Below, piece after piece: positions 1 to 64,000 of a stretch of 64,000 nt of DNA (positions within the stretch are counted from its first letter, which is position 1; each line of letters opens with the position of its first letter). The position numbers and the translations under genes are program-made. The DNA comes from an uncultured Lentisphaeria bacterium (GTDB lineage: Bacteria; Verrucomicrobiota; Lentisphaeria; Victivallales; UBA1829). Location: the NCBI GenBank assembly GCA_949287225.1, contig CASEFP010000120.1, positions 265 through 64,264 of the forward strand. Reading direction: 5' to 3'. The notes below the pieces were generated by a model. It was not told the DNA's origin. It did not search any database and worked only from the letters and a program-made list of their open reading frames with translations.

Positions 1-227
1 TAATCCCGGAAACGGCCCTTTGCCGGATCGTATTCAAAACGGCTGCTGCTGCTGAAGATGGACAGCATCACATTCTGAACTAGATCATCCAGCGAATCTT
101 CGTCTATTCCGCAGTCCTTTCCATGGAGACGGATCAGGGGCGCGTAGATTTCAAAAAAGCGGTGCCATGCTTCACTTTTTCCGTCCCGGAGGTTCCGGAT
201 GACACTGGGATGCGTTGTAAAACTCAA
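1..227 (-). CDS. Sigma-70/ECF-type RNA polymerase sigma factor, N-terminal part (gene runs off the window start)
   Basis: The minus-strand reading of 1-227 is open. It gives (L)SFTTHPSVIRNLRDGKSEAWHRFFEIYAPLIRLHGKDCGIDEDSLDDLVQNVMLSIFSSSSRFEYDPAKGRFRDY, which has the region-2 pattern of ECF sigma factors. It is not in the ORF track. The start is uncertain (TTG 225-227; no in-frame ATG). Confidence 0.55.
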   Translation of the reverse strand, partial: MSFTTHPSVIRNLRDGKSEAWHRFFEIYAPLIRLHGKDCGIDEDSLDDLVQNVMLSIFSSSSRFEYDPAKGRFRD

Positions 228-485
228 TTTTGAAAAACTCCGCTCAAAAAGAATCGATTTTTTATTCTTTCCTTTAATATATGGCCCGGAGCGCTTAAAT
301 CAAGCAGATATTGCGGATTTTAAGGGTTTTATTACAAAATAAATTAATCTTGTTTTTTTATTATAAACATAATATTTTATATTTTAATAAAATTTATGTT
401 TATAAACATAATCAATAAAAAACTCTTCTGGGTATTCCTGAAAAAGAGAGGAGATTATGAGGCGGAATCCGGCGGAGCGGTAAGT

Positions 486-2033
486 TCATTCGCCCGGCTT
501 GCGGCGATACCATTCGGGCGTGATGCCGTAACTGTTGATCTTGTAGTGAATGACGCGCGGAGAGAGGTCGAGGTTGCGCGCGGCGGCGGACATGTTGCCG
601 CGGTTTTTCTTCAGGGCTTCGACGATCAGCTCCCGTTCAAACGATTCGACCATCGTGTTGAAGGAGGCTTTCCCTTCCGGGAGAAGCTCGTATCCGGCCT
701 CTTTGCCGGTCTGCAGCGACGGCGGCAGATTGTAGCCGTGAATGCAGTCGTCCGAGGCGGTCAGCACCGCGCGTTCGATGCAGTTCTCCAGTTCGCGCAC
801 ATTCCCCGGCCAGTGATATGCCATCAGCATGTTGACCGCCGGCGTGGAGAGGCGCTTGACCTGTTTGCCGTAGCGCAGATTGTGCTTGGCGATGAAATGC
901 TCCGCAAGAAGAATAATGTCGCTTCTGCGTTTGGAAAGATCCGGCAGGAGAATCGGAAAGATGTTCAGGCGGTAATACAGGTCCTCGCGGAATTTTCCCT
1001 CGGCCATCAGCTGTTCCAGATTCCTGCTCGTCGCCGCCAGAAGCCGGACATCGGTCCGGATCTCCTCGTTGCTCCCGATCCTGGAAAAGGTGCGCTCCTG
1101 AATGAAGCGCAGGAGCTTGACCTGGACGGGAAGGCTCAGGTCGCCGATCTCGTCCAGAAAAAGCGTGCCGCCGTCCGCCGCTTCGGCGCGGCCGATTCTT
1201 CGGCTGACCGCTCCCGTGAATGCGCCCTTTTCATGGCCGAAGAGTTCGCTTTCGACCAGATTTTCCGGCAGGGCGGCGCAGTTCAGCGTGACGAACGGCT
1301 TGCCGGATCGCGCGCTCAGCTGCCGGATCGCCTTGGCGACCAGTTCCTTGCCGGTTCCGGAGCTTCCCCGGATCAGCACCGTCGCGTTGCTGGGGGCAAC
1401 CTGGCGGATCAGTGCGTAGATATGCTGCATCGCACGGCAGTTGCCGATGAGTTCACCCGGATTGCCGCCCTCGGTGAGCGCCTCGCGCAGACGTCTGTTT
1501 TCCGCAAGCAGACTCTCGCGCTCCTCGCGTTCCTGATGGTAGACCGCGACCGCGTCGGCCATCAGGTTGCCGATGATCTCCAGAAGTTTCAGGTCCTCGT
1601 CAAGTTCAACGCCTGGCACTACCTTGCGGTCGATGCCGAGCGTGGCGATCACGCGTTCATCCTGAATGACCGGGACGCAGAGGAAGGCGACCGGATTGCT
1701 GTCCAGCTGATGTTTCCCCGTGCGGCTCAGAAAGCGCTTGTCTTTCGAGATGTCCGGCACCAGACAGGGCTCGCCCGTTTCCGCGACGTGCCCCGTGATT
1801 CCTTCGCCGAGTCGGTAGCGCCCGCGCTTCTTCTCGTTTTCGTCGAGTCCCTGTGAGGCTTCGATGATGAAGAGATCTCCCTGGCGGAGCGTGAAGGTGC
1901 CGCGCACCATGCCCATCTTCCGGTTCAGGATGTCGAGCACCTTGTCGAGCAGGCAGCTGACGTTCCGCTCATGGACGACGGCGGAACTGATCTCCTGCAG
2001 AACGGCGATTTCGGTTTTCAGCTGATCGGACAT
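486..2033 (-). CDS. Sigma-54-dependent transcriptional activator (GAF sensor - AAA+ - Fis-type HTH; NifA-like architecture)
   Basis: ORF 486..2114. It has a GAF-like N-terminus (GEGITGHVAETGEP), a Walker A (GSSGTGKE), the sigma-54 contact motif GAFTGA (EKGAFTGA) and a C-terminal HTH (GNMSAAARNLDLSPRVIHYKI). I set the start at MSDQLKTE (ATG 2033), so the gene does not overlap the upstream gene. Confidence 0.9.
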   Translation of the reverse strand: MSDQLKTEIAVLQEISSAVVHERNVSCLLDKVLDILNRKMGMVRGTFTLRQGDLFIIEASQGLDENEKKRGRYRLGEGITGHVAETGEPCLVPDISKDKRFLSRTGKHQLDSNPVAFLCVPVIQDERVIATLGIDRKVVPGVELDEDLKLLEIIGNLMADAVAVYHQEREERESLLAENRRLREALTEGGNPGELIGNCRAMQHIYALIRQVAPSNATVLIRGSSGTGKELVAKAIRQLSARSGKPFVTLNCAALPENLVESELFGHEKGAFTGAVSRRIGRAEAADGGTLFLDEIGDLSLPVQVKLLRFIQERTFSRIGSNEEIRTDVRLLAATSRNLEQLMAEGKFREDLYYRLNIFPILLPDLSKRRSDIILLAEHFIAKHNLRYGKQVKRLSTPAVNMLMAYHWPGNVRELENCIERAVLTASDDCIHGYNLPPSLQTGKEAGYELLPEGKASFNTMVESFERELIVEALKKNRGNMSAAARNLDLSPRVIHYKINSYGITPEWYRRKPGE

Positions 2034-2055
2034 GAGGCGTCTCCTGGCGTGTGCA

Positions 2056-2355
2056 TCAGAACAGCAGAAGTTTGCACAGCTGTGCAACGAGAACTGCCCC
2101 CGCCGCCATCGCAAGCGAGTCCGGCAGCAGCGGCGAGTGCGTCAGCTTCGCCAGACAGCGGAAGGCGAAGAAGCCCGCGACCAGCCAGCCGATCCACGGA
2201 ATCATCAGAAAGACCGTGCAGAAAAGCCCGAGGGCGATCGAAACGGAGAGCGTCGAGCGCACGCGGACGTTCGCCAGAAACATCGCCGTGTTCAGCGCCG
2301 CCGCCATGACGGCGAGCAGAATCAGAAAACGGATGACGATCCATGCAGAATCCAT
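2056..2355 (-). CDS. Small integral membrane protein (about 3 TM), unknown function
   Basis: ORF 2056..2364. The protein is hydrophobic throughout (WIVIRFLILLAVMAAAL..., IALGLFCTVFLMIPWIGWLVAGFFAF). The ATG at 2355 (MDSAW) is preceded by GGAGG about 8 nt upstream. It sits 22 nt upstream of the sigma-54 activator on the same strand. Confidence 0.5.
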   Translation of the reverse strand: MDSAWIVIRFLILLAVMAAALNTAMFLANVRVRSTLSVSIALGLFCTVFLMIPWIGWLVAGFFAFRCLAKLTHSPLLPDSLAMAAGAVLVAQLCKLLLF

Positions 2356-2444
2356 TCCGGGCACCTCCGGTTTCCGCCGTTTTGATTTGTACTGTTCCCG
2401 CCGGAAACGGACTGTGCCCCGGCGGGAAAGATTTCCGTCAATGG

Positions 2445-3629
2445 TTATTTCGCCAGTTTTCCGCAGAAGCGGCCGATTCTCGCGGCGGCCTCGCGAATCG
2501 TCTCCTCGGAACAGGCGTAGGAAACGCGGAGACTGTGATCGTCCCCGAATGCCTTGCCGGGAACTCCGGCGACCTTCTCCTCGTCCAGCAGACGGTTGAC
2601 GAAGTCCGTTGAGTTCAGCCCGAAGCTCGACACGTCGAAGAAGAGATAGAACGCGCCGGAGGGACGGATGGTTTTGACTCCCGGAATCGCGGAGATCAGC
2701 GAGTAGATGAGGTCACGGCGTTTTGCGAACGCGCGCCGCATCTCCTCGACGGGCTCCTGCGGACCCGTCAGCGCCGCGAGCGCGCCGTACTGGGCGAAAC
2801 TCGTCGGGTTGGAGGTCGTGTGGCTCTGGAACGCGACAATCCGGTCCGCCAGCCATTTCGGCGCCGTGAGGTAGCCGAGCCGCCAGCCGGGCATCGAGTA
2901 GGCTTTGCTGAAGCCGTTGATCGTGATCGTGAGTTCATTCATCTCGGGCGAGACCGAGGCGATGCTCTTGTGCGGGAGTTCCGGATCGTAGACGAGCTTT
3001 TCATAGATCTCGTCCGACATGACCATGATGTTGTTCCGGAGCGCGATCTCCGCAATTTTCTCAATCGTGGAGACGCGGTAGACCGCGCCGGTCGGGTTCG
3101 ACGGCGAATTGAGGATCAGGAGTTTCGTGCGCGGTGTGATCGCAGACTGAAGGGCTTCGGGTTCCAGCTCGAAGTTGTTCTCCGCCTTGCAGTTGATGAT
3201 GACGGCGGTCGCTCCGGCGGCCTTGATCATTTCCGTGTAGCTGACCCAGTAGGGGGCGGGGACGATCACCTCGTCGCCGGGGCCGCAGAGGGTGCAGATT
3301 GTCGCGAATCCGCTGAATTTCGCACCGGGCGAAACGATGACCTTCGAGGGCTCCGTCTCGATTCCGTTGTCATTCCGGAATTTTTCGGCAATCGCTTTCT
3401 TTAGCGCGGGAATGCCGGAGGAGGGCGTATATTTTGTTTCGCCTTTCATCAAGGCGTCGATCGCGGCCTGCTTGATGTGCGCGGGCGTGTCGAAGTCGGG
3501 TTCGCCGGCTCCCATGGCACAGACGTTTTCTCCGGCGGCTTTCAGCGCCTTGGCCTTTGCCGCGATTGCAAGTGTTTCGGACGGGGAGAGGAACGCCATC
3601 GTTCCCTTTGTCGCCTTCAGATCGTTCAT
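2445..3629 (-). CDS. Class I/II PLP-dependent aminotransferase (aspartate aminotransferase-like)
   Basis: 394 aa. It contains GEPDFDTP, SPSNPTG and the PLP-lysine region NGFSKAYSMPGWRLGY, which are typical of AspC-type aminotransferases. Confidence 0.9.
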   Translation of the reverse strand: MNDLKATKGTMAFLSPSETLAIAAKAKALKAAGENVCAMGAGEPDFDTPAHIKQAAIDALMKGETKYTPSSGIPALKKAIAEKFRNDNGIETEPSKVIVSPGAKFSGFATICTLCGPGDEVIVPAPYWVSYTEMIKAAGATAVIINCKAENNFELEPEALQSAITPRTKLLILNSPSNPTGAVYRVSTIEKIAEIALRNNIMVMSDEIYEKLVYDPELPHKSIASVSPEMNELTITINGFSKAYSMPGWRLGYLTAPKWLADRIVAFQSHTTSNPTSFAQYGALAALTGPQEPVEEMRRAFAKRRDLIYSLISAIPGVKTIRPSGAFYLFFDVSSFGLNSTDFVNRLLDEEKVAGVPGKAFGDDHSLRVSYACSEETIREAAARIGRFCGKLAK

Positions 3630-3646
3630 TTCGCGTATCCCTTCCT

Positions 3647-4831
3647 TTATTGTTTCATCGTTGCCAGATGCGCGCGGATCAGCGACGCCATCGGGTTGTT
3701 CTGGATCTTGATAATTCTGGACTCCCGTTCAAAGCTTTCCTGCGAATCGGACGCATGCGCGGTGTTGACCATGACGTCGTGTCCGAATTCGCGGCGGATT
3801 GTGCCGCCCGGCGCCTTGGTCGGGTCGGTCGGGCCGAGCACGTTGCGGATCTTCTTCACCGCGTCGGGGCCCTCATAGATCAGGATCATGCACTTGACCT
3901 TGCCGGGACGGTTGAGCTCCTCGGAGGGGCACTCGTCGGGGCGGCGGCCGGACATGAATTCCACGATCTTGTTGAACTGGTCGTCCGCATAGTCGCGCCC
4001 GATGGAGTCGGTCAGCATCTGTTCGGATTCCGGACGGAGCTTGAGCCCGAACTCCTCGGAGAGGCGGTCGAAGGCCTTTTTGCCGATGATCGGAGCGAGT
4101 TTCTTGCGCAGCGCATTCTGAACCGGGCCGTAGAATTCCAGCGCCTCTGCCACGGACATCTGATAGATCTTGCATCCGACGATCCGCAGACCGGTGCGGC
4201 TGAGCATGTCGATGATGTTGCCGGGCTTTACGCTTGGACAACGCCAGTTGTCAGGCTTGATGATGACAAGCGTGCGTTCGCTGTTGGGCTCCTGATGGGT
4301 TGTGTTGGTCACAATGTTCTCGCTGGCCTCGGCAAAGTCTGCGAGCATTCCGAGCCGTTCCTCGCAGGCGTCGGAGAGCGGCGGCGTGAAGACCGCGGGC
4401 TCAAAATAGTTGAGCGAACCGTCGCGGTTGAAGACCAGGTCGGCGTAGGTGTCGCGGATGGTTTCGCCGATGATGTTGGTCTTGCGGTTCTTCGCGTTCG
4501 GGAGCTGGCCGACGACGGCGGAGAGCTTGGCGCAGGCGTCCTCGCCCTTGAAGAGAAGCATCAGGACGCGTTCGCGTGAGCCGTCCGGGAGCGGGGAGAG
4601 GTTGTCAAGCATGTAGTCGCTGAAGAGTTTCGCCGCGAATTCGTCGCGTTTTCCGACATGTTTCCTCATGGAGGCCGCATAGGTTTCCGCGAATTCGCGG
4701 GAGGGCGTGAGCATCTGGGCGCCGACGAGGTCGAGGTCCGTCCGGGAGAGCAGGCGCGCGAGAATGCCGCCGGTACGGGATTTCATGAGCGAGTAGGGGG
4801 TGATCAGAACGAACGAGAGTTCCACTGCCAT
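3647..4831 (-). CDS. Tandem nucleoside-diphosphate-kinase-like protein (degenerate N-terminal NDK-like half plus C-terminal NDK domain with an insertion)
   Basis: ORF 3647..4894. The start is taken at MAVELSF (ATG 4831), which is preceded by AGGAG. The C-terminal half has TLVIIKPD, GPTDPTKAPGGTIRREFG and NTAHASDS (the catalytic His motif). The N-terminal half starts NDK-like (SFVLITPYSL...GGILARLL) but has no N-x-x-H-x-S-D motif. Confidence 0.8.
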   Translation of the reverse strand: MAVELSFVLITPYSLMKSRTGGILARLLSRTDLDLVGAQMLTPSREFAETYAASMRKHVGKRDEFAAKLFSDYMLDNLSPLPDGSRERVLMLLFKGEDACAKLSAVVGQLPNAKNRKTNIIGETIRDTYADLVFNRDGSLNYFEPAVFTPPLSDACEERLGMLADFAEASENIVTNTTHQEPNSERTLVIIKPDNWRCPSVKPGNIIDMLSRTGLRIVGCKIYQMSVAEALEFYGPVQNALRKKLAPIIGKKAFDRLSEEFGLKLRPESEQMLTDSIGRDYADDQFNKIVEFMSGRRPDECPSEELNRPGKVKCMILIYEGPDAVKKIRNVLGPTDPTKAPGGTIRREFGHDVMVNTAHASDSQESFERESRIIKIQNNPMASLIRAHLATMKQ

Positions 4832-5026
4832 AGTAACAAATTTCTCCTCTTTAATTTGTTGATCCTGGTAATTTACCACAAAAATCCTGTACAATCAAGC
4901 CCGCTTTGCATATTCTTGCCTTTTTTGCCTCTCCCAAAAGCCGGATGGAGCCGTTTTATCTGTCGGCGTCGTTTTGCTCCCGACAGTTCCCGGACGGGAA
5001 AAAACAGTTTTTTCCGATTCCCCCCC

Positions 5027-5055
5027 TTGACGATTCCATGGTTTCCGATTATAAT
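5027..5055 (+). promoter_or_regulatory. Putative sigma-70 promoter of the GntR-family regulator gene
   Basis: TTGACG (5027-5032), then a 17-nt spacer, then TATAAT (5050-5055). It lies 48 nt upstream of the ATG at 5103. Confidence 0.45.
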
Positions 5056-5057
5056 AG

Positions 5058-5084
5058 ATATTACAGAAATTACAGATATTACAA
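5058..5084 (+). promoter_or_regulatory. Three direct 9-bp repeats (ATATTACAG / AAATTACAG / ATATTACAA), candidate operator
   Basis: ATTACA occurs at 5060, 5069 and 5078, a 9-bp period. The repeats lie immediately downstream of the -10 box and upstream of the GntR-family gene start. Confidence 0.3.
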
Positions 5085-5102
5085 TTTTGAAAGACGATTT
5101 TA

Positions 5103-6110
5103 ATGCAGTTGTCAAAAACACGACTGGTGTTGAATGCGCTGGAAAAGCGGATCCGCTCAGGGCGGTATGCGCCCGGAGAAAAACTGCCGAGCATGCGTGA
5201 ACTGGCAAAAGGATTTCAGGTCAGCACGATGGTCATGCAGCAGGCGGCTGCCGCGCTGGAAGAGAAGGGTCTCCTGCTGCGGAGCTCCAAGTGCGGGCTT
5301 TTCATTCCTCCGGAGATGGAACGGACGAATCGCCTTGTATTCGGTGTATTGACCTCGATTGCACCGCAGAACATGGATTTTTATTATGAGGGGTTGTTTG
5401 CCAGCGTGAATGCAGTCGGCGGCGTCGTGATTCCGGTTCTGATGGGACAGGAGAATGATGTGAAGAACATGCTGGCGCAGAATCCGTCGAAGGTGCTGGT
5501 GGATCTGGAGGGGGCCTGCTATGATCTCGCGCAGGTCAATGCGCTGCTTCGCGATGTCCCCGTCATCTTTTTCAACCGTTACGAATGGATGACGCCGCTT
5601 CCGGAATCGGCGGTGCTGATCGACCGCGTTGCCCAGACGGTCGATACGCTGCATCATTTTCTGGAGCGCGGACACAAACGGATTCTTTTTCTCGGACATC
5701 ATCCGCAGCCGCGCCCCTACAAACAGTATGAACTGGAAAAAGCGGCGGAAACGGTCGGGCTGAAATTTCCGAGTCCCGAATTTCAATATGTCTGTTTCGA
5801 TGAATTCGATACGAACCCGGGACATGTCGCACAGGTTTTCCGGAAGGAGCCTCCGACTGCTGTTTTTTCACGGAGCGATATCAATCTCTTCCGTTTTATG
5901 CAGAAGATCCGCGCTTTTTATCCGGAATCTGCCGATGCCGAGCTGATCGGATGCTACAATACGAAGTCATCCCAGATTCCCCAGCATGAATTTTCCTCCT
6001 ATGACATGGGATGGCGGAGTGTGTGGGAGACGGCGATCCGCAAGAAAACACCCGGAATTGAATGGTGCGTTCCGAAACTGATTCTGCGCGATAAAACAAA
6101 ACTCTATTAA
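5103..6110 (+). CDS. GntR-type HTH transcriptional regulator with a LacI/PBP1-like sugar-binding domain
   Basis: 335 aa. The N-terminal winged helix has the GntR signature (GEKLPSMRELAKGFQVSTMVMQQAAAALEEKGLL). A periplasmic-binding-protein-like effector domain follows. Confidence 0.85.
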   Translation: MQLSKTRLVLNALEKRIRSGRYAPGEKLPSMRELAKGFQVSTMVMQQAAAALEEKGLLLRSSKCGLFIPPEMERTNRLVFGVLTSIAPQNMDFYYEGLFASVNAVGGVVIPVLMGQENDVKNMLAQNPSKVLVDLEGACYDLAQVNALLRDVPVIFFNRYEWMTPLPESAVLIDRVAQTVDTLHHFLERGHKRILFLGHHPQPRPYKQYELEKAAETVGLKFPSPEFQYVCFDEFDTNPGHVAQVFRKEPPTAVFSRSDINLFRFMQKIRAFYPESADAELIGCYNTKSSQIPQHEFSSYDMGWRSVWETAIRKKTPGIEWCVPKLILRDKTKLY

Positions 6111-6134
6111 TATTTTTTGAGAAAGGATACGGCA

Positions 6135-6872
6135 ATGAAGTATGACAATCGGAAAAGATTCCATGCACAAAAGGATCGATTCACACTGATCGAACTTCTT
6201 ATTGTGATTGCGGTCATCGCGATTCTGGCGGCATTGCTTCTGCCCGCCCTGGGCAAGGCGCGGCAGGCGGCGCGGAACAGTGTCTGCAAGAGCCAGCTCA
6301 AACAGATCGGCACCAGCCTGGTGCTGTATGCCTCCGATTATGGCGATTATTTTCCATACACGGGAGGAAAAAACTATATGGAGGGAATCCGTCCTTACCT
6401 GAATGCGCCTGAGGTCGTTCACCAGAATACCCGGACCATCTTCGCCTGTCCGTCCGATTTGAAGCCGCATAACGGGCCGACATGCAGTTATGCCGCCAAC
6501 GGGGGATATTCCTGGGCGTGGGGTGATCCTTTTTATTACGGAATGACCTGGAGTGCAAGTGCTGCTGATTACGGAAGCAGAAAATTTGCCGAGGTGCAGA
6601 TGCCTTCGCACACGTATGCGGTTGTTGAAATCTGGCTTTTCCAGAACCGTCTTTACAATTCCGGCGCCGCAGCGGCATTTGTCACATCCGTCTTTGCCGC
6701 ATTGAATTATGATGTGCCCGGACAGGCGACCACGCATAATGACTACCACAACCGGAGGCTGAATATGTTGTTTGCCGACATGCATGTCGCCGACCTGCTT
6801 CATCCGGGGATCATGGACAGCGTCAAGGGCACTGCGACCGATGCCTACTGGTTCTATATCCGGAAACCCTGA
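6135..6872 (+). CDS. Prepilin-type N-terminal domain protein of the H-X9-DG (DUF1559-like) family
   Basis: ORF 6117..6872 starts with TTG in the track. The ATG at 6135 is preceded by AAAGGA. It has the motif [24 protein letters not shown] and the C-terminal motif [12 protein letters not shown]. The residue before the F is Arg, not Gly. Confidence 0.85.
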
Positions 6873-6890
6873 GGCGGGGAGAGAATTGAA

Positions 6891-7409
6891 ATGAAGTTTT
6901 TTGCTTTTGCCATGATGCTTTGCTGCGTCTCACTGCCTGGAGCGGAAATTCCGCTGGACTCTTCATTTACGGCGCTCTCCGCACCGCAGGACGCGCCGGT
7001 GAACTGGACTCGAGAGTTCGGGCATCAGGGGGGATTCGGAATCTGCCGGATTCTTTCCGGAACACCGTGCAATATGCTGCAGGTGCTCACGTTTGCGAAG
7101 CTGACGAATTTCTATTACAAGGACATGTTCAAGGTTGTCCCGGGGGATCGTGTGACGCTTGAGGCGGAAGTCTGCGGCGAAGGCGGTTTCTGCATGACGC
7201 TTTATCTCTATGACAGCAGCTATATCACGGCACTGCCCCGCAGAATAACCGAGTTGAATGACTGGAACTTCCGGAAAATAAAATATGAATTTGACATTGG
7301 CAGGCGATTTCAGGGACGGACGCCGAAAATTGCAAGAGTTGTGTTCTGCATCGCACCCGAATCTCTGATTACCGTCCGCAGCATCAAAGGCATTGTAAAT
7401 GAAAAGTGA
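6891..7409 (+). CDS. Secreted hypothetical protein (beta-rich, possibly a carbohydrate-binding-module-like fold)
   Basis: 172 aa with an N-terminal signal peptide (MKFFAFAMMLCCVSLPGAEI). It lies between the prepilin-like gene and the DUF4838-type gene on the same strand with short gaps. I recognise no family motif. Confidence 0.65.
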   Translation: MKFFAFAMMLCCVSLPGAEIPLDSSFTALSAPQDAPVNWTREFGHQGGFGICRILSGTPCNMLQVLTFAKLTNFYYKDMFKVVPGDRVTLEAEVCGEGGFCMTLYLYDSSYITALPRRITELNDWNFRKIKYEFDIGRRFQGRTPKIARVVFCIAPESLITVRSIKGIVNEK

Positions 7410-7416
7410 ACACCAT

Positions 7417-9687
7417 ATGAAAAGAAATCTGAGCATCTGTATTCTGCTGTTGGCCATCTGTTCCGCTGCGTCGCCGTTTCGGACCGTTCTTCCGGAACGG
7501 GCGCAGCCGCATGAAACAACAGCCGAAAAAGAACTCACTCATTACCTGAATCTGGTTGCTGAGCAGGGATTGACTGTGGGCGGCAATGCTTCCTGCGTCT
7601 TCCATATCGGCGATACGCCTCTGGCGCGTGAGAAGGGGCTTTCCCCCGATCGCCTGCGGGATGAGGAGTGGGTCGTGAAATCCTTCAGCCGGAATATTGT
7701 CATCTCCGGCGGAGGAACACGCGGCACGCTGTACGGGGTTTACAATTTTCTGGAAAAGCAGTGCGGAATCCGCTGGTGGAATCCGGAAGAGGAATATGTG
7801 CCGGAGACAAAATCCCTCTCGCTTTCCGCGCTTGACATGCGTGGAAAACCCGTCTTCATCTACCGGAATGTCTACCGCTGGCCGATGGCGGACGATATGG
7901 GGCGTTTTGCCGCGCGCAGCAGAATCAACCACAACGGCCCGAACCGTATTGCCAGCCAGTATGGAGGAGCCTTTTACTACGGGCCGCCGAAGCATGTCCA
8001 CACCTTTGATGAATACATCCCCGAGGCGAAATACAGAAAAGAGCATCCGGAATATTTCGCACTGGTCGGCGGAGAGCGCAAAGGCGGTAATTTCCGCGGA
8101 CAGCTCTGCCTTTCCAATCCGGAGGTCAGGACGGTGTTTCTGAACCGTCTTTACCGGAACATCCGGGCGGGGAGACACATGGCTGTCTTTTACGAGACCG
8201 CCGAGCCGCGTCTTTACGACATCTCGCAGAACGATGATGCAAAGCCCTGTTCCTGTCCGGGATGTCTTGCTCAGATTGAAAAACACGGATATTCCGGGCA
8301 GATTCTGCTGTTTGTCAATTCTCTTGCGCGCGAAGTGAGAAAAACGCATCCCGACATCATGCTGACGACTCTGGCATACGGCTATTCTCTTCCGCCGCCG
8401 AAGGATGACATCCGCGCGGAGGACAATGTGATTGTGAAGATCTGCCGCAACGCGACAAATGCCGGAGTTTCCATTCATCACAGGGATAATGCGGTATTCG
8501 CCGATACATTGCGCGCCTGGAAAAAACATGCCGCGAATCTTTTCATCTGGGATTATGCGGTTTCATACTGGGACGGCATCAAGGGGCTTCCATTCGCCAG
8601 CGAGCTGAGCTATCAGGAGAAACATCGCTTTTATCATGCGAACAGTGTCACCGGTGTCTTCTGGGAGCATGAATATCCGCATTTAGCCGACATGTACGAC
8701 CTGAAAGTCTATCTGGAAGCCAGATTGATGGAGAATCCGGATCTTGACTTTGACGGTCTCCTGGGTGATTTCATGGAGAAATACTACGGTTCCGCGGGAA
8801 AATATGTCTATGCATATCGGAAGCGCATTGACCGTGCCATGTTGGAAAACAAGGGATACATCGGCGGAAATCCGCGTCTCTGCACGTTCGAATATCTGGA
8901 TGAGAACACGATGCTGGAGTGTCACGAACTGATGGATCAGGCGGAAAAGGCCGTCAAAGATTCGCCTCTTTTTGTCCGCCGGGTGCGGAGGGCGCGTCTG
9001 GGACTTGACCGTTTCACCTGCCGCAAAGGCGCGGGAAGGCCCCTCCCTTACTTCGGCGGGAATCTTCCTCCTTCCAGACTGGATTTCGCCTCTGCGGAAA
9101 AACGGGTCATGGAATATCTGCCGGACGCGTGGAAAATTTTTCCGCCGAGCAGGGATCGCGATGTCCTTCAGAAAGAAATTGAGCTTGAAATCAGGCAGTA
9201 TCATATTCCCGCCTTGAAAAAAACGCTTCCGGTTCCGGAAAAATTCCGGGGCAGGCGCGGATTCGATTTCAATGCGAATTATTTCGAGGATCATTCTCAT
9301 GGCAGACACAAACTGGTCAAGGTCACGGACAATGAATCCGGTCTTGCCGTCAAAATCGACTGTTCCGATCCGAAATACTATCGCCTGCCCTGGGAAATGG
9401 GATTTTACAATACCGCAGCGGCAAAAGGGTTCAACTGGATCAAAATCGGGAAACCTGCCGGGAAGGGGTATCATTGGTACCCGCTTGGACATGCGGAGAA
9501 TCTCCGGGATTCCTTCCTGCTCCTCAATGCCGCCTGGGCAACGCAGTTCCATTTCCTCTGGGATGAAGTCCTGAACAGGCCCTTCGAGGTATGGGTCTCT
9601 CTGAAATTCGAAGGGAAAGACTTTTTCCCAGAGGATAAAAGAGAGAGCGCCGTCTACCTGGAACGTGCCGTATTTCTTGAACCGTAA
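7417..9687 (+). CDS. DUF4838-type secreted glycan-active protein (GH67/GH20-N-like N-terminal domain)
   Basis: ORF 7399..9687. The start is taken at MKRNLSICILLLAICSAA (signal peptide). The N-terminal pattern VISGGGTRGTLYGVYNFLEKQCGIRWWNPEE is characteristic of DUF4838 proteins. It is a paralog of 56846..59266. The family call is from memory, not from a search. Confidence 0.75.
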   Translation: MKRNLSICILLLAICSAASPFRTVLPERAQPHETTAEKELTHYLNLVAEQGLTVGGNASCVFHIGDTPLAREKGLSPDRLRDEEWVVKSFSRNIVISGGGTRGTLYGVYNFLEKQCGIRWWNPEEEYVPETKSLSLSALDMRGKPVFIYRNVYRWPMADDMGRFAARSRINHNGPNRIASQYGGAFYYGPPKHVHTFDEYIPEAKYRKEHPEYFALVGGERKGGNFRGQLCLSNPEVRTVFLNRLYRNIRAGRHMAVFYETAEPRLYDISQNDDAKPCSCPGCLAQIEKHGYSGQILLFVNSLAREVRKTHPDIMLTTLAYGYSLPPPKDDIRAEDNVIVKICRNATNAGVSIHHRDNAVFADTLRAWKKHAANLFIWDYAVSYWDGIKGLPFASELSYQEKHRFYHANSVTGVFWEHEYPHLADMYDLKVYLEARLMENPDLDFDGLLGDFMEKYYGSAGKYVYAYRKRIDRAMLENKGYIGGNPRLCTFEYLDENTMLECHELMDQAEKAVKDSPLFVRRVRRARLGLDRFTCRKGAGRPLPYFGGNLPPSRLDFASAEKRVMEYLPDAWKIFPPSRDRDVLQKEIELEIRQYHIPALKKTLPVPEKFRGRRGFDFNANYFEDHSHGRHKLVKVTDNESGLAVKIDCSDPKYYRLPWEMGFYNTAAAKGFNWIKIGKPAGKGYHWYPLGHAENLRDSFLLLNAAWATQFHFLWDEVLNRPFEVWVSLKFEGKDFFPEDKRESAVYLERAVFLEP

Positions 9688-9726
9688 TGCGCTTCCCCTG
9701 CGCTGAGGAAAACGGGGAGGGAAAAT

Positions 9727-10079
9727 GGAGACGGCGGCGGTAAGCCGGATTCTGTTCCTCCTCCGAAGAAGAGGCGGCGACCATCTGTCTATGCGACCAG
9801 AACCCGGGATTCAAACGCCGCGAGCAACGGCTCATCCCCTATTTGGTCTTGCTCCGGGAGGGGCTTGCCTTGACGGAGGGAATTGCTTCCGCTCCCGGCG
9901 GGCTCTTGCCCCGCCTTTTCACCCTTGCCGGATTCGCATCCGGCGGTATGCTTTCTGTTGCGCTTTCCTTTCCGGGGCATATCGTCCCCGGCATCCCCTT
10001 GTGCAGGGGACTCCCCGCTCTGTGGAGTCCGGACTTTCCTCCGGCCCGACAGGACCGGCGGCCGCCTGCCGCCGTCTCC
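9727..10079 (-). ncRNA. rnpB: RNase P RNA, bacterial type A
   Basis: The reverse complement reads GGAGACGGCGGC...GGAGGAAAGUCCGGACUCCACAG...GCAACAGAAAGCAUACCGCC...GGCAAGGGUGAAAAGGCGGGGCAAGAGCCCGCC...CCCGGAGCAAGACCAAAUAGGGG...ACAGAAUCCGGCUUACCGCCGCCGUCUCC. All universally conserved RNase P blocks are present. The P1 helix forms between the 5' GGAGACGGCGGC and the 3' GCCGCCGUCUCC. The ends are good to within a few nt. Confidence 0.93.
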
Positions 10080-10196
10080 GGCGTCAATATACGTCCAATT
10101 CCGGGAATTTCCAGTCCCGCGGGATTGTTTTTCCCGTTTTGTGCGCTATCTTACTATCCCGGACGGCAGATCCCGACAACGGAGCGGAAAACTGGT

Positions 10197-10901
10197 ATGA
10201 ATGATGACATTTTCAAGCGGATTGATTTTTCTCTGGACATCAGACGTCTCAACGGCGGCAAACTCATCGAGATCACGCCCTGCGTCGAGGTCGATGCGGA
10301 AAAGCCGGCCACGCTTATCGCCTCGTTTCAGATCGACGGCATGGAACTCATTGAATCCGCGCGCGTTGTAATTGCTCCCGGCCATAACCGCGTCCCGCTC
10401 CGCGAAAAGGCCCGGATCGGAAACCCGAATCTCTGGAATGTCCATACCGCGGGGCGTCCCTCGCTTTATGAAATGAGCCTGATCTTCCATAAAAACGGAG
10501 AGGCGCATCACAGCATCCGCAAAGTCGTCGGCATCCGCTTCCCCGAGTGGACCGGCGGAAAAAAACTGCGGATCAACGGAGCCGATCCTCTGCTGAAACT
10601 CTGGGATTTCGATACCGTTCCGGCAGAAAGCGAGCTGGAAAAACGCTGCCGCGCCGAAGGATTCAATTTTACAATGCTGAATGATACGCACGAAGCGCTG
10701 GAAGAAATTCTGACGCTCTGCGACCGCGTCGGAATCGCCGCCGCAATCGAACTCTCGGGGGCGGTTTCTCCGTCCATCCTCGAACTGCACCCGTCGGTCT
10801 GTCTGTTCCACGCGGGAAAGGAGAGTCCCGGACATCATGTCTGCCGGGGCGCGGCATCGGCAATCCCGTTCCTTCTGACGGAAGAACTGTCCGTGCTGTA
10901 A
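10197..10901 (+). CDS. Glycoside hydrolase family 2-like fragment (234 aa; possibly a gene remnant)
   Basis: The ORF-track ORF 9843..10901 overlaps rnpB in its first about 118 codons. The plausible start is ATG 10197 (MNDDIFKR). The sequence (NPNLWNVHTAGRPSLYEMSLIF..., IRKVVGIRFPEW..., KLRINGADPLLK) resembles the Ig-like domain and the beginning of the TIM barrel of GH2 enzymes. The sugar-binding N-domain and the catalytic core are absent. Confidence 0.5.
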   Translation: MNDDIFKRIDFSLDIRRLNGGKLIEITPCVEVDAEKPATLIASFQIDGMELIESARVVIAPGHNRVPLREKARIGNPNLWNVHTAGRPSLYEMSLIFHKNGEAHHSIRKVVGIRFPEWTGGKKLRINGADPLLKLWDFDTVPAESELEKRCRAEGFNFTMLNDTHEALEEILTLCDRVGIAAAIELSGAVSPSILELHPSVCLFHAGKESPGHHVCRGAASAIPFLLTEELSVL

Positions 10902-10939
10902 GAACAGAGGGAGGTCGGAAAAAGAGTGCCTCCGGGCCT

Positions 10940-11743
10940 TTACGCTTTCCTTCCCAGCTGGAGATCCAATGTGTCGCGGATGGTGATCTGACCGCCGTGT
11001 TTCCGGATCGCCTTTTCCATTTCGGCGAAGAATTCCTTCCGCACTCTTTCTTCGATGGCGATATGATCGGAATAGGTGCCGAGCAGCATCACATACTCCT
11101 TTGCGGAGAGAATGCGCGTCCGGTAAAACAGGGTGCTTGTGACATCCCGGAAGCCGTATTGCTCCATCGCGCGGGCTTTCCTGTCCGCCTGTTCTCCTGC
11201 ATATTCGCGGGGCGGTTCGGATTGCCTGTTGTAAAATCTGTCATAATACGTTTCGTAGAGGCGGTCGATCTCCGCGGCGAGAGCGGGATTGTCCGCGCTG
11301 CGGAAGGGATGGTTGGCGAACTGCGCGAATGCGCCGCCCTTTTTCAGCATGGCAAGAATCTTCGGGCAGCCGATCGCTTCCGGCACCCAGTGAAAGGCGG
11401 TTGCGGCAAACACCAGATCATAAGTGTCTGCGGCAAAGTCGACGTTCTCAAAGCGATCCGTGATCAGGGAGAAGCTGGGGTAATCCTGAAATTTTTCCCG
11501 GCATAATCCGGAAAGGGCTCTGCCCGGTTCCACCGCCGTGAGACGGCATCCGGTTTTCAGAAAGGGCAACGTCGCCTGTCCCGCGCCCGGGCCGATTTCG
11601 ACGACACGGCTCGATTCCCTTAACGGGACGTAATTGAAAACTGTCTGATACAGCGCATCGGGATACCCCGGCCTGATTTTCTCATACAGGGAAGAGGCCG
11701 TATCAAAAGTCCACCCCAGTCCTTCCATCTGCGTCATATCCAT
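10940..11743 (-). CDS. Class I SAM-dependent methyltransferase
   Basis: 267 aa with SAM-binding motif I (VVEIGPGAGQATLPFL) and downstream methyltransferase motifs (DLVFAATAFHW). Confidence 0.85.
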   Translation of the reverse strand: MDMTQMEGLGWTFDTASSLYEKIRPGYPDALYQTVFNYVPLRESSRVVEIGPGAGQATLPFLKTGCRLTAVEPGRALSGLCREKFQDYPSFSLITDRFENVDFAADTYDLVFAATAFHWVPEAIGCPKILAMLKKGGAFAQFANHPFRSADNPALAAEIDRLYETYYDRFYNRQSEPPREYAGEQADRKARAMEQYGFRDVTSTLFYRTRILSAKEYVMLLGTYSDHIAIEERVRKEFFAEMEKAIRKHGGQITIRDTLDLQLGRKA

Positions 11744-11758
11744 ATTTCGGGCGGGAGT

Positions 11759-12313
11759 TCACTCTCCCGCGCGTGCGTGAAGCGTTTTCATCGCCATCGA
11801 AAACGCCTCCATCGTGAGTTCCGCATCGTATCCGGCGCGGTGCGGGCGCGCCTCGTCGATCTCCTGGCCGAGCCCGAGCGCCTGACGCAGGAACTGCAAA
11901 CTGTAACTCGAGAGCCCCGGATAAGCCTTGCGGATCAGGACAATGCTGTCGTAGGCGCCGGTTTTCCAGAGCGGAAGCCCGACGCGCGCCAGACTCTCCT
12001 GAAGAAAACTCAAGTCGAACCGCGCGTTGTGCGCGACGAGTTTCGAACCGCGCGCGAAGTCGAGGAAACGGTAGGCGGCGTCCGAAAACGACGGAGCATC
12101 CGCCACCATGCGGTCGTCGATGCCGTGGACGCGCGTCACCTGATACGGGATCGGCATTCCCGGATTGACCAGCGTTTCAAAGCGCGTCCAGACGCCGTCG
12201 CGGTCGACGCGCACCGCGCCGATCTCGACAATCCGGTCGCGGACGGGGCTCATTCCGGTGGTTTCGACGTCGAACACCGTGAACGGCCCCATGGCATGCC
12301 ATGCGGAAGCCAT
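11759..12313 (-). CDS. DEDDh 3'-5' exonuclease (DnaQ/epsilon-like)
   Basis: 184 aa. Exo I is FDVETTG, Exo II is VAHNARFDLSFL and Exo III is HRAGYDA. Confidence 0.85.
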   Translation of the reverse strand: MASAWHAMGPFTVFDVETTGMSPVRDRIVEIGAVRVDRDGVWTRFETLVNPGMPIPYQVTRVHGIDDRMVADAPSFSDAAYRFLDFARGSKLVAHNARFDLSFLQESLARVGLPLWKTGAYDSIVLIRKAYPGLSSYSLQFLRQALGLGQEIDEARPHRAGYDAELTMEAFSMAMKTLHARAGE

Positions 12314-12316
12314 GCC

Positions 12317-13294
12317 TTATCTGTCCCCGTATCCGTCCGGATGTTTCCGGAGCCACTTCCAGACGGATTCGATGATCGCGCCGGCGTTTTCATATTCGGG
12401 CTTCCAGCCGAGCTCTTTTTTCGCGAGGTCGGAGCAGGCGATCAGGCGCGGCGGGTCGCCGGGACGGCGCGGAACCACGTCCGCCGGGATCGGATGGCCC
12501 GTCACTTTGCGCGCGGTGTCGAGAATCTCCTTCACGCTCAGGCCGGCGCCGGTGCCGAGGTTGTAGTGTCCGCTTCTCGGCGCATAGAGCGCTTTCTCGT
12601 GCGCCTGCGCAAGGTCGAGGATATGGATGTAGTCGCGGATGCACGTTCCGTCCGGCGTGTCGTAGTCGTCGCCGAAGATCATGGCCTTTTCGCGCCTGCC
12701 CTGCGCGACCTGGAGCAGAATCGGAATCAGATGGGATTCCGGATGATGATCCTCTCCGAAGTTCTCGGTCGCGCCCGCCGCGTTGAAGTAGCGGAGCGCC
12801 ACATATTTGAGTCCGTAGATTTTACTGTACCATTTCAGGACCTTCTCAAAGCAGAGCTTCGACTCCCCGTAGGGATTGATCGGAAGCTGTTCGGCTGTTT
12901 CCGCAATCGGAATTTCCTTCGGTTCACCGAAGGTCGCGGCGGTGCTGGAGAAGACGAACGCCTGCACCTTGCCCTCGACGGCGGCGTCCGCTAGATTGAT
13001 CGCGTTGGCGAGATTGTTGCGGAAGTATTTGCCGGGATCCTTCATGGACTCTCCGACGAGGGAGAAGGCGGCGAAGTGCATCACGGCGTCATAGCTGCCG
13101 TTCCGGAAGATGTCCAGAAGTTTTTCCCGGTCGGCGAGATCGCCCCGGATGAAGGTCGCGCGTTTGTCAATCGCCTTTTCGTGCCCGGTCACGAGGGAGT
13201 CGAACACGGTGACCTGATATCCTTTGTTGAGCATGTACTCGGTGCATGCGCTGCCGATGTAACCGGCGCCGCCGGCGATGAAGATCTGTTTCAT
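12317..13294 (-). CDS. galE: UDP-glucose 4-epimerase
   Basis: 325 aa with a Rossmann GGAGYIGS motif, a YGESK catalytic motif and GalE-like sequence along its full length. Confidence 0.92.
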   Translation of the reverse strand: MKQIFIAGGAGYIGSACTEYMLNKGYQVTVFDSLVTGHEKAIDKRATFIRGDLADREKLLDIFRNGSYDAVMHFAAFSLVGESMKDPGKYFRNNLANAINLADAAVEGKVQAFVFSSTAATFGEPKEIPIAETAEQLPINPYGESKLCFEKVLKWYSKIYGLKYVALRYFNAAGATENFGEDHHPESHLIPILLQVAQGRREKAMIFGDDYDTPDGTCIRDYIHILDLAQAHEKALYAPRSGHYNLGTGAGLSVKEILDTARKVTGHPIPADVVPRRPGDPPRLIACSDLAKKELGWKPEYENAGAIIESVWKWLRKHPDGYGDR

Positions 13295-13355
13295 TGCGCT
13301 TTCCTCCTTGGTTTTATGTCACTATAACGCATGCGGGTTCAGGTTGCAACCCGCT

Positions 13356-14282
13356 TCACATCAGAAAATAGAGAAAAAGGGGAACTGTCACGATGCACGC
13401 CACCGTCGAAAAGAGCACGGACTGCCCGGCGAAATCGGGACAGCCGCCATATTTGCGGACGATCAGCACCGACGTGCAGGAGGCAGGCATCAGCGAGACG
13501 ATCAGCGCCACATGATAAACCAGCGGTTCCAGAGGCAGAAGGTGCAGCAGCATCACCGTGAGGAACGGCAGGATGATCAGGCGCGTGACGAGCGTGTAGA
13601 GTGCATCGAAGCGGTGGGTCAGCATCCGGATTCCGGTCTTGTACATCGACGCCCCGATCAGCAGGAGCGAGAGCGGAACCGAGAGAGCACCGAGCTTTTC
13701 AAAAATGTGCATCCCGAAGGCGGGCACCTGAACTCCGGTGAACACGCAGAGCAGGGCCAGAACAACCGCCGCCATGTTTGTCGAGCAGACATTCCGGATG
13801 ACGCGTCTGTAATCGCGTCCCGCGAGCACGCCGACGCCGAACGTCCAGAAGCCGACGGTCGAGCCCACGGTCAGGAGCATCAGCGCCGCGACCGCCTTTT
13901 CACCGAAGAGATTCCCGAGCACCACCAGCGGCAGAAAGATGTAGTTGTTCGCGATGGCAAGATGGAGGAATGTTCCGTTCCGCCGCGGCGATTTGTCATG
14001 AAGCCCGTAGACCAGGACATAGCCGCAGAGCGCGCCGAACGCCATGATTCCGATTCCGAGAAGCGGCAGCTGCCAGATCGCGGCAAGGTCCTTTGCCGTA
14101 AAGTTTGTCACGATGCTTGAGAAGGTCAGGAACGGCAGAAGCATGTCGATCGAAAGCCGTCCGAGCTTTCCGAGATCGTTGTCCTCGAGCATCTTCAGGC
14201 GGTAGGCCCAGGCGCCGAAGCCGAAGAAAATGAAGGTTTCCAGAATTGCCAGAATCACCTTCCAGAGCATGTCCGTATTCAT
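13356..14282 (-). CDS. AEC (auxin efflux carrier) family transporter
   Basis: 308 aa polytopic membrane protein with about 10 TM segments in two halves. The N-terminus ILETFIFFGFGAWAYRLKML is typical of the AEC family. Confidence 0.75.
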   Translation of the reverse strand: MNTDMLWKVILAILETFIFFGFGAWAYRLKMLEDNDLGKLGRLSIDMLLPFLTFSSIVTNFTAKDLAAIWQLPLLGIGIMAFGALCGYVLVYGLHDKSPRRNGTFLHLAIANNYIFLPLVVLGNLFGEKAVAALMLLTVGSTVGFWTFGVGVLAGRDYRRVIRNVCSTNMAAVVLALLCVFTGVQVPAFGMHIFEKLGALSVPLSLLLIGASMYKTGIRMLTHRFDALYTLVTRLIILPFLTVMLLHLLPLEPLVYHVALIVSLMPASCTSVLIVRKYGGCPDFAGQSVLFSTVACIVTVPLFLYFLM

Positions 14283-14450
14283 CGCAGAAATCGTCTCCGT
14301 AAAAATTGAAGCATATAATATACCGCGTTTTTCCCCGCATTCAATGTTTGCGGACTTGATTTCCCTTCAAAACATGCTAAAATCCCCTGTTTTCAATGTT
14401 GAAAAGAGAAAGGCGCCTCCATGGAAACGCAGTCGGGAAATGACGGGTCG

Positions 14451-15167
14451 ATGAATCTCAGCAAATACCTGAGCGCTTCCGGCGTCTGTTCCCGGCGCGG
14501 CGCGGCGGAACTGGTCGTGTCCGGCGTCGTTTCCGTGAACGGCACGCCTGCGCGGAGTCCCGCCGAACGGGTCGCGCAAAAGGACCGCGTGACCGTGCGC
14601 GGAAAAGTCGTTTCGCCTGTCCGGGAATATGTCTATATCATGCTCCACAAACCGCGCGGCTATGTCTGCACGATGGAGGATCCCCATGCGAAAAAGAAGG
14701 CGGTCGACCTGATTCCGCTTTCCCGGGAGGTCCGGATTGTTTCCGCCGGGCGTCTGGACAAGGACAGCGAGGGACTGATCCTCTTTTCCAACGACGGAAG
14801 TTTCATTGCCAGAATGACCCATCCCCGCTACGAGGTGCGCAAAATCTACCGTGTCAGCACGGACGGCGACCTCTCTCCCGAGGCGGTCCGGTGCCTGATG
14901 CACGAGGGGGTCCGCAGCGGCGGAGATCTCCTGAAAGCCGAACGCGTCGAACGTCTGGCACCTGGAAAATACGAATTCACATTGCACGAAGGAAAAAACC
15001 GCGAGGTGCGGCGGATGCTGGAGGCCTGCGGACGGGAGACGCGACGTTTGAAACGCGTTGCGGTCGGAGGACTTCGCCTCGGGGGACTGCCGCCGGGCGC
15101 ATGGCGCTTTCTCTCCACGGACGAGGTGCGTCTTGCGCTGGGGGACCCCTCCGGAAGCCATCTGTAA
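14451..15167 (+). CDS. RsuA/RluB-family pseudouridine synthase with an S4 domain
   Basis: ORF 14421..15167. The start is taken at MNLSKYLSASGVCSRR (S4 domain). It has the catalytic motif GRLDKDSEGLILFSNDG and the conserved block EGKNREVRRM. Confidence 0.88.
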   Translation: MNLSKYLSASGVCSRRGAAELVVSGVVSVNGTPARSPAERVAQKDRVTVRGKVVSPVREYVYIMLHKPRGYVCTMEDPHAKKKAVDLIPLSREVRIVSAGRLDKDSEGLILFSNDGSFIARMTHPRYEVRKIYRVSTDGDLSPEAVRCLMHEGVRSGGDLLKAERVERLAPGKYEFTLHEGKNREVRRMLEACGRETRRLKRVAVGGLRLGGLPPGAWRFLSTDEVRLALGDPSGSHL

Positions 15168-15304
15168 CTCCTCCCTGATTTTCCGGAAACGGAAAAATGC
15201 AGAGCATTTTCTCTGGGGCAAGGGCCGGAGGCGAGACGCCGGCCGCGCTGAGCGCGAAATCCCCGTCAGGAGTTTCTTCCCTTGCTTATACGCCGCGCGT
15301 TTGG

Positions 15305-16384
15305 TTATTTCCCCGCTTCAAAATACCCTTTTTCCGAATTGAACACGAGTTTTCCCCTGTTCTCCTCATACCATTTCCCCAGCATGGCGGAATCGGAGAG
15401 CGGCGTCAGCAGCAGAAGGGCGTTCATACGGGCGGTATCGTTTGCGAATATCCGGCGGTTTTCGACAAGAAAAGCGAAAGCGGGAAGAAATCCTTTCTGT
15501 GCCAGGGTAAATGCCGTATCGGCATTTCTCCAGAGATCGAAATGATTTCCTGCTCCGGCGCTGGTGAAGCGCCAGTATTTTTCCATGAATGCCTGACGTT
15601 CCGCCGGAGCGAGTCCGTCCAGAACAAGATTCAGGGATTCATTCGTGACATTGCGGTTTTCAAGAAGCTGTTTTTTGATCACGGGGAGGGCCTCCTTTTC
15701 GATACCAAGACGTTTGACGCAGCTCGCCAGTCCGGGGATGCCGGGGAGCAGGCGCAGCACGTCCGCGCGGTCCGAGGCATCCGCCATGTTCATATAAAGA
15801 TTGAGGACAGTGTAACGTCTGGCGGGATTGGTTTCGAGCATCTTCTTCAGAAGCGCTTTGTCCGAAGGCCTGACCAGACGTGCCGCCGCCTCCTGGAAAT
15901 ATTGCGATTTCCCGGCATGGGAAAGGATGTCTTCGAAATATTCATGCCCGAGATTCACCAGGGAATTGATCAGGCGGATGCGCAGTTTTTCCGAATTGCC
16001 ATTTATGCGCAGCGAGCTGATTTCATTGATGAATTTCCGCTTCTGCTCCGCGGTCGCGTTCGGCGGCGGTGTGATCAGGTCCAGATAACGCCCGATGACG
16101 GGAGCGGGAATATTGCCGTATTCCTGCAGATCGAAAAGTTCATGCAGCGAGATGAATTCCAGATCCCGTTTCCTTTTCTCCGCCTCCGCCTCTGCCTGAA
16201 ACGCCCGGAACTCTTTCCGCGTCTCTTCAAGAAGGGTCGCATTCCGGACAACTTCCGCCTGAAGCGCGGTCATGCGCTCGTTCATTTCCGTGCGATCCTT
16301 CTGAAACGTGTCCGTGGATACGCAGGCGGACAGCACAAGTGTCAGAAAAGCGGCGCCTCCCGCCGTCAGTGCTCTGCAAGACAT
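15305..16384 (-). CDS. Hypothetical lipoprotein (coiled-coil N-terminus, helical repeat body)
   Basis: 359 aa with a signal peptide and lipobox LSAC (AAFLTLVLSACVSTD). I recognise no family. Confidence 0.6.
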   Translation of the reverse strand: MSCRALTAGGAAFLTLVLSACVSTDTFQKDRTEMNERMTALQAEVVRNATLLEETRKEFRAFQAEAEAEKRKRDLEFISLHELFDLQEYGNIPAPVIGRYLDLITPPPNATAEQKRKFINEISSLRINGNSEKLRIRLINSLVNLGHEYFEDILSHAGKSQYFQEAAARLVRPSDKALLKKMLETNPARRYTVLNLYMNMADASDRADVLRLLPGIPGLASCVKRLGIEKEALPVIKKQLLENRNVTNESLNLVLDGLAPAERQAFMEKYWRFTSAGAGNHFDLWRNADTAFTLAQKGFLPAFAFLVENRRIFANDTARMNALLLLTPLSDSAMLGKWYEENRGKLVFNSEKGYFEAGK

Positions 16385-16684
16385 TGGATATTTCCTTTCG
16401 TTGCTGGAAAAATAAAGCAGTGAATTGCATAGAATAGGTCAGAGAAAGCGGATATTCAAGCTCGCGGAACGAGAAATCATCAAAAAAACACTCCGGATAT
16501 CAGGCTGTTCCATCTGAGAAACGGTATCCCTTGCCTCATTATCCCTGTTGTGCCGCAGTTTGCGGATTTGTATTTTCCGTATTGTTATGATAGAAAAAGA
16601 TGGTGGCACGCGGTCATGCGGGAGAGAACGCTGTTTTCATCCGGACGCGTTTTCTTCCCGCATCCGGATGGAAATATTTCCTGT

Positions 16685-17029
16685 TTAACGTCTCGGGCCC
16701 GGACCTTTCCCCGGTCCTCCGGGATTCCCTCTGCGCGGCGGGCCGTCATGACGGAAATGACGAGGCGGAGGAGGGGGTGCGGGGCGGAATGCCGGGCGCG
16801 GATAATAATAGACCGGCGGCACCCAAACCGGCGGAGGCGGCGCCGGCTGTGGTGTCACCACCACGGGCGGATAACAGTAATACGGGGAACCGATTGAAAC
16901 TCCGACATTGGTTCCGTGCCGCCCGTCACCGACCGACACCCCGATTCCTCCCAGATTGACCGATACGTTGCCTGCGAACGCGAAGGCCGCGCTCCCTGCC
17001 AGAATTGCTGTGAGAATGATCTTTTTCAT
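16685..17029 (-). CDS. Small secreted Gly/Val- and Pro-rich protein
   Basis: 114 aa. It has a signal peptide (MKKIILTAILAGSAAFAFAG) and a strong RBS (GAGGAGG) upstream. The C-terminal half is PPVVVTPQPAPPPPVWVPPVYYYPRPAFRPAPPPPP. Confidence 0.55.
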   Translation of the reverse strand: MKKIILTAILAGSAAFAFAGNVSVNLGGIGVSVGDGRHGTNVGVSIGSPYYCYPPVVVTPQPAPPPPVWVPPVYYYPRPAFRPAPPPPPRHFRHDGPPRRGNPGGPGKGPGPRR

Positions 17030-17181
17030 CTTTCATTCCTCCTCATTTTAGGTTGATCTCTCTTTGAACACCTGTTTTGCGTTGCTGCCCGTAAAACGAA
17101 GAAGAAATCTGTTTTATTGCATTAAATTGTTTTATTTTTAAATTATTTTATTTTTAAAGCTTAATCTTTGCGTTCGAGTAC

Positions 17182-17222
17182 AAAAACATCCCCCTCCCAC
17201 AATTTTCTTCGAGAGGGGGATG
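17182..17222 (-). terminator. Rho-independent terminator of ppdK
   Basis: Perfect 10-bp stem CATCCCCCTC / GAGGGGGATG (17187-17196 / 17213-17222). On the minus strand it is followed by a U run (plus-strand AAAAA, 17182-17186). It lies 29 nt past the ppdK stop. Confidence 0.7.
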
Positions 17223-17250
17223 TCCAGGAAATGCCGTTTTCCGCGATTCG

Positions 17251-20007
17251 TTACTTCTTCGCGGCGATGGCCGCCTGGGCTGCGGCAAGACGCGCGATCG
17301 GCACGCGGAAGGGACTGCACGAAACGTAATTCAGCCCGACCGCATGGCAGAACGCGACGGATTTCGGTTCCCCGCCCTGTTCACCGCAGATTCCGACCTT
17401 GAGATTCTTCCTCGTGGAACGTCCGCCGTTGACCGCCCACTTGATCAGCGAGCCGACGCCCTCGGTGTCGATGGTCTGGAAGGGATCGCTGGCGAGGATC
17501 TTCCTGTCCAGATAATCGCCGAGGAAGGAGCCGATGTCGTCCCTGCTGAAACCGAAGGTCATCTGGGTGAGGTCGTTGGTTCCGAAGGAGAAGAACTCCG
17601 CCTCTTCCGCCATTTTGTCGGCCAGCAGTGCGGCGCGCGGGATCTCGATCATGGTTCCGACCATGTATTCGAGCGTTTTGAGCTTGAATTTCTTTTTGAC
17701 CTCCTCGGCGACCTTCGCAACGATGACTTTCTGGTTGCGCAGTTCGTTCGGATCGCAGGTGACCGGGATCATGATCTCGGGTTTGCACGCCTTCTTCGCG
17801 ACGATCAGTTCCGCGGCGCTTTCGAGAATCGCGCGAATCTGCATCTCGGTGACCTCGGGATAGGTTACGCCGAGGCGGACGCCGCGGTGTCCCATCATCG
17901 GGTTGCTCTCCTTGAGGGAGTCCGCACGCTTGACGAACTCCTCATGGGAGATCTTCAGCGCTTTGGAAATCTCCTGCTGCTGGTCGCGGCTGTGGGGAAT
18001 GAATTCATGCAGCGGCGGATCAAGCAGACGGATCGTCACCGGGAGCCCCGCCATGGATTCGAGCGTCGCCTTGATGTCCTTCTTGACGAAGGGGAAGAGT
18101 TCGTCCACAGCTTTTTTGCGTTCCGCCGGTGTGCCGCTCAGAATCATCTTGCGGAGGGCGAACAGCGGTTTTTCCGCGCCTTTTCCGTAGAACATGTGCT
18201 CCGTGCGGAAGAGTCCGATGCCTTCGGCGCCGAATTCTCTTGCGCGCTGCGCATCCGCCGGGGTGTCGGCGTTCGCGCGGACGCCGAGCTTGCGGAAGGA
18301 GTCCGCGATCTTCATGAACTTCTGGAAGCGGGGATTCTCGCTCGAATCCATTGTCTTGACTTCACCGGCATAGGCGTAGCCTTTTGTTCCGTTGAGGCTG
18401 ATGACGTCCCCTTCCTTGAAGGAGTATTTCCCGACCTTGAAGGTGCCTTTGGCCTCGTCGATCTTCATGTCGCCCGCGCCGACGATGCAGCATTTGCCCC
18501 AGCCGCGGCAGACAAGCGCCGCATGGCTGGTCATGCCGCCGCGCGCGGTGAGGATGCCGTCGGCGGCACGCATGCCCTCGACGTCTTCGGGATTGGTCTC
18601 CTCGCGGACGAGAATTGTTTTAACGCCCTTTGCGGCGAGCGCGACAGCCTTTTCCGAGGAAAAGACGATTTTTCCGACGGCGCCGCCGGGACCCGCGGGC
18701 AGTCCCTTGGTGATGAGTTCGGCTTTCTTTTCGGCCTTGGGATCGAGGATCGGATGGAGCAGTTCGTCAAGCTGGTTCGGGGAGATTCTGGTGACGGCGG
18801 TCGCCTTGTCGATCAGTTTCTCTTCCAGCATGTCCATCGCCATGTTGAGCGCGGCGGTGCCGGTTCTCTTTCCGACGCGGCACTGGAGCATGTAGAGAAC
18901 CCCCTCCTGGATCGTGAACTCGATGTCGAGCATGTCCTTGTAATGCTTTTCGAGCTTGGCGCGGATGGAGGCGAGCTCCTTGTAGGTCTTCGGGAGAAGC
19001 TCCTGCATGGACTTGAGATTCTTGTTCTGCTCGTTCTTGGTGTCGTCGTTCAGCGGATTCGGGGTGCGGGTTCCGGCGACGACGTCCTCGCCCTGCGCGT
19101 TGACAAGCCATTCGCCGTAGAACTTGTTGTCGCCGGTGGCGGGGTCGCGGGTAAATGCCACGCCGGTGGCGGAACTGTCGCCCATGTTGCCGAAGACCAT
19201 GCTCTGGACGTTGACGGCGGTGCCCCAGTCGTCCGGAATGCCTTCGATGCGGCGGTAGGAGACGGCTTTCTTGCCGTTCCAGCTCTTGAACACGGCGCCG
19301 ATGCCGCCCCAGAGCTGTTTTTCCGCATCATCCGGGAATTCCGCCTTGAGAACCTTTTTGATTGTCTTCTTGAAGTCTTCGCAGAGTTTCTTGAGGTCCG
19401 CGACAGTGAGATCGGTGTCGGACGCGTATTTTTTGGCTTTTTTCAGTTTTTCGAGCTGGTCGTCCAGCTGTTTGCGGATGCCTTTGCCTTCGGCGGGTTC
19501 GATGCCTTCGGCCTTTTCCATCACGACGTCGGAATACATCATGATCAGACGGCGGTAGGCGTCATAGACAAAGCGCTCGTTTTTCGTTTTCCTGACCAGG
19601 CCGGGGATGGTTTTGGAGGAGAGTCCGACGTTGAGAACGGTTTCCATCATGCCGGGCATCGAGCTGCGCGCGCCGGAACGGCAGGAGACCAGAAGCGGAT
19701 TGGCAGGATCACCGAACTTCATTCCCATTGCCTTTTCGACCTTTGCAAGCGCCTCCTTCACCTGTTTTTCCAGGCAGGCGGGATACTGCATGCCGGACTT
19801 GAAGAAGTCGACACAGCATTCGGTAGTAATCGTGAAGCCAGCGGGGACAGGGAGGTTGAGTTTCGCCATTTCGGCAAGGTTCGCACCCTTTCCGCCGAGC
19901 AGTTCCTTCATCGAAGCGTTTCCGTCGGACATTCCTTTTCCGAAGAGATACACATACTTCTTCACCGGGGCGGACGCTTTGCGCTTGTTCGAGGCTGTTT
20001 TAGCCAT
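17251..20007 (-). CDS. ppdK: Pyruvate, phosphate dikinase
   Basis: 918 aa. It has the N-terminus LLGGKGANLAEMAKLNLPVPAGFTI, the phospho-His region GGMTSHAALVCRGWGK and the C-terminal PEP-utilising domain FFSFGTNDLTQMTFG. Confidence 0.95.
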   Translation of the reverse strand: MAKTASNKRKASAPVKKYVYLFGKGMSDGNASMKELLGGKGANLAEMAKLNLPVPAGFTITTECCVDFFKSGMQYPACLEKQVKEALAKVEKAMGMKFGDPANPLLVSCRSGARSSMPGMMETVLNVGLSSKTIPGLVRKTKNERFVYDAYRRLIMMYSDVVMEKAEGIEPAEGKGIRKQLDDQLEKLKKAKKYASDTDLTVADLKKLCEDFKKTIKKVLKAEFPDDAEKQLWGGIGAVFKSWNGKKAVSYRRIEGIPDDWGTAVNVQSMVFGNMGDSSATGVAFTRDPATGDNKFYGEWLVNAQGEDVVAGTRTPNPLNDDTKNEQNKNLKSMQELLPKTYKELASIRAKLEKHYKDMLDIEFTIQEGVLYMLQCRVGKRTGTAALNMAMDMLEEKLIDKATAVTRISPNQLDELLHPILDPKAEKKAELITKGLPAGPGGAVGKIVFSSEKAVALAAKGVKTILVREETNPEDVEGMRAADGILTARGGMTSHAALVCRGWGKCCIVGAGDMKIDEAKGTFKVGKYSFKEGDVISLNGTKGYAYAGEVKTMDSSENPRFQKFMKIADSFRKLGVRANADTPADAQRAREFGAEGIGLFRTEHMFYGKGAEKPLFALRKMILSGTPAERKKAVDELFPFVKKDIKATLESMAGLPVTIRLLDPPLHEFIPHSRDQQQEISKALKISHEEFVKRADSLKESNPMMGHRGVRLGVTYPEVTEMQIRAILESAAELIVAKKACKPEIMIPVTCDPNELRNQKVIVAKVAEEVKKKFKLKTLEYMVGTMIEIPRAALLADKMAEEAEFFSFGTNDLTQMTFGFSRDDIGSFLGDYLDRKILASDPFQTIDTEGVGSLIKWAVNGGRSTRKNLKVGICGEQGGEPKSVAFCHAVGLNYVSCSPFRVPIARLAAAQAAIAAKK

Positions 20008-20071
20008 TTCGTTTCCTTTCTTTTGGGTTGATAGACGGATTGATTATAAAAAAAGATAGAATTTTGGGAAC

Positions 20072-20464
20072 TTAAAAACTCTGAAATGCTTTGATCAGTT
20101 CTTTTTTCTTGAGGTTCGTGGCATGGTCGATCATCACAAACGAACCGTTCACCTCCGCTTCAAAGGGAATGCCGCTGATGTAAAGCATTCCCGTCTGTTT
20201 GATGTGTTCGAGTTTCCGTTTCTGCTTGGAGAAATTGAGATCATATTTGTAGAAGGCCACCTCACGGCCCGCAATCATCATTGAAACCCCCTCGCTCGCG
20301 CGGACCGGATCCGGCAGCATCAGGGCATTGACGTTTCCCCCGACATGCTTTGCCATGTGCATGACCAGGTCCGAAAGGGGACGGTCGTTGTTTTCCGTGG
20401 CGCAGGAGGAAACCAACACCGCGGCGAGAAAACCCAGAAAAAGAGAGAGAAGCGTTTTCTTCAT
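20072..20464 (-). CDS. Hypothetical lipoprotein
   Basis: ORF 20072..20494. The start is taken at MKKTLLSLFLGFLAAVLVSSC (lipobox VSSC). I recognise no family. Confidence 0.6.
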   Translation of the reverse strand: MKKTLLSLFLGFLAAVLVSSCATENNDRPLSDLVMHMAKHVGGNVNALMLPDPVRASEGVSMMIAGREVAFYKYDLNFSKQKRKLEHIKQTGMLYISGIPFEAEVNGSFVMIDHATNLKKKELIKAFQSF

Positions 20465-20681
20465 TGAACAGGATTCTTTGCTCTTAAAATTCATGTTCCG
20501 GACTCATGTCCGATCCGTTTCCGGAAGATTCCAGCCGGATCAAACTGTAATTTAATCCGTTTCCTGCAAAAAATCAAGTTGAATCACAGGCATTTGTGAA
20601 ATATATTGACCGGATTGCGCCGCATCCGGTTTTTCCCCTGACCGCGGCGCACAAAATGAACGCAGCGGAACAGGAAGTAAA

Positions 20682-21347
20682 ATGAAATGTGAAGTCATCC
20701 ACGCCGGCTATCCCGGCGACAATACATCGGCAATGCGCAGACGCCTCTCCCGCGACGTGCTTGCGCACGATCCCACATGCGTCACAATCCTCTGCGGCAC
20801 CAACGACGCGGTCAATCCGCGCGCCCTTGTGCCGCGCAGAGAGTTCCTCGACAATCTTGAGGCGATGATCTCGGCGATCCGCGAAACGGACGCGGACATC
20901 CTCCTGATCGCTCCGCCGCCGGTCTTTTCCCCCGAGGTGATCGAGCGTTACGGATTCGATCTCCCCGCCGGCACCGATCTGAATCCCGGAATCCGGGAGT
21001 ATGCGGACGGCATGAAGCGCCTTGCGGAACGCCTCGGAGTGCCGTTTCTGGATCTCTTCAGCATTTTCAGGGAAATCGGGAATGTCGGGCCGGGCAGGGA
21101 AAGCCTGATCCGGAACGAGGCCAACTCCGGCACAAAGGACGGCGCGCATCCGACCGAGGAGGGATACCGTCTGATCGCCGCCCTGATTTATCCGGCTCTG
21201 CGGGACAATTGCTGCGACTGCACGCGCCTTGTCTGTTTCGGCGACAGCATCACGCACGGTTACCCGTTCCCCGGCATGGGAACGCTCGAAGGGACCAACT
21301 TCCCCGCGCTGCTTTTCCATTTGCTCAATAGGGAGGAAGAGCCATGA
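20682..21347 (+). CDS. SGNH/GDSL-family hydrolase with permuted block order (II-III-V-I)
   Basis: 221 aa. Block II-like is HAGYPGDNTSAMRRRL (aa 7-22). Block III is LCGTNDA. Block V is DGAHPTEEGY. The canonical block I, VCFGDSITHGY, appears only at aa 184-194, near the C-terminus. The stop overlaps the trmL start (ATGA). Confidence 0.8.
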   Translation: MKCEVIHAGYPGDNTSAMRRRLSRDVLAHDPTCVTILCGTNDAVNPRALVPRREFLDNLEAMISAIRETDADILLIAPPPVFSPEVIERYGFDLPAGTDLNPGIREYADGMKRLAERLGVPFLDLFSIFREIGNVGPGRESLIRNEANSGTKDGAHPTEEGYRLIAALIYPALRDNCCDCTRLVCFGDSITHGYPFPGMGTLEGTNFPALLFHLLNREEEP

Positions 21348-21835
21348 AGGAGTTTTTTTTCCATGTCGTTCTCGTTGCGCCTGAAATCCCGCAGAACACC
21401 GGCAACATCGGAAGAATCTGCTCGTGCACGCGCTGCCGCCTTCATCTGGTCAAGCCGCTCGGTTTTTCCCTCGATGACCGGCATGTGAAGCGTTCCGGCA
21501 TGGACTACTGGCGCCATGTCGAATACACGATCCACGAATCGTGGGGGGATTTCGTGAAGGCGATGGACGGCGCGCCGATGTATTTCTACTCGACAAAAGG
21601 GAAAAAGGTTTACTGGGACTGTCCGATGGAGGACGGTTCCTGCCTGATTTTCGGCAGCGAAGGTTCCGGACTTCCCGCCGCGATTCATGAAGCTTATCCG
21701 GAACAGTTCTACACGATTCCGATGCCGGGGCATTTTTCGCGCAGCCTGAATCTGGCGAATTCGGTCGCCGTCGCCGTTTACGAAGGGCTGCGCCGCCGCG
21801 GAGATCGGATCGCGGAACAGCATTGTCCGGGTTGA
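21344..21835 (+). CDS. trmL: tRNA (cytidine/uridine-2'-O-)-methyltransferase TrmL (SpoU/TrmH family)
   Basis: 163 aa with PEIPQNTGNIGRIC, GFSLDDRHVKRSGMDYW and SLNLANSVAVAVYE, which are SPOUT-class motifs typical of TrmL. Confidence 0.88.
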   Translation: MKEFFFHVVLVAPEIPQNTGNIGRICSCTRCRLHLVKPLGFSLDDRHVKRSGMDYWRHVEYTIHESWGDFVKAMDGAPMYFYSTKGKKVYWDCPMEDGSCLIFGSEGSGLPAAIHEAYPEQFYTIPMPGHFSRSLNLANSVAVAVYEGLRRRGDRIAEQHCPG

Positions 21836-21927
21836 AAAATCCGGCGCGGGAGCTTGTAAAAACGAACAAAAGGTGATATTTTAAAAGTTCTCATCACTTT
21901 TAACAGCAAAGAAAGACAGGAACGGAA

Positions 21928-23463
21928 ATGAAAACGCAGACCAGATACGGACGGTATGTTGAACTGCTCGATACAACCCTGCGTGACGGAGAGCAGACGC
22001 CCGGCGTCGCTTTTACGCCCGCGGAAAAGTTTGAGATCGCCCGCATTCTCATTTCCCACCTGCGTATCGACCGTCTTGAGATCGGTTCGGCAAGGGTTTC
22101 GGACGGAGAGCGCGAGGCGCTCGCGGCGATCCTGAAATGGGCCGAACACCGCGGCTGCCTTGAACGTATGGAAATTCTCGGATTCGTAGACGGCGGGAAA
22201 TCCGCTTCCTGGATCAAAGAGGCCGGCGGGACCGTCATGAACCTGCTAGCGAAAGGATCGGAAAACCACTGCCGTGTCCAGCTCCGCAAGGAGCCGCAGC
22301 AGCATTTCGACGAAGTCTGCCGCGAAATCGAAAACGCGCATGACCTCGGACTTGAAGTCAATCTTTATCTCGAAGACTGGTCCAACGGCATGGCGCATTC
22401 GTTCCCGTATGTCTACTCCTTTCTGAGCGCTCTGCGCGGGATGCCGCTGGAGCGGATCATGCTGCCGGACACGCTCGGAGTCATGACGCCGGATGACGTG
22501 ACGCGCTGTCTGGACTGGATGTACGCGGCGTTTCCGGATGTCCGGCTCGACTTCCACGGTCACAACGACTATGGACTTGTGACCGCGAACAGTCTCGCCG
22601 CCGTCAAGGCAGGTGTAAGCGGAATCCATGTGACTGTGAACGGTCTCGGGGAACGCACGGGCAACCAGCAGCTCGCGCAGCTTGTTGTCGTCATCAACGA
22701 TCATACCGACCGCACGACCCGCGTTCCGGAAAAGGAGCTTCAGCACGCGTCCGAGCTGGTGCAGACGATCTCGGGAAAACGCTATTCGTGGAACACTCCC
22801 GTCATCGGTTCGGATGTATTCACACAGACCTGCGGTGTTCACGCCGACGGCGATAAAAAAGGCAATCTCTACGCGAACCGCCTGCTGCCGGAACGGTTCG
22901 GGCGCAAACGCAACTACGCGCTCGGCAAACTCTCCGGAAAGGCGTCGCTGGAGCAGAATCTGCAGATCATGGGGATGGCCGAACTCGCGCCCGAAGTGCG
23001 CTCCAAAGTGCTTCAGGAGGTCGTCCGGCTCGGCGACAAGAAGAAACAGGTGACGCCCTCGGATCTGCCCTTCATCATCGCAAGCGTCCTGCGCACGCCG
23101 ATCACCGGACGTGTCAAGGTTCTTGACTATCAGGTCGAAAGCACGCTGAAATCGACCCCGAAGGCAGTTGTCACGATTGAGCTCGACGGCGAGAAAATCA
23201 CGGAAAAAGCCTCCGGCGATGGCGGATACGACGCGTTCGTCAAGGCGCTGCGCAAACTGTTGAAGAAGCGCGGAATCACTTTCCCGAAACTTGCCGATTA
23301 CGAAGTGCGCATCCCCCCCGGCGGCAAGACCGACGCTCTGGTCGAGACCACGATCAGCTGGGAGATGCCCGACCGTACATTGACCACGACCGGCGTCGAC
23401 AGCGACCAGCTTACTGCCGCTGTCGTCGCAACGGAAAAGATGCTCAATCTGGTCATTAAATGA
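21928..23463 (+). CDS. 2-isopropylmalate / (R)-citramalate synthase family enzyme
   Basis: 511 aa with the N-terminus LLDTTLRDGEQTPGV, the HMGL-like barrel motif (FHGHNDYGL) and a C-terminal LeuA-dimerisation/regulatory domain. I cannot separate LeuA from CimA by eye. Confidence 0.88.
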   Translation: MKTQTRYGRYVELLDTTLRDGEQTPGVAFTPAEKFEIARILISHLRIDRLEIGSARVSDGEREALAAILKWAEHRGCLERMEILGFVDGGKSASWIKEAGGTVMNLLAKGSENHCRVQLRKEPQQHFDEVCREIENAHDLGLEVNLYLEDWSNGMAHSFPYVYSFLSALRGMPLERIMLPDTLGVMTPDDVTRCLDWMYAAFPDVRLDFHGHNDYGLVTANSLAAVKAGVSGIHVTVNGLGERTGNQQLAQLVVVINDHTDRTTRVPEKELQHASELVQTISGKRYSWNTPVIGSDVFTQTCGVHADGDKKGNLYANRLLPERFGRKRNYALGKLSGKASLEQNLQIMGMAELAPEVRSKVLQEVVRLGDKKKQVTPSDLPFIIASVLRTPITGRVKVLDYQVESTLKSTPKAVVTIELDGEKITEKASGDGGYDAFVKALRKLLKKRGITFPKLADYEVRIPPGGKTDALVETTISWEMPDRTLTTTGVDSDQLTAAVVATEKMLNLVIK

Positions 23464-23605
23464 GTGCCCTGCCCAAGTAAGCGTCGTTCCGAGTCCTGTC
23501 CGAAATCCATGGAACGCAGATGATATTTCCCCGTGCTCGTTCCGCTCCGGCTCCCCTGCGGCTGGGACGGAGGGAGGAGCATCGTTTCCGTGCCGCGGGC
23601 GCCGG

Positions 23606-23947
23606 TCAGGAGTCAACGGGTCTGGAATGGCTGATCTCCAGATACAGCGCGGAAGAGGGAGTAACCAGTTTGCCCGCCAGAATGTCTGATTCCGTAATCC
23701 GGGAGAGCAGAATGTAGCCTCCGCCGCAGCGCTTGTAATCGTGAATCAGGTAAAGTCTGCCGTTTCCGGCTTCCGTTCCGTCCGGATAGGAGACGTTGTC
23801 CCTGGCGTCCAGCAGAAGGCGATACGGCCATGTGAGACCGTCGTCTTCGGAAAGGAATGCGGTCATTTTTTCCCGTTTCTCAGCGGAATCGTTGTTGACC
23901 AGAAGGAGAAGACCTGATTTCAGGCGCCGGATGAAAAAGCGCGAGAT
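23606..23947 (-). pseudogene. 5'-truncated remnant of a BNR/sialidase-like glycoside hydrolase
   Basis: The frame is open for only 114 codons. It reads ...RRLKSGLLLLVNNDSAEKREKMTAFLSEDDGLTWPYRLLLDAR...GRLYLIHDY..., the last propeller blades with an Asp-box (SEDDGLTW). Family-like sequence continues upstream of the only ATG (23866) until an in-frame stop at 23948-23950. There is no room for the rest of a roughly 400-aa enzyme. Confidence 0.55.
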
Positions 23948-23972
23948 TCATGGCGGAGTCAAGGAAGAACCG

Positions 23973-24668
23973 ATGTCGCTGAACGGGTGTCTGCAAACGG
24001 TCTTTCTGCAGAGAGGGGATTTCTATCTGATCCGGCGCCACGTCTGGGAATATATTTCATTTTCCCGAAAACACGATTTTCTCTGCCTGGTTCCGCGGAA
24101 CGGTTATCTGCGGCTGGTGCGCTATCGCATTTCGGACATTCCGAACGGACAGGGGGAAAACAGATTTGAAAGCGACTGGTATCATACATGTTCGCTTTCC
24201 GATTCCCTGAAGCATGCTTTTGAAACACTGGCCGCTCTGGAAGAATTCCAATGTGATGAAACTCTGTCTGCGGAAACTGTCCGTCTGATTCTGCGCCTTT
24301 CCCTCCTGGAACTGCGGAAAGATCCTGTCCACGGGAACAAGCGCCTGATGACATTTGAAACAATCCGCGCCTTTCTTGACAATCATTTCGCGGAACCGCT
24401 CACGAGGGAGGACACCGCTCGGATTTTCGGTTTGAATCCCTGCTATCTCTCCCAGTTGTTCCGGCTTCAGACGGGGGAAACGTTTCAGGCGTATCTGCTG
24501 AAATGCCGGATTGCCAAGGCGAAATTTCTGCTCGCGCAGACCTCTCTTGCCGTGAAAAACGTTGCCGATGAGTGCGGCTGGCGGGACGACGTTCACTTTA
24601 TTCGCCAGTTCCGCGGGACGGTCGGCATGACGCCGGGGAAATACCGTCTGCTTCATACACGGAATTAA
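23973..24668 (+). CDS. AraC-family transcriptional regulator
   Basis: ORF 23796..24668. The start is taken at MSLNGCLQ (ATG 23973, preceded by AAGGAAG). The C-terminal double HTH reads LTREDTARIFGLNPCYLSQLFRLQTGETFQAYLLKCRIAKAKFLL...FIRQFRGTVGMTPGKYR. Confidence 0.8.
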   Translation: MSLNGCLQTVFLQRGDFYLIRRHVWEYISFSRKHDFLCLVPRNGYLRLVRYRISDIPNGQGENRFESDWYHTCSLSDSLKHAFETLAALEEFQCDETLSAETVRLILRLSLLELRKDPVHGNKRLMTFETIRAFLDNHFAEPLTREDTARIFGLNPCYLSQLFRLQTGETFQAYLLKCRIAKAKFLLAQTSLAVKNVADECGWRDDVHFIRQFRGTVGMTPGKYRLLHTRN

Positions 24669-24768
24669 CGCTCGGCTTCCATGCGAAGGTGAAAACACGC
24701 CCTGTACACAAAAAAAGCCGCCGGAAACGGGGACGGCATGAAAGAAGAAAACAAAAAACGGGGAAGCG

Positions 24769-24984
24769 TTATTTCTGTCTGAAAACGATTCTTCCTTTGG
24801 TCAGGTCGTAGGGCGACATTTCAAGCGTGACCGTATCGCCCGGCAGGATGCGGATGAAGTTCAGGCGCATTTTTCCGCTGATGTGCGCAAGCACCGTGTG
24901 TTTGTTGGGCAGTTCCACCATGAACATGGTGTTCGGCAGCAGTTCCTTGACGACGCCGTCGACTTTGATCAAATCCTTAGACAC
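24769..24984 (-). CDS. infA: Translation initiation factor IF-1
   Basis: 71 aa: [69 protein letters not shown]. This is a canonical IF-1 S1 fold sequence. Confidence 0.95.
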
Positions 24985-25744
24985 GAGTTAAGACCTCCGT
25001 TCCGTTCTCTGTGATAAGTATCATGTGCTCGAAATGGGCGGAAGGCTCTCCGTCGCGGGTGCGCACCGTCCATCCGTCGCTTTCCGTGTAAACTCTGTGG
25101 GAGCCGAGATTCAGCATCGGCTCGACGCATAGCACCATGCCGGGAATCAGTTTCGGCCCTTTGCGATGCTGGGCGAAGTTGGGAACATCCGGCGGCTCGT
25201 GGAGCCTCGTTCCGCAGCCGTGCCCGACATATTCGCGGACGATTCCGAGATGTGCCTCCTGCGCCACCGCTTCGACCGCGCGTGAAATATCCTGCACATA
25301 GCCGCCGGGATGCGCGGCGGCAAGACCCGCTTCCAGGGATCTGCGGGTATATTCCAGCAGCCGGGCGATGTCTCCGGGCATGTCCGCCTCGTCGCCGACA
25401 TAAACCGTCCGCGCCGAATCTCCGACGCCGCCGTCGAATGCGACGCCGACATCCACGCTGACCACATCCCCCTTGAGGATGAAACGGTCATGGCGCCCGA
25501 TTCCGTGCACGACCTCGTCGTTGACCGAAATGCAGATGTTCCCCGGGTAGCCGCGATAGTTCAGGAAAACCGGCTCGCCGCCCATGGAGCGGATCACTTC
25601 GCCCGCGATGTTGTCCAGATCCTTGGTCGTCATCCCCGAGTGTACCAGGGAGCAGATCCGGTCGCGCGCAACGGCGGTCATATGCGCCGCCTTGCGGATT
25701 TTCTCGATTTCCTTCGGTGTATGGACAACGTATTCGGGTCTCAT
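24977..25744 (-). CDS. map: Type I methionine aminopeptidase
   Basis: 255 aa with metal-ligand motifs [25 protein letters not shown] and FEHMILIT. It overlaps the infA start by 8 nt. Confidence 0.93.
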
Positions 25745-25747
25745 GAT

Positions 25748-26401
25748 TCAGCTCAGCACGGTAAGAAGGGCCTCATAGGCCCGGTCCCTGGGCAGCGAGG
25801 AGTCGATTTTCGCGAGAAGCCCGTTGTCCGTATAGAATTTGATCAGGGGAGCGGTCTGCTCCTCGTAGACTTTGAGGCGGTTCTGCGCGGTTTCCAGCGA
25901 ATCGTCGGCTCGCTGATAGAGTTCACCGCCGCAGTGATCGCAGACGCCTTCGGTTTTCGGCTTTGCAAACAGCTTGTTGAAGTTCGCCTTGCATTTCCGG
26001 CAGGTCAGGCGCGCGGTCAGGCGCCGGATCAGGAGATCATAGGGAGCGTCGAACAGAACGACGCAGTCGAGTTTTCTTCCCGTCTTTTCGGCGATCTGTT
26101 CCAGCATTTCCGCCTGTGCGACAGTCCGGGGAAAGCCGTCGAGGATGAAGCCGCCGGCACAGTCCTCTTTCGCGAGACGTGCGGCAACCATGTCCACCAC
26201 CAGCTGATCGGGGACCAGTTTCCCCGCGTCCATATAGGCTTTCGCCTCTTTGCCGAGCGCGGTTCCGTTGCCGATTTCCGCGCGGAAAATATCGCCCGTG
26301 GAGATGTGAACCAGTTTCTCATCGCGGATGATGACTTCGGACAGCGTGCCTTTTCCGGCTCCCGGCGGTCCGAGAAAAACGAGATTTCTTTTCCTGATCA
26401 T
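25748..26401 (-). CDS. adk: Adenylate kinase (long form with a Cys4 lid)
   Basis: ORF 25748..26419. The start is taken at MIRKRNLVFLGPPGAGKGT (P-loop). It has ILDGFPRT and the lid cysteines CRKC...CDHCGG. Confidence 0.93.
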   Translation of the reverse strand: MIRKRNLVFLGPPGAGKGTLSEVIIRDEKLVHISTGDIFRAEIGNGTALGKEAKAYMDAGKLVPDQLVVDMVAARLAKEDCAGGFILDGFPRTVAQAEMLEQIAEKTGRKLDCVVLFDAPYDLLIRRLTARLTCRKCKANFNKLFAKPKTEGVCDHCGGELYQRADDSLETAQNRLKVYEEQTAPLIKFYTDNGLLAKIDSSLPRDRAYEALLTVLS

Positions 26402-26538
26402 GATTCTGTATCTCTCCAAAAAAAATTGAATTAAGAAAAAAATATAGCATCGGCGGGAAAAAAATCAACAGCATTTCATGGGAAAAAATGCAGAATCGCA
26501 TTCCGGCGCGTCTGCCCGGGGCGGAAATCCGGTACGGT

Positions 26539-27024
26539 TCAGTGCAGAAAGTATGCGCAGTCCAGAAAATCTCCGCAGAAATCCGGATTCTCTCTGCGGC
26601 GTATGAGACGGAATCCGACGCGTTCATACATGCGGATCGCCGGAAGCAGCCCTGCATTGGTGGTGACGAGAATCTTTTCCGGCGCGGGAGACCATGCACG
26701 GATCCGCCGGAGAGCTTCGCGCATCTGCCGGGTTCCCCAGCTTTTTCCCTTGTGCGCCGTGGCGATGCAGTTATGACCGATTGTTATGGATTCGGGAGAG
26801 CGGCGCGGATCCCAGGAGACGAATCCGACTGCTTCCTGATCATGCACTGTGACGAAGCCGCAGCGGTCGGCAATGTCCGGACGCGTGAAGAAGAAGTCAT
26901 CGAAAGCGCGCCATTCGGAAGCCCAGCGCCGGGCATAGCGCGCGTCAAAGGAATAGGCGTCCGAGAGCAGGGCAGAAAGTGTGCCGCGCGGGAAGGAGCT
27001 TACCGCCTGAAAATCAAGTTCCAT
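26539..27024 (-). CDS. GNAT-family N-acetyltransferase
   Basis: 161 aa. The acetyl-CoA binding region is HKGKSWGTRQMREALRRI, and the C-terminus is AIRMYERVGFRL. Confidence 0.8.
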   Translation of the reverse strand: MELDFQAVSSFPRGTLSALLSDAYSFDARYARRWASEWRAFDDFFFTRPDIADRCGFVTVHDQEAVGFVSWDPRRSPESITIGHNCIATAHKGKSWGTRQMREALRRIRAWSPAPEKILVTTNAGLLPAIRMYERVGFRLIRRRENPDFCGDFLDCAYFLH

Positions 27025-27054
27025 GCATGCCTCCTGCCGGAACGCTGTGGAAGA

Positions 27055-27738
27055 TTATTTCATTTCAGGTTTCGCGGACGGCTTCATGATGAATTTGTGA
27101 ACCGCGATATAGCCTGCGATCACGACGGCGAGGAAGAGGATGATCCAGATGTAGTGATCCGCGATCATGTCCTTGCCTTTGTGCACCATTTCGGGATAGC
27201 CCATGTCTTTCGTCAGATGCGCCAGATACCAGCCGATTCCCGCGAGAATGGCGGTCCAGATTCCCGCGCCTAGCCCGGTGAACAGCGTAAAACGCCCGAG
27301 CGGCATCCGCGAAAGTCCCGCGGGAATGGAGATCAGCTGCCGGATCGCCGGAAGAAGGCGGCAGACGAATGTCGCAATGTCACCGTATTTGCGGAAAATT
27401 TCCTCCGCGCGGTCCAGATGCTCCTCGGAAAGAAAGAAGTATTTTCCGTATTTATGCAGGAACGGCCGCCCGAGCCAGATGGAGAGATAGTAGTTGACAT
27501 AAGCTCCCGCAAGCGAGCCGAGAAGCCCGAAGACCACCGCAAGGATCAGGTCCAGCCACGGAATTCCCGTGGTCAGCGCGCCCCGGTAGGCGAGAAAGCC
27601 CGCGGGAATCATCACCACCTCGCTGGGAAAAGGAATGAAGGAGCTTTCAATCGTCATGAAGATAAAAATAATAAGGAATCCCCAGAGTGCCGCATGTGCT
27701 GCGGCAAACTCGATATGCGAGGCAATCACATCAACCAT
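27055..27738 (-). CDS. DedA-family membrane protein
   Basis: ORF 27055..27891. The start is taken at MVDVIASH (ATG 27738), which avoids overlap with the divergent lgt. It has the DedA signatures ESSFIPFPSEVVMIPAG and FVCRLLPAIRQLISIPAG. Confidence 0.8.
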   Translation of the reverse strand: MVDVIASHIEFAAAHAALWGFLIIFIFMTIESSFIPFPSEVVMIPAGFLAYRGALTTGIPWLDLILAVVFGLLGSLAGAYVNYYLSIWLGRPFLHKYGKYFFLSEEHLDRAEEIFRKYGDIATFVCRLLPAIRQLISIPAGLSRMPLGRFTLFTGLGAGIWTAILAGIGWYLAHLTKDMGYPEMVHKGKDMIADHYIWIILFLAVVIAGYIAVHKFIMKPSAKPEMK

Positions 27739-27875
27739 TCTGCACCCTTTTTCATCGTTTTTTAATTGTTTTCCATTATGAAAAATACAAAGTGGTGTTA
27801 CATTACCCCATGTTTCTCTTTTTTCCAGTTTCATGCGGAAATTTAACGGATTTTTAACAGAATGGAATCGCAGAC

Positions 27876-28715
27876 ATGCACAGTATCGCATTTCAAATCG
27901 GCGGATTGAGCATCCACTGGTACGGGATCTTCATCGCGCTGGGGTTTCTCGCCGCACTGGTCGTGCTCCAGTGCAAACGCAAATATGCGAACATGACACC
28001 GGATCAGATTTTCGACATCGGCATCATCGCCGTGGTCGGCGGGGTCATCGGGGCGCGGATTTTCTACGTGATTGAATTCTGGAACCAGTTTTCCGGAAAT
28101 CCGCTCAAAGTGTTCCGCATCGACCAGGGGGGACTGGTTTTCTACGGCGGTTTTCTGCTTGTGCTTGTGATCCTGTGGCTCTACTCCCGCTGGAAACACC
28201 TCTCCATCGCGCGGATCTTCGACATCTACGGCCCCGCGATGGCGCTCGGACACGCGTTCGGCCGGATCGGCTGCTTCATGCAGGGGTGCTGCTTCGGTCG
28301 CCCGGCACAGAGCTGCGGCGTTACCTTTCCTCCCGGCACGGCGCCCGCGCTGAAGTATCCCGACATCATGAACGCGAAGATTGCGGAGAACGGCACGGCG
28401 CTCATCCATTCGCTTTCCCTGCATCCGGTTCAGCTTTATGAGTCTCTGGCCAACCTTATGCTCTGCATCGTGCTGCTCCTGCTGTTCAAAAAAGTCCGGA
28501 AAGTCGGGCAGATTGCAGCGTCCTATTTCATCGGCTACGGGCTGATCCGTTTTTCGCTGGAGTTCCTCCGTGGCGATCACACCGATTCGATTCTCGGCAT
28601 GACGCCCGCGCAGTTCATCGGCATTGTCATCATGATTCCCTGCGGAATCTTCTTCTATCTCTATTTCGGCAAATACGGGGAAGACGCCTATGCCGACGCC
28701 GGAAAAAACGAGTGA
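27876..28715 (+). CDS. lgt: Phosphatidylglycerol-prolipoprotein diacylglyceryl transferase
   Basis: 279 aa with IHWYGIFIALGF and GHAFGRIGCFMQGCCFGRP, the Lgt signature. Confidence 0.9.
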   Translation: MHSIAFQIGGLSIHWYGIFIALGFLAALVVLQCKRKYANMTPDQIFDIGIIAVVGGVIGARIFYVIEFWNQFSGNPLKVFRIDQGGLVFYGGFLLVLVILWLYSRWKHLSIARIFDIYGPAMALGHAFGRIGCFMQGCCFGRPAQSCGVTFPPGTAPALKYPDIMNAKIAENGTALIHSLSLHPVQLYESLANLMLCIVLLLLFKKVRKVGQIAASYFIGYGLIRFSLEFLRGDHTDSILGMTPAQFIGIVIMIPCGIFFYLYFGKYGEDAYADAGKNE

Positions 28716-29649
28716 AAACCGGGTTGCGGAGCTGTCGGTTCCGGAGCAGTTTGCCGGAATGCGGCTGGATCAGTGTCTGTCCCAGTTGTACCATGATGCC
28801 TCACGCAGCCGGCTCCAGAACCTGATCCGCGCCGGAGCCGTCACGCGCAACGGCATTGTCTGCGATGTCCCCCGGACGGCAGTTGCCGCGCATGACCGGA
28901 TTGTTCTGACGCTGCCTCCGGAAAAGGAGGTGTTTCACGCGGCGCCGGAGCGGATCGGTCTTGACGTGCTGTATGAGGATGATTTCCTTCTGGTCATCAG
29001 CAAACCGCCTGGAATGGTGGTGCATCCGGCGGCGGGAAACTGGAGCGGAACGCTCGTGAATGCGCTGCTCGGGCGCGATCCGGAAATGGCGGCGGATTTC
29101 GGCGAGGCGGATCCGGAGCGTCCCGGTATCGTGCACCGTCTGGACAAGGATACCTCCGGGTGTCTGGCTGTGGCGAAGACACCGGACGCGCTCTTCAGAC
29201 TTTCCGAATCGTTCGCATCGCACCGCGTGTCAAAAGTCTACTGCGCGATTCTGGCGGGGCATTTCAGAGAACAGAGCGGCGAACTGCGGAACCTGATCGG
29301 ACGGCATCCCGTGGACCGCAAGAAGATGGCGGTTGTCCGGAGCGGCGGCAGGGAGGCGGTCACGCGCTACCGCATTGTAAAGATGGGAAGCATTGACGGT
29401 GTGGACGCCTCCTTTGCGGAAATCCGCATTCTCACAGGAAGAACACATCAGATCCGCGTGCACATGTCCTCTCTGGGGCATCCGGTCGCGGGAGATTCCG
29501 TTTACGGCGGAGCGCGCCGCCTTCCCGCACCGCGCCAGATGCTTCACGCCTGGAAACTGACTCTCCCGCATCCGGAAACGGGAAAAGAGATGTCGTTCGA
29601 GGCGCCGTTCCCCGCGGATTTTGCCGCGATGCTGGCAAAACTTCACTGA
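28690..29649 (+). CDS. RluA-family (RluD-like) 23S rRNA pseudouridine synthase
   Basis: 319 aa with an S4-like N-terminus, the catalytic motif HRLDKDTSGCLAVAKT and GRTHQIRVHM. It overlaps the lgt 3' end by 26 nt. Confidence 0.9.
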   Translation: MPTPEKTSENRVAELSVPEQFAGMRLDQCLSQLYHDASRSRLQNLIRAGAVTRNGIVCDVPRTAVAAHDRIVLTLPPEKEVFHAAPERIGLDVLYEDDFLLVISKPPGMVVHPAAGNWSGTLVNALLGRDPEMAADFGEADPERPGIVHRLDKDTSGCLAVAKTPDALFRLSESFASHRVSKVYCAILAGHFREQSGELRNLIGRHPVDRKKMAVVRSGGREAVTRYRIVKMGSIDGVDASFAEIRILTGRTHQIRVHMSSLGHPVAGDSVYGGARRLPAPRQMLHAWKLTLPHPETGKEMSFEAPFPADFAAMLAKLH

Positions 29650-29816
29650 TGGAAATCCGGATATGGTCATGCGGATATGATTCTCCCGCATGCCTGCACG
29701 GAGCATTTGTTTTTCCTCCGTTTGCATCTTGTCCCCCCGTTTCCAGCAGGAAACATTCCGTGATATCCGGATTTTACTTTTTATGTGCAGGGCAGGGAAA
29801 GCGGAGTCCCAGGCAG

Positions 29817-30377
29817 TCAGAGGAGTGCGAGAAACTGTTTCAGCCATTCGACATGCGCACTCCAGGCGGGAGCGGTTACAAAATTGCCGTCCGTGACTGC
29901 TCCGGAAAAACCGACGTCAACGTATTCCGCGCCCGCAGACTCAAGTTCGGGCCTGACCGCCGGATACGCGTTGAGTTTCCGTCCCTTTGCGACTCCGGCC
30001 GCCGTCAGAAGCTGCGGACCGTGACAGATCGCCGCAAGTGGTTTCCCCGATTCCGCAAAGGCGCGGACCAGTTCCAGAACACGTGCATTCAGACGCAGAT
30101 GTTCGGGAGCGCGTCCGCCGGGCAGCACGAGGGCATCGAAGTTTTCCGCGCAAACCGTGTCAAAATCGCCGTTCAGGGTGAAATTGTGTCCGCGCTTTTC
30201 CGTATAGGTCTGATCGCCTTCAAAATCATGAATTGCGGTACGGACCTGTTCTCCCGCCTTCCTGCCGGGAGTGACCGCCACAACTTCGCATCCGCAGACC
30301 TGAAGCGCCTGAAACGGCACCATGACCTCATAATCCTCTGCAAAATCACCGACGATCATCAGAATTTTCTTTGTCAT
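29817..30377 (-). CDS. DJ-1/PfpI-family protein (PfpI-type intracellular protease/glyoxalase-like)
   Basis: ORF 29817..30416. The start is taken at MTKKILMIVGDFAEDYE. The nucleophile elbow is AAICHGPQLL, and it also has LVLPGGRAPE. Confidence 0.85.
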   Translation of the reverse strand: MTKKILMIVGDFAEDYEVMVPFQALQVCGCEVVAVTPGRKAGEQVRTAIHDFEGDQTYTEKRGHNFTLNGDFDTVCAENFDALVLPGGRAPEHLRLNARVLELVRAFAESGKPLAAICHGPQLLTAAGVAKGRKLNAYPAVRPELESAGAEYVDVGFSGAVTDGNFVTAPAWSAHVEWLKQFLALL

Positions 30378-31467
30378 TTGAACCTCCATGATTGGTTGTT
30401 TTCCGTAAGATTTCATGATTCATCAGCCAGGAATCCGCCAGAAAGAAAAATACGCCTGTCAGGGACAGAACAATCAGAACCACGGAATAAAGCACCGGAG
30501 CGATCCCGGATGCGTTCTGTCCGACGCCCAACGCCTCCAGCACCATTTGTGTAATCTTGTCCCGGACCCCCAGTCCCCCCGGTGTGACAGGAAGCGCAGC
30601 GGCCGCGCCTCCGAGCAGCGAGGCAGATGCCGCCGCCGCTGTATTTGCTGTATCCCCCGTGATACCGATCACGATCAGAATCAGGCTGATCACCAGCAGC
30701 GGATGCATGACAAGGATGCTCAGAAGAAACGCCCCGGTCAGTCTCCGCGGATCCCTGCGATAAGCGGCGACGGAATTCAGAATCGCCCGGATCCTGCCAC
30801 CTGCAATTCCATCCGCGAAATCCAGACACTTCCGTGCCGGGGGAATTCGCAGAATCACATCCTGAAAAAAAAGTGCAAAACCGGCGGCAAGTCCGGCGAG
30901 GCAGAGAAAATAAAGAATGAGAACAGGATATTTCACTTCCGCTCCGGATTCCAGAATTGTTTTTCCGGCGAATGGTCCTGCCGCGGCGACAAGGGTGAAG
31001 AGGGCAAGCATGCCGATGACCCGGTCAATGAAAATGGATGTAACGGCGTTCAGGCGCTGCCCTCTGCCTGTTTCCCGGAGAAGAAAAGCGGCTTTGACGA
31101 CATCCCCGCCGACGGCGCCGCCCGGCATGCACAGTGAAAAAAAAGTTCCCTGCATGCTGAGCGACAGGGCGCGGAGAAATGATATTTCGATCCGTTGAAT
31201 GCGAAGAAGTATCTGCCAGCGGACCGCGCAGAGGACGAGCTGAATTCCAATGGCTGCTCCGGCGAGCACGGTGAAAAAAACGATCCGCCCCGTGGCAAGC
31301 TGTTTCAGATCGGCAAAATTAATATCGCACAGCACCCAGGAAATCAGACCGGCGGCCAGAATGAATTTGAGAATCTGAACGATCCATTTCCGCAAGATGT
31401 GTTTTTGTGGCAAAGGGGTTTCCAAGAGATTACCTGTTTCGTCAATGTGCTGTTTTTTCCCGAACAC
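30346..31467 (-). CDS. Flippase-like membrane protein (UPF0104 / lysyl-PG synthase TM-domain family)
   Basis: 373 aa polytopic protein. It has RWQILLRIQRIEISFLRALSLSMQGTFFSLCMPGGAVGGDVVKAAFL, typical of this family. Its 3' end overlaps the DJ-1 gene start by 32 nt. Confidence 0.75.
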   Translation of the reverse strand: MFGKKQHIDETGNLLETPLPQKHILRKWIVQILKFILAAGLISWVLCDINFADLKQLATGRIVFFTVLAGAAIGIQLVLCAVRWQILLRIQRIEISFLRALSLSMQGTFFSLCMPGGAVGGDVVKAAFLLRETGRGQRLNAVTSIFIDRVIGMLALFTLVAAAGPFAGKTILESGAEVKYPVLILYFLCLAGLAAGFALFFQDVILRIPPARKCLDFADGIAGGRIRAILNSVAAYRRDPRRLTGAFLLSILVMHPLLVISLILIVIGITGDTANTAAAASASLLGGAAAALPVTPGGLGVRDKITQMVLEALGVGQNASGIAPVLYSVVLIVLSLTGVFFFLADSWLMNHEILRKTTNHGGSNDKENSDDRR

Positions 31468-31630
31468 AGCTCATAATATACATCCGCGTGCCATGATATG
31501 CAAGAAACATCCGGAAATCCCCGGGGGGGCCGATTTTCTCAATCGGGGGTAGAGAATTCTGCATCCCGTATCTTTTTTGTTTTGCATTCCGGATGCCGGT
31601 CCGTTATATTATAACAGGAGAAACGCGCCA

Positions 31631-32248
31631 ATGCCCGAAAAAACAACTTATATCATACTCAGGAAAATTCCCTTTCAGGAGAGCGGTCTGATTGTTTCCG
31701 GACTGTCGCCGGAATTCGGAAGACTGGATTTCCTGTTGAAGGGCGTTCGGGATACCGGTGCAAAGAAATTCCCTTATGCGGAACTCTTCCGCGAACTCTC
31801 CATCGAATTCCGGCCGCCGCGCACGCACTCCTCCGGGACGCTTTGTCTGCTGACGGCTCATGAACCGGTCGCCTCCTTTGACGCAATTGTGAACCGGATC
31901 GGGAATTATCTCGCCATGTGCGACTATGCAGCCTTTCTTCTGAAACATACGAAACCCATGCTGGAAGCGCCGGAGACCTTCCGTGCTCTCGAAACGCTTC
32001 TTTTCCGCCTGACCACTGCGGAACATCCGGCGTTTCCCGTGGCTGCGGCAAAACTGATGTTTCTGAGAGAATCCGGGTTTCTTCCGGAAACGTTCGACGC
32101 AAACGACTCCCGCCGGGGACGGATTCTCGACGCACTCCTGGAATATGCCGCTGATCCCCGGGTCCCGGAACCGGATCTCGCCGGAGATTACCGAAACAGA
32201 CTGATCCGCTGGGTCGGGGAATTGTGCAGTTACCACGATTTGCGCTGA
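31631..32248 (+). CDS. recO: DNA repair protein RecO
   Basis: ORF 31577..32248. The start is taken at MPEKTTYIILRKIPFQESGLIV (ATG 31631, preceded by AGGAG). It has the RecO OB-fold N-terminus and a C-terminal helical domain. Confidence 0.78.
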   Translation: MPEKTTYIILRKIPFQESGLIVSGLSPEFGRLDFLLKGVRDTGAKKFPYAELFRELSIEFRPPRTHSSGTLCLLTAHEPVASFDAIVNRIGNYLAMCDYAAFLLKHTKPMLEAPETFRALETLLFRLTTAEHPAFPVAAAKLMFLRESGFLPETFDANDSRRGRILDALLEYAADPRVPEPDLAGDYRNRLIRWVGELCSYHDLR

Positions 32249-32396
32249 CTGCCGCCGGATGGAACGGCTGCATTCCGGGGCGTCTTTGTCTGCGGGGATG
32301 CCGTTCGTGATTCAGGGATGATCTGCCTCCATGTGTGATGGAGAGTGCAGTCCGGATGAAAAAATGGAGAAAATTCAAAAAAAAATCCTGAGAATC

Positions 32397-32424
32397 TTGA
32401 AAAAATCCGGAGGCGTGTTATATT
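32397..32424 (+). promoter_or_regulatory. Putative sigma-70 promoter of rpmB
   Basis: TTGAAA (32397-32402), then a 16-nt spacer, then TATATT (32419-32424). A 7-bp inverted repeat ATTCACG-N6-CGTGAAT follows (about 32436-32456) in the leader. Confidence 0.4.
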
Positions 32425-32508
32425 GTTGGTCTTTGATTCACGAAATCACGTGAATTGATGTGCGGAATGGTTCAACTTTAATTTACCGAACGTATATGAG
32501 GTGTCATA

Positions 32509-32739
32509 ATGAGTAATGTCTGTGAAATCTGCGGCAAGAAAAAATTTTACGGCGGCCGGATCATCCGGAGAGGTCTTGCCAAGAAAAAAGGTGGTATCGG
32601 TATGCACGTGGTGAAAGTTTCCCCGCGTGTTTTTGAACCCAATATCCAGACTGTCCGTGTCAATGAGAACGGAATGAATAAGCGCATGAAAGTCTGCACG
32701 GCCTGCATTCGCAGCGGCAAGATCCGGAAGGCCTGCTGA
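32509..32739 (+). CDS. rpmB: 50S ribosomal protein L28
   Basis: 76 aa: MSNVCEICGKKKFYGGRIIRRGLAKKKGG...RVFEPNIQTVRV..NGMNKRMKVCTACIRSGKI. This is an L28 family pattern. An RBS (GAGG) precedes it. Confidence 0.88.
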   Translation: MSNVCEICGKKKFYGGRIIRRGLAKKKGGIGMHVVKVSPRVFEPNIQTVRVNENGMNKRMKVCTACIRSGKIRKAC

Positions 32740-32787
32740 ACATCTGTTCATTCTGCTCATATACTTTGCGGTGCAATCTGCATTGAG

Positions 32788-32823
32788 CCCGGGGCGTGAC
32801 ATCGTCTCCCCGGGTTTTTTTTT
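32788..32823 (+). terminator. Rho-independent terminator after rpmB
   Basis: Stem CCCGGGG (32788-32794) / CCCCGGG (32808-32814), followed by nine T (32815-32823). Confidence 0.72.
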
Positions 32824-33094
32824 ATCCCTTTCAGAAGCGGACCACCATCTCCTTTTCCCATGTTTGAAACGTTCTTCAGCACGGAAAGCAGCCATGGAAA
32901 CTGGCGGACTTATTGGACCTCGTCAGCTGATGAATGCGGAAAGAAACCTGAAGAACGGGGAGTAAGAAAAAAGTAAGAAACAGAATCGTTTTTCAGATAC
33001 CGGTAAAATCTATCTGTTCCGGGCTCATTTTGCCGGAAAAGCCGGATTCCTGAACCCGGTCCGCGGCTTTCCGGACCGGCGGAGGCGCGGCGGA

Positions 33095-34612
33095 TTATTT
33101 GGCCGCGATGCTTTTTTCGTCCGCAAGTTCGATGACGTTTTCCGTGTTTTTCTTGGGTTTCGCCCGCGTCAGCCAGCCGGAACGGTGAATCGTCAGGATC
33201 GAGTAGGGACCGATCCAGGAGAGCGATAGGAAATTGAACACCCCGTAGACATACGACCAGAGCGCCTCCTTTTTGCTGTATTTGCTGGCGTAGACGAACG
33301 CGGGAAGCGTGGACCAGATCAGCGTCGCCATGACCGAGGCATACAGAAACGCCAGCGGCGAAACCGCCAGACAGTAAAGGGTCGATCCCACAAACAGCAT
33401 CGGCGTCAGTGTCCAGAGCGTCTGCATCACCAGATTGATCTGCATTCCGAGCAGATCCTCGTCGGCAAAATCAATCCTGCGGAACGCGAAGGTGAACATC
33501 TCCAGATTCTCGCGGACATTGCTTCTTGACCAGCGGAGAAACATTCTGCACAATCCGGCGTAATCCTTCGGCACCTCCGTGTAGACAAGCGCGCTTTTCT
33601 GGAAGACGACCTGATGCCCTTCGCGCAGAATGATGTTGGAGATGGCGCGGTCCTCCCCGATGTTCGCGGGCCGTCCCATGAATTTCTGGTTGACCCATTC
33701 CGGCATGAACGGCATGATGACGCTTCTGCGGTAGGCGCTCAGCGCTCCCGGCGTGCAGAAGACCGAGTGCACCATGCTCTGCGCGGAACGGAGAAACTCG
33801 AAACTGAATACGAAATTCACATCCAGCATCCGCGGAATCACGCCGGAATTGTTCAAAACACGGATATTGCCCGCGACGCCGCCGATTTTTTCTTCGCGCA
33901 CAAGCGGTGAGACGATCTTCCGCACCGTGTCAGGCAGAACGATCGAATCGCTGTCGATCGTGACGACGATTTCCGCTTCCGTGCTTCGGAATCCCTGATA
34001 AAGCGCATTGCGTTTCCCGCCGTTGCTCGTCAGGTTCAGTGCACGGATCCTGCCGCCGGAGGATTCCACCGCATCTGTAATCCACTTCCATGTGTCGTCG
34101 CAACTGCCGTCGTTGACGGCGATGATTTCCATTTTTTCCGGCGGATAATCGCTTTTGAGAAGACTCCGGAGCGTCAGGAGAACCTGCTTGCCTTCATTGT
34201 AGGCGGGAACGACAACGGCACAAGTTGGAAGCTCTTCATCGGTGACCTCCTCATACGCGCGGTAATGGAAGGCAAGAACAATCTGCCAGGCGAAATAAAA
34301 GAGATTGCCGGCGAGAAGAATCAGACTGAATACCAGAACCCCGAGATCAAGGGGATCGAGAGTGCTGAAAAAGGATTCCGTCCATGCTGTCAGCGTCAGG
34401 GAGGCGATGGCGGCAAGGACCGTCAGCCCCAGAAGAATCCGGACCGTATTGTTCAGCTGAATGTTTTCTGTGATTTCCTCTGTGTCTTTCCCGGCGGATT
34501 CCATATAATGTTCCAGCAGGTCTGCCTGACGCTGGAGCACGTCGATCAGCTTCCGAAGTGCCACGAGTATCAAGAACAGAAAGAAATGTTTTTTCTTTTG
34601 CGATCTGAGCAT
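33095..34612 (-). CDS. Processive family-2 glycosyltransferase (membrane-embedded polysaccharide synthase; NodC/HAS/PgaC-like)
   Basis: 505 aa with N-terminal and C-terminal TM clusters around a GT-A domain. Motifs are VVVPAYNEG, AVNDGSCDDT, VTIDSDS, GEDRAISN and the QxxRW-type motif FLRWSRS. The start codon is uncertain. Confidence 0.85.
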   Translation of the reverse strand: MLRSQKKKHFFLFLILVALRKLIDVLQRQADLLEHYMESAGKDTEEITENIQLNNTVRILLGLTVLAAIASLTLTAWTESFFSTLDPLDLGVLVFSLILLAGNLFYFAWQIVLAFHYRAYEEVTDEELPTCAVVVPAYNEGKQVLLTLRSLLKSDYPPEKMEIIAVNDGSCDDTWKWITDAVESSGGRIRALNLTSNGGKRNALYQGFRSTEAEIVVTIDSDSIVLPDTVRKIVSPLVREEKIGGVAGNIRVLNNSGVIPRMLDVNFVFSFEFLRSAQSMVHSVFCTPGALSAYRRSVIMPFMPEWVNQKFMGRPANIGEDRAISNIILREGHQVVFQKSALVYTEVPKDYAGLCRMFLRWSRSNVRENLEMFTFAFRRIDFADEDLLGMQINLVMQTLWTLTPMLFVGSTLYCLAVSPLAFLYASVMATLIWSTLPAFVYASKYSKKEALWSYVYGVFNFLSLSWIGPYSILTIHRSGWLTRAKPKKNTENVIELADEKSIAAK

Positions 34613-34861
34613 TTTCGAAAACCGGCTTCCTATCCTGAAATTTACTAAAAAGATTAATATAACATGAAAAAAAGCGGAAACAAGTCTTGATTGTTTTTTT
34701 CACAGAGAAAAACATGTTTCCTGCAGTATCAGCATTTTGCACCGGATGTGGCGTTTGCATGGGAAAAATGCCATTTCCTTTGAAAAAGAACTGGAAAAAA
34801 AGCGGAAAAGGCAGTCTATTAATAGGATCAGAATCAATCATGAAAACAAAGAGAAGGATCT

Positions 34862-36406
34862 ATGTCGAAAAGTGAAAATATACTGGTTCTGGATTTCGGC
34901 TCCCAGTACAGCCAGCTGATTGCGCGGAGGATCCGCGAGTGCCATGTGTACAGCCGGATCGTCCCTTACCGGATCAGTGCTTCTGAAATCGAAAAAGAGT
35001 CCCCCGCGGGCATCATCCTGAGCGGTGGCCCCGCAAGTGTCTATCAGGAAGGGGCGCCCCAGTGCGATCCCCGGATTTTTGAACTCGGAATTCCGATCCT
35101 CGGCATCTGCTACGGAATGCAGCTCACGGTGCGGACGCTCGGCGGGGAGGTCGCACGCGGCAGGGCGCGGGAGTATGGAAAGGCGGAACTTGAGGTGTGC
35201 GCACCGTCTCCCCTGTTTGCCGGATTCCCGGAAAAGGGACAGGTCTGGATGTCGCACGGAGACAAGGTTACAAGGATTCCCGCCGGATTCGAGCGCGTTG
35301 CATGCACGGACAATACCGAGTTCGCCGGGATTCAGGACGGGGAAAGAAAAATCTACGGCATTCAGTTCCATCCGGAGGTCGTGCACACACCGAAGGGACA
35401 GACCATCATCACGAACTTCTGCCGCGGCATCTGCGGGTGTTCCGGGAGCTGGAACATGGAGTCGTTCATTGAGTCCAGCATCCGCGACATCCGCGAGAAG
35501 GTCAAAGGGGAAAAGGTGATCCTCGGGCTCAGCGGCGGCGTGGATTCGTCCGTTGCTGCGGCACTGATCCACAAGGCGATCGGCGACCAGCTCACCTGTA
35601 TTTTCGTGAACAACGGCGGACTGCGCAAAGGGGAACCTGAACGGGTCCGGGCGCTTTTCGGCGGCGCGTTCCACATGACGCTCAAATACGTGGACGCGGA
35701 AGCGCGTTTCCTGGAAAAACTCAAAGGCGCGAGCGATCCCGAGCAGAAACGCAAGATCATCGGTCATGAATTCGTCAAGGTGTTCGACGAGGCGGCCTCC
35801 GAGATTTCCGACGTGACGTTTCTTGCGCAGGGGACGACATACCCCGATGTGATCGAAAGCGTTTCGATCGACGGCAATCCGAGCGCGGTCATCAAGAGCC
35901 ACCACAACGTCGGCGGACTCCCCGCGACGATGCACCTCAAACTTCTCGAACCTCTGAGCCGCCTCTTCAAGGACGAGGTGCGCGAGGTCGGGCGCAAGCT
36001 CGGGCTGCCCGAGGAGATGGTGATGCGCCAGCCGTTCCCCGGGCCGGGACTTGCGGTCCGCATGCTCGGCGAGGTCAACAAGAAGGATCTTGACACACTT
36101 CGCGACGCGGACGAGATCATTGTCGACGAGATGAAAAAGGCGGGGCTTTACTACAAGACGTGGCAGACGTTCGGCGTGTTCATCCCGGTCAAGACCGTCG
36201 GCGTGATGGGCGACGAGCGTACCTATGACAATGTGATCGCGCTGCGCGCAGTCGACAGCCAGGACGGCATGACGGCGGACTGGGTCCAGCTGCCCTACGA
36301 GCTTCTCGGACGGATTTCCAGCCGTATCATCAATGAAGTAAACGGCGTGAACCGCGTGGTTTACGACATTACGTCCAAGCCGCCGGGAACCATTGAATGG
36401 GAATGA
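34862..36406 (+). CDS. guaA: GMP synthase (glutamine-hydrolysing)
   Basis: 514 aa with the GATase domain ([14 protein letters not shown]), the ATP-PPase P-loop [11 protein letters not shown] and the C-terminus PPGTIEWE. Confidence 0.95.
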
Positions 36407-36413
36407 GCGTGTG

Positions 36414-36974
36414 ATGGAAATTCTCGGCGGAACGGCAAAAGGGATTGTTCTGAAAGCGCCTCCCGGAGCATTGGTGCGTCCGACCGCGGTGCGTGCGCGC
36501 CGGGCGCTCTTCGACAGTCTCGGCGACCTTTCCGGGAAGAGGATCTGTGACCTTTTTTCGGGGAGCGGTGCTATAGGGTTTGAATCGGCAAGCCGGGGGG
36601 CGGCGTCCGTTCTGTTTGTCGAGAAATCGCCGCAGTCGCTTGCCGCGATCCGGTCAAATCTGAAAAAAGTCGAGCCGCATTGCCCGGATTGCACATTCAC
36701 GCTGTTCAGCGGCGTGCTGCCGGAATGCGCTGTGCGTCTTGCATCCTTTCCCGCTCCGGATATGATCTTTGCGGATCCCCCGTATGCGGAGTCCCCGGAA
36801 CTGCTGGACGGGCTTCTGCATGAGAAATCATTCTGCACCTGGACAGCGGGAGCACTTCTGATCTGGGAGCTTCCGGAAACACATTTCCAGCTGAAGGTTT
36901 TTCCCGCACCATGGAGAATTCAGACCGTGAAGACGTTTGGGGGAACACGTTTTCTGCTGATCGGAAAAGTCTGA
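36414..36974 (+). CDS. rsmD: 16S rRNA (guanine966-N2)-methyltransferase RsmD
   Basis: ORF 36393..36974. The start is taken at MEILGGTAKG (ATG 36414), just after the guaA stop. Motifs are RPTAVRARRALFDSL, DLFSGSGAIGFESASRGA and the catalytic DPPY. Confidence 0.85.
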   Translation: MEILGGTAKGIVLKAPPGALVRPTAVRARRALFDSLGDLSGKRICDLFSGSGAIGFESASRGAASVLFVEKSPQSLAAIRSNLKKVEPHCPDCTFTLFSGVLPECAVRLASFPAPDMIFADPPYAESPELLDGLLHEKSFCTWTAGALLIWELPETHFQLKVFPAPWRIQTVKTFGGTRFLLIGKV

Positions 36975-37150
36975 TTTTTTCCGGACGGAAGGTTTTTTCC
37001 CGGAAAAACGGAAAAAAAAGCGGGAAAATCTGTGTGGAATGGCAAATTTTGATTTGACAAGAAGAATTGTGAATGTAGTGTAAGTAAATTGAAACTGGCA
37101 TCAGGCAGAAGTTTTTTGTAATAATTTTTTTGACAGGAGAGAAACGAGTC

Positions 37151-38416
37151 ATGGGTATTTTGAACAGAGTCATCAACATCCTGATTTTGCTTGCGGCAAT
37201 CGCGGCAGTTGTGTTTTCCTATATGCTGTTCAGCAAGCGCAATGAGCTCACGGACGGATGGCGCAAGATGGCGGAGGCGATCAATGCCACCGCCGCAACC
37301 CTGGACGACAAAAGCGCTTCCGGAACAAAGGCCGCTCAGGAGCTGGCGACGGACAAGCTCAAACATACCGAATATGCAAATCTCGATCAGGTTCTGCCGA
37401 AACTCAAGGACAATGCCTCCAAAATTGTCAAGCAGCGCAATGATCTGGCAAAATCCCTTCAGGATGCCGCGAATACGCTGGAAATCGCCGGTGTGAATGC
37501 CAAGGACTTCCAGAATGTCACCACTTATGAAGGCAAGAACAAGGATCTCAGCGGAAAAATCTCCGCATTCAAGAGCAATCGTGACAGTGTGTTTGCCAAT
37601 TATGTCCGGACCGGCAGTGTCGCAGGAGCCTCCATTACAGCAAATGAACTCAAAAACCCCGCTCAGGCGAATGCCGCCGCACAGAAGGTTAATGCCAAAA
37701 TCAACGACATCAAGGCCCGCCGGGACCGCTTTTCCTCGCATATTGCTGCCGTCAGCCGGACGCTCGGCGTGAAGAACCCGAATCTTGCCGGTGCCAATTA
37801 CGCTTCCGAATTGAATACCTCTCTTGCCGCGGTCCGGAAGGTGAAGGCGGAGGCTGATGCCACGAAAAACGCTCTGGCGGCGGAAAAGAGGAAAACCGCT
37901 TCCCTGAACAACCAGATTGCCGCACACCGCAAGACGATTTCCAATCATCTTGCCGATATCAAATCGAAGCAGAAACGGATTGATGAACTCCTCCGCGTGA
38001 TTTCCGATGACGGGAAGTCTCACATCCCTGCAAAGCTGCTTAAGAGCAGCGATCCCGAATGCTATGGCTATGTCAAAGGGAAAATTGAATACATTGACAA
38101 GGATTACGGCTTTGTCACCATCAATGTCGGAAAGAAATACGAATTTGTTCAGAAATACGGCATCAAGGACAACAAGGTTCCGTTCCCGCTGCCTGTCGGC
38201 AAGATCATGACGATCGCCCGCGGATTGAACAGCGACAGTCCCGAATTCATCGGGAAACTGCTTGTCACGAAAGTGGATGACTACAATGCGATCTGCAATC
38301 TTGTCAGCGGAAAACTTTCCGATCTGAGAGTCGGCGATGATGTTTATTTCGCAGCGGAGGACATTGCCGCCGCAACAGGAAAAGCGGATGTCCAGAAGGC
38401 TCCCGCCAAGAAATAA
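37151..38416 (+). CDS. Membrane-anchored coiled-coil protein with a C-terminal beta-rich domain, unknown function
   Basis: ORF 37130..38416. The start is taken at MGILNRVINILILLAAIAAVVFSYMLF (single TM; ATG 37151 preceded by AGGAGA). A roughly 270-aa Ala/Lys/Asn-rich helical region follows. The last roughly 110 aa are beta-rich (GYVKGKIEYIDKDYGFVTINVGKKYEF...VGDDVYF). Confidence 0.7.
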   Translation: MGILNRVINILILLAAIAAVVFSYMLFSKRNELTDGWRKMAEAINATAATLDDKSASGTKAAQELATDKLKHTEYANLDQVLPKLKDNASKIVKQRNDLAKSLQDAANTLEIAGVNAKDFQNVTTYEGKNKDLSGKISAFKSNRDSVFANYVRTGSVAGASITANELKNPAQANAAAQKVNAKINDIKARRDRFSSHIAAVSRTLGVKNPNLAGANYASELNTSLAAVRKVKAEADATKNALAAEKRKTASLNNQIAAHRKTISNHLADIKSKQKRIDELLRVISDDGKSHIPAKLLKSSDPECYGYVKGKIEYIDKDYGFVTINVGKKYEFVQKYGIKDNKVPFPLPVGKIMTIARGLNSDSPEFIGKLLVTKVDDYNAICNLVSGKLSDLRVGDDVYFAAEDIAAATGKADVQKAPAKK

Positions 38417-38428
38417 GGAGACGACGTC

Positions 38429-38536
38429 ATGTATGCTTCCAAGTTTTTTACAGCCTGCACGATCCTGACTTTTCTCCTTCTTGTTGCCGTGCTTGTTCTG
38501 CAGGCGCTTGAAATGAAGGCCTATGAAATGTTCTGA
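38429..38536 (+). CDS. 35-aa single-TM mini-protein (not in ORF track)
   Basis: The ATG at 38429 lies 8 nt after AAGGAG (38415-38420). Translation is MYASKFFTACTILTFLLLVAVLVLQALEMKAYEMF, followed by a stop. It sits 12 nt after the stop of the preceding gene. Confidence 0.45.
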   Translation: MYASKFFTACTILTFLLLVAVLVLQALEMKAYEMF

Positions 38537-38624
38537 CTCTTTCCACACAGGAGGAGCAGATACAGAGGAACCGTCCGGCGCCAGGCCGTGACGGTTCTTC
38601 TGCGTTAAGGAGGATATATCTGTG

Positions 38625-38780
38625 ATGAGAATGTGGATTGCCGTTGTGATTCTCGCCTTTGCGGGGATGTTTCTTGCGGGATGCACCGATTATGAACGAG
38701 CGGGGGTGAATCCCCGTCCATTCAATGAACCCAGAACCTGGGAGATCAATCCTTACGGCCCGAATATGTTCCAGAACTGA
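38625..38780 (+). CDS. 51-aa mini-lipoprotein (not in ORF track)
   Basis: AAGGAGG (38607-38613) lies upstream of GTG 38622 / ATG 38625. Translation is MRMWIAVVILAFAGMFLAGCTDYERAGVNPRPFNEPRTWEINPYGPNMFQN, with a canonical lipobox LAGC. Confidence 0.5.
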   Translation: MRMWIAVVILAFAGMFLAGCTDYERAGVNPRPFNEPRTWEINPYGPNMFQN

Positions 38781-38800
38781 GAGGTTCAGAGGAGCGGAAG

Positions 38801-39697
38801 ATGAAATTTCTTTTGTATCTGATCCTTTTCTGCTCCGTGCTTTGTGGAACGGCTTCTGACGGGGCAACGGAATATACCGGCGTTGTCCGGCGCGCGGGAG
38901 CGGTGAATCCCGTGAAGAATGCGACTTATGAACTGTTTGTCTTTGTGAATGACGTGCAGGTTTATCCCCGGAAACTCAGGAAGGGATTGCGGAATTTCCG
39001 GATCGGCGACAGGTTCCGCTTTCATTACCGTCCCGGCGACCAGCTCCGCGTGATTTTCTGCCGGAAAACCATTTTGGGATACACGATTCTCCTTGACGCC
39101 GGATCCGCTTCGCCGGATGCGCTGGGCGAGCTCTTCGGAATGGTAATGAAAACAAAAGATGCGACGGTGGAGCTGGCTCTTGCCATACCGGAGGGGAAAT
39201 ACAAAATCACGTTGAAACGCTCCTTTTTCGCGTATGAGGACGCAGTGGCGTGCGGCGGTACTGTCAAGGGGGAGGATTTCAAGCGCAGAGTTGCGGATTT
39301 CCTGATCCGTCTGCAGGAGGCGTCATCGGCGGACCGGTCGCGGATGCTCAAGGAACAGGCGTTCCGGGAACTTGCCGATTATGCCGCGCAGTCCGTTGAA
39401 AAACTCGATCATCGGATTGTCGTGCGCCAGAACGGGGATGTGATTTTTGATTCCTGGGGGGAGGGATACCGTGGAACGGGGCGGGATGTGGATTGGAAAA
39501 ACATCTCTTTTGAAATGGACTGGCGGCTCGGCGACCGGATAGATGTGCTTTTCCTGGATGCGGATCTGCTGGATGACGATGTCGTTTTCCGGCGTTTCAC
39601 GAACACCCCGTTTTCCATTCAGATGCTGAACGGAACTGTTTCCGGCGGTATTCTGTCGAATTCCGGAGTCGTTTTTTCCACGGAATATCTGAAGTAG
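38801..39697 (+). CDS. Secreted hypothetical protein
   Basis: 298 aa with a signal peptide (MKFLLYLILFCSVLCGTASDG). It is on the same strand as the three preceding genes, 20 nt after the mini-lipoprotein stop. I recognise no family. Confidence 0.62.
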   Translation: MKFLLYLILFCSVLCGTASDGATEYTGVVRRAGAVNPVKNATYELFVFVNDVQVYPRKLRKGLRNFRIGDRFRFHYRPGDQLRVIFCRKTILGYTILLDAGSASPDALGELFGMVMKTKDATVELALAIPEGKYKITLKRSFFAYEDAVACGGTVKGEDFKRRVADFLIRLQEASSADRSRMLKEQAFRELADYAAQSVEKLDHRIVVRQNGDVIFDSWGEGYRGTGRDVDWKNISFEMDWRLGDRIDVLFLDADLLDDDVVFRRFTNTPFSIQMLNGTVSGGILSNSGVVFSTEYLK

Positions 39698-39800
39698 GCA
39701 TTTTTTCTTTTCCGCTTCCTTCAGGATTCTTGCGCTCCGGGGATTGTAATTTTATGGTTTTGGAGTTATTTTAAATTCAGAATATCACGTTGATTTAAAA

Positions 39801-41528
39801 ATGTCGAAAGGTTGTTCTGTTATGAATGCGAAAAAAGAGCCCGAGGTAAAAATGGAGGAATCCTGCCGTAAAGCCCTTCTGAATGGAAAGTATCCATTGA
39901 CTGCGCCTGAATATTATAATTTTGCCTTTGATGTTGTGGATAAAATCGGGAATGAGGACCGCAACCGCCTTGCGCTGATCTGGGTGAACCAGCATGGCGA
40001 CGAGAAGAAATTCACGTTTCACGACCTTTCCAAACTCTCCAATCAGGCGGCGAATCTTCTGATCAAAAACGGCATTACCCGCGGCGACCGTGTCTTTCTG
40101 CTTCTGCCGCGCATTCCTGAATGGTGGATCTTCTCTCTTGCGCTGATCAAACTCGGTGCGATTCAATGCCCGTCCCCGGTTCTTCTGACACCGAACGACA
40201 TCCGCCAGCGCATCCAGTTCGGGCGTTTCAAAATGGTGATTGCCGATCCAGAGAATGCGGAAAAGGTCGATGAGATTTTTGACGACTGCCCGACGCTGAG
40301 CAAACGCGTGCTTGTCGGCGGTGAGGAGCGCTGCGGCTGGGTCTCCTACTTTAAGGAGATCCGCAATACGACCGCGCTTTCGCGTCACCGCGTGATGAAT
40401 CCGTTCCCGTTCCGTAGCAAGTCCAGCGATCCGATGCTGATGCTGTTCACTTCCGGAACCAGCAAGGTGCCCAAGCTGGTGCTTCACAACTACGCCTATC
40501 CGATCGGGCATTCCATCACGGCGGAGCTCTGGCACGGACTCGGTCCCGGCGACGTGCACTTCACGGTTTCCGATACGGGGTGGGGCAAGAACATCTGGGG
40601 CAATTACTTCGGACAGTGGATCATGGGAGCATGCGTCTTTATTTTCGACGTGCGCGGCAAGTTCCATGCCGAGGAACTGCTGCCCATTCTGGAGAAATAT
40701 GAGATTACCTCCTTCTGCGCGCCGCCGACGGTTTACCGGATGCTGGTGCTGCACGACCTGACGCGCTTCGACTTCAAATACCTCAAGCACTGCACCGCCG
40801 CCGGAGAGGCGCTTCATACGGAGACCTCCCGCCTCTGGCGCGAGGGAACGGGGCTGACCATCCGCGAAGGTTATGGACAGACCGAAACCGTCTGCATGAT
40901 TGCCACGTTCATGGGCGACGCCGTCAAACCCGGTTCGATGGGAAAGGCCTCTCCTGGCTGGGAGATCGAGCTGCATGACGACGACGGCAATCCGATTCCG
41001 GACGGCGAAAACGGCAGAATCGCATTGAACCTGAAAAACGGCCGTCCCGTCGGACTGATGGAAGGATATGTGAACTGCGAGGAGGAGAACCAGAGAAGTT
41101 TCATCAACGGCTATTACTATACCGGCGACAAGGCGTGGCGCGATGAGGACGGATATTTCTGGTTCGTCGGACGCAACGACGACATCATCAAGAGCTCCGG
41201 CTACCGCATCAGCCCGCAGGAGGTCGAGGAGGTCATCATGCAGCATCCGTCGGTTCACGAGGTCGCTGTTGTCGGTGCGCCGGACCCGCTCCGCGGCTCG
41301 CGCATCAAGGCATATATCGTGCTGAAACCCGATTACGATCCGACGGAATCGCTTGTCCGCGACATCCAGCGCCATACCAAGGAGTTGACCGCGCCCTATA
41401 AGTATCCGCGTGAAATCGAGTTTGTCAAGTCGCTTCCGAAGTCCTATGCGGGCAAGATCAAGCGTGACATTCTGCGGAAACATGCGGAAAACGGCGGCCC
41501 GCTGATCACGGCGGTTGGCGACCGGTAA
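39801..41528 (+). CDS. AMP-forming acyl-CoA synthetase (ANL superfamily; medium-chain/acetyl-CoA-synthetase-like)
   Basis: 575 aa with AMP-binding motifs LMLFTSGTSKVPK, YGQTET, YYTGDKAWRDEDGYFWFVGRNDD and SSGYRISPQEVE. The start codon is uncertain (ATG at 39801, 39822 or 39852). Confidence 0.88.
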   Translation: MSKGCSVMNAKKEPEVKMEESCRKALLNGKYPLTAPEYYNFAFDVVDKIGNEDRNRLALIWVNQHGDEKKFTFHDLSKLSNQAANLLIKNGITRGDRVFLLLPRIPEWWIFSLALIKLGAIQCPSPVLLTPNDIRQRIQFGRFKMVIADPENAEKVDEIFDDCPTLSKRVLVGGEERCGWVSYFKEIRNTTALSRHRVMNPFPFRSKSSDPMLMLFTSGTSKVPKLVLHNYAYPIGHSITAELWHGLGPGDVHFTVSDTGWGKNIWGNYFGQWIMGACVFIFDVRGKFHAEELLPILEKYEITSFCAPPTVYRMLVLHDLTRFDFKYLKHCTAAGEALHTETSRLWREGTGLTIREGYGQTETVCMIATFMGDAVKPGSMGKASPGWEIELHDDDGNPIPDGENGRIALNLKNGRPVGLMEGYVNCEEENQRSFINGYYYTGDKAWRDEDGYFWFVGRNDDIIKSSGYRISPQEVEEVIMQHPSVHEVAVVGAPDPLRGSRIKAYIVLKPDYDPTESLVRDIQRHTKELTAPYKYPREIEFVKSLPKSYAGKIKRDILRKHAENGGPLITAVGDR

Positions 41529-41584
41529 TTTCGGGAGATTGCCTCTGCCAGCCCGCTTGCGTCTCTGTAATGATTTCAAGAGAC

Positions 41585-41769
41585 GGAAAAATGCGGAAGC
41601 ATTTTTCCCGGGGTCAAGGGCCGTCGGCCCTTGTCGCGGTCCAGCGGCGAGACGCTGGTCGCGCGGAGCGCGAAATTTTTCCGCCTTCGGCGGCCAGCTT
41701 GCGCAGCTGGACCGCGGCAGGACTGAAAGTCCTGCACGAATCATAATTTGCGTTGCAAATTATTTTTTT
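41585..41769. repeat. Short copy of the hairpin-array inverted-repeat element (8 consecutive stem-loops)
   Basis: Stem-loops read directly from the sequence:
- 41585-41608: ggaaaaatgc-ggaa-gcatttttcc
- 41615-41633: caagggcc-gtc-ggcccttg
- 41641-41658: ccagcg-gcgaga-cgctgg
- 41659-41673: tcgcgc-gga-gcgcga
- 41681-41693: ccgcc-ttc-ggcgg (central dyad)
- 41694-41710: ccagct-tgcgc-agctgg
- 41717-41735: gcaggact-gaa-agtcctgc
- 41743-41763: ataatttgc-gtt-gcaaattat, followed by T6-7
The left roughly 100 bp and part of the right arm are homologous to 54241-54779. Confidence 0.75.
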
Positions 41770-41794
41770 AGTTGCTTCGCAATTTTTTTGAAAT

Positions 41795-43948
41795 TTATTC
41801 CCGTTCCGGCTGTTTGAAAACCGTGATGTTGCCGTTTGCGGGTTTCGCCGTTTCCTTTGCTTTCGTCAGGCGCTGTTTATAATAGTCGTAAAGGACATTC
41901 TGGCTTCTGGTTTTCTCGTAAGCGCTCATGCCAGTGGTTTTGGAATACTGATTGATTCCTGTGACGCGTCTGCCTTTTCTGCGGTCGTTCAGGCAGGTAT
42001 GGAGGATGAAATCGAGTTCCTCGCGGATTTCGGGTGCGTCAACGGGGAAGAGCGTTTCGATTCTGCGCCGGAGGTTGCGCGGCATGAGATCGGCGCTGCC
42101 CATGTAGTATTCCGGGGAGCCGTTGTTGAGGAAGTAATAGATGCGTGAATGTTCGAGATAACGGTCGAGGATGCTGACGATCCGGATGTTTTTCGCAAAT
42201 TCCGGCGGCAGGCAGTAGGGAGTGATTCCGCAGATGCCCCGGACGATCAGTTCGATCTTGACATGGCGGCATGCCGCGCGGTAGAGATGTTCGATCACCT
42301 CGTAGTCGATGATGGAGTTCACCTTGATGATGATGTGTCCGGGATTCTCCTTTGTCGAGATGCGCGCCTCGCGGTCGATGAGGAAAAGGATTTTTTCGAG
42401 CATGTTGAAGGGGGCGACGACGAGCTTGTTCCAGTCCGGCGGAGCGGAAAAGCCTGTGATGACGTTGAAAAGCGCGGAAACGTCGGTGGCCAGCACCTTG
42501 TCTGCGGAGAAGTATCCGATATCGGTATAGAGCCGCGCGGTCTTGTCATTGTAGTTTCCGGTGCTGAGATGGACGTAGCGGCGGATGCCGTCGTCCTCGC
42601 GGCGGATGACCATCAGCGCCTTGCAGTGCACCTTGAGTCCGGCGATGCCGTAGACGACGTGTGCGCCGGCCTCGGCGAGTTCGCGTGCCCAGATGATGTT
42701 GTTCTCCTCGTCGAATCGCGCCTTGAGCTCGACGAGCACGGAAACCTGTTTGCCGTTCCGCGCGGCCTTGACAAGCGCCTTGACCACGGGCGAGTTTCCG
42801 CTGACGCGGTAGAGTGTCTGCTTGATCGCCAGAACATCCGGATCCTCAGCCGCCTGCTCAAGCAGCTTGACGACCGGATCGAATGACTCATACGGATGGT
42901 GGACGAGGAAGGGTCCTTGCTCGCGGATTGCCGCAAACATGTCGCGCTTCCCGAGGAGATGCGGCGACTGGAGCGGGGGAAGCGGCTCGTCGACGAGCTC
43001 CGGATATCCCTGAAGCGAGGCGAGCGCGAACATGGATTTCAGATTCATGATGCCGCTGATCGGCTGGATGAGGCGTGTGCCCGATTCAGTGATGTTGAGT
43101 TTTTCCAGCAGCCATTTTTTCGACTTTGCCGAGATGCCGGAAGAGAGTTCAAGCCGGACGAGACTGCGCTTGGTTTTCTTGCGCAGCGCGATCTGGATTT
43201 CAGTCATCAGGTCGGCGATGGACTCTTCGTCGATGGAAAAATCCATGTCGCGGGTGACGCGGAACATGGCGCACTCCTTGATTTCCGCGCCGGAAAAGAG
43301 CAGATTGAGGTTGTTTCCGATGAGTTCCTCGGCTGTGATGCAGACCAGTCCGTTCGCCGAGCTTTCGATCTGAATGAATCTGGGAATCACGGGCGGCACT
43401 TCGAGCACCGCGAATTTTTCGGTTTTCTCCTTTGCCGGGACGAGGCGGATCAGAATTTCCAGCCCGAGATTCGGCACGAGCGGGAACGGATGCGACTGGT
43501 CGATTCCGATCGGCGTCAGCACCGGATAGATTTCCGAGGTCATGATTTTGAGCGCGGTGTTTTTCTGGAGCGCACTCAGGGAGTCCCAGCTTTCGATGCG
43601 GATCTTGTGCCTGCGCAGCTCGGGCAGAATGTCGTTGTTGAGATAGCGGTACTGGCGCGCGACAAGCTCCCTGATCCGGCGCTCGAGTTCCGCGAGGAGT
43701 TCCGCGGGCTCGTAGCCGTATTCACGGTAGATTTTGTGGAACTTCGTGTCAAGCTGACTGGTGATGCCCGCGATGCGGACCATGAAGAACTCGTCCAGGT
43801 TGCTGCTGAAAATGGCGATGAATTTGAGGCGTTCCAGCAGGGGATTTCCTTTGTCCGCGGCTTCATCGAGCACACGCGCATTGAACTCCAGCCAGCTGAT
43901 GTCGCGGTTGAGAAATTCGAATTGGATTTTTTCTTTTTTCTGTATCAT
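41795..43948 (-). CDS. ppk: Polyphosphate kinase 1
   Basis: ORF 41795..43993. The start is taken at MIQKKEKIQFEFLNRDISWLEFNARVL (ATG 43948, preceded by GGAGG). It has the PPK1 N-terminal, head and twin PLD-like C domains (LKVHCKALMV, YLEHSRIYYF). Confidence 0.93.
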   Translation of the reverse strand: MIQKKEKIQFEFLNRDISWLEFNARVLDEAADKGNPLLERLKFIAIFSSNLDEFFMVRIAGITSQLDTKFHKIYREYGYEPAELLAELERRIRELVARQYRYLNNDILPELRRHKIRIESWDSLSALQKNTALKIMTSEIYPVLTPIGIDQSHPFPLVPNLGLEILIRLVPAKEKTEKFAVLEVPPVIPRFIQIESSANGLVCITAEELIGNNLNLLFSGAEIKECAMFRVTRDMDFSIDEESIADLMTEIQIALRKKTKRSLVRLELSSGISAKSKKWLLEKLNITESGTRLIQPISGIMNLKSMFALASLQGYPELVDEPLPPLQSPHLLGKRDMFAAIREQGPFLVHHPYESFDPVVKLLEQAAEDPDVLAIKQTLYRVSGNSPVVKALVKAARNGKQVSVLVELKARFDEENNIIWARELAEAGAHVVYGIAGLKVHCKALMVIRREDDGIRRYVHLSTGNYNDKTARLYTDIGYFSADKVLATDVSALFNVITGFSAPPDWNKLVVAPFNMLEKILFLIDREARISTKENPGHIIIKVNSIIDYEVIEHLYRAACRHVKIELIVRGICGITPYCLPPEFAKNIRIVSILDRYLEHSRIYYFLNNGSPEYYMGSADLMPRNLRRRIETLFPVDAPEIREELDFILHTCLNDRRKGRRVTGINQYSKTTGMSAYEKTRSQNVLYDYYKQRLTKAKETAKPANGNITVFKQPERE

Positions 43949-43961
43949 GTTGGCGCCTCCG

Positions 43962-45485
43962 TTAAAGGAATACGACTTTGCGGGCGAAAACACTCCGGAA
44001 GTAGTGGGTGTCGATTTCGACCATGGATTCCGAGAAGTGCGAGATGTTGTCCTCCAGGCGGATGACGATGCGGTCGGGTTCGATCCGGATGTTCATGTGA
44101 TCGGGCGCCGCACCGGTTGCCGCCAGTCCGCAGGCGATCCGCAGGATCGATGCCAGCTTGTTGAGGATGGAACGGTCGTCCGGATTCAGCACGGCGTATT
44201 CCGGATGCAGGATTTTGGGTTCCGCCTTGCGGTGATAGCGCGCGACAAGGGCGGCAAGACGGCGCTCCCGCATCGAGATGCCCGGGATTTCCGTGTTCAG
44301 GATGAGATAGTGTGAGTGTTTGTGATAAGCCTGGTTGTTGACGAAGAGCCCGCTCTTGTGCAGGCGGGAGGCTATCCGCAGGATCAAGAGCTCGCGTTTG
44401 CCCAGCCCGTGCAGTTTTTCCAGAAGCGTGAAGAGCCGTTCTGCAAAACGGCAGGTGCGTTCGCTGTAGTCGTTCCAGCAGAGATAGCGCGCGGCGGTAT
44501 GGTTGATGAGGTTGTGAATCTGTTCGTCGAAGATGTCCTTGATGCCGAATTCCGTGTCGATGAAGTCGCGCATCAGCACGTCCCTTGTGGAGGCCATCGG
44601 GACGACGATCGACTGTGCGTCCGTCAGGCGGAGGAGGTTTTCCAGAATCATGCAGCAGGGTGCGATGGTCTCTGCCAGATCGGGTGGAATCCGGTAGGTT
44701 TCGCTGACCTCCTCCAGACTCATGTTGAGAATGTCCGAGCGCAGTTTGAAGAATTCGTCGCGCGAAAGGCTTGCCGCAAGCGCGGTGCGCCGTCCCGTCA
44801 GGCGCAGGAGCGTCCGGACCGAGGAGCCCATCGCGATGATCGTTTCCGCCTTGATGCGGCCGGAGATGTGCTCCAGTTCGCTGAAGGATTTATCGACGAG
44901 CGTGGAGACGAACTGCACCATTGCCGTCGAGGAGAACGTGCCGGGCATGAGTTCAATCGCGCGCAGGGTCCCGACTTTGAGCGTTTCCGTGAAGCGGAGC
45001 TGCCCGCAGTCGTAGGCGCTGACCTGGCAGGCGCCGGTTCCGATGTCCGCAATGAGCGTGGATTTGCGTGCAAAGCCGTATTTCGCGGGGACGTCGCTGA
45101 CTGTGGCGATGTAATCCAGCCGCGCCTCGTCCGTGCCGTCGAAGATCCGGATGTCGATTCCGGTGGCGTGGCGGACGCGCTCGATGAAGATTTCCGCGTT
45201 TCCCGCCTCGCGCACCGCGCTTGTCGCAATCGCGCGGCAGAGCGTGACGCCGTATTCGTCCATCTTCTGTTTGAAATTGCGAAGGATGCCGCAGAGGATC
45301 TGGATGGATTCATCGGCGATCATCGCCGTGCGGAAGACGTTCGATCCGAGCGGAACTGGCATTTCGAGCTCCTCCAGCTCGACGAAGGAGCGGTCCGCGA
45401 CATTGACCTCGGCGATGAGCATCCGGGCGGAATGCGCCCCGATGTCGATCGTCGCCATCAGCTTTTTTTCCGCTTTCCGGGACAT
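43962..45485 (-). CDS. ppx: Exopolyphosphatase (Ppx/GppA family) with a C-terminal HD-like domain
   Basis: 507 aa with the ASKHA fold N-terminus ATIDIGAHSARMLIAEV, ADIGTGACQ and a C-terminal helical/HD region (RLHKSGLFVNNQAYHKHSHYLI). It lies 13 nt upstream of ppk. Confidence 0.88.
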   Translation of the reverse strand: MSRKAEKKLMATIDIGAHSARMLIAEVNVADRSFVELEELEMPVPLGSNVFRTAMIADESIQILCGILRNFKQKMDEYGVTLCRAIATSAVREAGNAEIFIERVRHATGIDIRIFDGTDEARLDYIATVSDVPAKYGFARKSTLIADIGTGACQVSAYDCGQLRFTETLKVGTLRAIELMPGTFSSTAMVQFVSTLVDKSFSELEHISGRIKAETIIAMGSSVRTLLRLTGRRTALAASLSRDEFFKLRSDILNMSLEEVSETYRIPPDLAETIAPCCMILENLLRLTDAQSIVVPMASTRDVLMRDFIDTEFGIKDIFDEQIHNLINHTAARYLCWNDYSERTCRFAERLFTLLEKLHGLGKRELLILRIASRLHKSGLFVNNQAYHKHSHYLILNTEIPGISMRERRLAALVARYHRKAEPKILHPEYAVLNPDDRSILNKLASILRIACGLAATGAAPDHMNIRIEPDRIVIRLEDNISHFSESMVEIDTHYFRSVFARKVVFL

Positions 45486-45487
45486 GT

Positions 45488-46468
45488 TCAGACGTTGCCC
45501 TTTCCGCGCGCAAGAATGGTGGCGCCCATCGCGACAGCGTCGTCGCCGTATGCGCTGCGTCTGATCTTGATTTTCGAGGGCGGAATGCCGAAGAGGTGCG
45601 CTTCAAAGCTCTTCCGGAAGACCGGCAGGATCACGTCGCCCATCGAGACCGTCACGCCGCCGCCGAGCACGATGCACTCCGGCGCGACGACCGCGCAGGT
45701 CGAGGCCGCCGCGATGCCGAGCATGACCGAACCCTTGTCCACGGCGTTGCGCACGGCGGGATCGCCCGCGGCATAGGCCTTCGCCAGATATTTGCTCTTG
45801 ATGTTCGTTGACTTCATGTCGAATTTGTCCGAAGGCAGAAGCGTGTCGAGCCCGCGTTTACGGATCTCCTTCTTGATCGCCTTCACATAGGCGATTTTAC
45901 TGCAGTAGGCCTCGATGCACCCCTTGTGCCCGCAGCCGCAGCGCCGTCCGCCCTTGCGGATGATCATGTGCCCGAGTTCGCCGGCAAGTCCGCAGTTGCC
46001 CTTCAGAAGTCTGTCGCCGATGACGAGCCCGCCGCCGAGCCCCGTCCCGATGAAGTAGCCGACGACGGAGTGACAGCCTTTCGCCGCGCCCGAATGGTAT
46101 TCGCTCAGGGTGCCGAGGTCTCCGTCGTTTCCGAGATAGACCTCCTTGCCGGTCAGCTTGCGGAGGATCGCCTTCATCGAGAGGTTCCGGACACCGAAGT
46201 TCGTGGCGAAGTGCGCGTCGCCCGTGACGGGATCGACGGGGGAGGGGAGCGCCGCGCCGATGTGGGCGACGTCCGCCAGCGTGAGATTTTTTTCCGCCAG
46301 CGCGAGCCTGCCGGTTTCAATCATCGCCTGGGCAATCTGTTCCGGTGTGGATTTCGCATCCGTCTGCGTTTTCGCGGTCGCCAGAATGCGGTTTGAAGCA
46401 TCGGTGACGATCGCATAGATTTTGCTTCCGCCGAGATCAATGCCGAGAGCCAGATCATTCGCGTTCAT
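45488..46468 (-). CDS. ROK-family sugar kinase (glucokinase-like)
   Basis: 326 aa with ALGIDLGGSKIY, GNDGDLG, GTGLGGG and the ROK zinc motif GELGHMII...CGCGHKGCIEAY. It ends 2 nt before the ppx start. Confidence 0.85.
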   Translation of the reverse strand: MNANDLALGIDLGGSKIYAIVTDASNRILATAKTQTDAKSTPEQIAQAMIETGRLALAEKNLTLADVAHIGAALPSPVDPVTGDAHFATNFGVRNLSMKAILRKLTGKEVYLGNDGDLGTLSEYHSGAAKGCHSVVGYFIGTGLGGGLVIGDRLLKGNCGLAGELGHMIIRKGGRRCGCGHKGCIEAYCSKIAYVKAIKKEIRKRGLDTLLPSDKFDMKSTNIKSKYLAKAYAAGDPAVRNAVDKGSVMLGIAAASTCAVVAPECIVLGGGVTVSMGDVILPVFRKSFEAHLFGIPPSKIKIRRSAYGDDAVAMGATILARGKGNV

Positions 46469-46637
46469 GGGGCACTTCCTTTCGTGTCTGGGTTGTCTGT
46501 GTCATGCCGCGACGCGGAGAAACTCTGTCCGTATCCCCCCGTTTCCCGCTTTCTCCGGACACACGGGAGTGCATCGCTTCATGGGATAACCTAATCCGTG
46601 AAAGGAATTTTGCAACAGCGGATTTGTTGGAAATTCA

Positions 46638-48308
46638 TTAGAATTTCACCACGCTGTAACCGTCCGGCGAGTTGCCGGCGCTGGATTTGCGCCATTCATA
46701 GGGCGGGAACGTATCTTTGTAATCCTCCGTCACCACGTCCGTGCGGGAGACGAAATAGATCTCTTTGCCTTTTTCCTTTTCGCGGCGGATCAGCTCTCTG
46801 AGCGCCGCAACGTCGGGGAGATGGCGGTGTTCCGCCTCGGGATATTTCAGTCCGTAGTCAATCTCGCCGCGCGAAACGAACATGTAGGCGTCCGCGCGTT
46901 TGTAGACCCAGCAGACATCCTGGAACGGGCGGCGGAACGTGACAAGCGCCGCATCCTTCGGCACCGGGACCGTTGCGAGGAATTCGGACGGAGCTTTGCG
47001 TTCCGATACGATGTCCGGGAACACGAAATGCGAACAGATCACCGTGTAGAGAAATCCGTAGAGGTAAAGCGCGATTTTCCGTTCCGGCGTATTTGTTTTC
47101 AGCGCATAGAGCATGCATTCCGCCCAGACGAGAGCAGCTAGAACAACCAGGATATATTTCAGAAACTCATGAGACGCATACAGCCCGACGGGCCACGCCG
47201 TGAACTGGTTGACGGTCAGCGCGATGACACCGAGAATCAGGACTGAGGAAAAAAGAATCGCCGTGATTTTGAAGGAGAGCATGCTTTTCCTTTCCGTGAA
47301 GAACCGTTCCGACAGCCCCGCCGCGATCAGGATCGAGAGCGGCGCGAAGCACGGCAGAATGTAGGTCGCCAGCTTCCCGCTGGAGCAGGAAAAGAACAGG
47401 AACGGCATGACGAAACAGCAGAGGCTGTATTTGAGCAGTTTGTTTGAGAAGATGCTTTTCCGCAGTCCGAGCACCGCGTCCGGCAGCATGATGATCCACT
47501 GGAGGAGTCCCAGCAGAAGCACCGGAACGAAGTAGAAGAACGACTCGCTGTGCTGCGCCTTTTCCTGTCCGAAGAAGCGGTTGAGGTGCTCCACGAAGAC
47601 GAAATAGTTCCAGTAGTCCGGTTCCGCGCGGTGCACGGCAATCGCCCAGGGCGCCGAAATCACGATCACACCGAGGAGCGGCAGCCACGGCAGAGTCAGA
47701 ATCTCCTTCCAGCGCTTTTCCCAGACCAGATACGGCACGATGCTTACGGCGGGAACCGCGAAGGCAAGAAACCCTTTTGTGAGAAACGCGCATCCGCACA
47801 GGAGCCCGGAAAGAAAGAGGTAAAACCATTTCTTTTTCCGCGGACAGTTTTCTTCAATTGCAAGGAAGAAAAACGCATTTGTCGCCGTCAGGAAGAAGGT
47901 CAGGATCGGGTCGAGAATGCCGACCGAGCCGAGCACAAAAACCAGCGGCAGTGTCAGAAAAATTGCTGTTGCGAACAATGCTGTTTTCCGTTCGAGGCAG
48001 CGCAGCGAGAGCAGATAGATCAGAAGCGCGCATCCGAGCGTCGCCAGCATTCCCGGCAGACGGAGCGCAAAAGAGTTTTCCCCGAAAAGTTTCATTGATG
48101 CCGCCCAGAGCCAGTATCCCATCGGCGGCTTTTCAAAGTAGCGGACGCCGTTGAGTTTTGGAGAAACCCAGTCGCCGCTTTCAATCATTTCCCGCGCGAT
48201 TTCCGCATAGCGCGTTTCATCGGGCGCCATCAGCGGACGGCCTCCGATGGGAAGGATGAAGAAGAGCGCCACGGCGCAGAGGGCGAGCAGAAACCATTTG
48301 TTTTTCAT
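46638..48308 (-). CDS. arnT: Undecaprenyl-phosphate-L-Ara4N:lipid A transferase ArnT-like (GT83)
   Basis: 556 aa polytopic protein. The N-terminus PDETRYAEIAREMIESGDWVSPKLNGVRYFEKPPMGYW closely matches the E. coli ArnT N-terminus as I remember it. Confidence 0.85.
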   Translation of the reverse strand: MKNKWFLLALCAVALFFILPIGGRPLMAPDETRYAEIAREMIESGDWVSPKLNGVRYFEKPPMGYWLWAASMKLFGENSFALRLPGMLATLGCALLIYLLSLRCLERKTALFATAIFLTLPLVFVLGSVGILDPILTFFLTATNAFFFLAIEENCPRKKKWFYLFLSGLLCGCAFLTKGFLAFAVPAVSIVPYLVWEKRWKEILTLPWLPLLGVIVISAPWAIAVHRAEPDYWNYFVFVEHLNRFFGQEKAQHSESFFYFVPVLLLGLLQWIIMLPDAVLGLRKSIFSNKLLKYSLCCFVMPFLFFSCSSGKLATYILPCFAPLSILIAAGLSERFFTERKSMLSFKITAILFSSVLILGVIALTVNQFTAWPVGLYASHEFLKYILVVLAALVWAECMLYALKTNTPERKIALYLYGFLYTVICSHFVFPDIVSERKAPSEFLATVPVPKDAALVTFRRPFQDVCWVYKRADAYMFVSRGEIDYGLKYPEAEHRHLPDVAALRELIRREKEKGKEIYFVSRTDVVTEDYKDTFPPYEWRKSSAGNSPDGYSVVKF

Positions 48309-48312
48309 TGTG

Positions 48313-49218
48313 TCACCTTTCCTGGGAGGGGGAGTCTTGTTTCAGCGCCAGCCACCCTTCGCGTCCGGGAATCTCCCCTTTCACGATGGATGCGCGCGGC
48401 AGCGACGCCGGATCATCGGGCAGCAGATCGCCCGGCGCGGCGAACGAGATTCCGCGCGCCTTCGCCATATCGAGGAATTCCTCAAACATCTGCAGACATG
48501 CTCCGCCTTCGGCTTCGGCATGGATCGTCAGCATGTTCTGCGCGTCTTCCCGGACGGTCGCCAGGAGACGCTCGTTGTAGTTTTCATTGGTCACGCCGTT
48601 TTTGCCGAGCATTTCATCATAAGTCGGCATGTTGAGCGGAAATTGCGGTGTTGCCAGAACCTTTCCGTCCACGAGAGGCAGAAAAACACCCGTGCCGCGG
48701 CAGTCGCTGTTGTAGCGGAAATGGAAGCGTTCCTTCACAAGAAGGGTGCTCTCCACGCATTTCCATCCGGGAACGGCGGAGCAGACCGGAGGTTTTCCGG
48801 TAATCCGCTCCAGTTCATCATACGCTTTTTTGATGTGCGCATAGATAGCATCTGAATTCATTTTATCCACATGCGCCTGCCATGCGTGGTGATCCCATGC
48901 GTGAACACCGATTTCATGCCCGGATGCCGCACAGGCGCGGATCGTGTCCGCGAGACGCGCGCCGATCCGTGGGCCCGGCCACATCGTTCCCATCAGGAGA
49001 ATGTCAAGCCCGTAGAGACTCGCCGCCTTCGTCCGCATCATCTTCCACAGGAAAGCCGGCTTGAGGAGCCGCCAGATATGGCGTCCCATGTTGTCCGGTC
49101 CGACGGAGAAGAAGAACGCCGCACGGATGCCGTGTCTGTCCAGCACGCGGCAGAGGTTCGGCACGCCGTCGCGCGTGCCGCGGAAGGTGTCCACATCGAC
49201 TCGAAGCGCGATTTTCAT
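48313..49218 (-). CDS. arnD: 4-deoxy-4-formamido-L-arabinose-phosphoundecaprenol deformylase ArnD (polysaccharide deacetylase fold)
   Basis: 301 aa: [22 protein letters not shown]...[19 protein letters not shown]...[11 protein letters not shown]. This is ArnD-like throughout. Its start overlaps the arnA stop by 4 nt. Confidence 0.85.
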
Positions 49219-51206
49219 TTGACGGTGAACTCGCCGGATTCCACCGCCTGGCGGAGGAAGAAGTCCAGCGTCATCTTGATGGAGTCTTTGAGCTTGACCT
49301 GCGGCTCCCAGTCACAGTATCTCTTCGCGTTGCGGATGCTCGGCTTTCTGTGCTGGACGTCCTGATACCCCTTGCCGTAGAAACTGCTGCTCTCGACCTC
49401 CTTGTAACCGGCGAACGGCGGGAATTTCTTCCGGAGCGGATGTTTCTCGAACTGCTTCACCAGTTCCTCGGCAAGCTCCTTGATGCTCGCCTCGTTGGAG
49501 GGACAGCCGATGTTGATGATCTTCCCGTCGCATTTCCCGTCCTTGTTTTCGATGATCCGGAACAGGCACTCGATGCCGTCGGTGACGTGGGTGAAGCAGC
49601 GCTTCTGCGCGCCTCCGTCGATCAGCTGGATCGGCGTGCCCTGGACAAGATTGAGGATCAGCTGCGTGATCGCGCGCGAACTGCCGATTCTCGCGGAGGA
49701 GAGGCTGTCCAGCTTCGGCCCCATCCAGTTGAACGGACGGAACAGCGTGAACTTGAGCTGGCCCTTTGCGCCGTAGGCCCAGATGACGCGGTCGAGCATC
49801 TGCTTGGAGCAGGAGTAGATCCAGCGCTGCATCCGGATCGGACCGGTGATGAGCGGGGAGTTGTCCTCGTCGAAACTTTCGTCCGTGCACATGCCGTAGA
49901 CTTCCGAGGTGGACGGGAAGATGATGCGTTTGCCGTATTTGACGCAGCAGCGGACAATCCGGAGATTCTCTTCAAAATCGAGTTCAAACACACGGAGCGG
50001 ATTCCGCGTATATTCAATCGGGGTCGCAATCGCGACCAGCGGAAGCACAATGTCGCACTTGCGGACATGGTATTCGATCCATTCGCGGTTGATCGTGATG
50101 TCGCCCTCGAAGAAGTGGAAGCCGGGGCGCCCGATCAGGTCGGAGATGTAGTTGGAGCGCAAGTCCATCCCGTAGACTTCGTAATCGCCGCTCTCCAGGA
50201 GCCGTTCACTGATGGCGCTCCCGATGAACCCGTTGACGCCGAGGATCAGGACGCTTTTCTTCTCCTTCTTCGCATTGCCCCGGAGCGAGCTGGTGAATAC
50301 CATCTTTTCCACCAGCTTGCACTCCTCCGCAAGCTGTGCGCCGGAGGAGTAAAGCCCGCCTTCCTGCTGGGCGTAACGGACAACCACCGCTCCCTTGCCG
50401 CAGGCGATTGTGAGCGGACTGGTCGAGAGCACCGTGCCGGGGAATGCCTTCGGCGCATTTTTCGCTTCGGCAACCTCCCAGAAGAGGTATTTCTTTTCTC
50501 CGAGATAACTGAAGGCTCCGGGATAGGGACGCGTGACGCCGCGCACGAGATTGCGGACCTCCGCGGCGCTTCTGCTCCAGTCGATGATGCCGTCCGCCGG
50601 TTTGCGCCCTCCGAAACAGGTGGCTTTCTTCTCATCCTGCTTCACGCCTTTGAGCGTGCCTTTTTTGAGTTTCGGGAGCGCGCCGCGCAGGAGTTTTGCC
50701 GCCGCCTTCGCAGCTTTTTCATGAACGTCGCGTGCGGTGTCGTTCGTGCCGATCGGGAATTTTTCCTGGGCGAGAATGTCGCCGGCATCGGGTTTTGCCG
50801 TCATATAATGAAGCGTCACGCCGGTCTCCTTCTCGCCGTTGATGACCGCCCAGTTGATCGGGCAGCGCCCGCGGTATTTCGGAAGAAGCGAGCCGTGCAG
50901 GTTGATGCATCCTTTCGAGGGAATTGCGAGAATTTCCTTTCCGACCATATTCCGGTAGTAGAAGGAGAAGATGAAGTCCGGTTTCATCTTTTCGATTTTC
51001 GCGACCCAGAGCGGATGGTTGATGTTGTCCGGCGCATAAAGAGGAAGATTCTTCTGCGAAGCGAGCTCCGCAACCGATTCAAACCAGAGATTTTCATTCG
51101 GATCGTCCCTGTGTGTGAACACCGCCTGAATTTCAAATCCGTTTTCGAGAAGCGCGCGGATTCCCTCGCATCCGATATTGTTGTAAGCCAGAACGACTGC
51201 TTTCAT
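49215..51206 (-). CDS. arnA: Bifunctional UDP-GlcA decarboxylase / UDP-L-Ara4N formyltransferase ArnA
   Basis: 663 aa. The formyltransferase half has [17 protein letters not shown]. The SDR decarboxylase half has [10 protein letters not shown] and [33 protein letters not shown]...[11 protein letters not shown]. These are long near-identical runs to E. coli ArnA as remembered. Confidence 0.92.
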
Positions 51207-51238
51207 TCGTGATCTCCTGCTAGTCTGTGAGCGTTGCG

Positions 51239-52198
51239 TTATTTTTCCTCAGTTGCACCTGTGACCTTTTCCACAAAGTACTGCGGACGGCCGCGGGCGT
51301 TCAGATGAATCTTTCCGATGTATTCCCCGAGCAGTCCCATCGCGGCGAACTGCCCGCCCATGAACACGAACGCGATGGAAAAGAGCGTGAACACGCCGTT
51401 TGCGCCCCAGTCCTTATCATAGATCCGCGTCATGATGAAGATGACGATACCGAAGACGATGCCGAGAAAGGCGATGAAGAATCCGAAGAAGGTCAGCATC
51501 CGGAGCGGGAATGTGGAGGTTCCGGTCAGCAGGTCGTACTGCAGCGCGATCAGCTTCCAGATGGAGTATTTCGATTCTCCCGCTGCGCGTTCGGCGTGCC
51601 TGACGTTGACCTCTACCGAGCGGCGCGCGAACGACATTGCCAGCATCGGGATGAATTTGCCCTGTTCACGGCAGTTCAGAATCGCATTGACGACCGGGCG
51701 GCTGTATCCGCGGAGCATGCATCCGTAGTCGGTCATGACCTTTCCCTTGGTCAGTTTCCGCACGATCAGGTTGACGGTTTTCGAGGCGAGTTTGCGGAAG
51801 ATCGTATCTTTGCGATTCTCTCGGATGGAGCCGACGACATCGTAACCCTCTTCCAGTTTTTCGACCAGCTTGTGAATCTCCTCCGGCGGATTCTGGAGAT
51901 CGGCGTCCAGCGTGACGATGTATTTGCCGCGCGACTGGGCGAGTCCGGCGGTTACGGCCGCGTGCTGTCCGAAATTGGTTGTCAGAATGACGCCGATTAC
52001 TTTTCCGGGATGATTCCGGGAGGCTTCCTCGATCATGGAAACCGATTGATCCATGCTCCCGTCGTCAACCAGAATGATCTCATAAGAGCGTTTCATCTCT
52101 TCGCATGCGGCGAGCGTCCGCCGGATCATTTCCGGAAGATTCGGTTCCTCGTTGTAAACCGGAATCACAATGGATAGTTCAAGTGTGTCCGCTGCCAT
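51239..52198 (-). CDS. arnC: Undecaprenyl-phosphate 4-deoxy-4-formamido-L-arabinose transferase ArnC (GT2)
   Basis: ORF 51239..52234. The start is taken at [18 protein letters not shown] (ATG 52198). It has a GT2 DxD region ([13 protein letters not shown]) and two C-terminal TM helices. Confidence 0.88.
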
Positions 52199-52276
52199 GA
52201 TTGTTCCGTGGCTCCTCAGTAAAATTATCTGCAATTGTGCAATATACCGCCTGCGGCGGCATATTCCAAACCCGGA

Positions 52277-54073
52277 TCACTGAAAAATCGTGATTTTCCT
52301 TCTCTTCTCTTCTGGAACATTCAATGCGACGATCACGTATTTTTCCCTGCGGTTGTTTCTGTGTTCCCATTTCCGCACGGGTTCAGCCATGAAGACATTC
52401 TCCTGAATGATTTTGCGCAGTTCCGGTCTCTGGATACGCTGCCAGTCGCGGTACTCGGCGATCACGGCGACCGGCTTGTTTCCCGCATCCCTGAAGTAGC
52501 TGCAAAGATTTTTTTCCAGATCTTTTCCGGGGAAATCCCGGGCGAGGATTTCAATATGCTCTCCAAATGCGAGATAGTAGGACAGCTTGGTATAATTTTT
52601 TGACAGATAAGCCACATTGCCCTGGGAGATGCCGGCTTCCTTCATCTCGTGCGATGCTTCCAGAATGAACGTTTTCCCTGTCCGGAATTCAGCATCGACT
52701 ACGGGGAGGACGAGTCCGAAGATAAAGATCAGCAGCACCGCGCTCGAGACCGCCGTTCCGGGAAAACCGTGACAGGGGCAGAAACTCCATTTTGCATTGT
52801 CCTGCTTTCTCTTCCGGAAATAGAGGAAGAGGAAAATGAGCAGCAGTCCCAGCGGGAGCGGCGCACCGTAAATGAGCAGGCTGACGGCATACGGCAGATC
52901 GAAGGGCACAAAACGCTTCGCAAAGATCCAGAGCGCCGGAAGGAGCAGAACAAGGCAGCCGCCGATGAGAAAAACATATTGATAGATGTTCAGCAGAATT
53001 TCTTTTGCGCGTTCGAGCCATCCCGTTTCCATCCGGCAGAGATAAAGCGCCGTCAAAATCGCGCAGTAGGGCAGAATCGGAAGAATGTAATAGACGCGCT
53101 TTGATCCGGAGAGAGAGAACATGACGAAGATTGCGGCAATGGAGATTGTCAGCCAGCGCTCATCCGCTGAAAGCTCCTTCCATTTTCTGCAGGCCCATGC
53201 AAGAGCGAGGATGAGGAACGGCGTCCAGGGCAGGAACAGCTGCGGCAGATATTTGAAATAGTCATACCAGTCGCCCTTGTGGTCGAAGGGGGCGAAAAAG
53301 CGCGTGATGTTCTCACGGAACACGAGATAGATCCCATCGAAAGAGGTGTCCCCGTTTTTGAGCGCCACAAGCAGGAACGGCAGGAAATAGAGCAGGATGG
53401 ATACTATCCCTGCTCCGAAGAAACGCATGTTGAGGTGTTTTTTCCAGGTATTGTTCAACATAAGATCCACCAGCACGACGAGGACCGGAACCGCGATTGC
53501 GCTGAGTCCTTTTGTCTGGCCGCCCACTGCGCAGAGAGCCCCGAAGATCAGATAGGGTAGGAACGATGTCTTTTCCCGGTTGCGGATATACCAGGCGACT
53601 GCAAGAGTGCTGAAGGCGGTATTCAGCATGTCAGCTTCGGCGAGACGGCCCCAGAAGGCGAGGCTGTAAATGGTCAGCATGATCCAGCCTGCTGTCTGCG
53701 CGATGGCGCGTCCCCAGAGGTGTTCGGCAATGGCGCGTGCCGCCCAGAGGGTTGCCAGTGCGGCCAGTGCGCTTGGAATGCGGGCGATCAGTTCATTGAC
53801 GATTCCGTTGTTGAAGAGTGCGCAGAAGGCGATGAACCAGTAGCTCAGGATCGGCTTGTCGAAATAGATTTCGAAATTGATGGTCGGCTGGAAGAAATTG
53901 CCGCTCAGGAACATCTCACGGACGATGGCCGCCCAGCGTGCTTCGGAGCCGGAGATCCCCTTGACTCCGAGATTCAGGAAGAGCAGTCCGCAGGCCAGTG
54001 CCCAGAAGACGAGATCCGGGAGGTTCTGCATGGAGAAAAATTTTGATTTTGCGGAGATCGTATTCTGTTCCAT
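52277..54073 (-). CDS. GT39/GT83-like (ArnT/PMT-type) membrane glycosyltransferase paralog with a C-terminal soluble domain
   Basis: ORF 52277..54133. Start candidates are 54073 (MEQNT, preceded by GGAG), 54109 and 54133. The first loop reads GSEARWAAIVREMFLSGNFFQPTINFEIYFDKPILSYW and is alignable to the ArnT PDETRYAEI...YFEKP motif, but with SE in place of DE. Confidence 0.75.
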   Translation of the reverse strand: MEQNTISAKSKFFSMQNLPDLVFWALACGLLFLNLGVKGISGSEARWAAIVREMFLSGNFFQPTINFEIYFDKPILSYWFIAFCALFNNGIVNELIARIPSALAALATLWAARAIAEHLWGRAIAQTAGWIMLTIYSLAFWGRLAEADMLNTAFSTLAVAWYIRNREKTSFLPYLIFGALCAVGGQTKGLSAIAVPVLVVLVDLMLNNTWKKHLNMRFFGAGIVSILLYFLPFLLVALKNGDTSFDGIYLVFRENITRFFAPFDHKGDWYDYFKYLPQLFLPWTPFLILALAWACRKWKELSADERWLTISIAAIFVMFSLSGSKRVYYILPILPYCAILTALYLCRMETGWLERAKEILLNIYQYVFLIGGCLVLLLPALWIFAKRFVPFDLPYAVSLLIYGAPLPLGLLLIFLFLYFRKRKQDNAKWSFCPCHGFPGTAVSSAVLLIFIFGLVLPVVDAEFRTGKTFILEASHEMKEAGISQGNVAYLSKNYTKLSYYLAFGEHIEILARDFPGKDLEKNLCSYFRDAGNKPVAVIAEYRDWQRIQRPELRKIIQENVFMAEPVRKWEHRNNRREKYVIVALNVPEEKRRKITIFQ

Positions 54074-54240
54074 GGCTCCGAGTTCCTTTTGACGGTGTTG
54101 CTGTGTCATGATTTGAAAAAGCAAGTATAGCACTGGCGGAAATTCTTTTCAATCCGATTGTTGTTAGAATATTGTTAGAACTTCCGAACCGGACGTTATT
54201 CGGCCTGAATTTTATTTCCAGTTCGTGCCTGCATCAATAC

Positions 54241-54779
54241 GGAAGAATGCGCGAGCATTCTTCCCGGGGTCAAGGGTCGTTGACCCTTGTCGTGATCCAG
54301 CGGCGAAAACGCTGGTCGTGCGGAGCACGAAATCTTCCGCCCGGAGCGGTTCAGACCGCTCAGTGACGAGAACTTTTTCGCTGAAAAAGTTCGAGAGCTC
54401 CGGGCGTATTCATTGAGACGAAAGAATGCGCATGCATTCTTTCGTCTCCTATATATTCAATAATCACGAGAGCTTCGGGACTATTCCCGAGGTGATACGC
54501 TGTACCGGCACCTTTCGAGGAAGCGCTTCTCGTTTCTGAGTGGGAGGAAGCGTTGCCGGAGGGAGATTTCGCCTTTGGTGACCAGCTAGCGCAGCTTCGC
54601 GCGCTTTTTTGTTTGTTCGCATTTTTTAGCGCAGCTTCGCGCGCTTTTTTGTTTGTTCGCATTTTTTAGCGCAGCTTCGCGCGCTTTTTTGTTTCGCCTT
54701 CGGCGCCCAGCTTACGCAGCTGGACTGCGCAAGGGTCAAAGACCCTTGACCCCGAGAAAAATGTATTTGCATTTTTCCG
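54241..54779. repeat. Long copy of the hairpin-array inverted-repeat element (imperfect inverted arms of about 90 bp, hairpin-rich core, internal 40-bp tandem repeat)
   Basis: Left arm stem-loops:
- 54241-54264: ggaagaatgc-gcga-gcattcttcc
- 54271-54289: caagggtc-gtt-gacccttg
- 54297-54315: ccagcg-gcgaaaa-cgctgg
- 54316-54330: tcgtgc-gga-gcacga
Core stems lie at 54344-54361, 54370-54392 and 54415-54448 (a 15-bp perfect stem).
The right arm carries the modules in inverted order:
- 54708-54724: ccagct-tacgc-agctgg
- 54731-54749: caagggtc-aaa-gacccttg
- 54757-54778: gaaaaatg-tatttg-catttttc. Confidence 0.75.
54589..54695. repeat. Tandem repeat, 40-bp unit x about 2.7
   Basis: The unit agcgcagcttcgcgcgcttttttgtttgttcgcatttttt occupies 54589-54628 and 54629-54668 (identical copies). 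A third copy from 54669 diverges after about 27 nt. Confidence 0.85.
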
Positions 54780-54828
54780 TTTCTCAACAGCAGTTTGGGT
54801 TTTTCTATGAAAAGATCCCGGAGCGGCT

Positions 54829-54855
54829 TGAAAAATAATTTCGCAGAATTATATT
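54829..54855 (+). promoter_or_regulatory. Putative sigma-70 promoter of tRNA-Leu
   Basis: TTGAAA (54829-54834), then a spacer of about 15 nt, then TATATT (54850-54855), 14 nt upstream of the tRNA 5' end. It uses the same hexamers as the putative rpmB promoter. The spacer is shorter than optimal. Confidence 0.35.
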
Positions 54856-54869
54856 TCAGGAAATCCGTT

Positions 54870-54955
54870 GCCGAAGTGGCGGAATGGCAGACGCACTAGA
54901 CTCAAAATCTGGCGCTCTTACGGGCGTAAGGGTTCAAGTCCCTTCTTCGGCACCA
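54870..54955 (+). tRNA. tRNA-Leu (anticodon CAA), CCA encoded
   Basis: The acceptor stem is GCCGAAG/CTTCGGC. The anticodon stem is CTAGA/TCTGG with loop CTCAAAA (anticodon CAA). It has a long variable arm (GCGCTCTTACGGGCGT), a T arm GGG-TTCAAGT-CCC, discriminator A and a terminal CCA. Confidence 0.93.
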
Positions 54956-55890
54956 TTTCCATTTTCTCCGGATCGTTTTTCCTCCTGCGCCAGAACCGTT
55001 CCCGGCTCTTTTTTCGAAAGGGAAAGCACATATTGTTTCGGCGTGAGTCCTGTATAGCGGCGGAATACCCGGCAGAAATGGCTTGTGTCATGAAATCCAA
55101 GCACCGAGGCGGCGTCTTTTACAAAATTCAGATTCCCAGCCAGCAGTTGTTTCGCATATTCGATACGCTTGTAAACGATGAATTTGCCGAGCGGCATTCC
55201 GAATTCCGCCTGAAGCAGGCGGGAAAGATGTCTCTCGGACAACCCCATGTGCGCGGCATGAATACGCGCACTGGGCGGCGCATTGGTCAGGACGCTGATG
55301 GTGTTCAGAATTTTTCCGATGGTATCCGTATGGCCGGAATAGACTCGCTCGCTTTCCGGCTGTGATAATTTCGGAAAGTGAAACCGGAAGAAATGCAGAA
55401 ACAGTTCCTTCAAACGGCATTCGCCGAATTCCGCCCAGTAGGGATTCCGCGCCAGCACAAGTTTCCGAAGCTCCTCCTCATGACGGAAAAAGCCGGGAGG
55501 AATGGAAAAGCAGTAGCCTTGCGCGGCAATTCTGTCCCGGAAATTCCACAAAGAAAGATGATCGCCCGGAAGAACTGGATCAATTTCCAGATGCGCAATC
55601 GTCGTCTCACTGAATGCTTTTGCTGAGCGGACATGGGAAATGACCGAGGGAATCAGGCAGATCTGCGGTTCCGAAACAGTAAGCGTAATGTGTTTTCCCG
55701 CAATCCGGTAGGAACAGCGGTTCCGCCGCATGAATGCAAATTCATAGTGCGGGTGTTCGTGTTCCTTTGTGTTAAACGCTTCCAGACGGGAATCATGGTA
55801 GCTGCTGATCCGGAAACGGAGCATCCCGATCCGGAACGTGGAGGAATTTGCAAGAATCTGACGCAGTCCGTAATTGAATGAATCTTCCAT
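54934..55890 (-). CDS. AraC-family transcriptional regulator
   Basis: ORF 54934..56340. The N-terminal 150 codons of the track ORF would overlap the divergent gene, so the start is taken at MEDSFNYG (ATG 55890). The C-terminal double HTH reads IHAAHMGLSERHLSRLLQAEFGMPLGKFIVYKRIEYAKQLL...SHFCRVFRRYTGLTPKQY. The 3' tail overlaps the tRNA-Leu 3' end antisense by 22 nt. Confidence 0.8.
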   Translation of the reverse strand: MEDSFNYGLRQILANSSTFRIGMLRFRISSYHDSRLEAFNTKEHEHPHYEFAFMRRNRCSYRIAGKHITLTVSEPQICLIPSVISHVRSAKAFSETTIAHLEIDPVLPGDHLSLWNFRDRIAAQGYCFSIPPGFFRHEEELRKLVLARNPYWAEFGECRLKELFLHFFRFHFPKLSQPESERVYSGHTDTIGKILNTISVLTNAPPSARIHAAHMGLSERHLSRLLQAEFGMPLGKFIVYKRIEYAKQLLAGNLNFVKDAASVLGFHDTSHFCRVFRRYTGLTPKQYVLSLSKKEPGTVLAQEEKRSGENGNGAEEGT

Positions 55891-56040
55891 AATGTCTGAA
55901 ACATCCTGTTTTTTGTCTATTATATCCTGTTTTTGTCTCTTGTCAAGCGTCCTGTTTTGAAATATAATAGTTTCAGGAAAGACAAAGAAAGCGCGATCGG
56001 ATGAGAAAAGACAAAAACAAACCGGAGAAAGGAGTTTTGG

Positions 56041-56802
56041 ATGTATAAGATTTTCACATTGATAGAGCTTCTGGTCGTTATCGCAATCATTGCGATTCTT
56101 GCCGCACTTCTGCTGCCGGCATTGAATCAGGCGCGGGAACAGGCTCGCAAGATCTCCTGTCTGAGCAATTTGAAGCAGGTCGGCGCACAGATGCAGTTTT
56201 ACGAAGGAGACAACGGGTTGTATCCGCCGGGAAAAATCATCGTCAGCGGAGCCAACGACAACAACTGCTTCGCCTGGAATCTGTATCTTTTCGGTACGCT
56301 GGATCAGAGCCTGCCCAACATGTGGTCCAGAACACCGCACAGCCGCTACAAGGTCTTGAAATGCCCCTCGGACAACATGCTTCCGAGTGCGCTGGACTGC
56401 CCGAAAAATTCCTATGCCTTCAATATGTGCAGTCTGGGATTCGGCCGTCAGGATGCAAGCGGCAATATCACATGGGATCCGGATCCGAACAATCCTTCAC
56501 TCAGCGGATATGGCGCATTGCTCGGAGACATCCGCAACAACCGAGCCAAAAAATCTCCGTCTCAAATCACCACAATTTTCGATATGGGATCCCATGCGCG
56601 TTCAGACAATGCCTCCACATTTTATATGCAGTGGCTTTATGAGCCGTCGAATCTCAGCACTCTTGTTCTCGGCGGACTTTACGATACGGACGCCTCGCAC
56701 AAGAAGGGTTCCAACTGGCTCTTCTGGGACGGACACGCGGAATGGCTGACCCCCAGAAGAATCCCCGCATTTTCACAGAAGTATATGTATAATGGCAAAT
56801 AA
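56041..56802 (+). CDS. Prepilin-type N-terminal domain protein of the H-X9-DG (DUF1559-like) family
   Basis: 253 aa: [46 protein letters not shown], with the C-terminus [13 protein letters not shown]. The leader is only 4 residues and the -1 residue is Ile, not Gly. Confidence 0.85.
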
Positions 56803-56845
56803 GCAGGATCCAACTGCGGAAGAAAGATAAGGAAAGGTTATTGCT

Positions 56846-59266
56846 ATGAGATATTTGAATCTGGCGATCTGTCTGTGTTTTTTCAGTTTTGCCGGGCGGG
56901 CGTTTGAATTCGCAAAGGACGGGGTTCCTTCCTGTGTGATTGCGCTGCCGGCGAATTCCGGGAAACTGGAGAAAATGGCGGCAGACGATCTGAAGGAATT
57001 TCTGGGGCGGATGACTGGAGGAGATTTCCGGATTGTAGAGGAAGCAAAGTGTGTTCCCGGAGCACCTGCCGTTTATCTGGGCTGGAGCGATTTCGCGGAA
57101 AAGAACGGTATTGATTTCAGGACTCTCGACCGGGAGGAATGGCTGGTCCGGAAAATCGGGAAAAATCTGGTGGTCACGGGCGGACGCCCCGTCGGGACTT
57201 TCTACGGTGTCTGGAGAGTCTTGAACAAACTTGGTTGCTATGTTCTGACGATGGATCAGAATGTGGTTCCGGAAAAGAAAACTCTTTCATCGGAAAATCT
57301 TGACGAACGCGGCAGGCCCGCTTTTGCCGGACGTCTGATCTTCAATGATTTTCCCGGCAAGGCGATGATCGCAAAGATGCCGAAACAGGCGGAAAATGCT
57401 TACAATCTATTTTCCCTGCGCAACGGCACAAACGGTCCGCAGACCCACCGGACGACTCCGTATTACATCGGCGGCATGTACAACATCTCCCATACCCCGC
57501 AGGCGCATACACTCTCTCTTTACGTGAATCCGGACAAGTATTTCAAGACCCATCCGGAATATTTTTCCATGAATCCCGAGGGGAAGCGCTTCCGCCCGAG
57601 CGGTGCGTTCGGCGAAAAGTTCGGGAGCCTCTGCATGTCGAACCGCGATGTCTGGAAAATCACGCTGGAATCTTTGCGCGGCATGATTCAGAAGGACCGG
57701 CAGACGCGTCCGCGGGAAAACTGGCCGTTCCTGTATGACATTTCGATTCTGGACGCCTCGCCCTATGTCTGCAAATGTCCGGAATGCACGGCCATTTCCC
57801 GGGAGGAAGAGTCCGAAGCCGGACTGCTCCTGCGCTACATCAATTATGTGGCGACGGAGATCGCCGGGGAATATCCGGACATCATCATCCGGACGTTCGC
57901 CTATTCCGCGGTCCGGAAACAGCCGAAAATCACGCGTCCTGCGAAAAATGTCCTGCTCCAGCTCTGCGATGAATTTCCGCTGGCGGACGCATACCGTCCG
58001 CTCACGTCGCGCTTCAATGTGAACCGCCTTGAGGACCTGCGCAAATGGCAGGCTATGGGGGCGTCGCTGATGGTGTGGGATTACTGGAATATTGGAAACC
58101 AGTATTTCGATCCGCCCCGTGTGGAGGTTCTGATCGACGCGATTCAGCCGGACATCCGGCTTTTCCGTGAACTGGGAGCAAAGGCGCTTTTTCTGGAGGC
58201 GGAACGGGATTTCGTGTCGCCGCAGAACTTCTATGATCTGGAGTATTTCCTTGCAATGCGTCTGATGATGAATCCGGATGAAGATGCGGCGGAACTGACC
58301 GATATTTTCCTGAAGGGATTCTACGGACCTCTGGCGCCTGTGATGAAAAGCTGGCTGAATGAATTGCGTGCGGGTGTCAAGGCGCATCCGAATAAGCAGA
58401 CAATTCTGACCGCCGGAAACTGGCATTACATGACGCCGGATTTTGCGGTGAACTCCTATCGGAAACTGAAGGCTGCCGCCGCCTCCCTGCCGGAAGGGAA
58501 CGTGTTCCGGCGCAGGGTTGAGGACGAGATGATCACGCTGATCTGGGCCTCTCTTGTGAAGCGCATCTCATTCGAGCCGGCCTTCAGAAAGGCAGGTATT
58601 GATATGTCCGAAATGATCGGAGAATGCCGGAAATATGTCCGCAATCATATCCGCCGCTACGGTGCACAGGCGCCCGGTTATCTGGATGAAATGTTCGAGA
58701 AAAAATTCAAACCTGTCACGATCAATCTTCCGAGACCGGAAAAATTCAGGGATGTTCCCGATGAGAAAATCCGTGTTCTCGGTTATCCCAATGCGACGGC
58801 CTATCGGGAACTGAAATCGGAAATTGTCAACGATCCGGATTCCATTACGGGGAAAACACTGATTTCCCGTGGAAAAGACGCCTCCTGGCATGGCGTCGGG
58901 AAGATGATTCAGGCGACACCGGCTGTCCGTGTTCCCGCTATGAAATTCGCCTTGGCGAATATCGGCGCCAAGGGGGAAGTTTCCACCGTTCTTCAGAAAG
59001 TGCCGCAGGATGAGAAATACCACTGGTATAAGCTCAAGGGGACGATTGACCTGCATGAAAAATCCTATTTCTGGGGGCACAGCTGGGCGATCCAGTTCAA
59101 GACGGACTCCGTTTACGTGCTGTCCGACGGGATTGCGGACAACAATGTATGGGAGTGCTGGATGTCGGCGAAATTCACCGGCCCGGCTTATGTCGCCGGC
59201 TCGAAGAAAGAGAATGCTGTTTCCGTGGACATGATAGTGCTGACCCGTCCCGGTGTTGTGAAATGA
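56846..59266 (+). CDS. DUF4838-type secreted glycan-active protein (paralog of 7417..9687)
   Basis: 806 aa with a signal peptide (MRYLNLAICLCFFSFAGRA). The N-terminal pattern LVVTGGRPVGTFYGVWRVLNKLGCYVL and the Cys-containing block CKCPEC match the paralog's SGGGTRGTLYGVYNFLEKQCG and CSCPGC. Confidence 0.75.
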   Translation: MRYLNLAICLCFFSFAGRAFEFAKDGVPSCVIALPANSGKLEKMAADDLKEFLGRMTGGDFRIVEEAKCVPGAPAVYLGWSDFAEKNGIDFRTLDREEWLVRKIGKNLVVTGGRPVGTFYGVWRVLNKLGCYVLTMDQNVVPEKKTLSSENLDERGRPAFAGRLIFNDFPGKAMIAKMPKQAENAYNLFSLRNGTNGPQTHRTTPYYIGGMYNISHTPQAHTLSLYVNPDKYFKTHPEYFSMNPEGKRFRPSGAFGEKFGSLCMSNRDVWKITLESLRGMIQKDRQTRPRENWPFLYDISILDASPYVCKCPECTAISREEESEAGLLLRYINYVATEIAGEYPDIIIRTFAYSAVRKQPKITRPAKNVLLQLCDEFPLADAYRPLTSRFNVNRLEDLRKWQAMGASLMVWDYWNIGNQYFDPPRVEVLIDAIQPDIRLFRELGAKALFLEAERDFVSPQNFYDLEYFLAMRLMMNPDEDAAELTDIFLKGFYGPLAPVMKSWLNELRAGVKAHPNKQTILTAGNWHYMTPDFAVNSYRKLKAAAASLPEGNVFRRRVEDEMITLIWASLVKRISFEPAFRKAGIDMSEMIGECRKYVRNHIRRYGAQAPGYLDEMFEKKFKPVTINLPRPEKFRDVPDEKIRVLGYPNATAYRELKSEIVNDPDSITGKTLISRGKDASWHGVGKMIQATPAVRVPAMKFALANIGAKGEVSTVLQKVPQDEKYHWYKLKGTIDLHEKSYFWGHSWAIQFKTDSVYVLSDGIADNNVWECWMSAKFTGPAYVAGSKKENAVSVDMIVLTRPGVVK

Positions 59267-59288
59267 CCGCTCTGAAGGAGTATTTGAA

Positions 59289-60473
59289 ATGCAGAACTTG
59301 ATCGCCGATGAGAAAATTGTATTCGAATCTCCGGATCCGGAGAGCGTTTTCTGTTATACCCCGGCGCTTCTGCCTGCCGAAGAAGGCAGGCTTGTCGCCT
59401 CGTTTGATCTGGGCGGACCGGGAACGGAAAAGCTCGATGGTCCGCGTTCCGACCACGGAGATTATCCGACGGGCAATCAGCTTCGCTTCCTGATATCCGA
59501 CGATCATGGAGAAAACTGGCGTGAAGGAGCCAGACTCCCCATGCTTCACGCCATGCTCTTCAAGGGAAAAGATGCCCTGTGGTGCATCGGGCACAGCGGA
59601 CGGCTGCTCATCAGCCGCAGTACGGACAACGGAGAGAGCTGGTCGGAACCCTCGATTCTGGACGACAGCCATCTCTGGCATCAGAGCGCGGGGCATATCG
59701 ACATTCATGACGGAAAAATTTATCTTGTTTATGAACAGCGCATCGAAGGACGCTCCTGGCCCGGTGTCGCTCCCGTTCTGATGTCCGCGAAAGTCGATGC
59801 GGATCTCCGCGACAGAAAGAACTGGACGTTTTCCGAACCGTTTGACGGCGCTCCGCTGTTTGCGGAAGACACGCTGAACGGAATTCCTCTTGCTCCCGGG
59901 TGCGAGCCGGGCATCCTGGAAACAAACGTCGTGCGCATCGTCAATCCGGGGAATTTCTTCTATGACGGAACCGGAAACAGCGTGCTGCTCTTCCTGCGCC
60001 AGAACGGCGGGCTTCCGAATATGGGGGCTGTTCTGCGGGGGATCGAAGCGCCGGACGGTTCTCTTCGGATTGTCCCGCTGGAAAATCCCGCTTCGCGCCG
60101 GACGTTTCTGGTTCCGATGCCCGGCGGACAGCTGAAATTCTATCTGGATTACGATCCCGTTTCCCGCCTGTACTGGCTGCTTTCCTCTCAGACGACCGGG
60201 TATATGAGCGAAGAACGGTATCTCCCCCGCGGTTATTCGGGGCGCTGCCGTCTTCAGCTCCACTATTCTGTCAATGCGTTTGACTGGTGTTACGCAGGCA
60301 TGGTTGCAATGGCTCCCGGGGAACCGGCCTCGCGTCATTACGCATCCTTCGTCTTTGACGGAGAGGACATGCTCGTCCTGAGCCGTTCCGGTGACAGGCG
60401 CGCCAAGTCCGCGCACGACGGAAATCTGATTACGTTCCACAGGGTCCGCGCGTTTCGCTCTCTGGTATTCTGA
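59289..60473 (+). CDS. BNR/Asp-box beta-propeller protein, sialidase-like glycoside hydrolase; no signal peptide
   Basis: 394 aa with Asp-boxes SDDHGENW and STDNGESW. The N-terminus MQNLIADEKIVFESPDPE has no hydrophobic leader. It starts 22 nt after the DUF4838 gene. Confidence 0.72.
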   Translation: MQNLIADEKIVFESPDPESVFCYTPALLPAEEGRLVASFDLGGPGTEKLDGPRSDHGDYPTGNQLRFLISDDHGENWREGARLPMLHAMLFKGKDALWCIGHSGRLLISRSTDNGESWSEPSILDDSHLWHQSAGHIDIHDGKIYLVYEQRIEGRSWPGVAPVLMSAKVDADLRDRKNWTFSEPFDGAPLFAEDTLNGIPLAPGCEPGILETNVVRIVNPGNFFYDGTGNSVLLFLRQNGGLPNMGAVLRGIEAPDGSLRIVPLENPASRRTFLVPMPGGQLKFYLDYDPVSRLYWLLSSQTTGYMSEERYLPRGYSGRCRLQLHYSVNAFDWCYAGMVAMAPGEPASRHYASFVFDGEDMLVLSRSGDRRAKSAHDGNLITFHRVRAFRSLVF

Positions 60474-60479
60474 GGAGAT

Positions 60480-61382
60480 ATGACAATGAAGAGATTCCAT
60501 GGGATCATTCCCCCCGCGGTCACTCCCCTTCTGACTGACGGCTCCCTTGATGTCGGTGGACTGGAGCGTCTTCTGGAGCACATGATTTCCGGCGGCGTTC
60601 ACGGCGTTTTCATTCTTGGCAGCACCGGAGAGGGGCCGGCTCTCGGTTCCCGGGTGCGCGAAGGAATGATGAGAGAGACAAAGCGGATAGTCCGCGGCAG
60701 GATTCCGATCCTGACGGGGGTTTCCGCCGCTGCGCTTCAGGAGTCTGTTGGCGCATCCCGCCTTGCGAGGAAATACGGCGCGGACGCTCTTGTCGCGGCT
60801 CCGCCATGCTATTATCCGCTCGGCGAGGCGGAATTGATTGATTATTACACGGCTCTGGAAAAAGCCGTTGCCTTTCCTCTTTTTATCTACAATATGCCGA
60901 GTATGACGAAAATAGCGATCAAGCCCCGGACGGTGCTGCGCCTTGCGGAAATTCCCGGCGTGACCGGCTACAAGGACAGCTCCGGGAACATGTGCGAATT
61001 TCATGAGGTGCTTCTCGCGCTGAAGGATCGGGCGGACTTTTCCATTTTCATCGGTCCGGAGGAGCTGCTCGGCGAGGCCGTTCTCTTCGGCGCGGACGGC
61101 GGAATCGCAGGCGGAGCCAATCTGAATCCGGCGCTTTTCGTCAACATGTATCAGGCTGCGGAACGCGCCGATCTTCCGGAGGTCCGCCGCCTTCAGAAGG
61201 AGATTTACCGCCAGCGCAGACTCTATGCGGTCGGACGTTATCAGTCCAGCATCATCAAGGGAATCAAAAGCGCTCTTTCCCTGCGGGGAATCTGCGGGGA
61301 TACGATGGGGGATCCTTTTCAAGCATTCCGGGATCCCGAGCGTAATCGGGTGGAAGATGTTCTCAAGGATTTGTCTTCCTGA
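60480..61382 (+). CDS. DapA-family class I aldolase (N-acetylneuraminate lyase / 2-keto-3-deoxy-sugar-acid aldolase-like)
   Basis: 300 aa with GSTGEG, an IYNMP motif and the Schiff-base lysine context GVTGYKDSSGN. It starts 6 nt after the sialidase-like gene. Confidence 0.85.
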   Translation: MTMKRFHGIIPPAVTPLLTDGSLDVGGLERLLEHMISGGVHGVFILGSTGEGPALGSRVREGMMRETKRIVRGRIPILTGVSAAALQESVGASRLARKYGADALVAAPPCYYPLGEAELIDYYTALEKAVAFPLFIYNMPSMTKIAIKPRTVLRLAEIPGVTGYKDSSGNMCEFHEVLLALKDRADFSIFIGPEELLGEAVLFGADGGIAGGANLNPALFVNMYQAAERADLPEVRRLQKEIYRQRRLYAVGRYQSSIIKGIKSALSLRGICGDTMGDPFQAFRDPERNRVEDVLKDLSS

Positions 61383-61433
61383 TTTTTTGCGCGATGATAT
61401 TGCTGGAAAATCAAAGCATGGAAAGGATTCATC

Positions 61434-63029
61434 ATGCCGAATGAACTGCTGATCGGACTGGATTTCGGAACGGACAGTGTCCGGGCGCTGCTGGCCGCCT
61501 CGGACGGAACCCCGGTCGCCGAGAGCGTCTGTCCCTATCCGCGCTGGAGCGAAGGAAAATACTGTGATCCCGCGTCCAATCAGTTCCGCCAGCATCCGCT
61601 GGATTACATCGAGGGGATGGAAACGGTTGTCCGGGCGGTCCTGAAGGAGTGCGATCCGCACCGGGTCCGGGGGATTGGCGTCGACACGACTGGTTCGACT
61701 CCCTGTGCCGTCGATGTTCTCGGCAGACCCCTGGCGCTGGATCCGCGTTTCTCTGAAAATCCCGATGCGATGTTTCTTCTCTGGAAGGACCATACGGCGC
61801 TGGAGGAGGCGGCGCGCATCAACGAGACGGCAAAAAACGGAAAGGGTCCGGATTATACGGCTTACGAGGGGGGCACCTATTCCTGCGAGTGGTTCTGGAG
61901 CAAGATCTTGTATGTGCTGAAAAGAGATCGTGCAATTCGGGAAAACGCGCATCATTTCCTTGAACACTGTGACTGGATTCCGGCGCTTCTGACCGGGGTC
62001 GGGAATCGTGCCGGACGCTGCGCCGCCGGACACAAGGCGATGTGGCATGAATCCTGGGGCGGTCTGCCGCCGGAGGAGTTTTTCGTCTCAGTCGATCCCC
62101 TGCTCCGAGGAATGCGTGGGCGTCTTTACAGCGAAACTTACACGGCGGACATTCCCGTCGGCACGCTTACGCCGGAATGGGCGGAACGCCTCGGTCTTTC
62201 CACGGAAGTCGTTGTCGCCGGCGGCGCGATCGACTGTCACGCGGGAGCGCTTGGCGCGGGAATCGAAGCCAATCAGATGGTGAAAGTCATGGGAACCTCC
62301 ACCTGTGACCTGATCGTCGCGCCGCATGTGAACAAATGCATCCGCGGCATCTGCGGGCAGGTTGACGGTTCCATCCTTCCCGGCCTGATCGGCATGGAAG
62401 CCGGGCAGGCTGCGTTCGGAGACATCTATTCCTGGTTCCGGCGTCTGCTCTCCTACGGCGGAAACGAGGTAAGTCTGGAACAGCTGGAACGCGATGCCGC
62501 GCTCCTTGAGGATTCCTCGCTGACGGCGCTGGACTGGATGAACGGAAGACGTACTCCCGATGCGGATCCGCTTCTGCAGGGGGCGATTCTCGGAATCGGT
62601 CTTGGCGCGACCGCGCCGATGATCTACCGGGCGCTGGTGGAGAGCACTGCGTTTGGTGCGCGCGCCATTCTGGAACGTTTTCTGGAAGAGGGTCTTGCCA
62701 TTCAGGAAATCAAGGCGATCGGAGGCATTGCCCGGAAATCACCTTTTGTGATGCAATTCTGTGCGGATGTTCTCGGGCGGACGATCTCCGTCGTCAAGTC
62801 TGAGCAGGCATGTGCTCTGGGAAGCGCGATGTATGCCGCTGCCGCTTCGGGAGTCTATCCGGATCTTGCCTCTGCGGTATCCGCGATGAATTCCGGTTTT
62901 GATGCCGTTTATCTGCCCCGGAAGAATTATGATGAGCGCTATCGGCGCTACCGTCTCTGGGGCGCCGCCGCGGAACAGCTCTGTCACTCTTCTTTTTCTG
63001 TTTTTCCGGGCTCCGGCGGAATCGGATAA
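61434..63029 (+). CDS. araB: Ribulokinase (FGGY family, AraB-like)
   Basis: 531 aa. The N-terminus LIGLDFGTDSVRALLAASDG...YPRWSEGKYCDPASNQFRQHPLDYIEGME...GIGVDTTGSTPCAVD...NPDAMFLLWKDHTALEEA closely parallels E. coli AraB as remembered. Confidence 0.86.
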   Translation: MPNELLIGLDFGTDSVRALLAASDGTPVAESVCPYPRWSEGKYCDPASNQFRQHPLDYIEGMETVVRAVLKECDPHRVRGIGVDTTGSTPCAVDVLGRPLALDPRFSENPDAMFLLWKDHTALEEAARINETAKNGKGPDYTAYEGGTYSCEWFWSKILYVLKRDRAIRENAHHFLEHCDWIPALLTGVGNRAGRCAAGHKAMWHESWGGLPPEEFFVSVDPLLRGMRGRLYSETYTADIPVGTLTPEWAERLGLSTEVVVAGGAIDCHAGALGAGIEANQMVKVMGTSTCDLIVAPHVNKCIRGICGQVDGSILPGLIGMEAGQAAFGDIYSWFRRLLSYGGNEVSLEQLERDAALLEDSSLTALDWMNGRRTPDADPLLQGAILGIGLGATAPMIYRALVESTAFGARAILERFLEEGLAIQEIKAIGGIARKSPFVMQFCADVLGRTISVVKSEQACALGSAMYAAAASGVYPDLASAVSAMNSGFDAVYLPRKNYDERYRRYRLWGAAAEQLCHSSFSVFPGSGGIG

Positions 63030-63104
63030 ACATGCCATCCGTTTCCGGCTGACAGTCATATGGCGATGATCATCCGGGAGACGGCGGACAGACCGGTCCG
63101 CATA

Positions 63105-64000
63105 TCATTCTGGCGCATCTTCTGTCAGCTCTTTCAGTTTTACGATTTGCGCTGCGACCTGACTGCGGAAATTCTCCAGTTCGGAAAGAGAGCGCGTCCA
63201 GACATTGGTCGCCTGAACAATGTGGTCGGGCACCTTCAGCAGAGCTTCGACATTCCGGCGGAGCTCCGGATTCATGACGCCTTTCCGCAAGGCGCGATTC
63301 CTGTATTGTTTCAGGATGGAAAGATATTCATAATCCTCCACGCCGTCACGGATATATTGCGCGCGCAACGAGGCGATGACACCATCTTTTTGCGGATAGA
63401 TGAAACAGGCGTCCCCGGGGGCATTTTGAAACGGGAAGCCCCACTCTTCATGAATCCAGCGGTTTGCCAGCTTTTTCCGGTTTTCCGGTGTGGACGGGTG
63501 TCCGGCAATCCATTGTTCGGAAGCCCAGTAGAGAAATCCTCCGGCCTGATATTTCCAGCAGATCAGAGCGGCAATCCGCGGCTCGATTCCCGGACGGTCG
63601 ATCATGAACATCGGAAAATCCGGTTTGTAGAGGCACTGATAGAAATAGAGCGATTCGTTCTCCGGCATGTTCCTGTAATCCGATGGATTGAACTGCGGAA
63701 ACTGCGGGCACCACGCGGTAATATAACCGTTCAGGTTGGAACGATTCCGGACTGCGCCTGCGGAAATGATCGGCGGCAGTTCTTTCTCCAGCTGGCGGAA
63801 TCTGGTTACCGTGCGGCGGATGTATTCCTGCTTTTCCTTGCTCCACGGTTCATCACTCACCTGCAGAACGGCATATTTATAATAGCCTTTTTCCTTGAAA
63901 TATGCGATTGTCTGCCGGAACAGCTGATTTGCCGCGGAAAGCGGATCCTCCGGAAGAAAATCCGTCAGTCTGCCGTTTTCGTCAATGAGGATTTTCCGCG
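63105..64000 (-). CDS. Glycoside-hydrolase-like protein, C-terminal part (DUF4091-like; gene continues beyond the window end)
   Basis: The track ORF 63105..63860 starts with GTG, but the frame stays open to position 64000 (...RKILIDENGRLTDFLPEDPLSAANQLFRQTIAYFKEKGYYKYAVLQVSDEPW...). The C-terminal motifs (GGFLYWASEQW, IRDGVEDYEYLSIL) suggest the DUF4091 family. This assignment is tentative. Confidence 0.55.
   Translation of the reverse strand, partial: RKILIDENGRLTDFLPEDPLSAANQLFRQTIAYFKEKGYYKYAVLQVSDEPWSKEKQEYIRRTVTRFRQLEKELPPIISAGAVRNRSNLNGYITAWCPQFPQFNPSDYRNMPENESLYFYQCLYKPDFPMFMIDRPGIEPRIAALICWKYQAGGFLYWASEQWIAGHPSTPENRKKLANRWIHEEWGFPFQNAPGDACFIYPQKDGVIASLRAQYIRDGVEDYEYLSILKQYRNRALRKGVMNPELRRNVEALLKVPDHIVQATNVWTRSLSELENFRSQVAAQIVKLKELTEDAPE

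Follow-up and report, generated by a model that had tools for sequence, protein, structure and literature searches.

A conserved three-gene unit of Lentisphaeria encoding a predicted periplasmic stalk protein, a one-helix micro-protein and a small lipoprotein

The locus and its conservation

The window analysed here, a 64,000-nt stretch of DNA from an uncultured Lentisphaeria bacterium, carries four consecutive genes on the plus strand. The first, g1 (37151-38416), encodes a 421-aa bitopic stalk protein, described here from its ORF, alignments, an AF2 model, internal repeats and fold matches of its barrel. It is followed by g2 (38429-38536), encoding a 35-aa single-TM micro-protein (ORF, HMM, consensus, purifying selection), g3 (38625-38780), encoding a 51-aa lipoprotein precursor (ORF, family HMM, lipobox, purifying selection), and g4 (38801-39697), encoding a 298-aa secreted protein with two beta-sandwich domains (AF2 model, Foldseek). 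An earlier note on this DNA had described these genes as a four-gene envelope cluster; the four ORFs lie at the coordinates it gave, and every feature that it listed is present in the sequence.

A Shine-Dalgarno-like motif precedes each of the four genes. An in-frame TTG at 37130 offers an alternative start for g1 that is without support in alignments of homologues. For g3, the Shine-Dalgarno sequence AAGGAGG read at 38607-38613 (plus strand) lies 11 nt from the ATG at 38625 and 8 nt from an alternative GTG start at 38622. The start of g2 is 12 nt past the g1 stop, and this spacing is tight across family loci, with a median of 18 nt. Between the window and the related locus L005, g2 differs by 18 synonymous and 3 non-synonymous codons and g3 by 11 and 3; judged by sequence, g2 and g3 are real genes under strong purifying selection. 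We rejected an antisense ORF of 588 aa (36920-38686) as a real gene; the conserved frame is that of g1 on the plus strand. An Rfam search of positions 36500-40000 with E values up to 1 yielded two sub-threshold chance hits only.

Comparison across genomes shows that the conserved entity is g1-g2-g3. HMM searches find all three genes in 97 of 98 related loci that have enough downstream DNA, with g2 detected downstream of g1 in all 97. Order, orientation and tight spacing are held in these loci although the flanks turn over completely, and the triad is kept both in close relatives (87% identity) and in remote ones, where g1 is only about 25% identical. All but one of the taxonomically labelled triad loci are labelled Lentisphaerota, and the triad is present in the cultivable Victivallis vadensis DSM 14823 (locus L078). 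The g1 family comprises 187 clusters at 50% identity; further family loci were found by a degenerate DNA pattern scan, and a homologue search with the alignment of the g1 C-terminal domain returned 11 short fragments only, none with a taxonomic label. In several loci, gene annotation left g3 uncalled. Synteny is thus conserved in related genomes, as the earlier note had proposed to check, but for three of its four genes.

The fourth gene has a different history. We find g4 in 5 of 115 g1 loci, all from the window's own clade, where g1 is about 84% identical or more; its homologues form only 9 clusters, all at 57% identity or more. It begins 20 nt past g3 on the same strand, with no intervening terminator, and occupies the same position in L005 and L006. 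Outside this clade, g3 is followed by a terminator-like hairpin and unrelated or convergent genes. Being confined to one small clade, g4 appears to be a late add-on and not part of the conserved core. Its product has a signal-peptide-like N-terminal segment, and the AF2 model (pLDDT 79) places beta-sandwich domains at residues 23-142 and 203-296 with helices joining them. The motif pair YRPGDQLRVIF/WRLGDRIDVLF, taken in the earlier note as a hint of internal duplication, is present, one motif in each of the two sandwiches; sequence comparison supports a duplication only marginally (BLASTP E 0.25; hhalign P 0.0028 over 45 columns). In Foldseek, tandem C2 domains match the model at E values of 5e-5 to 7e-4 (probability 1.0), and TM-scores against single C2 domains are 0.5-0.64; the Pfam C2 profile gives no match in g4. 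With its two eight-stranded beta-sandwiches the model resembles C2A-C2B of extended synaptotagmin and the C2 domain of cPLA2, but the g4 product, unlike these proteins, is bacterial and secreted and has only a few close relatives, and the identity is 8-14%.

About 70 nt upstream of the g1 start lies a promoter-like element (37054-37081, plus strand), with a -35 box TTGACA at 37054-37059, a 16-nt spacer and a -10 box TAGTGT at 37076-37081. Of 9 diverse loci, 7 align over the block TTGA[CA]A-N16-TA[GA]T[GA]T, some of them with g1 only 36-50% identical; a generic sigma-70 scan of the window did not include the element among its calls. In many loci, the genes around the operon are housekeeping ones (valS, guaA, rsmD). 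The association with guaA-rsmD suggested earlier is positional: the promoter-like element separates rsmD from g1, and rsmD is directly upstream in 27 of 100 loci. The best explanation of these sequence comparisons is that g1-g2-g3 forms a self-contained operon with its own predicted promoter, specific to Lentisphaeria/Victivallales.

None of the four products belongs to a named family, as the earlier note had said. Searches of Pfam, NCBIfam, PADLOC and PHROGs with all four proteins, and of Pfam with 10 remote g1 homologues, gave only coiled-coil noise (RasGAP_C, SMC/Rad50, LmuB); sequence profile searches of the PDB gave coiled-coil noise or no match, and a cluster look-up of the 10 remote homologues returned no names. 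In the literature on Lentisphaerae signature proteins and the Victivallis envelope, we found nothing on the triad family.

Predicted architecture of the g1, g2 and g3 products

The AF2 model of g1 (mean pLDDT 84) bears out the architecture read earlier from the sequence: a TM helix, a long helical region and a beta-rich C-terminus. In the model, a single helix at residues 2-55 contains the TM segment, more helices follow up to residue 284, and beta strands span 309-399. The TM helix itself (about residues 7-28) is nearly invariant, with the consensus ILNRIINILILLAAIAAVVFSYxLF, and is followed by an invariant juxtamembrane K29-R30. It carries polar residues (N5, R6, N9, S23, Y24), and no His occurs there in any of 73 aligned sequences. 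Conservation is strongest in this helix and the first 60 residues, not in the distal part of the protein.

Beyond the membrane anchor, tandem helical repeats occupy about residues 28-216, followed by a long helix at 217-284. There are three to four such repeats in g1 (hhalign P 6.5e-6 to 5e-4), and the first stalk module is expanded in some relatives, P0224 having 4 copies and L070 having 6; family members range from 364 to 780 aa in length. By these alignments, the stalk is modular. The C-terminal part forms a predicted six-stranded beta-barrel at about 302-400 with two cysteines recorded as invariant, C304 and C382. Across the family, both cysteines occur in 75 sequences, only one in about 18 and neither in about 200; that the two are gained and lost together supports a periplasmic side for this region.

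The location of g1 can also be read from its relatives. In P0205, P0211 and P0225, a cleavable signal peptide replaces the TM helix while the GW..MA motif and the barrel are kept, which places the stalk and barrel in the periplasm; a periplasmic location is thereby shown by homology. Together, g1, g2 and g3 are predicted to have fewer than about 15 residues on the cytoplasmic side. In line with the earlier note, the products face the envelope, and those of g1-g3 would lie almost wholly outside the cytoplasm. One feature pulls the other way: the invariant Lys-Arg straight after the TM helix opposes the positive-inside rule for a topology with the N-terminus inside. An EzrA-like cytoplasmic topology was rejected because the signal-peptide-bearing homologues argue otherwise; a role in signalling or as an anti-sigma factor was rejected too, since a cytoplasmic domain is lacking. 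Taken as a whole, g1-g2-g3 is very probably a real, conserved, periplasm-facing three-gene unit.

The g1 barrel weakly resembles, in its predicted model, the barrels of FlgT and of the F1/FliI crown. The best Foldseek matches are FlgT 3w1e (E 9e-4), 8z5n (1.5e-3) and 5b0o (2.6e-3), followed by many F1 structures at about 1e-2, with the N-terminal domains of FliI and F1 alpha/beta at similar values. Matches across the range of 9e-4 to 3e-2 all have probability 1.0, but they are weak, covering 90-130 columns with an rmsd of 3-9 A and 9-18% identity, and sequence profiles lend them no support. The fold is common and generic, so that homology to FlgT, F1 or FliI is not established. PilZ was considered and rejected, as reading the sequence showed neither the RxxxR nor the DxSxxG motif.

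The g2 family has the consensus MFNSKFFTV...Q.LEM..Y.LF, and its conserved part is juxtamembrane. One metagenomic protein, P0130, reads as an in-frame fusion of g1 and g2; if real, the fusion would put the N-terminus of g2 in the periplasm, opposite to the assumed orientation. The product of g3 is a predicted lipoprotein: its signal peptide ends in the lipobox pattern [LVI][ASTVI][GAS]C, and the canonical LAGC lipobox noted earlier is present, with the Cys codon at 38682-38684. Among 93 unique g3 members, the residues up to the Cys read LSGC, LAGC, AGGC, AAGC or similar in nearly all. The predicted mature lipopeptide has 32 aa, CTDYERAGVNPRPFNEPRTWEINPYGPNMFQN. At the +2 position, Thr is found in 58 of the 93 members and Asp never. 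The mature lipopeptide is probably in the outer membrane, although it may stay in the inner membrane. Mirror-tree partial correlations between parts of g1 and g2 or g3 are all similar (0.28-0.43) and so do not discriminate; for g3 they are 0.36 with the g1 N-terminus and 0.43 with the barrel.

The hairpin between g2 and g3

A GC-rich, terminator- or attenuator-like RNA hairpin lies between g2 and g3 (38563-38602, plus strand), as judged by RNA folding and comparison across loci. The 8-bp arms noted earlier are exact, at 38568-38575 and 38590-38597, and belong to a longer stem in which 38563-38579 pairs with 38585-38602 over 17 bp, with one bulge and a 5-nt loop. The fold of the g2-g3 intergenic region has an energy of -40.7 kcal/mol (z = -5.4), and none of 200 shuffles is as stable. 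The U-tract in the window is degenerate, with UUCUUCUG inside the 3' arm and then CGUUAAGG, and a simple consensus terminator scan of the window did not call this hairpin; close relatives carry T7-T8 here.

An equivalent hairpin with a T-run is found between g2 and the mature part of g3 in 71 of 104 loci, compared to 9 of 309 control segments. The T-run falls inside the signal-peptide codons of g3 in 47 of 57 unique loci, which leaves no room there for a promoter of g3's own. When codons are shuffled, 40 of 87 regions have 5% or fewer shuffles as stable, where about 4 are expected; the median z-score is only -1.3. The suggestion that the hairpin may modulate read-through fits these data, as the element is conserved at its position and looks like a terminator of limited read-through, and we infer that it has terminator activity. 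As in intra-operon intrinsic terminators (attenuators), a GC-rich stem and U-run stand between genes with no room for a downstream promoter. Unlike in usual attenuators, however, the hairpin and U-run lie mostly within the coding sequence of the g3 signal peptide, and the window's own U-tract is degenerate. RNA structure and protein sequence would thus be written on the same nucleotides, making the element a candidate device for setting expression ratios.

Possible roles and comparison with known systems

The triad probably builds a lineage-specific cell-envelope structure. Our main reading, to which we give a probability of roughly 40%, is a lineage-specific periplasmic stalk complex that serves as an envelope tether or spacer; in this sense the earlier "trans-envelope complex" reading is a plausible one. 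g1 would be anchored in the inner membrane with its N-terminus inside, sending a modular helical stalk into the periplasm with the small beta-barrel at its end. g2 would be a micro-subunit packed on the near-invariant TM helix and juxtamembrane segment of g1, with the invariant K29-R30 facing the conserved Q..E of g2. The g3 lipopeptide of about 30 residues, probably in the outer membrane, would act as a lipid-anchored ligand of the stalk, and the distal barrel would be its likeliest docking site. The three products, which we infer to associate physically, would tether or space the two membranes by a logic like that of TolA-Pal, Lpp or PqiB-PqiC. The hairpin and U-tract would be a leaky terminator keeping g3 below g1 and g2, and g4, an accessory periplasmic protein, would have been appended to the operon's 3' end in a single clade. 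A bolder version is rather unlikely as a whole: an undescribed, lineage-defining trans-envelope apparatus of Lentisphaeria, in which a module-tuned stalk and a ring-forming barrel capture an outer-membrane lipopeptide and do the job of Lpp or Tol-Pal, the lipopeptide dosage being set by a terminator within its own signal-peptide codons.

All three products might instead stay at the inner membrane and, facing the periplasm, scaffold or regulate a machine of the cell wall, of division or of secretion, in the manner of FtsB/FtsL/FtsQ, MreC/RodZ or PilN/PilO/PilP, with g3 bound near the juxtamembrane segments. Such a role would suit the peak of g1 conservation in the TM helix and first 60 residues, the juxtamembrane position of the conserved g2 segment, the housekeeping surroundings (valS, guaA, rsmD) of the operon in many loci, and a g3 correlation with the g1 N-terminus (0.36) that nearly equals that with the barrel (0.43). 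It is nevertheless unlikely: genes of the divisome, elongasome or pilus are not consistent neighbours in the loci inspected, mreB being found in L001 and L002 only, about 3 kb off on the opposite strand and not conserved there. The Pfam profiles MreC (PF04085), DivIC/FtsB, PilN and PilO give nothing above noise, no MreC structure is among the top 50 Foldseek hits for g1, and expansion of the stalk modules is easier to explain for a spacer. We consider it improbable that g1 is an energy transducer of the TolA/TonB kind, whose TM helix would dock into a proton-driven stator of ExbBD, TolQR or MotAB type encoded at another locus and whose stalk, by way of the barrel and g3, would pass force on to a partner in the outer membrane. 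The g1 plan is that of TolA (tiny cytoplasmic N-terminus, TM helix, Ala/Lys-rich helical domain, small C-terminal domain), its nearly invariant TM helix has polar residues, and the partner is a lipoprotein, as with Pal. Yet stator genes adjoin the triad in none of the loci inspected, the flanks of 12 annotated loci having no ExbB/TolQ, ExbD/TolR, TolB or OmpA-like genes; the TM helix lacks His and any SHLS or SxxxH motif; the Pfam and NCBIfam profiles of TolA/TonB match neither g1 nor 10 remote homologues at E values up to 0.1-1; the C-terminal fold is a beta-barrel and not the alpha-beta fold of TolA/TonB; and the TM partner encoded in the triad is a 35-aa peptide.

The two remaining alternatives concern which genes belong together. 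The earlier note took all four products to form a trans-envelope or cell-surface complex, of which g4 would be an integral part, and the 20-nt gap after g3 on the same strand, free of any terminator, the signal-peptide-like segment, the confident two-domain beta-sandwich model and the shared position in L005 and L006 all speak for this. A core subunit, however, would not be absent from about 95% of the family: g4 occurs only in 5 related loci of the window's clade, is missing 3' of g3 elsewhere, and has only 9 homologue clusters, while in other clades a terminator-like hairpin or a convergent gene closes the operon behind g3. This reading thus has little chance of being right. Finally, g1, g2 and g3 could be mere neighbours with unrelated functions, the hairpin marking the end of a g1-g2 transcript or arising as a by-product of signal-peptide codons. 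Ala- and Phe-rich signal peptides can yield GC hairpins and T-runs by chance, and the median codon-shuffle z of -1.3 is compatible with that. We regard this as very improbable given that the gene arrangement is held in 97 of 98 loci despite turnover of the flanks, that g3 lacks room for its own promoter where the T-run lies in its signal-peptide codons (47 of 57 unique loci), and that 40 of 87 regions are more stable than 95% of their codon shuffles, against about 4 expected.

How membranes are connected and spaced in PVC-group bacteria is poorly understood, and the triad, read as a tether or spacer, is a testable candidate for a lineage-specific envelope structure. It is near-universal in the Lentisphaeria/Victivallales genomes examined, and is without annotation, a Pfam or NCBIfam family or a solved relative. 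Two of its members are micro-proteins of a kind often missed by gene callers; even if the function proves mundane, the triad is a new set of protein families for annotation.

Among known systems, the triad is like TolA-Pal in that g1 has a short cytoplasmic N-terminus, one conserved TM helix, a long Ala/Lys-rich periplasmic helical domain and a small C-terminal domain, and a lipoprotein for a partner. E. coli TolA also has 421 aa, a coincidence. Sequence and profile searches show no similarity between the two systems, however, and none of tolQ, tolR, tolB or pal adjoins the triad in the loci inspected. The TM helix of g1 differs from that of TolA in lacking the Ser/His (SHLS) motif that couples TolA to TolQR; where Tol-Pal has TolQR, the triad encodes a 35-aa TM partner, the g1 C-terminus folds into a beta-barrel, and mature g3, at about 30 residues, is without the OmpA-like peptidoglycan-binding domain of Pal. 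MCE bridges (PqiB-PqiC, LetB, Mce) likewise combine an N-terminal TM anchor, a small beta-barrel with long helices, an operon lipoprotein and a length that depends on the number of modules. In contrast to these, the domain order of the triad is reversed, with helices first and the barrel distal, and there is no PqiA- or MlaE-type permease and no sign of a hydrophobic tunnel; Pfam finds no MlaD/MCE profile match in g1 and its remote homologues, and no MCE structure is among the top Foldseek hits. The small six-stranded barrel of g1 is like the FlgT middle domain and the F1-ATPase alpha/beta and FliI crown, barrels that pack next to one another to form rings or act as platforms for docking, although g1, unlike F1 and FliI, has no Pfam PF02874 match, ATPase domain or flagellar gene context. 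The g2 peptide bears no sequence relationship to AcrZ, KdpF or CydX, and its presumed partner is a single-helix protein instead of a polytopic transporter or oxidase; like them, however, it is a one-helix peptide (35 aa) encoded beside its presumed partner and conserved with it.

Conservation of the gene cluster

Reading the ORFs confirmed the positions of the four forward-strand genes listed in the earlier note: g1 (37151-38416, a 421-aa bitopic stalk protein), g2 (38429-38536, a 35-aa TM peptide), g3 (38625-38780, a 51-aa lipoprotein with the lipobox LAGC and its Cys codon at 38682), and g4 (38801-39697, a 298-aa signal-peptide protein), each with a Shine-Dalgarno-like motif in the window DNA. 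GMP synthase and RsmD (PF03602) lie upstream of g1; on the 3' side of g4 is an AMP-binding acyl-CoA synthetase, then ppk and ppx, which are encoded on the other strand. The reverse strand opposite g1 carries a 588-aa ORF (36920-38686), and guaA, ppk, and the acyl-CoA synthetase gene are overlapped by similarly long antisense ORFs. All of these are probably non-coding and a by-product of the codon bias of this GC-rich genome. The reverse-strand gene at 33095-34612, divergent from guaA, encodes a multi-TM, 505-aa glycosyltransferase of family 2 with a chitin-synthase/hyaluronan-synthase-like profile; the enzyme may be relevant to exopolymer production, which is known for this phylum. The sole tRNA in the window is tRNA-Leu(CAA) at 54870-54955.

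Word-indexed searches returned 78 clusters for g1, every one unnamed or labelled Lentisphaeria, and only 9 for g4, all close. All contigs with g1 relatives at 36-87% identity have a 35-aa ORF 3' of g1, and reading their DNA directly revealed a small lipoprotein ORF next, often missed by gene callers; among these contigs, g4 occurs only in the relative at 87% identity. When the C-terminal domain of g1 was used as the profile for an exhaustive search, 187 clusters at 50% identity emerged, nearly all of them 400-500 aa with an N-terminal TM motif in common, and rsmD-g1-g2-g3 is still present in two remote loci from this search.

We also scanned GTDB species genomes for the juxtamembrane motif behind the g1 TM helix, written as a degenerate DNA pattern. 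At least 119 loci matched, with a g1 homologue in 103 of those listed, including Victivallis vadensis DSM 14823 and strain zth2; the titles read Lentisphaerota, Lentisphaeria, Victivallales, Victivallaceae, or Victivallis, with a few 'uncultured bacterium'. The other-phylum matches listed contain no g1 ORF. One MAG labelled 'Verrucomicrobia bacterium' (L115, JAKJHH010000125.1) carries a genuine g1-g2-g3, which either reflects a coarse label or hints at a family reaching beyond Lentisphaerota. Because divergent N-termini would escape the pattern and the counts cover the matches listed, we claim breadth across Victivallales/Lentisphaeria-labelled genomes rather than the whole phylum.

HMMs found g2 and g3 downstream of g1 in 97 of the 98 listed loci having at least 600 nt downstream; g4 is in only 5 related loci among those listed, and rsmD is directly upstream of g1 in 27 of 100. 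By the counts for g2, g3, and g4, the conserved unit is g1-g2-g3, hereafter the triad, and g4 was added recently. Synteny is thus kept for the triad, and not for the four-gene unit that the earlier note had proposed.

Codon differences between the window and the related locus L005 are mostly synonymous (18 against 3 non-synonymous in g2, 11 against 3 in g3), and we regard both small genes as real. The g2 family consensus is MFNSKFFTV...Q.LEM..Y.LF. Mature g3 has a median of 30 residues across the family (consensus CTEYERRG[YV][SN]P.P.N.P..WE.NPYG..RN), with a canonical lipobox ahead and Thr or Ser, never Asp, at +2. In P0130, a 168-aa metagenomic homologue (compare L032), the g1 C-terminal barrel is apparently fused in frame to g2 (...TPVKQLRGEKNMFSSKLFT...). 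The fusion may be natural, in which case it would invert the assumed g2 topology, or an artefact of read-through or sequencing. In several clades (L003, L008, L009, and L010), an ATG from the conserved C-terminal codons of g2 (Y-G-M-F: TATGGNATGTT) opens the g3 frame, with an overlap of the g2 stop. The g3 start is ambiguous in these, and g2 and g3 may be translationally coupled.

A promoter-like block and a coding-embedded hairpin

Cross-locus alignment of the rsmD-g1 spacer identified a promoter-like block, TTGACA-N16-TAGTGT (37054-37081), preceded in the window by alternating T- and A-runs. The conserved form, TTGA[CA]A-N16-TA[GA]T[GA]T, aligns across loci with proteins only 36-50% identical; its retention among such diverged loci argues for a dedicated triad promoter.

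Folding of the spacer between g2 and g3 gives -40.7 kcal/mol (z = -5.4; 0 of 200 shuffles as stable) and a stem pairing 38563-38579 with 38585-38602, at the core of which lie the exact hairpin arms described previously. With a threshold of -10 kcal/mol or stronger, a hairpin with a T-run directly after it lies in the stretch from the g2 stop to the lipobox Cys codon of g3 in 71 of 104 listed loci, compared with 9 of 309 length-matched g1 coding segments used as controls. The T-run starts no more than 45 nt before the Cys codon, and so within the g3 signal-peptide codons, in 47 of the 57 unique positive loci listed; in these 47, RNA structure and signal-peptide sequence use common nucleotides. 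After codon-order shuffling, 40 of 87 regions were more stable than 95% of shuffles (~4 expected), and the signal peptides at embedded hairpins contain mirror-like strings (TAV..TAVFL, AAA..AAAFF). The g3 5' regions of L100, L014, L042, and L024 have the embedded hairpin and T-run, with strings such as AAAVLAAAFF and TAVLMTAVFL.

Members of the window's clade have the element outside the coding sequence, between g2 and g3, with T7-T8 in close relatives. The window itself retains a decayed U-tract, UUCUUCUG, and a simple terminator scan there did not call the hairpin. The earlier note's idea that the hairpin modulates read-through therefore gains comparative support, but is weakest in the window itself.

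Fold and topology of the encoded proteins

Searches of Pfam, NCBIfam, PADLOC, and PHROGs yielded only coiled-coil noise for g1 and zero matches for g2, g3, and g4, and profile searches against PDB sequences were empty too, in agreement with the earlier view that none of the four belongs to a named family. The AF2 model of g4 (pLDDT 79) has two beta-sandwiches with helices linking them and resembles tandem C2 domains (Foldseek E 5e-5 to 7e-4). The two motifs behind the suggested g4 duplication sit one per sandwich; sequence support for it is marginal.

The AF2 model of g1, built on a 73-sequence alignment (mean pLDDT 84), has one long helix enclosing the TM segment (residues 2-55), further helices (72-109, 126-158, 170-205, and 217-284), and a beta domain, the barrel (309-399). 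Foldseek matches are confined to the barrel, which weakly resembles, at the level of fold, the FlgT middle domain (3w1e, E 9e-4) and the N-terminal barrels of FliI and F1 alpha/beta (E about 1e-2). This fold serves ring assembly or docking in other proteins. The helical region contains tandem repeats of ~47-65 residues (37232-37798, residues about 28-216; consecutive segments, hhalign P 6.5e-6 to 5e-4). Its first module (GW..M..AI...D...) occurs in 4 copies in P0224 (633 aa) and 6 in L070 (770 aa), and family members are 364 to 780 aa long; the stalk is modular and evolves in length. Many remote homologues (e.g. P0094, P0102, P0140, P0166, P0232) have long acidic low-complexity tails ending in a hydrophobic/acidic motif (…DDILIEE, …DFDDFSL, …GDFEEE); g1 of the window lacks this and terminates in a short Lys-rich tail.

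On its own, the invariant K29-R30 right behind the TM helix would point to a C-terminus in the cytoplasm. In P0205, P0211, and P0225, a cleavable signal peptide replaces the TM helix while the conserved GW..MA motif and the barrel are kept, and P0169 combines a signal peptide with four barrels in tandem. Two barrel Cys are invariant in the window's subfamily and are gained or lost as a pair across the family, the pattern expected of a disulphide. By homology, the signal-peptide variants and paired Cys place stalk and barrel in the periplasm. On this topology, the periplasmic face of the membrane would hold both the conserved K/R of g1 and the conserved Q..E of g2.

Proposed role and comparison with known systems

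Together, the triad products have almost no cytoplasmic residues, so they would act in the membrane and periplasm. The most likely reading, to which we assign a probability of roughly 0.4, is a stalk complex in the periplasm that serves as an envelope tether or spacer. Here g1 would be the modular stalk with its distal barrel, g2 an intramembrane partner, and g3 a short lipid-anchored peptide acting as ligand. Of the main rivals, an inner-membrane scaffold serving another machine seems unlikely, and a TolA-like force transducer is more doubtful still.

Tests for membership of the triad in known systems, by sequence, motif, or gene context, all failed. We rate the triad, whose protein families are undescribed, as a candidate envelope stalk and lipoprotein system. 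It is a solid module that spans the lineage and lacks annotation, with two micro-proteins, an unusual coding-embedded hairpin, and a predicted function. By analogy it comes closest to TolA-Pal, PqiB-PqiC and other MCE bridges, Lpp, and micro-subunits such as AcrZ; it would work at most 'like' them and belongs to none.

Follow-up and report, generated by a model that had tools for sequence, protein, structure and literature searches.

We consider it probable that the element at positions 54239–54780 of the 64-kb stretch of DNA analyzed here (the window) belongs, as a composite copy, to a dispersed family of non-coding repeats with nested palindromes, which is specific to its lineage, resembles REP, BIME and REPIN sequences, and moves as a DNA element. 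The repeat has been copied to unrelated sites, its modules have been rearranged, it has turned over quickly between strains, and its stems have been maintained. The 539-bp stretch that was first described (54241–54779) corresponds to this composite copy.

Architecture of the long element and of the other copies in the window

The building block of the element is a module of ≈95 nt with four short hairpins (hp1–hp4), as seen when the left arm, the copy at 41 kb and the reverse-complemented right arm were aligned. A covariance model, denoted R1, was built from 12 non-redundant aligned copies and matched three intergenic loci in the 64-kb window, which together have five modules (20 hairpins); these matches were the same with or without speed filters. 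The long element comprises two inverted modules that enclose a palindromic core and a 40-nt tandem duplication. It is located between a GT39/PMT_2-like gene (52277–54073, minus strand; Pfam PMT_2) and the gene for tRNA-Leu(CAA) (54870–54955). The features of the three loci are as follows:

54239–54335, plus strand: left (L-type) module of the long element; R1 score 107.5 bits, E ≈ 1e-19; perfect stems; aligned in the 12-copy set
54241–54264, plus strand: hp1 of the left module, 10 bp, loop GCGA
54271–54289, plus strand: hp2 of the left module, 8 bp
54297–54315, plus strand: hp3 of the left module, 6 bp
54316–54330, plus strand: hp4 of the left module, 6 bp, loop GGA
54328–54571, plus strand: palindromic core, with inner inverted arms 54328–54372 and 54527–54571
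54344–54361, plus strand: local stem in the core, perfect
54370–54392, plus strand: local stem in the core, perfect, 10 bp
54415–54448, plus strand: hp1-like hairpin in the core, perfect 15-bp stem, the center of which repeats hp1
54567–54596, plus strand: first, incomplete copy of the beginning of the right arm (hpA and half of hp3′), a direct repeat 83% identical to 54692–54721
54587–54694, plus strand: tandem duplication, 40 nt × 2.7, 100% identical, TRF score 216
54689–54780, minus strand: right module, inverted; R1 score 58.5 bits; complementary to the left terminal arm
54695–54705, 54707–54723, 54730–54748 and 54756–54777: right-arm hairpins hpA, hp3′, hp2′ and hp1′, respectively, in plus-strand reading
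41583–41678, plus strand: left module of a compact doublet; R1 score 111.6 bits
41676–41766, minus strand: right (R-type) module of the compact doublet; R1 score 41.6 bits; folded
15189–15262, plus strand: decayed singlet module; R1 score 47.8 bits, E ≈ 4e-8; half of hp2 lost

The preliminary description had listed hairpins in the left arm and the core, all of which are present at the coordinates it gave, and a right arm with the same kinds of hairpin in inverted order, which R1 recovered on the minus strand at 54689–54780 with 58.5 bits. The second copy that it placed at 41585–41769 also exists, and was delimited here to 41583–41766. The third, decayed copy at 15189–15262 and the 40-nt tandem duplication are additions to that account.

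In the long element, the left module (54239–54335) ends in a tail of AAATC. The terminal arms (54239–54289 and 54730–54780) are 82% complementary over 51 nt and have the ends ACGGAA...TTCCGT. The perfect 40-nt tandem duplication (54587–54694) makes up ≈108 of the 539 nt, and each of its units consists of a small hairpin followed by a T-run, giving terminator-like matches. It is present only in the window copy; in the alignment, the long form at another locus (L105) was without it. Since the 40-nt repeat starts inside the truncated duplicate of the right arm, it looks like the outcome of a recent slippage or duplication event. The minimum free energy of the region 54236–54785 (≈550 nt) corresponded to z-scores of −11.72 for the plus strand and −11.67 for the minus strand relative to dinucleotide shuffles, and to −8.36 for the 41-kb copy. 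Perfect stem-loops with stems of 7 bp or longer were counted over the 64 kb, nested matches on one hairpin separately; of the 87 matches, 19 fell in kb 54 and 10 in kb 41.

The copy at 41583–41766 is an inverted doublet. Its left module begins 55 nt past the stop codon of an AMP-binding gene, while its R-type module finishes with an AT-rich hairpin and a T7 run, 29 nt from the stop codon of ppk. The hp4 hairpin at this locus is followed by AATTTTT, which fits the form of an intrinsic terminator, as do the units of the 40-nt repeat. Compact doublets terminate in a hairpin followed by a T-run. An intrinsic terminator would have a G+C-rich hairpin running straight into a U-tract, downstream of a gene and in sense orientation; most of the module hairpins have no U-tract or T-run, and some copies are antisense. 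The singlet at 15189–15262 starts 22 nt past the stop of a pseudouridine synthase gene and lies between convergent genes (Pfam), as does one other of the three window loci. Element sizes span 185–540 bp, and both window doublets (41 kb and 54 kb) fold as long hairpins. In the 12-copy alignment, the invariant flanks are ACGG for hp1, GGGT for hp2, G(G/A)T for hp3 and GGT for hp4, each ahead of its hairpin.

The preliminary description had also drawn attention to the adjacent tRNA gene. This association did not hold up: the tRNA has a promoter-like site of its own (54828–54855) in the 90-nt gap that separates it from the end of the long element, and the other copies are not located beside tRNAs.

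Copies at unrelated loci and maintenance of the stems

Public genomes were scanned with a pattern for hp2, and public metagenomes with a pattern for hp3 and hp4. Among the matches listed in the genome scan, the same module was present in at least two Victivallales metagenome-assembled genomes (MAGs; L105 and L109), and eleven further contigs, largely from human-gut assemblies, carried it in the metagenome scan. The 12 non-redundant copies, which are located at unrelated loci, have a mean column identity of 87%. No copy of the module was found in plasmid, phage or viral-contig collections. On the evidence here, the family does not extend beyond a single group of Victivallales (Lentisphaerota) from the gut. 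Any number of copies per genome is an extrapolation from 64 kb.

The copies differ in their composition. Single modules stand alone at five loci (L114, L115, L119, L120 and L121), and a doublet is followed by another module in a tandem arrangement in L109 and L117. Long forms with a homologous core occur at three different loci, in the window, in L105 and in L137 (on the minus strand), and the core is ≈80% identical across these three species. In L137, the central 15-bp hairpin of the core is missing and there are R-type arms on both sides. A left module on the plus strand and a right module on the minus strand are found in the 41-kb and 54-kb copies, L105 and L109, while L109, L117 and L137 have tandem or mixed arrangements. 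The family is a mosaic of at least three kinds of parts: the L-type arm, the R-type arm and the core. Compared to the decayed singlet in the window (47.8 bits), the singlets in the ERZ824600 contigs are intact and scored 105–112 bits with R1. Rough gene calls from open reading frames and GC3 place all copies outside the window in intergenic DNA; by these calls, five copies have the orientation of the neighboring gene and four the opposite one. Many copies begin 8–55 nt past a stop codon (window 15189, window 41583, L109 and L116).

The stems are well maintained in these copies. In an alignment of 18 copies, which was fitted to R1 and therefore favors the structure, 97.7% of the stem cells formed standard pairs, compared to 86.9% in column shuffles, and pairing fell to 36–43% when the partners were slid out of register by 1–3 columns. 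In the same alignment, 15 of the 30 pairs had changes on both sides, where 7.4 were expected, and the covariation score was 0.299 compared to 0.113; none of 500 shuffles attained the observed values. A separate MAFFT/RNAalifold run on 12 copies gave seven compensatory pairs. The three compensatory differences between the window copies that had been pointed out previously (A:T to G:C in hp1, and C:G to T:A in hp2 and hp4) are correct, and the preservation of pairing that they suggested extends to the 15 of 30 pairs in the 18 copies. The compensatory changes can also be explained by selection on RNA or by hairpin-templated repair, and are no proof of a role at the DNA level.

Long-range pairing between the arms is ≈74% Watson–Crick, and the local hairpins are far better kept. 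Since the arm-to-arm pairing is so much poorer than the local pairing, the conserved entity is a set of small hairpins and not one giant hairpin. The loops of hp1 and hp2 vary freely between copies. The GNRA tetraloops previously noted in hp1 are thus not a conserved feature, and the other copies have hp1 loops of AAC, ATG, GCCG, ACCG, TCAC, GAAG, GATG, GCCC and GACA. One loop per module is conserved, and this is the basis for the idea of a CsrA-type sponge with GGA loops.

We considered the possibility of a TIGR (Tas-associated) array. TIGR units have box C/D motifs and two spacers of ≈9 nt in the loop, and are located beside a tas (Nop-domain) gene (bioRxiv 10.64898/2026.09.09.750476). This was ruled out, since the loops of 3–7 nt are too short for two spacers; no Nop-domain gene was present among the eight neighboring genes scanned.

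Turnover, resemblance to known repeats and alternative explanations

Contigs end inside the element in five independent assemblies (L129, L137, L138, L139 and L142). One of these, L129, is 96.5% identical to the window, and its contig stops exactly where the left module ends. At 99.95% identity, L141 and the window represent one strain, and L141 has the same 41-kb element. In L142, an identical 568-aa AMP-binding protein is encoded beside the element, yet 92 nt are absent, comprising hp1–hp3 and 17 nt of flank. This indel is the one difference found within the species. Its ends are ragged and do not coincide with the ends of the module, and there is no duplication in the pair of filled and partly empty sites, which shows turnover and not precise transposition. 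A 12-kb block that is syntenic with other species (window ≈41803–54041) stops precisely at the 41-kb and 54-kb elements. At the equivalent gene ends of relatives with 92% protein identity there is no module, and the sequence is either an ordinary hairpin or unrelated. No clean empty site was found among the orthologous loci from relatives at 77–94% protein identity, because synteny ends exactly where the elements sit. Metagenome assemblies break at the repeat, synteny breakpoints coincide with it, and close strains differ in it; a covariance model of it would aid the finishing of Victivallales MAGs, their annotation (with fewer spurious ORF and RNA calls) and strain typing.

In behavior, the element resembles the REP/BIME and REPIN sequences (PMC3116915, PMC2817692). 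Like the REP and BIME sequences of Enterobacteria and Pseudomonas (e.g., E. coli), it consists of short palindromic units with many intergenic copies, located mostly at the 3′ ends of genes and between convergent pairs, in both orientations and with compensated stems. As in BIMEs, the units alternate in orientation and form mosaics with other motifs. REP is one palindrome of 20–40 nt, whereas the unit of the present element is always the same succession of four distinct hairpins (≈95 nt). The element also lacks the GT[AG]G and CGTC tags, searches of the DNA examined revealed no RAYT gene, and the host belongs to the Victivallales (PVC group). With REPINs (Bertels and Rainey 2011, PMC3116915), it has in common the inverted modules separated by a spacer and predicted to fold, as RNA or single-stranded DNA, into a single long hairpin. 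Both also include singlets (the one in the window is decayed), and no target-site duplication was seen. Unlike REPINs, the arms have multiple hairpins and have diverged into L-type and R-type, and the spacer can hold a palindromic core of ≈240 nt.

REP super-families are defined by an unpaired 5′ tag, GT[AG]G or CGTC (Di Nocera et al. 2013, PMC3733652). The element shares with these sequences a hairpin with a short, unpaired, one-sided tag, head-to-head dimers, and a location between unidirectional and convergent genes (PMC3733652). Its flanks are different, however, with (G)GGT before hp2, hp3 and hp4 and ACGG at hp1, and both GT[AG]G and CGTC were absent from the module flanks in the 12-copy alignment. 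Since these tags are absent, the element is, on sequence grounds, REP/BIME-like and not a member of the GTAG or CGTC super-families. Searches with E. coli RayT by tblastn, a single and distant query, gave only chance matches, both in Victivallales DNA (330 kb) and in other loci (≈750 kb); the best match (L088) was inside a 497-aa ORF that had no resemblance to a transposase. REP/BIME-like repeats are thereby extended to a gut lineage of the PVC group, with an unusual, fixed four-hairpin module that lacks the known tags, and with this untagged form it must be asked anew whether an enzyme copies such repeats, and which one.

Other families of palindromic repeats are also similar in part. The Correia (CREE) elements of Neisseria and the ERIC (IRU) elements of Enterobacteria are dispersed, intergenic, imperfect palindromes of 100–200+ bp that can be co-transcribed and fold as RNA, and the element appears similar in these respects. 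The defined 26-bp terminal repeats and the TA duplication of Correia elements were not seen in the present element, in which single arms also stand alone. When the repeat sequences themselves were searched for in the literature, the matches were all primers or unrelated text, and a search for Victivall* together with “palindromic” gave nothing relevant and no described repeat family for the Victivallales.

The preliminary description had posed structured RNA and REP/MITE-like DNA as alternatives, and had pointed to a likeness to large ornate RNAs. The first part of the DNA alternative stood, since the repeat is REP/BIME-like in being multi-copy and mosaic, in occurring in both orientations, and in its assembly breaks and strain indel. 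The large ornate RNA did not stand. ROOL, GOLLD, HEARO and OLE have only their size range and richness in hairpins in common with the element, which is multi-copy and modular, with variable composition and orientation, and membership in these families was rejected, as there was no covariance-model match. At the gathering threshold, Rfam found only RNase P and tRNA in the whole window, and at E-values up to 10 the region 54100–54900 gave four chance-level matches to unrelated families, none of them relevant to a ROOL- or GOLLD-like RNA.

Alternatively, the long form might be the gene for a structured non-coding RNA, of a new, large type or of a small, sponge-like one (using, e.g., the conserved GGA loop of hp4). 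The strong fold (z of −11.7) and the core that is ≈80% identical across three species would agree with this, as would the excess of G:T over A:C mismatches on the plus strand of the window copy (18–23 compared to 7–8). Over all copies, the count was 56 to 37, but the copies disagree, and the excess is absent from L105 (8 and 9) and L137 (10 and 11). Furthermore, the minus strand folds equally well, the composition varies (L137 lacks the core hairpin and has R-type arms on both sides, and the tandem duplication exists only in the window), neither neighborhood nor orientation is conserved, and no Rfam family matched. The 54-kb copy sits between diverging promoter-like sites, that of the GT39-like gene on the minus strand (54152–54124) and that of the tRNA (54828–54855), and no plus-strand promoter-like site was found upstream of it. 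We therefore regard an RNA gene as very improbable. Taken together, orientation, promoters, assembly breaks, the strain indel, synteny and the databases speak more for a dispersed DNA repeat than for a single RNA gene. Transcribed copies may work as RNA hairpins, which is compatible with a dispersed DNA repeat.

The main rival to the dispersed mobile repeat is a host cis-element, in which the clusters of hairpins were selected as transcript-end structures (terminators or 3′-exonuclease barriers) and were spread or kept for their use at the RNA level and not for mobility. A published analysis found that intrinsic termination sites are marked by clusters of hairpins (PMC8355165), and the start of many copies 8–55 nt past a stop codon, the two window loci between convergent genes and the hairpin and T-run at the end of compact doublets all point in this direction. 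Each hairpin is also palindromic and would form in either orientation. However, no flanking gene reads into the 54-kb copy, which has diverging promoter-like sites on its two sides, most hairpins have no U-tract, and in a 92%-identical relative a simple hairpin takes the place of the element at the orthologous gene end. The near-identity at unrelated loci, moreover, implies copying and not independent selection. Selection by the host for transcript-end hairpins is thus compatible with most copies, but does not fit the 54-kb copy or the identity between loci, and we think it improbable as the overall explanation.

The element might also be a classical MITE, derived by deletion from a DDE-type insertion sequence, with long inverted repeats at its ends, mobilized in trans and generating target-site duplications. 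The 51-nt terminal arms, 82% complementary and ending in ACGGAA...TTCCGT, constitute such inverted repeats, sizes of 185–540 bp are MITE-like, copies occur at unrelated loci, and strains differ by an indel. However, stand-alone single arms are common, which is unexpected for an element that depends on its terminal repeats. Inspection by eye of the flanks of the window 41-kb and 54-kb copies and of L105, where the ends are fuzzy, revealed no target-site duplication, and at the loci examined there was neither a transposase between two arms nor an insertion sequence with the same ends. The plain MITE that had been proposed as one identity is therefore not supported, there being no target-site duplication and no cognate transposase in the DNA examined, and we consider a classical MITE origin quite improbable.

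Returning to the dispersed REP/BIME-like repeat, we infer propagation of the REP/REPIN type because single arms stand alone, no target-site duplication is visible at three loci, and inverted doublets are frequent. Speaking against this type of propagation, the classical tags are absent, the one indel is ragged, and in the DNA examined no transposase of any kind could be tied to the element. Copies of the non-autonomous element would be made and moved as DNA, and the propagating machinery would recognize the hairpins in single-stranded DNA, as in RAYT/IS200-IS605-type systems (no target-site duplication). Such copies would persist through landing in intergenic spacers, where those transcribed from a neighboring gene may serve as orientation-independent 3′-end hairpins that stabilize or terminate the transcript. 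The tandem duplication of the window copy was probably added by a recent slippage event.

A wider class of GGGT-flanked hairpin arrays

Among the matches listed in the genome scan with the hp2 pattern, more than 100 loci were outside the Victivallales. At each of them, the match was inside a tandem array of 2–4 GC-rich hairpins of ≈24 nt with the form GGGGT-NNN-GGGGC-loop-GCCCC-N′N′N′. Such arrays were seen in Clostridia, Selenomonadaceae, Turicibacter, Acetobacteraceae, Desulfovibrionales, Streptomyces, Nocardia and others. Rfam searches of 18 of these loci gave only a T-box, and sequence-based searches of the literature returned no paper on such arrays, so that the class is apparently undescribed.

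In the Victivallales module, hp2, hp3 and hp4 are each preceded by GGT, like the GGGT flank of the wider class. The resemblance of hp2–hp4 to the GGGT-flanked arrays is suggestive, and is partly built in, since the loci were found with the hp2 pattern. For the same reason, the R1 scores on the wider class (27–41 bits) were discarded as evidence of homology, the choice of loci by the hp2 pattern making them circular. The module might be an elaborated member of a third, cross-phylum REP-like super-family of ≈24-nt hairpins preceded by (G)GGT, served by an enzyme other than the classical GTAG-specific RAYT, but at present we judge this unlikely. If the link were true, it would mean that a large, multi-phylum class of intergenic hairpins is still without a name or mechanism.

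The ≈750 kb of wider-class loci contained 202 arrays of at least two adjacent perfect hairpins, and in 216 of the ≈470 hairpins the four bases ahead of the stem were GGGT. According to rough gene calls, the arrays have no orientation bias relative to the neighboring genes (30 co-directional and 25 antisense), and prefer convergent over divergent gene pairs (20 compared to 7).

Synteny and divergence around the 41-kb element

The 12-kb block that separates the two repeat elements (window 41803-54041) retains its synteny across Victivallales species. It carries genes for GT39/PMT_2, GT2, an ArnA-like formyltransferase/epimerase, a polysaccharide deacetylase, PMT, a ROK kinase, Ppx and Ppk1, and at both ends the cross-species homology stops exactly at the elements. 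Just outside the 41-kb element, window 41529-41582 was compared with positions 6500-6540 of L142, a relative's contig that ends inside the element. Within roughly 25 nt, a 3-nt indel and several substitutions separate the two strains, whose AMP-binding proteins are identical. In L129, another relative's contig ending inside the element, the left module is only about 90% identical to that of the window, whereas the flanking genes are 96.5% identical. These comparisons suggest either that divergence is locally raised, or that conversion has occurred between copies.

Hairpin arrays and related repeats in other bacteria

The loci retrieved from public genomes with the hp2 pattern (L001-L113, excluding L105 and L109, which are Victivallales) form a wide, cross-phylum class of GC-rich hairpins of ~24 nt in tandem arrays, with GGGT before each hairpin (for example, GGGGTCTGGGGG..CCCCCAG CGGGGTCAAGGGGCAGAGCCCCTTG CGGGGTGTGGGGC..GCCCCAC).

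Examples of wide-class arrays
L015 7464-7526
L014 6070-6169
L021 222-295

Among the matches listed, the hosts include Ruminococcus and Oscillospiraceae, Selenomonadaceae, Turicibacter, Defluviitaleaceae, Acetobacteraceae, Rhodospirillales, Desulfovibrionales, Streptomyces, Nocardia and Ardenticatenia. The placement of these arrays with respect to genes is REP-like. Comparison of 18 of the loci with Rfam found no family for them, and sequence-based literature searches found no paper describing them.

In Ruminococcus and other Clostridia, the hp2-like hairpin is surrounded by a longer conserved stretch (..ttttcgctcaagcc-loop-ggcttg, CGGGGTCAAGGG..CCCTTG, tcgccg-loop-cggcgaaa, ...gggtgaatttcaaaa.cagtccggtgga), and it is possible that this stretch is a conserved non-coding element in its own right.

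Clostridia conserved stretch
L010 3992-4101
L034 2875-2949
L047 2973-3081
L072 about 3400-3520
L097

Another repeat, a long hairpin (GGGGGCCATTCTCTCACGTGAGAGAATGGCCCCC) adjoining a GGGT-type hairpin, was seen in Oscillospiraceae (Hominicoprocola and relatives; L003, L006, L009, L016, L019, L046 and L103), and several contigs terminate at it.

Tracts after singlet modules and other RNA

The singlet modules in contigs of metagenome ERZ824600 run directly into microsatellite-like tracts that are poor in G, for example (CATTCAAT)n and CCATT/CCATC repeats.

Loci with microsatellite-like tracts
L119 11896-11950
L120 about 3183-3260
L121 about 7806-7900

The window also contains a bacterial class A RNase P RNA (208 bits).

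Other RNA in the window
9725-10077, minus strand, RNase P RNA, bacterial class A

Follow-up and report, generated by a model that had tools for sequence, protein, structure and literature searches.

The window (the whole 64,000-nt stretch of DNA analyzed here) comes from a gut or rumen Victivallales bacterium (Lentisphaerota). In it, five tightly spaced plus-strand ORFs lie divergent from the gene for an AraC-family transcriptional regulator (54934–55890, minus strand, 318 aa; HTH_18, 70.8 bits; HTH_AraC, 52.4 bits). They encode a pilin-like protein (56041–56802), a secreted DUF4838 protein (56846–59266, 806 aa), a six-bladed BNR/Asp-box beta-propeller without a signal peptide (59289–60473, 394 aa), a class I pyruvate-dependent aldolase of the DHDPS superfamily (60480–61382), and an AraB-type FGGY ribulokinase (61434–63029, 531 aa). 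An earlier note, made from the sequence alone, had described such a five-gene locus with gaps of 6–51 nt, and re-checking of the ORF coordinates confirmed every gene of it. The limits given for the AraC gene are those called on an identical contig; a longer ORF extending to 56340 runs into the pilin gene and does not represent the real start.

Promoter and repeat scans of the 150-bp region between the AraC gene and the operon revealed a divergent promoter region (55893–55968), with promoter-like sites on the minus strand (55946–55919; 12/12) and the plus strand (55940–55968; 11/12). Three copies of a ~21-bp direct repeat (TCCTGTTTT) are found here, detected with a period of 21 at 55893–55938. 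They adjoin the -35 element of the operon promoter and represent a candidate AraC operator. The five genes appear to form a single operon, because they are separated by only 43, 22, 6, and 51 nt, a single strong promoter pair precedes the first of them, and no terminator-like sites were found in between.

Downstream, a convergent GH123_cat-like (DUF4091) gene (63105–64000, minus strand; PF13320, 55.9 bits) is cut by the window end; its product has 311 aa on an identical contig (L001). GH123-like enzymes act on beta-HexNAc substrates, and GH123-like genes also stand beside the propeller gene in loci L008–L010 and L060. Neither the window nor the identical contigs contain an isomerase or a transporter, and tblastn of the 64 kb with FucI, YhcH, and SSF sequences gave no hit, in keeping with the earlier remark that the pentose isomerase is not encoded here. 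The locus likewise harbors neither an epimerase nor a deacetylase, as had been stated. A ROK-family gene is located ~10 kb upstream (45488–46468, minus strand) beside ppx/ppk, outside the operon.

The secreted proteins and the sialidase-fold propeller

The pilin-like protein possesses all three marks of the prepilin-type H-X9-DG/DUF1559 proteins of the PVC group, namely an N-terminal cleavage/methylation motif (TIGR02532, 21.7 bits; cutoff 16.3), DUF1559 (PF07596, 32.7 bits; cutoff 23.3), and a C-terminal H-X9-DG motif visible in the translation. Similar pilin-like genes head other Victivallales glycan operons. The DUF4838 protein has a signal-peptide-like N-terminus (MRYLNLAICLCFFSFAGRA), a DUF4838 domain at residues 135–504 (PF16126, 180.7 bits, profile positions 3–324 of 325), and an extra C-terminal region of ~300 aa; no solved relative was found among PDB sequences. 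Thus, both family assignments of the earlier note were borne out by the domain searches.

In GH163 and GH185, DUF4838 forms the catalytic domain; it is distantly related to GH20, the family is highly diverse, and its known substrates are beta-HexNAc (PMC10570127). GH163 frees sialyl-LacNAc, and GH185 acts on 6-sulfo-GlcNAc (PMC10570127), which would suit the foraging of host sialoglycans. In this explanation, HexNAc-containing host glycans would be trimmed by the DUF4838 and GH123-like enzymes, the propeller would act as a divergent sialidase or KDNase in the cytoplasm, and the aldolase would serve as a lyase of Neu5Ac or KDN; the ribulokinase would be an unrelated neighbor or have another role. 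We consider it unlikely, on evidence from the propeller, the aldolase, and the related loci.

An AlphaFold (AF2) model of the propeller (pLDDT 92.6) was all-beta, with ~24 strands arranged as a sialidase-type beta-propeller. In a Foldseek search with this model, GH33 sialidases were the top matches, a point in favor of sialoglycan foraging, and GH93 arabinanases matched about equally well (TM 0.5–0.6, 12–15% identity). The latter agree with a second alternative, the use of plant pectin or arabinan side chains, in which the propeller is an exo-glycosidase of a GH93-like or another non-ulosonate type (e.g. for L-arabinose), the kinase is an ordinary L-ribulokinase with araA and araD elsewhere, and the aldolase serves an unrelated 2-keto-3-deoxy acid (KDG, L-KDA, or a Dha-derived one). 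This explanation also seems improbable to us, on evidence from gene neighborhoods given below.

The propeller harbors two Asp-boxes (SDDHGENW and STDNGESW). Its matches to the Pfam BNR and BNR_2 models were weak and below threshold (BNR_2, 22.0 bits; cutoff 31.4), and sialidases in the PDB were matched through the Asp-boxes only (E ~1e-4 to 1e-6), both with the propeller alone and with a profile. The RIP arginine of sialidases, part of an N-terminal (F/Y)RIP motif, is the first of their arginine triad; at this position the propeller has CYTP, and 47 homologues have Y/F-T/S-P, which argues against a sialidase. The "sialidase-like" label of the earlier note held for the fold and the Asp-boxes but not for the domain score or the RIP arginine. 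Around the propeller axis, GH33 sialidases have the Arg triad, a Tyr/Glu nucleophile pair, and an Asp acid/base. D40, E149, E211, R237, R319, Y351, and R366 are invariant in two propeller subfamilies, and their order and spacing resemble those of D46, E218, R237, R304, and Y334 of human NEU2. Alignment of the family profile with NEU2 by hhalign paired one Asp-box only (16% probability) and thus gave no mapping of catalytic residues. The absence of a signal peptide, noted earlier, was confirmed, since the 22 nt between the preceding stop codon and the propeller ATG leave no space for one.

The propeller family comprises 1204 clusters at 50% identity. Homologues are fused to SASA esterase, FGE-sulfatase-like, Laminin_G_3, Big_2, or dockerin domains; these partners are consistent with extracellular glycan work and point to no substrate, although the sialate-O-acetylesterase-type SASA domains count toward sialoglycans. 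Other neighborhoods fit the use of pectin or arabinan: homologues in rumen Bacteroidales lie amid esterases and GH36-like and GH43/GH32 genes, and a secreted homologue (L025) is followed by a KDG-kinase-like PfkB gene (KdgK-like), with GH78-like, PcRGLX/GH127-like, and DUF4838 genes nearby. L025 is also in favor of Kdo, as its pectin-like surroundings call to mind RG-II, whose side chains include Rha-Kdo and Araf-Dha. The assignment of the propeller to GH143 (BT1020-type) was not supported, because it did not match the BT_1020 propeller model of Pfam (PF24067). From its modeled fold and its conserved pairing with the aldolase, the propeller is predicted to be an exo-glycosidase that frees a 2-keto-3-deoxy sugar acid.

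The aldolase, the kinase, and their neighbors in other genomes

The aldolase matched the DHDPS family (PF00701, 187 bits). Among solved DHDPS-family chains, PDB 4XKY gave 318 bits, and none of the others exceeded 133 bits. It shares with NanA the marks of the DHDPS fold: the Schiff-base lysine, the catalytic tyrosine, and the carboxylate-binding motif GSTGE. Throughout the subfamily, GSTGE, Y137-N-M-P, and YKDSSG with K165 (the Schiff-base lysine) do not vary; the enzyme also has a GPEE acid pair. The sequence YNMPSMTK replaces the YNVPxRT of DapA, so that the substrate-binding arginine of DapA is absent. This arginine (R138 of the E. coli enzyme) binds the carboxylate of aspartate semialdehyde. 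At its position, each of the ten aligned subfamily members has Met, Leu, or His (His in 4XKY).

The score was under every NCBIfam cutoff, including those for DapA (TIGR00674, 155.9 bits; cutoff 206.15), NanA (NF003164, 133 bits; cutoff 281; TIGR00683, 108.6 bits; cutoff 382), KDG aldolase, and KdgD. These sequence features place the aldolase with 4XKY in a separate subfamily that is neither DapA, NanA, nor KDG aldolase; a ulosonate (Kdo) aldolase is a candidate function. The earlier assignment to the DapA/NAL family was thus right as to the DHDPS family and failed as to NanA, and the scores far below the NanA cutoffs argue against a Neu5Ac lyase.

A third alternative is that the aldolase is lysine-biosynthetic DapA and that the gene order is fortuitous, without any pathway. 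It agrees with the deposition of 4XKY as B. thetaiotaomicron "DapA" (dihydrodipicolinate synthase; PDB entry), with dapA as the best NCBIfam match by score, and with two homologues (61–62% identity) that stand alone amid housekeeping genes. However, we rejected DapA on the missing arginine and the sub-threshold score; moreover, members of the subfamily are encoded in catabolic operons under LacI or AraC control, together with SusC/D, transporters, and glycosidases. This alternative is extremely improbable.

Adjacency of propeller and aldolase genes was found in 10 of 80 species-level loci with a propeller. Seven of the ten closest Victivallis loci are among these, as are two from Verrucomicrobia, and the order is often LacI-aldolase-propeller. 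The aldolase adjoins BNR propellers in Lentisphaerota, Verrucomicrobiota, and Bacteroidota; the pair is a conserved module in three phyla. In Bacteroidota, the aldolases have 46–47% identity to that of the window, and the orthologous operons consist of LacI, DHDPS, FucI, YhcH, BNR propeller, and SusC/D genes in Paludibacter, and of LacI, DHDPS, SSF, YhcH, and FucI genes followed by SusC/D or by a sulfatase and BNR_2 in Bacteroides. The FucI proteins (L-fucose/D-arabinose isomerase) scored far over the equivalog cutoffs. Ribose-utilization (rus) PULs also list DHDPS, LacI, and BNR genes, but their published description offered nothing relevant to the present operon.

Some of these neighborhoods suit sialic acids. 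The YhcH protein that accompanies the SSF transporter in Bacteroides resembles N-acetylneuraminate anomerase, and the Verrucomicrobia loci have a GntR/FCD regulator of the NanR type. The gene for a 64%-identical aldolase has GH92, BNR_2, a GH42-like gene, and a GH2 beta-mannosidase as neighbors; this locus looks like one for N-glycan use and would suit sialylated N-glycans. On the other hand, no ManNAc epimerase (NanE/AGE), ManNAc kinase (NanK), NagA, or NagB was found in the window or any related locus examined, and links to FucI and an AraB-type kinase make no sense for ManNAc or mannose. The aldolase is also present in B. thetaiotaomicron (a contig of this type carries it with an SSF gene), which is generally held to be unable to catabolize Neu5Ac.

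The kinase, described earlier as AraB-type, scored 663 bits against NF003154, over the cutoff of 428, and 555 bits against TIGR01234, under the cutoff of 583. A score over a ribulokinase equivalog cutoff and a closest homologue (64% identity) in a classical araB-araD-araA operon speak for the use of pectin or arabinan, as does the presence in L012 of Eda and KdgK genes ~5 kb from a LacI-aldolase-propeller unit. araA and araD are absent from the window and the contig; among 80 loci with kinase homologues, araD was nearby in 44 and araA in 39. In a neighbor-joining tree, the kinase fell in a clade mostly without araA/araD neighbors (araA adjacent in one member, L125; araD in none), which includes both other aldolase-linked kinases; the sister sequence (L101) lies in an araBDA operon. 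Members of this clade instead have, among their neighbors, pyruvate aldolases (of the DHDPS and HpcH types), a TRAP transporter, or DUF4838.

A 4XKY-type aldolase gene is directly upstream of the kinase gene in three lineages. Two independent metagenomic loci comprise AraC, 4XKY-type aldolase, and ribulokinase (L136) and the same three with a class II aldolase after AraC (L160); a third has FucI, ribulokinase, and FucP (L177). The use of pectin or arabinan leaves this company of the aldolase subfamily unexplained (BNR propellers in three phyla, FucI in Bacteroidota, the kinase in three lineages). It would also require AraD, which the locus does not encode, to process L-ribulose-5-P; no further enzyme is required for D-ribulose-5-P.

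A candidate route for Kdo and its relation to known systems

We tentatively propose, with slightly less than even confidence, that this is an AraC-controlled glycan-foraging operon that harvests a terminal 3-deoxy-2-ulosonic acid, most likely Kdo, into central metabolism. We infer every substrate and reaction from the gene content, operon structure, fold, families, and neighborhoods described above. The glycan would be processed or captured outside the cell by the secreted DUF4838 glycosidase and the pilin-like H-X9-DG protein, and a fragment would be brought in by a transporter. The propeller, because of its fold and its conserved pairing with the aldolase, may then release the free ulosonic acid. 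The aldolase would cleave the acid via its Schiff-base lysine into pyruvate and an aldose, D-arabinose in the case of Kdo, and the kinase would feed the pentose into the pentose-phosphate pathway. This last step could proceed via D-ribulose, formed by an isomerase encoded elsewhere (FucI presumably has this role in Bacteroidota), or phosphorylation could precede cleavage to give arabinose-5-P, which housekeeping KdsD would isomerize. The triangle of aldolase, isomerase, and kinase fits the sequence Kdo to pyruvate plus D-arabinose, then D-ribulose and Ru5P, which would explain the links to FucI and ribulokinase and agrees with the guess of the earlier note.

The earlier suggestion of a non-canonical ulosonic-acid pathway is thus partly sustained, by the conserved propeller/aldolase pair, the separate subfamily of the aldolase, FucI, the aldolase-ribulokinase arrangement in two loci, and the FucI-ribulokinase arrangement in a third. 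Against Kdo are the lack of an isomerase and a transporter in the window, the araBDA-type relatives of the kinase, CYTP in place of the RIP arginine, the GH33 matches through Asp-boxes only and the comparable fold match to GH93, the beta-HexNAc substrates of DUF4838 and GH123-like enzymes, the deposition of 4XKY as DapA, the two aldolase homologues amid housekeeping genes, and the N-glycan-like locus of a close aldolase. In addition, the aldolase-bearing B. thetaiotaomicron was reported to secrete D-Kdo on RG-II (bioRxiv 10.64898/2026.03.13.711244).

A broader proposal is that the 4XKY-type subfamily is the missing Kdo aldolase and that its companion BNR propellers represent new glycosidase families that release Kdo. 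With FucI (as D-arabinose isomerase) and/or the AraB-type kinase, they would constitute the first genetically defined catabolic route for Kdo, and this route would be widespread among gut Bacteroides, Victivallales, Verrucomicrobia, and Planctomycetes. We regard this as possible but lean against it. Kdo is a constituent of almost every Gram-negative LPS and of many capsules, and it also occurs in the pectin RG-II and the walls of green algae. If the proposal is true, LPS cores, Kdo-containing capsules, RG-II, or algal walls would be food for these bacteria, two large protein families would have their annotations ("DapA" and "exo-alpha-sialidase") corrected, and one or more new glycoside hydrolase families could be defined. 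The pilin-like H-X9-DG genes that head PVC glycan operons would gain a first functional handle. A locus with glycosidase, aldolase, isomerase/kinase, and regulator would make Kdo catabolism directly testable. Tractable carriers are the cultured Victivallis vadensis DSM 14823, which encodes a propeller homologue (L069), Victivallis MAGs and isolates with LacI-aldolase-propeller, and common gut Bacteroides with the LacI-aldolase-SSF-YhcH-FucI operon; the crystal structure 4XKY is available for the aldolase subfamily.

The activity of a Kdo aldolase has been on record since 1966, when Ghalambor and Heath reportedly purified it, and to our knowledge no catabolic genes have been assigned. No described Kdo catabolic locus was found in the literature covered, which took in few subscription journals. 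The reaction predicted here is that of EC 4.1.2.23, to which no sequence is attached; the activity was reported in E. coli BW25113 with no annotated gene (PMC10619137). Kdo pathways of gut microbes have been described as unconfirmed, and Bacteroides releases free Kdo from RG-II (bioRxiv 10.64898/2026.03.13.711244).

Like sialic acid clusters (nanA plus sialidase; Bacteroides nanLET), the operon combines a sialidase-fold exo-glycosidase with a Schiff-base aldolase of the DHDPS family, and its relatives also have an SSF-type transporter, a YhcH-family protein, and regulators of the LacI or GntR/FCD type. It differs in that the aldolase and propeller are not recognized by the curated NanA and GH33 models, that the propeller has no RIP arginine and, in this organism, no signal peptide, that ManNAc epimerase/kinase and NagA/NagB are absent, and that the downstream enzymes are pentose-type (AraB-like; FucI in Bacteroidota). 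The DUF4838 protein shares its Pfam domain, at a strong score, with GH163 (BT1035) and GH185 (Sp_0475) and is secreted like BT1035, but has the C-terminal extension.

The RG-II enzymes of B. thetaiotaomicron (BT1013; BT1020, GH143/GH142) are beta-propeller or sialidase-like hydrolases of 3-deoxy-ulosonic acids, as proposed here; BT1013 consists of GH78 and a Kdo hydrolase domain (PMC13501991), and the homologue L025 lies beside GH78-like and GH127-like genes. In contrast, the propeller of the window does not match the BT_1020 model, and no pectin-specific CAZymes are present in the window. Finally, D-arabinose catabolism of the E. coli B type proceeds via L-fucose isomerase and D-ribulokinase, the combination seen with FucP in L177. 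These two enzyme types also occur, in different genomes, on the flanks of the 4XKY-type aldolase. The window has only the kinase, and its D-arabinose would be produced by aldol cleavage instead of being taken up.

Layout and surroundings of the operon

Five plus-strand genes span 56041-63029 and diverge from an AraC-family regulator gene (54934-55890, minus strand, 318 aa; called on an identical metagenomic contig). The ORF list places these five genes exactly where the earlier note had them, and profile searches agreed with its family assignments for the five. They encode a pilin-like protein with a prepilin N-terminal methylation domain, DUF1559 and an H-X9-DG motif in the translation (56041-56802); a DUF4838 protein (180.7 bits) with a signal-peptide-like N-terminus (56846-59266); an Asp-box propeller for which all Pfam matches were below threshold (59289-60473); a DHDPS-family aldolase (187 bits; 60480-61382); and a ribulokinase (61434-63029). 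The gaps between the five genes are 43, 22, 6 and 51 nt in the ORF list and contain no terminator-like hairpin. For both the propeller and the aldolase, the closest relatives with a name belong to Victivallaceae and Victivallales, which assigns the window to a Lentisphaerota bacterium.

The 150-bp region between araC and the operon contains two sigma-70-like promoters placed back to back, the one facing araC with 12/12 matches and the one facing the operon with 11/12. It also harbors three copies of a direct repeat containing TCCTGTTTT, with a period of ~21 bp. This layout is typical of an AraC-type activator site, and the repeat is a candidate operator.

On the araC side, a perfect 40-bp tandem repeat (54587-54694; 2.7 copies, 100% matches) lies between the start of an ArnT-like gene and the araC 3' end, and each copy bears AGCGCAGCTTCGCGCGCT, a terminator-like hairpin with a T-run behind it. 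The arn-like lipid A modification set directly upstream of the locus (46638-54133, minus strand) consists of two PMT/PMT_2 (ArnT-like) genes, a polysaccharide deacetylase (ArnD-like), a formyltransferase-epimerase fusion (ArnA-like) and a GT2 (ArnC-like), and is probably unrelated to the operon. Genes for polyphosphate kinase, Ppx/GppA phosphatase and a ROK-family protein stand in a row at 41795-46468 (minus strand); for the ROK gene, some 10 kb away from the locus, a glucokinase function is likelier than that of a ManNAc kinase.

In Victivallales, glycosidase operons regulated by AraC or LacI repeatedly begin with a pilin-like N_methyl/DUF1559 gene or carry one close to their start, here and in homologue loci from other genomes (L013, L025, L060, L098 and L102/L107). 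In L060 (15505-17271) the pilin-like protein is fused to a GH130 domain. These observations suggest a general role of the H-X9-DG proteins in glycan capture or uptake.

The propeller and aldolase families

The AlphaFold model of the propeller, based on an alignment of 47 homologues, was all-beta with a pLDDT of 92.6. Its top Foldseek match in the PDB was the uncharacterised Dyadobacter protein 5HX0, followed by GH33 sialidases (NanA, PG_0352, NEU2, trans-sialidases) and GH93 arabinanases, all with TM of 0.5-0.6 and identity of 12-15%. Sequence searches reached sialidases through the Asp-boxes only, and the position of the RIP arginine reads CYTP in this protein and Y/F-T/S-P throughout its family. 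Thus, the earlier description as a sialidase-like propeller holds for the fold, which is that of sialidases in the model, but GH33 membership is not demonstrable, and the database names "exo-alpha-sialidase" and "sialidase family protein" are unsupported by the tests run here. The protein indeed lacks a signal peptide, because the preceding stop is only 22 nt away and leaves no room for one. Among other members of the family (1204 clusters at 50% identity), some carry lipoprotein signal peptides and others have an SASA esterase, FGE-sulfatase-like, Laminin_G or Big_2 domain as fusion partner.

A second propeller subfamily, ~25% identical, is found in Paludibacter, Bacteroides and Verrucomicrobia. 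Polar residues invariant across both subfamilies in the alignment are D40, H131, E149, E211, R237, K283, D289, R319, Y351, R366 and H376. The order and spacing D...E...R...R...Y recall the sialidase acid/base residue, the nucleophile pair of Glu and Tyr, and two arginines of the triad, and R366 in the last blade could substitute for the missing N-terminal arginine.

The aldolase scored 318 bits against PDB 4XKY, deposited as a B. thetaiotaomicron dihydrodipicolinate synthase, versus at most 133 bits against every other solved DHDPS-family protein (DapA, NanA, YagE, KDG aldolase). It fell under every NCBIfam cutoff: dapA (156 vs 206), NanA (133 vs 281 and 109 vs 382), KDG aldolase (106 vs 390) and KdgD (72 vs 374). 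The GSTGE motif, the catalytic Tyr (YNMP) and the Schiff-base Lys (YKDSSG) are present in the alignments. True DapA carries YNVPxRT, the Arg of which binds aspartate semialdehyde. At this site the window aldolase reads YNMPSMTK, and the Arg position is occupied by Met, Leu or His in ten members of the 4XKY-type subfamily (His in 4XKY itself, YNMPTHTK). The earlier note would have counted its proposal as refuted had the aldolase grouped among genuine DapA or KDG aldolases; by its scores and missing Arg it does not, and on these sequence grounds it is a separate, uncharacterised subfamily. That it is simply DapA and belongs to no pathway is highly improbable. Its name in source databases, "dihydrodipicolinate synthase family protein", is unsupported by the tests run here.

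Gene partnerships in other genomes

We used the window propeller to collect and survey 80 genome loci at species level. A 4XKY-type aldolase was directly adjacent to the propeller in 10 of the 80; among them were seven of the ten closest Victivallis loci, mostly in the order LacI, aldolase, propeller. A single V. vadensis MAG (n=1) had the window's order of pilin-like gene, large secreted protein, propeller and aldolase. Two pairs came from Verrucomicrobia; their loci encode a GntR/FCD regulator and sulfatases in addition, plus a strong BNR_2 protein and another propeller, of the Paludibacter type. With the aldolase as the starting point, a Paludibacter operon was found to encode LacI, aldolase, FucI, YhcH/DUF386, a BNR propeller (23% identity to the window's, E = 3e-20) and SusC/D. 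The corresponding Bacteroides operon encodes LacI, aldolase, SSF transporter, YhcH and FucI, with SusC/D, or sulfatases and a BNR_2 protein, 3' of FucI. The orthologues of 4XKY (L096, L097, L100) lie in this LacI-aldolase-SSF-YhcH-FucI catabolic operon.

The same sample series also yielded an AraC-headed operon in which a 64%-identical aldolase is accompanied by GH92, BNR_2, a pilin-like gene, GH42-like and GH2 beta-mannosidase genes. Counting this locus, the aldolase-propeller association extends over three phyla and involves at least three types of propeller that are divergent. The GH92/BNR_2/GH2 operon looks like one for N-glycan degradation and would suit sialic acid as the substrate, which argues against Kdo. 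Foraging on sialoglycans is unlikely for the window locus, whose propeller has no RIP arginine and whose aldolase scores far under the NanA cutoffs.

The aldolase-propeller pairing has exceptions. The propeller of rumen Bacteroidales, a lipoprotein, is surrounded by esterases, a GH36-like gene, a secreted nucleoside-hydrolase-like protein and 3-keto-disaccharide hydrolases. In these loci (L029-L050) the secreted inosine-uridine nucleoside-hydrolase-like protein directly follows the propeller, and in L008-L010 the gene 5' of it encodes a ThuA protein that matches that family weakly; 3-keto-disaccharide hydrolase genes are close by. The nucleoside-hydrolase-like protein is thus a recurring partner, as yet unexplained. 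GH123-like (DUF4091) genes adjoin the propeller in three separate lineages: the window (63105-64000, minus strand, GH123_cat-like, converging from the right and cut by the window end), L008 (11219-13477) and L060 (6114-10001 and 12164-15499). This is a second partnership left unexplained by a Kdo substrate. In a Victivallales MAG, a stand-alone aldolase homologue has Mu-like prophage genes (portal, protease, major capsid gpT, Gp36; L095, 5656-9143) directly on its upstream side.

The kinase is clearly of the AraB family (NF003154, 663 bits vs a cutoff of 428), as the earlier note had stated, although it stays below the TIGR01234 cutoff (555 vs 583 bits), and none of the 80 propeller-anchored loci contained a kinase of this type. 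Scanning metagenomes with it yielded 80 kinase homologue loci of 50-64% identity, with araD alongside in 44 and araA in 39; the closest homologue (64%) sits in an araB-araD-araA operon. These neighbors would suit an ordinary L-ribulokinase serving pectin or arabinan use. This explanation is improbable as well. In the kinase's own clade, araA was adjacent in L125 only and araD in none, although many contigs were short. In the same clade (neighbor-joining, no bootstrap, many short contigs) are L136, ordered AraC, 4XKY-type aldolase, ribulokinase, and L160, ordered AraC, class II aldolase, 4XKY-type aldolase, ribulokinase. Thus, the adjacency of aldolase and kinase in the window is a recurrent arrangement rather than a chance one. 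Other AraB-like kinases of the clade adjoin a convergent HpcH/HpaI pyruvate aldolase gene (L102, L103, L107), a TRAP DctP/DctM transporter (L119) or a DUF4838 protein (L176); these neighbors hint that the clade acts on sugar acids rather than L-arabinose. L177 is ordered FucI, ribulokinase, FucP.

Kdo as a candidate substrate and comparison with known systems

We consider it probable that propeller and aldolase act together, releasing a 2-keto-3-deoxy sugar acid and cleaving it. Three pairwise gene links, each from different genomes, connect aldolase with FucI, aldolase with AraB-like kinase, and FucI with AraB-like kinase. FucI doubles as D-arabinose isomerase, and E. coli AraB phosphorylates both D-ribulose and L-ribulose. 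To our knowledge, Kdo is the only common natural 3-deoxy-ulosonic acid with a FucI substrate as its retro-aldol product. The three links suggest that Kdo, freed by the propeller, would be cleaved into pyruvate and D-arabinose, which isomerase and kinase would convert to D-ribulose-5-P (Ru5P); this product needs no AraD and so fits a stand-alone kinase. In loci without isomerase (the window, L136, L160), the isomerase may be encoded elsewhere in the genome, or phosphorylation may precede cleavage, giving arabinose-5-P for conversion to Ru5P by housekeeping KdsD. Archaeal KD(P)G aldolases of the DHDPS type can work on phosphorylated substrates. There are two further hints at Kdo. A KDG-kinase-like PfkB gene lies 3' of a secreted propeller homologue, with GH78-like, GH127-like and DUF4838 genes around. 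In B. thetaiotaomicron, the RG-II enzyme BT1013 unites GH78 and a Kdo hydrolase in one protein (PMC13501991). Kdo aldolase is EC 4.1.2.23, with none annotated in the E. coli BW25113 genome (PMC10619137), and Kdo pathways in gut microbes were called unconfirmed in a 2026 preprint (bioRxiv 10.64898/2026.03.13.711244).

Against Kdo, that preprint reports D-Kdo as one of the compounds released into the medium by B. thetaiotaomicron on RG-II, yet on a B. thetaiotaomicron-type contig the aldolase gene is present, with the SSF gene after it. On that contig, the LacI gene of B. ovatus-type genomes is missing between the NUDIX and aldolase genes. Also against Kdo, two aldolase homologues (61-62% identical) stand alone among housekeeping genes, and tblastn with FucI, YhcH and SSF sequences found no transporter and no isomerase in the 64-kb window, as the earlier note had stated for the pentose isomerase. 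Known substrates of GH123-like enzymes are beta-HexNAc. The same substrates are known for DUF4838 enzymes (PMC10570127), and both links speak against Kdo. Because of these points, the N-glycan-like locus and the predicted nature of the propeller catalysis, we propose Kdo tentatively, at slightly less than even chances.

If true, the Kdo assignment would link an orphan EC number to genes, establish new glycosidase families, account for the widespread Bacteroides operon (LacI, aldolase, SSF, YhcH, FucI) and correct the DapA label of 4XKY. The ulosonic-acid pathway of the earlier note, distinct from the canonical nan route, gains from the recurrent propeller-aldolase pairing and the pentose-type downstream enzymes, with its substrate as tentative as just stated. 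The locus is best classed as a new variant of ulosonic-acid catabolism. It resembles the nan cluster in logic, in which an exo-glycosidase is followed by a class I pyruvate aldolase and phosphorylation of the aldose-derived product, but differs from it in a propeller that does not pass as GH33, an aldolase that does not pass as NanA and downstream enzymes of pentose type.
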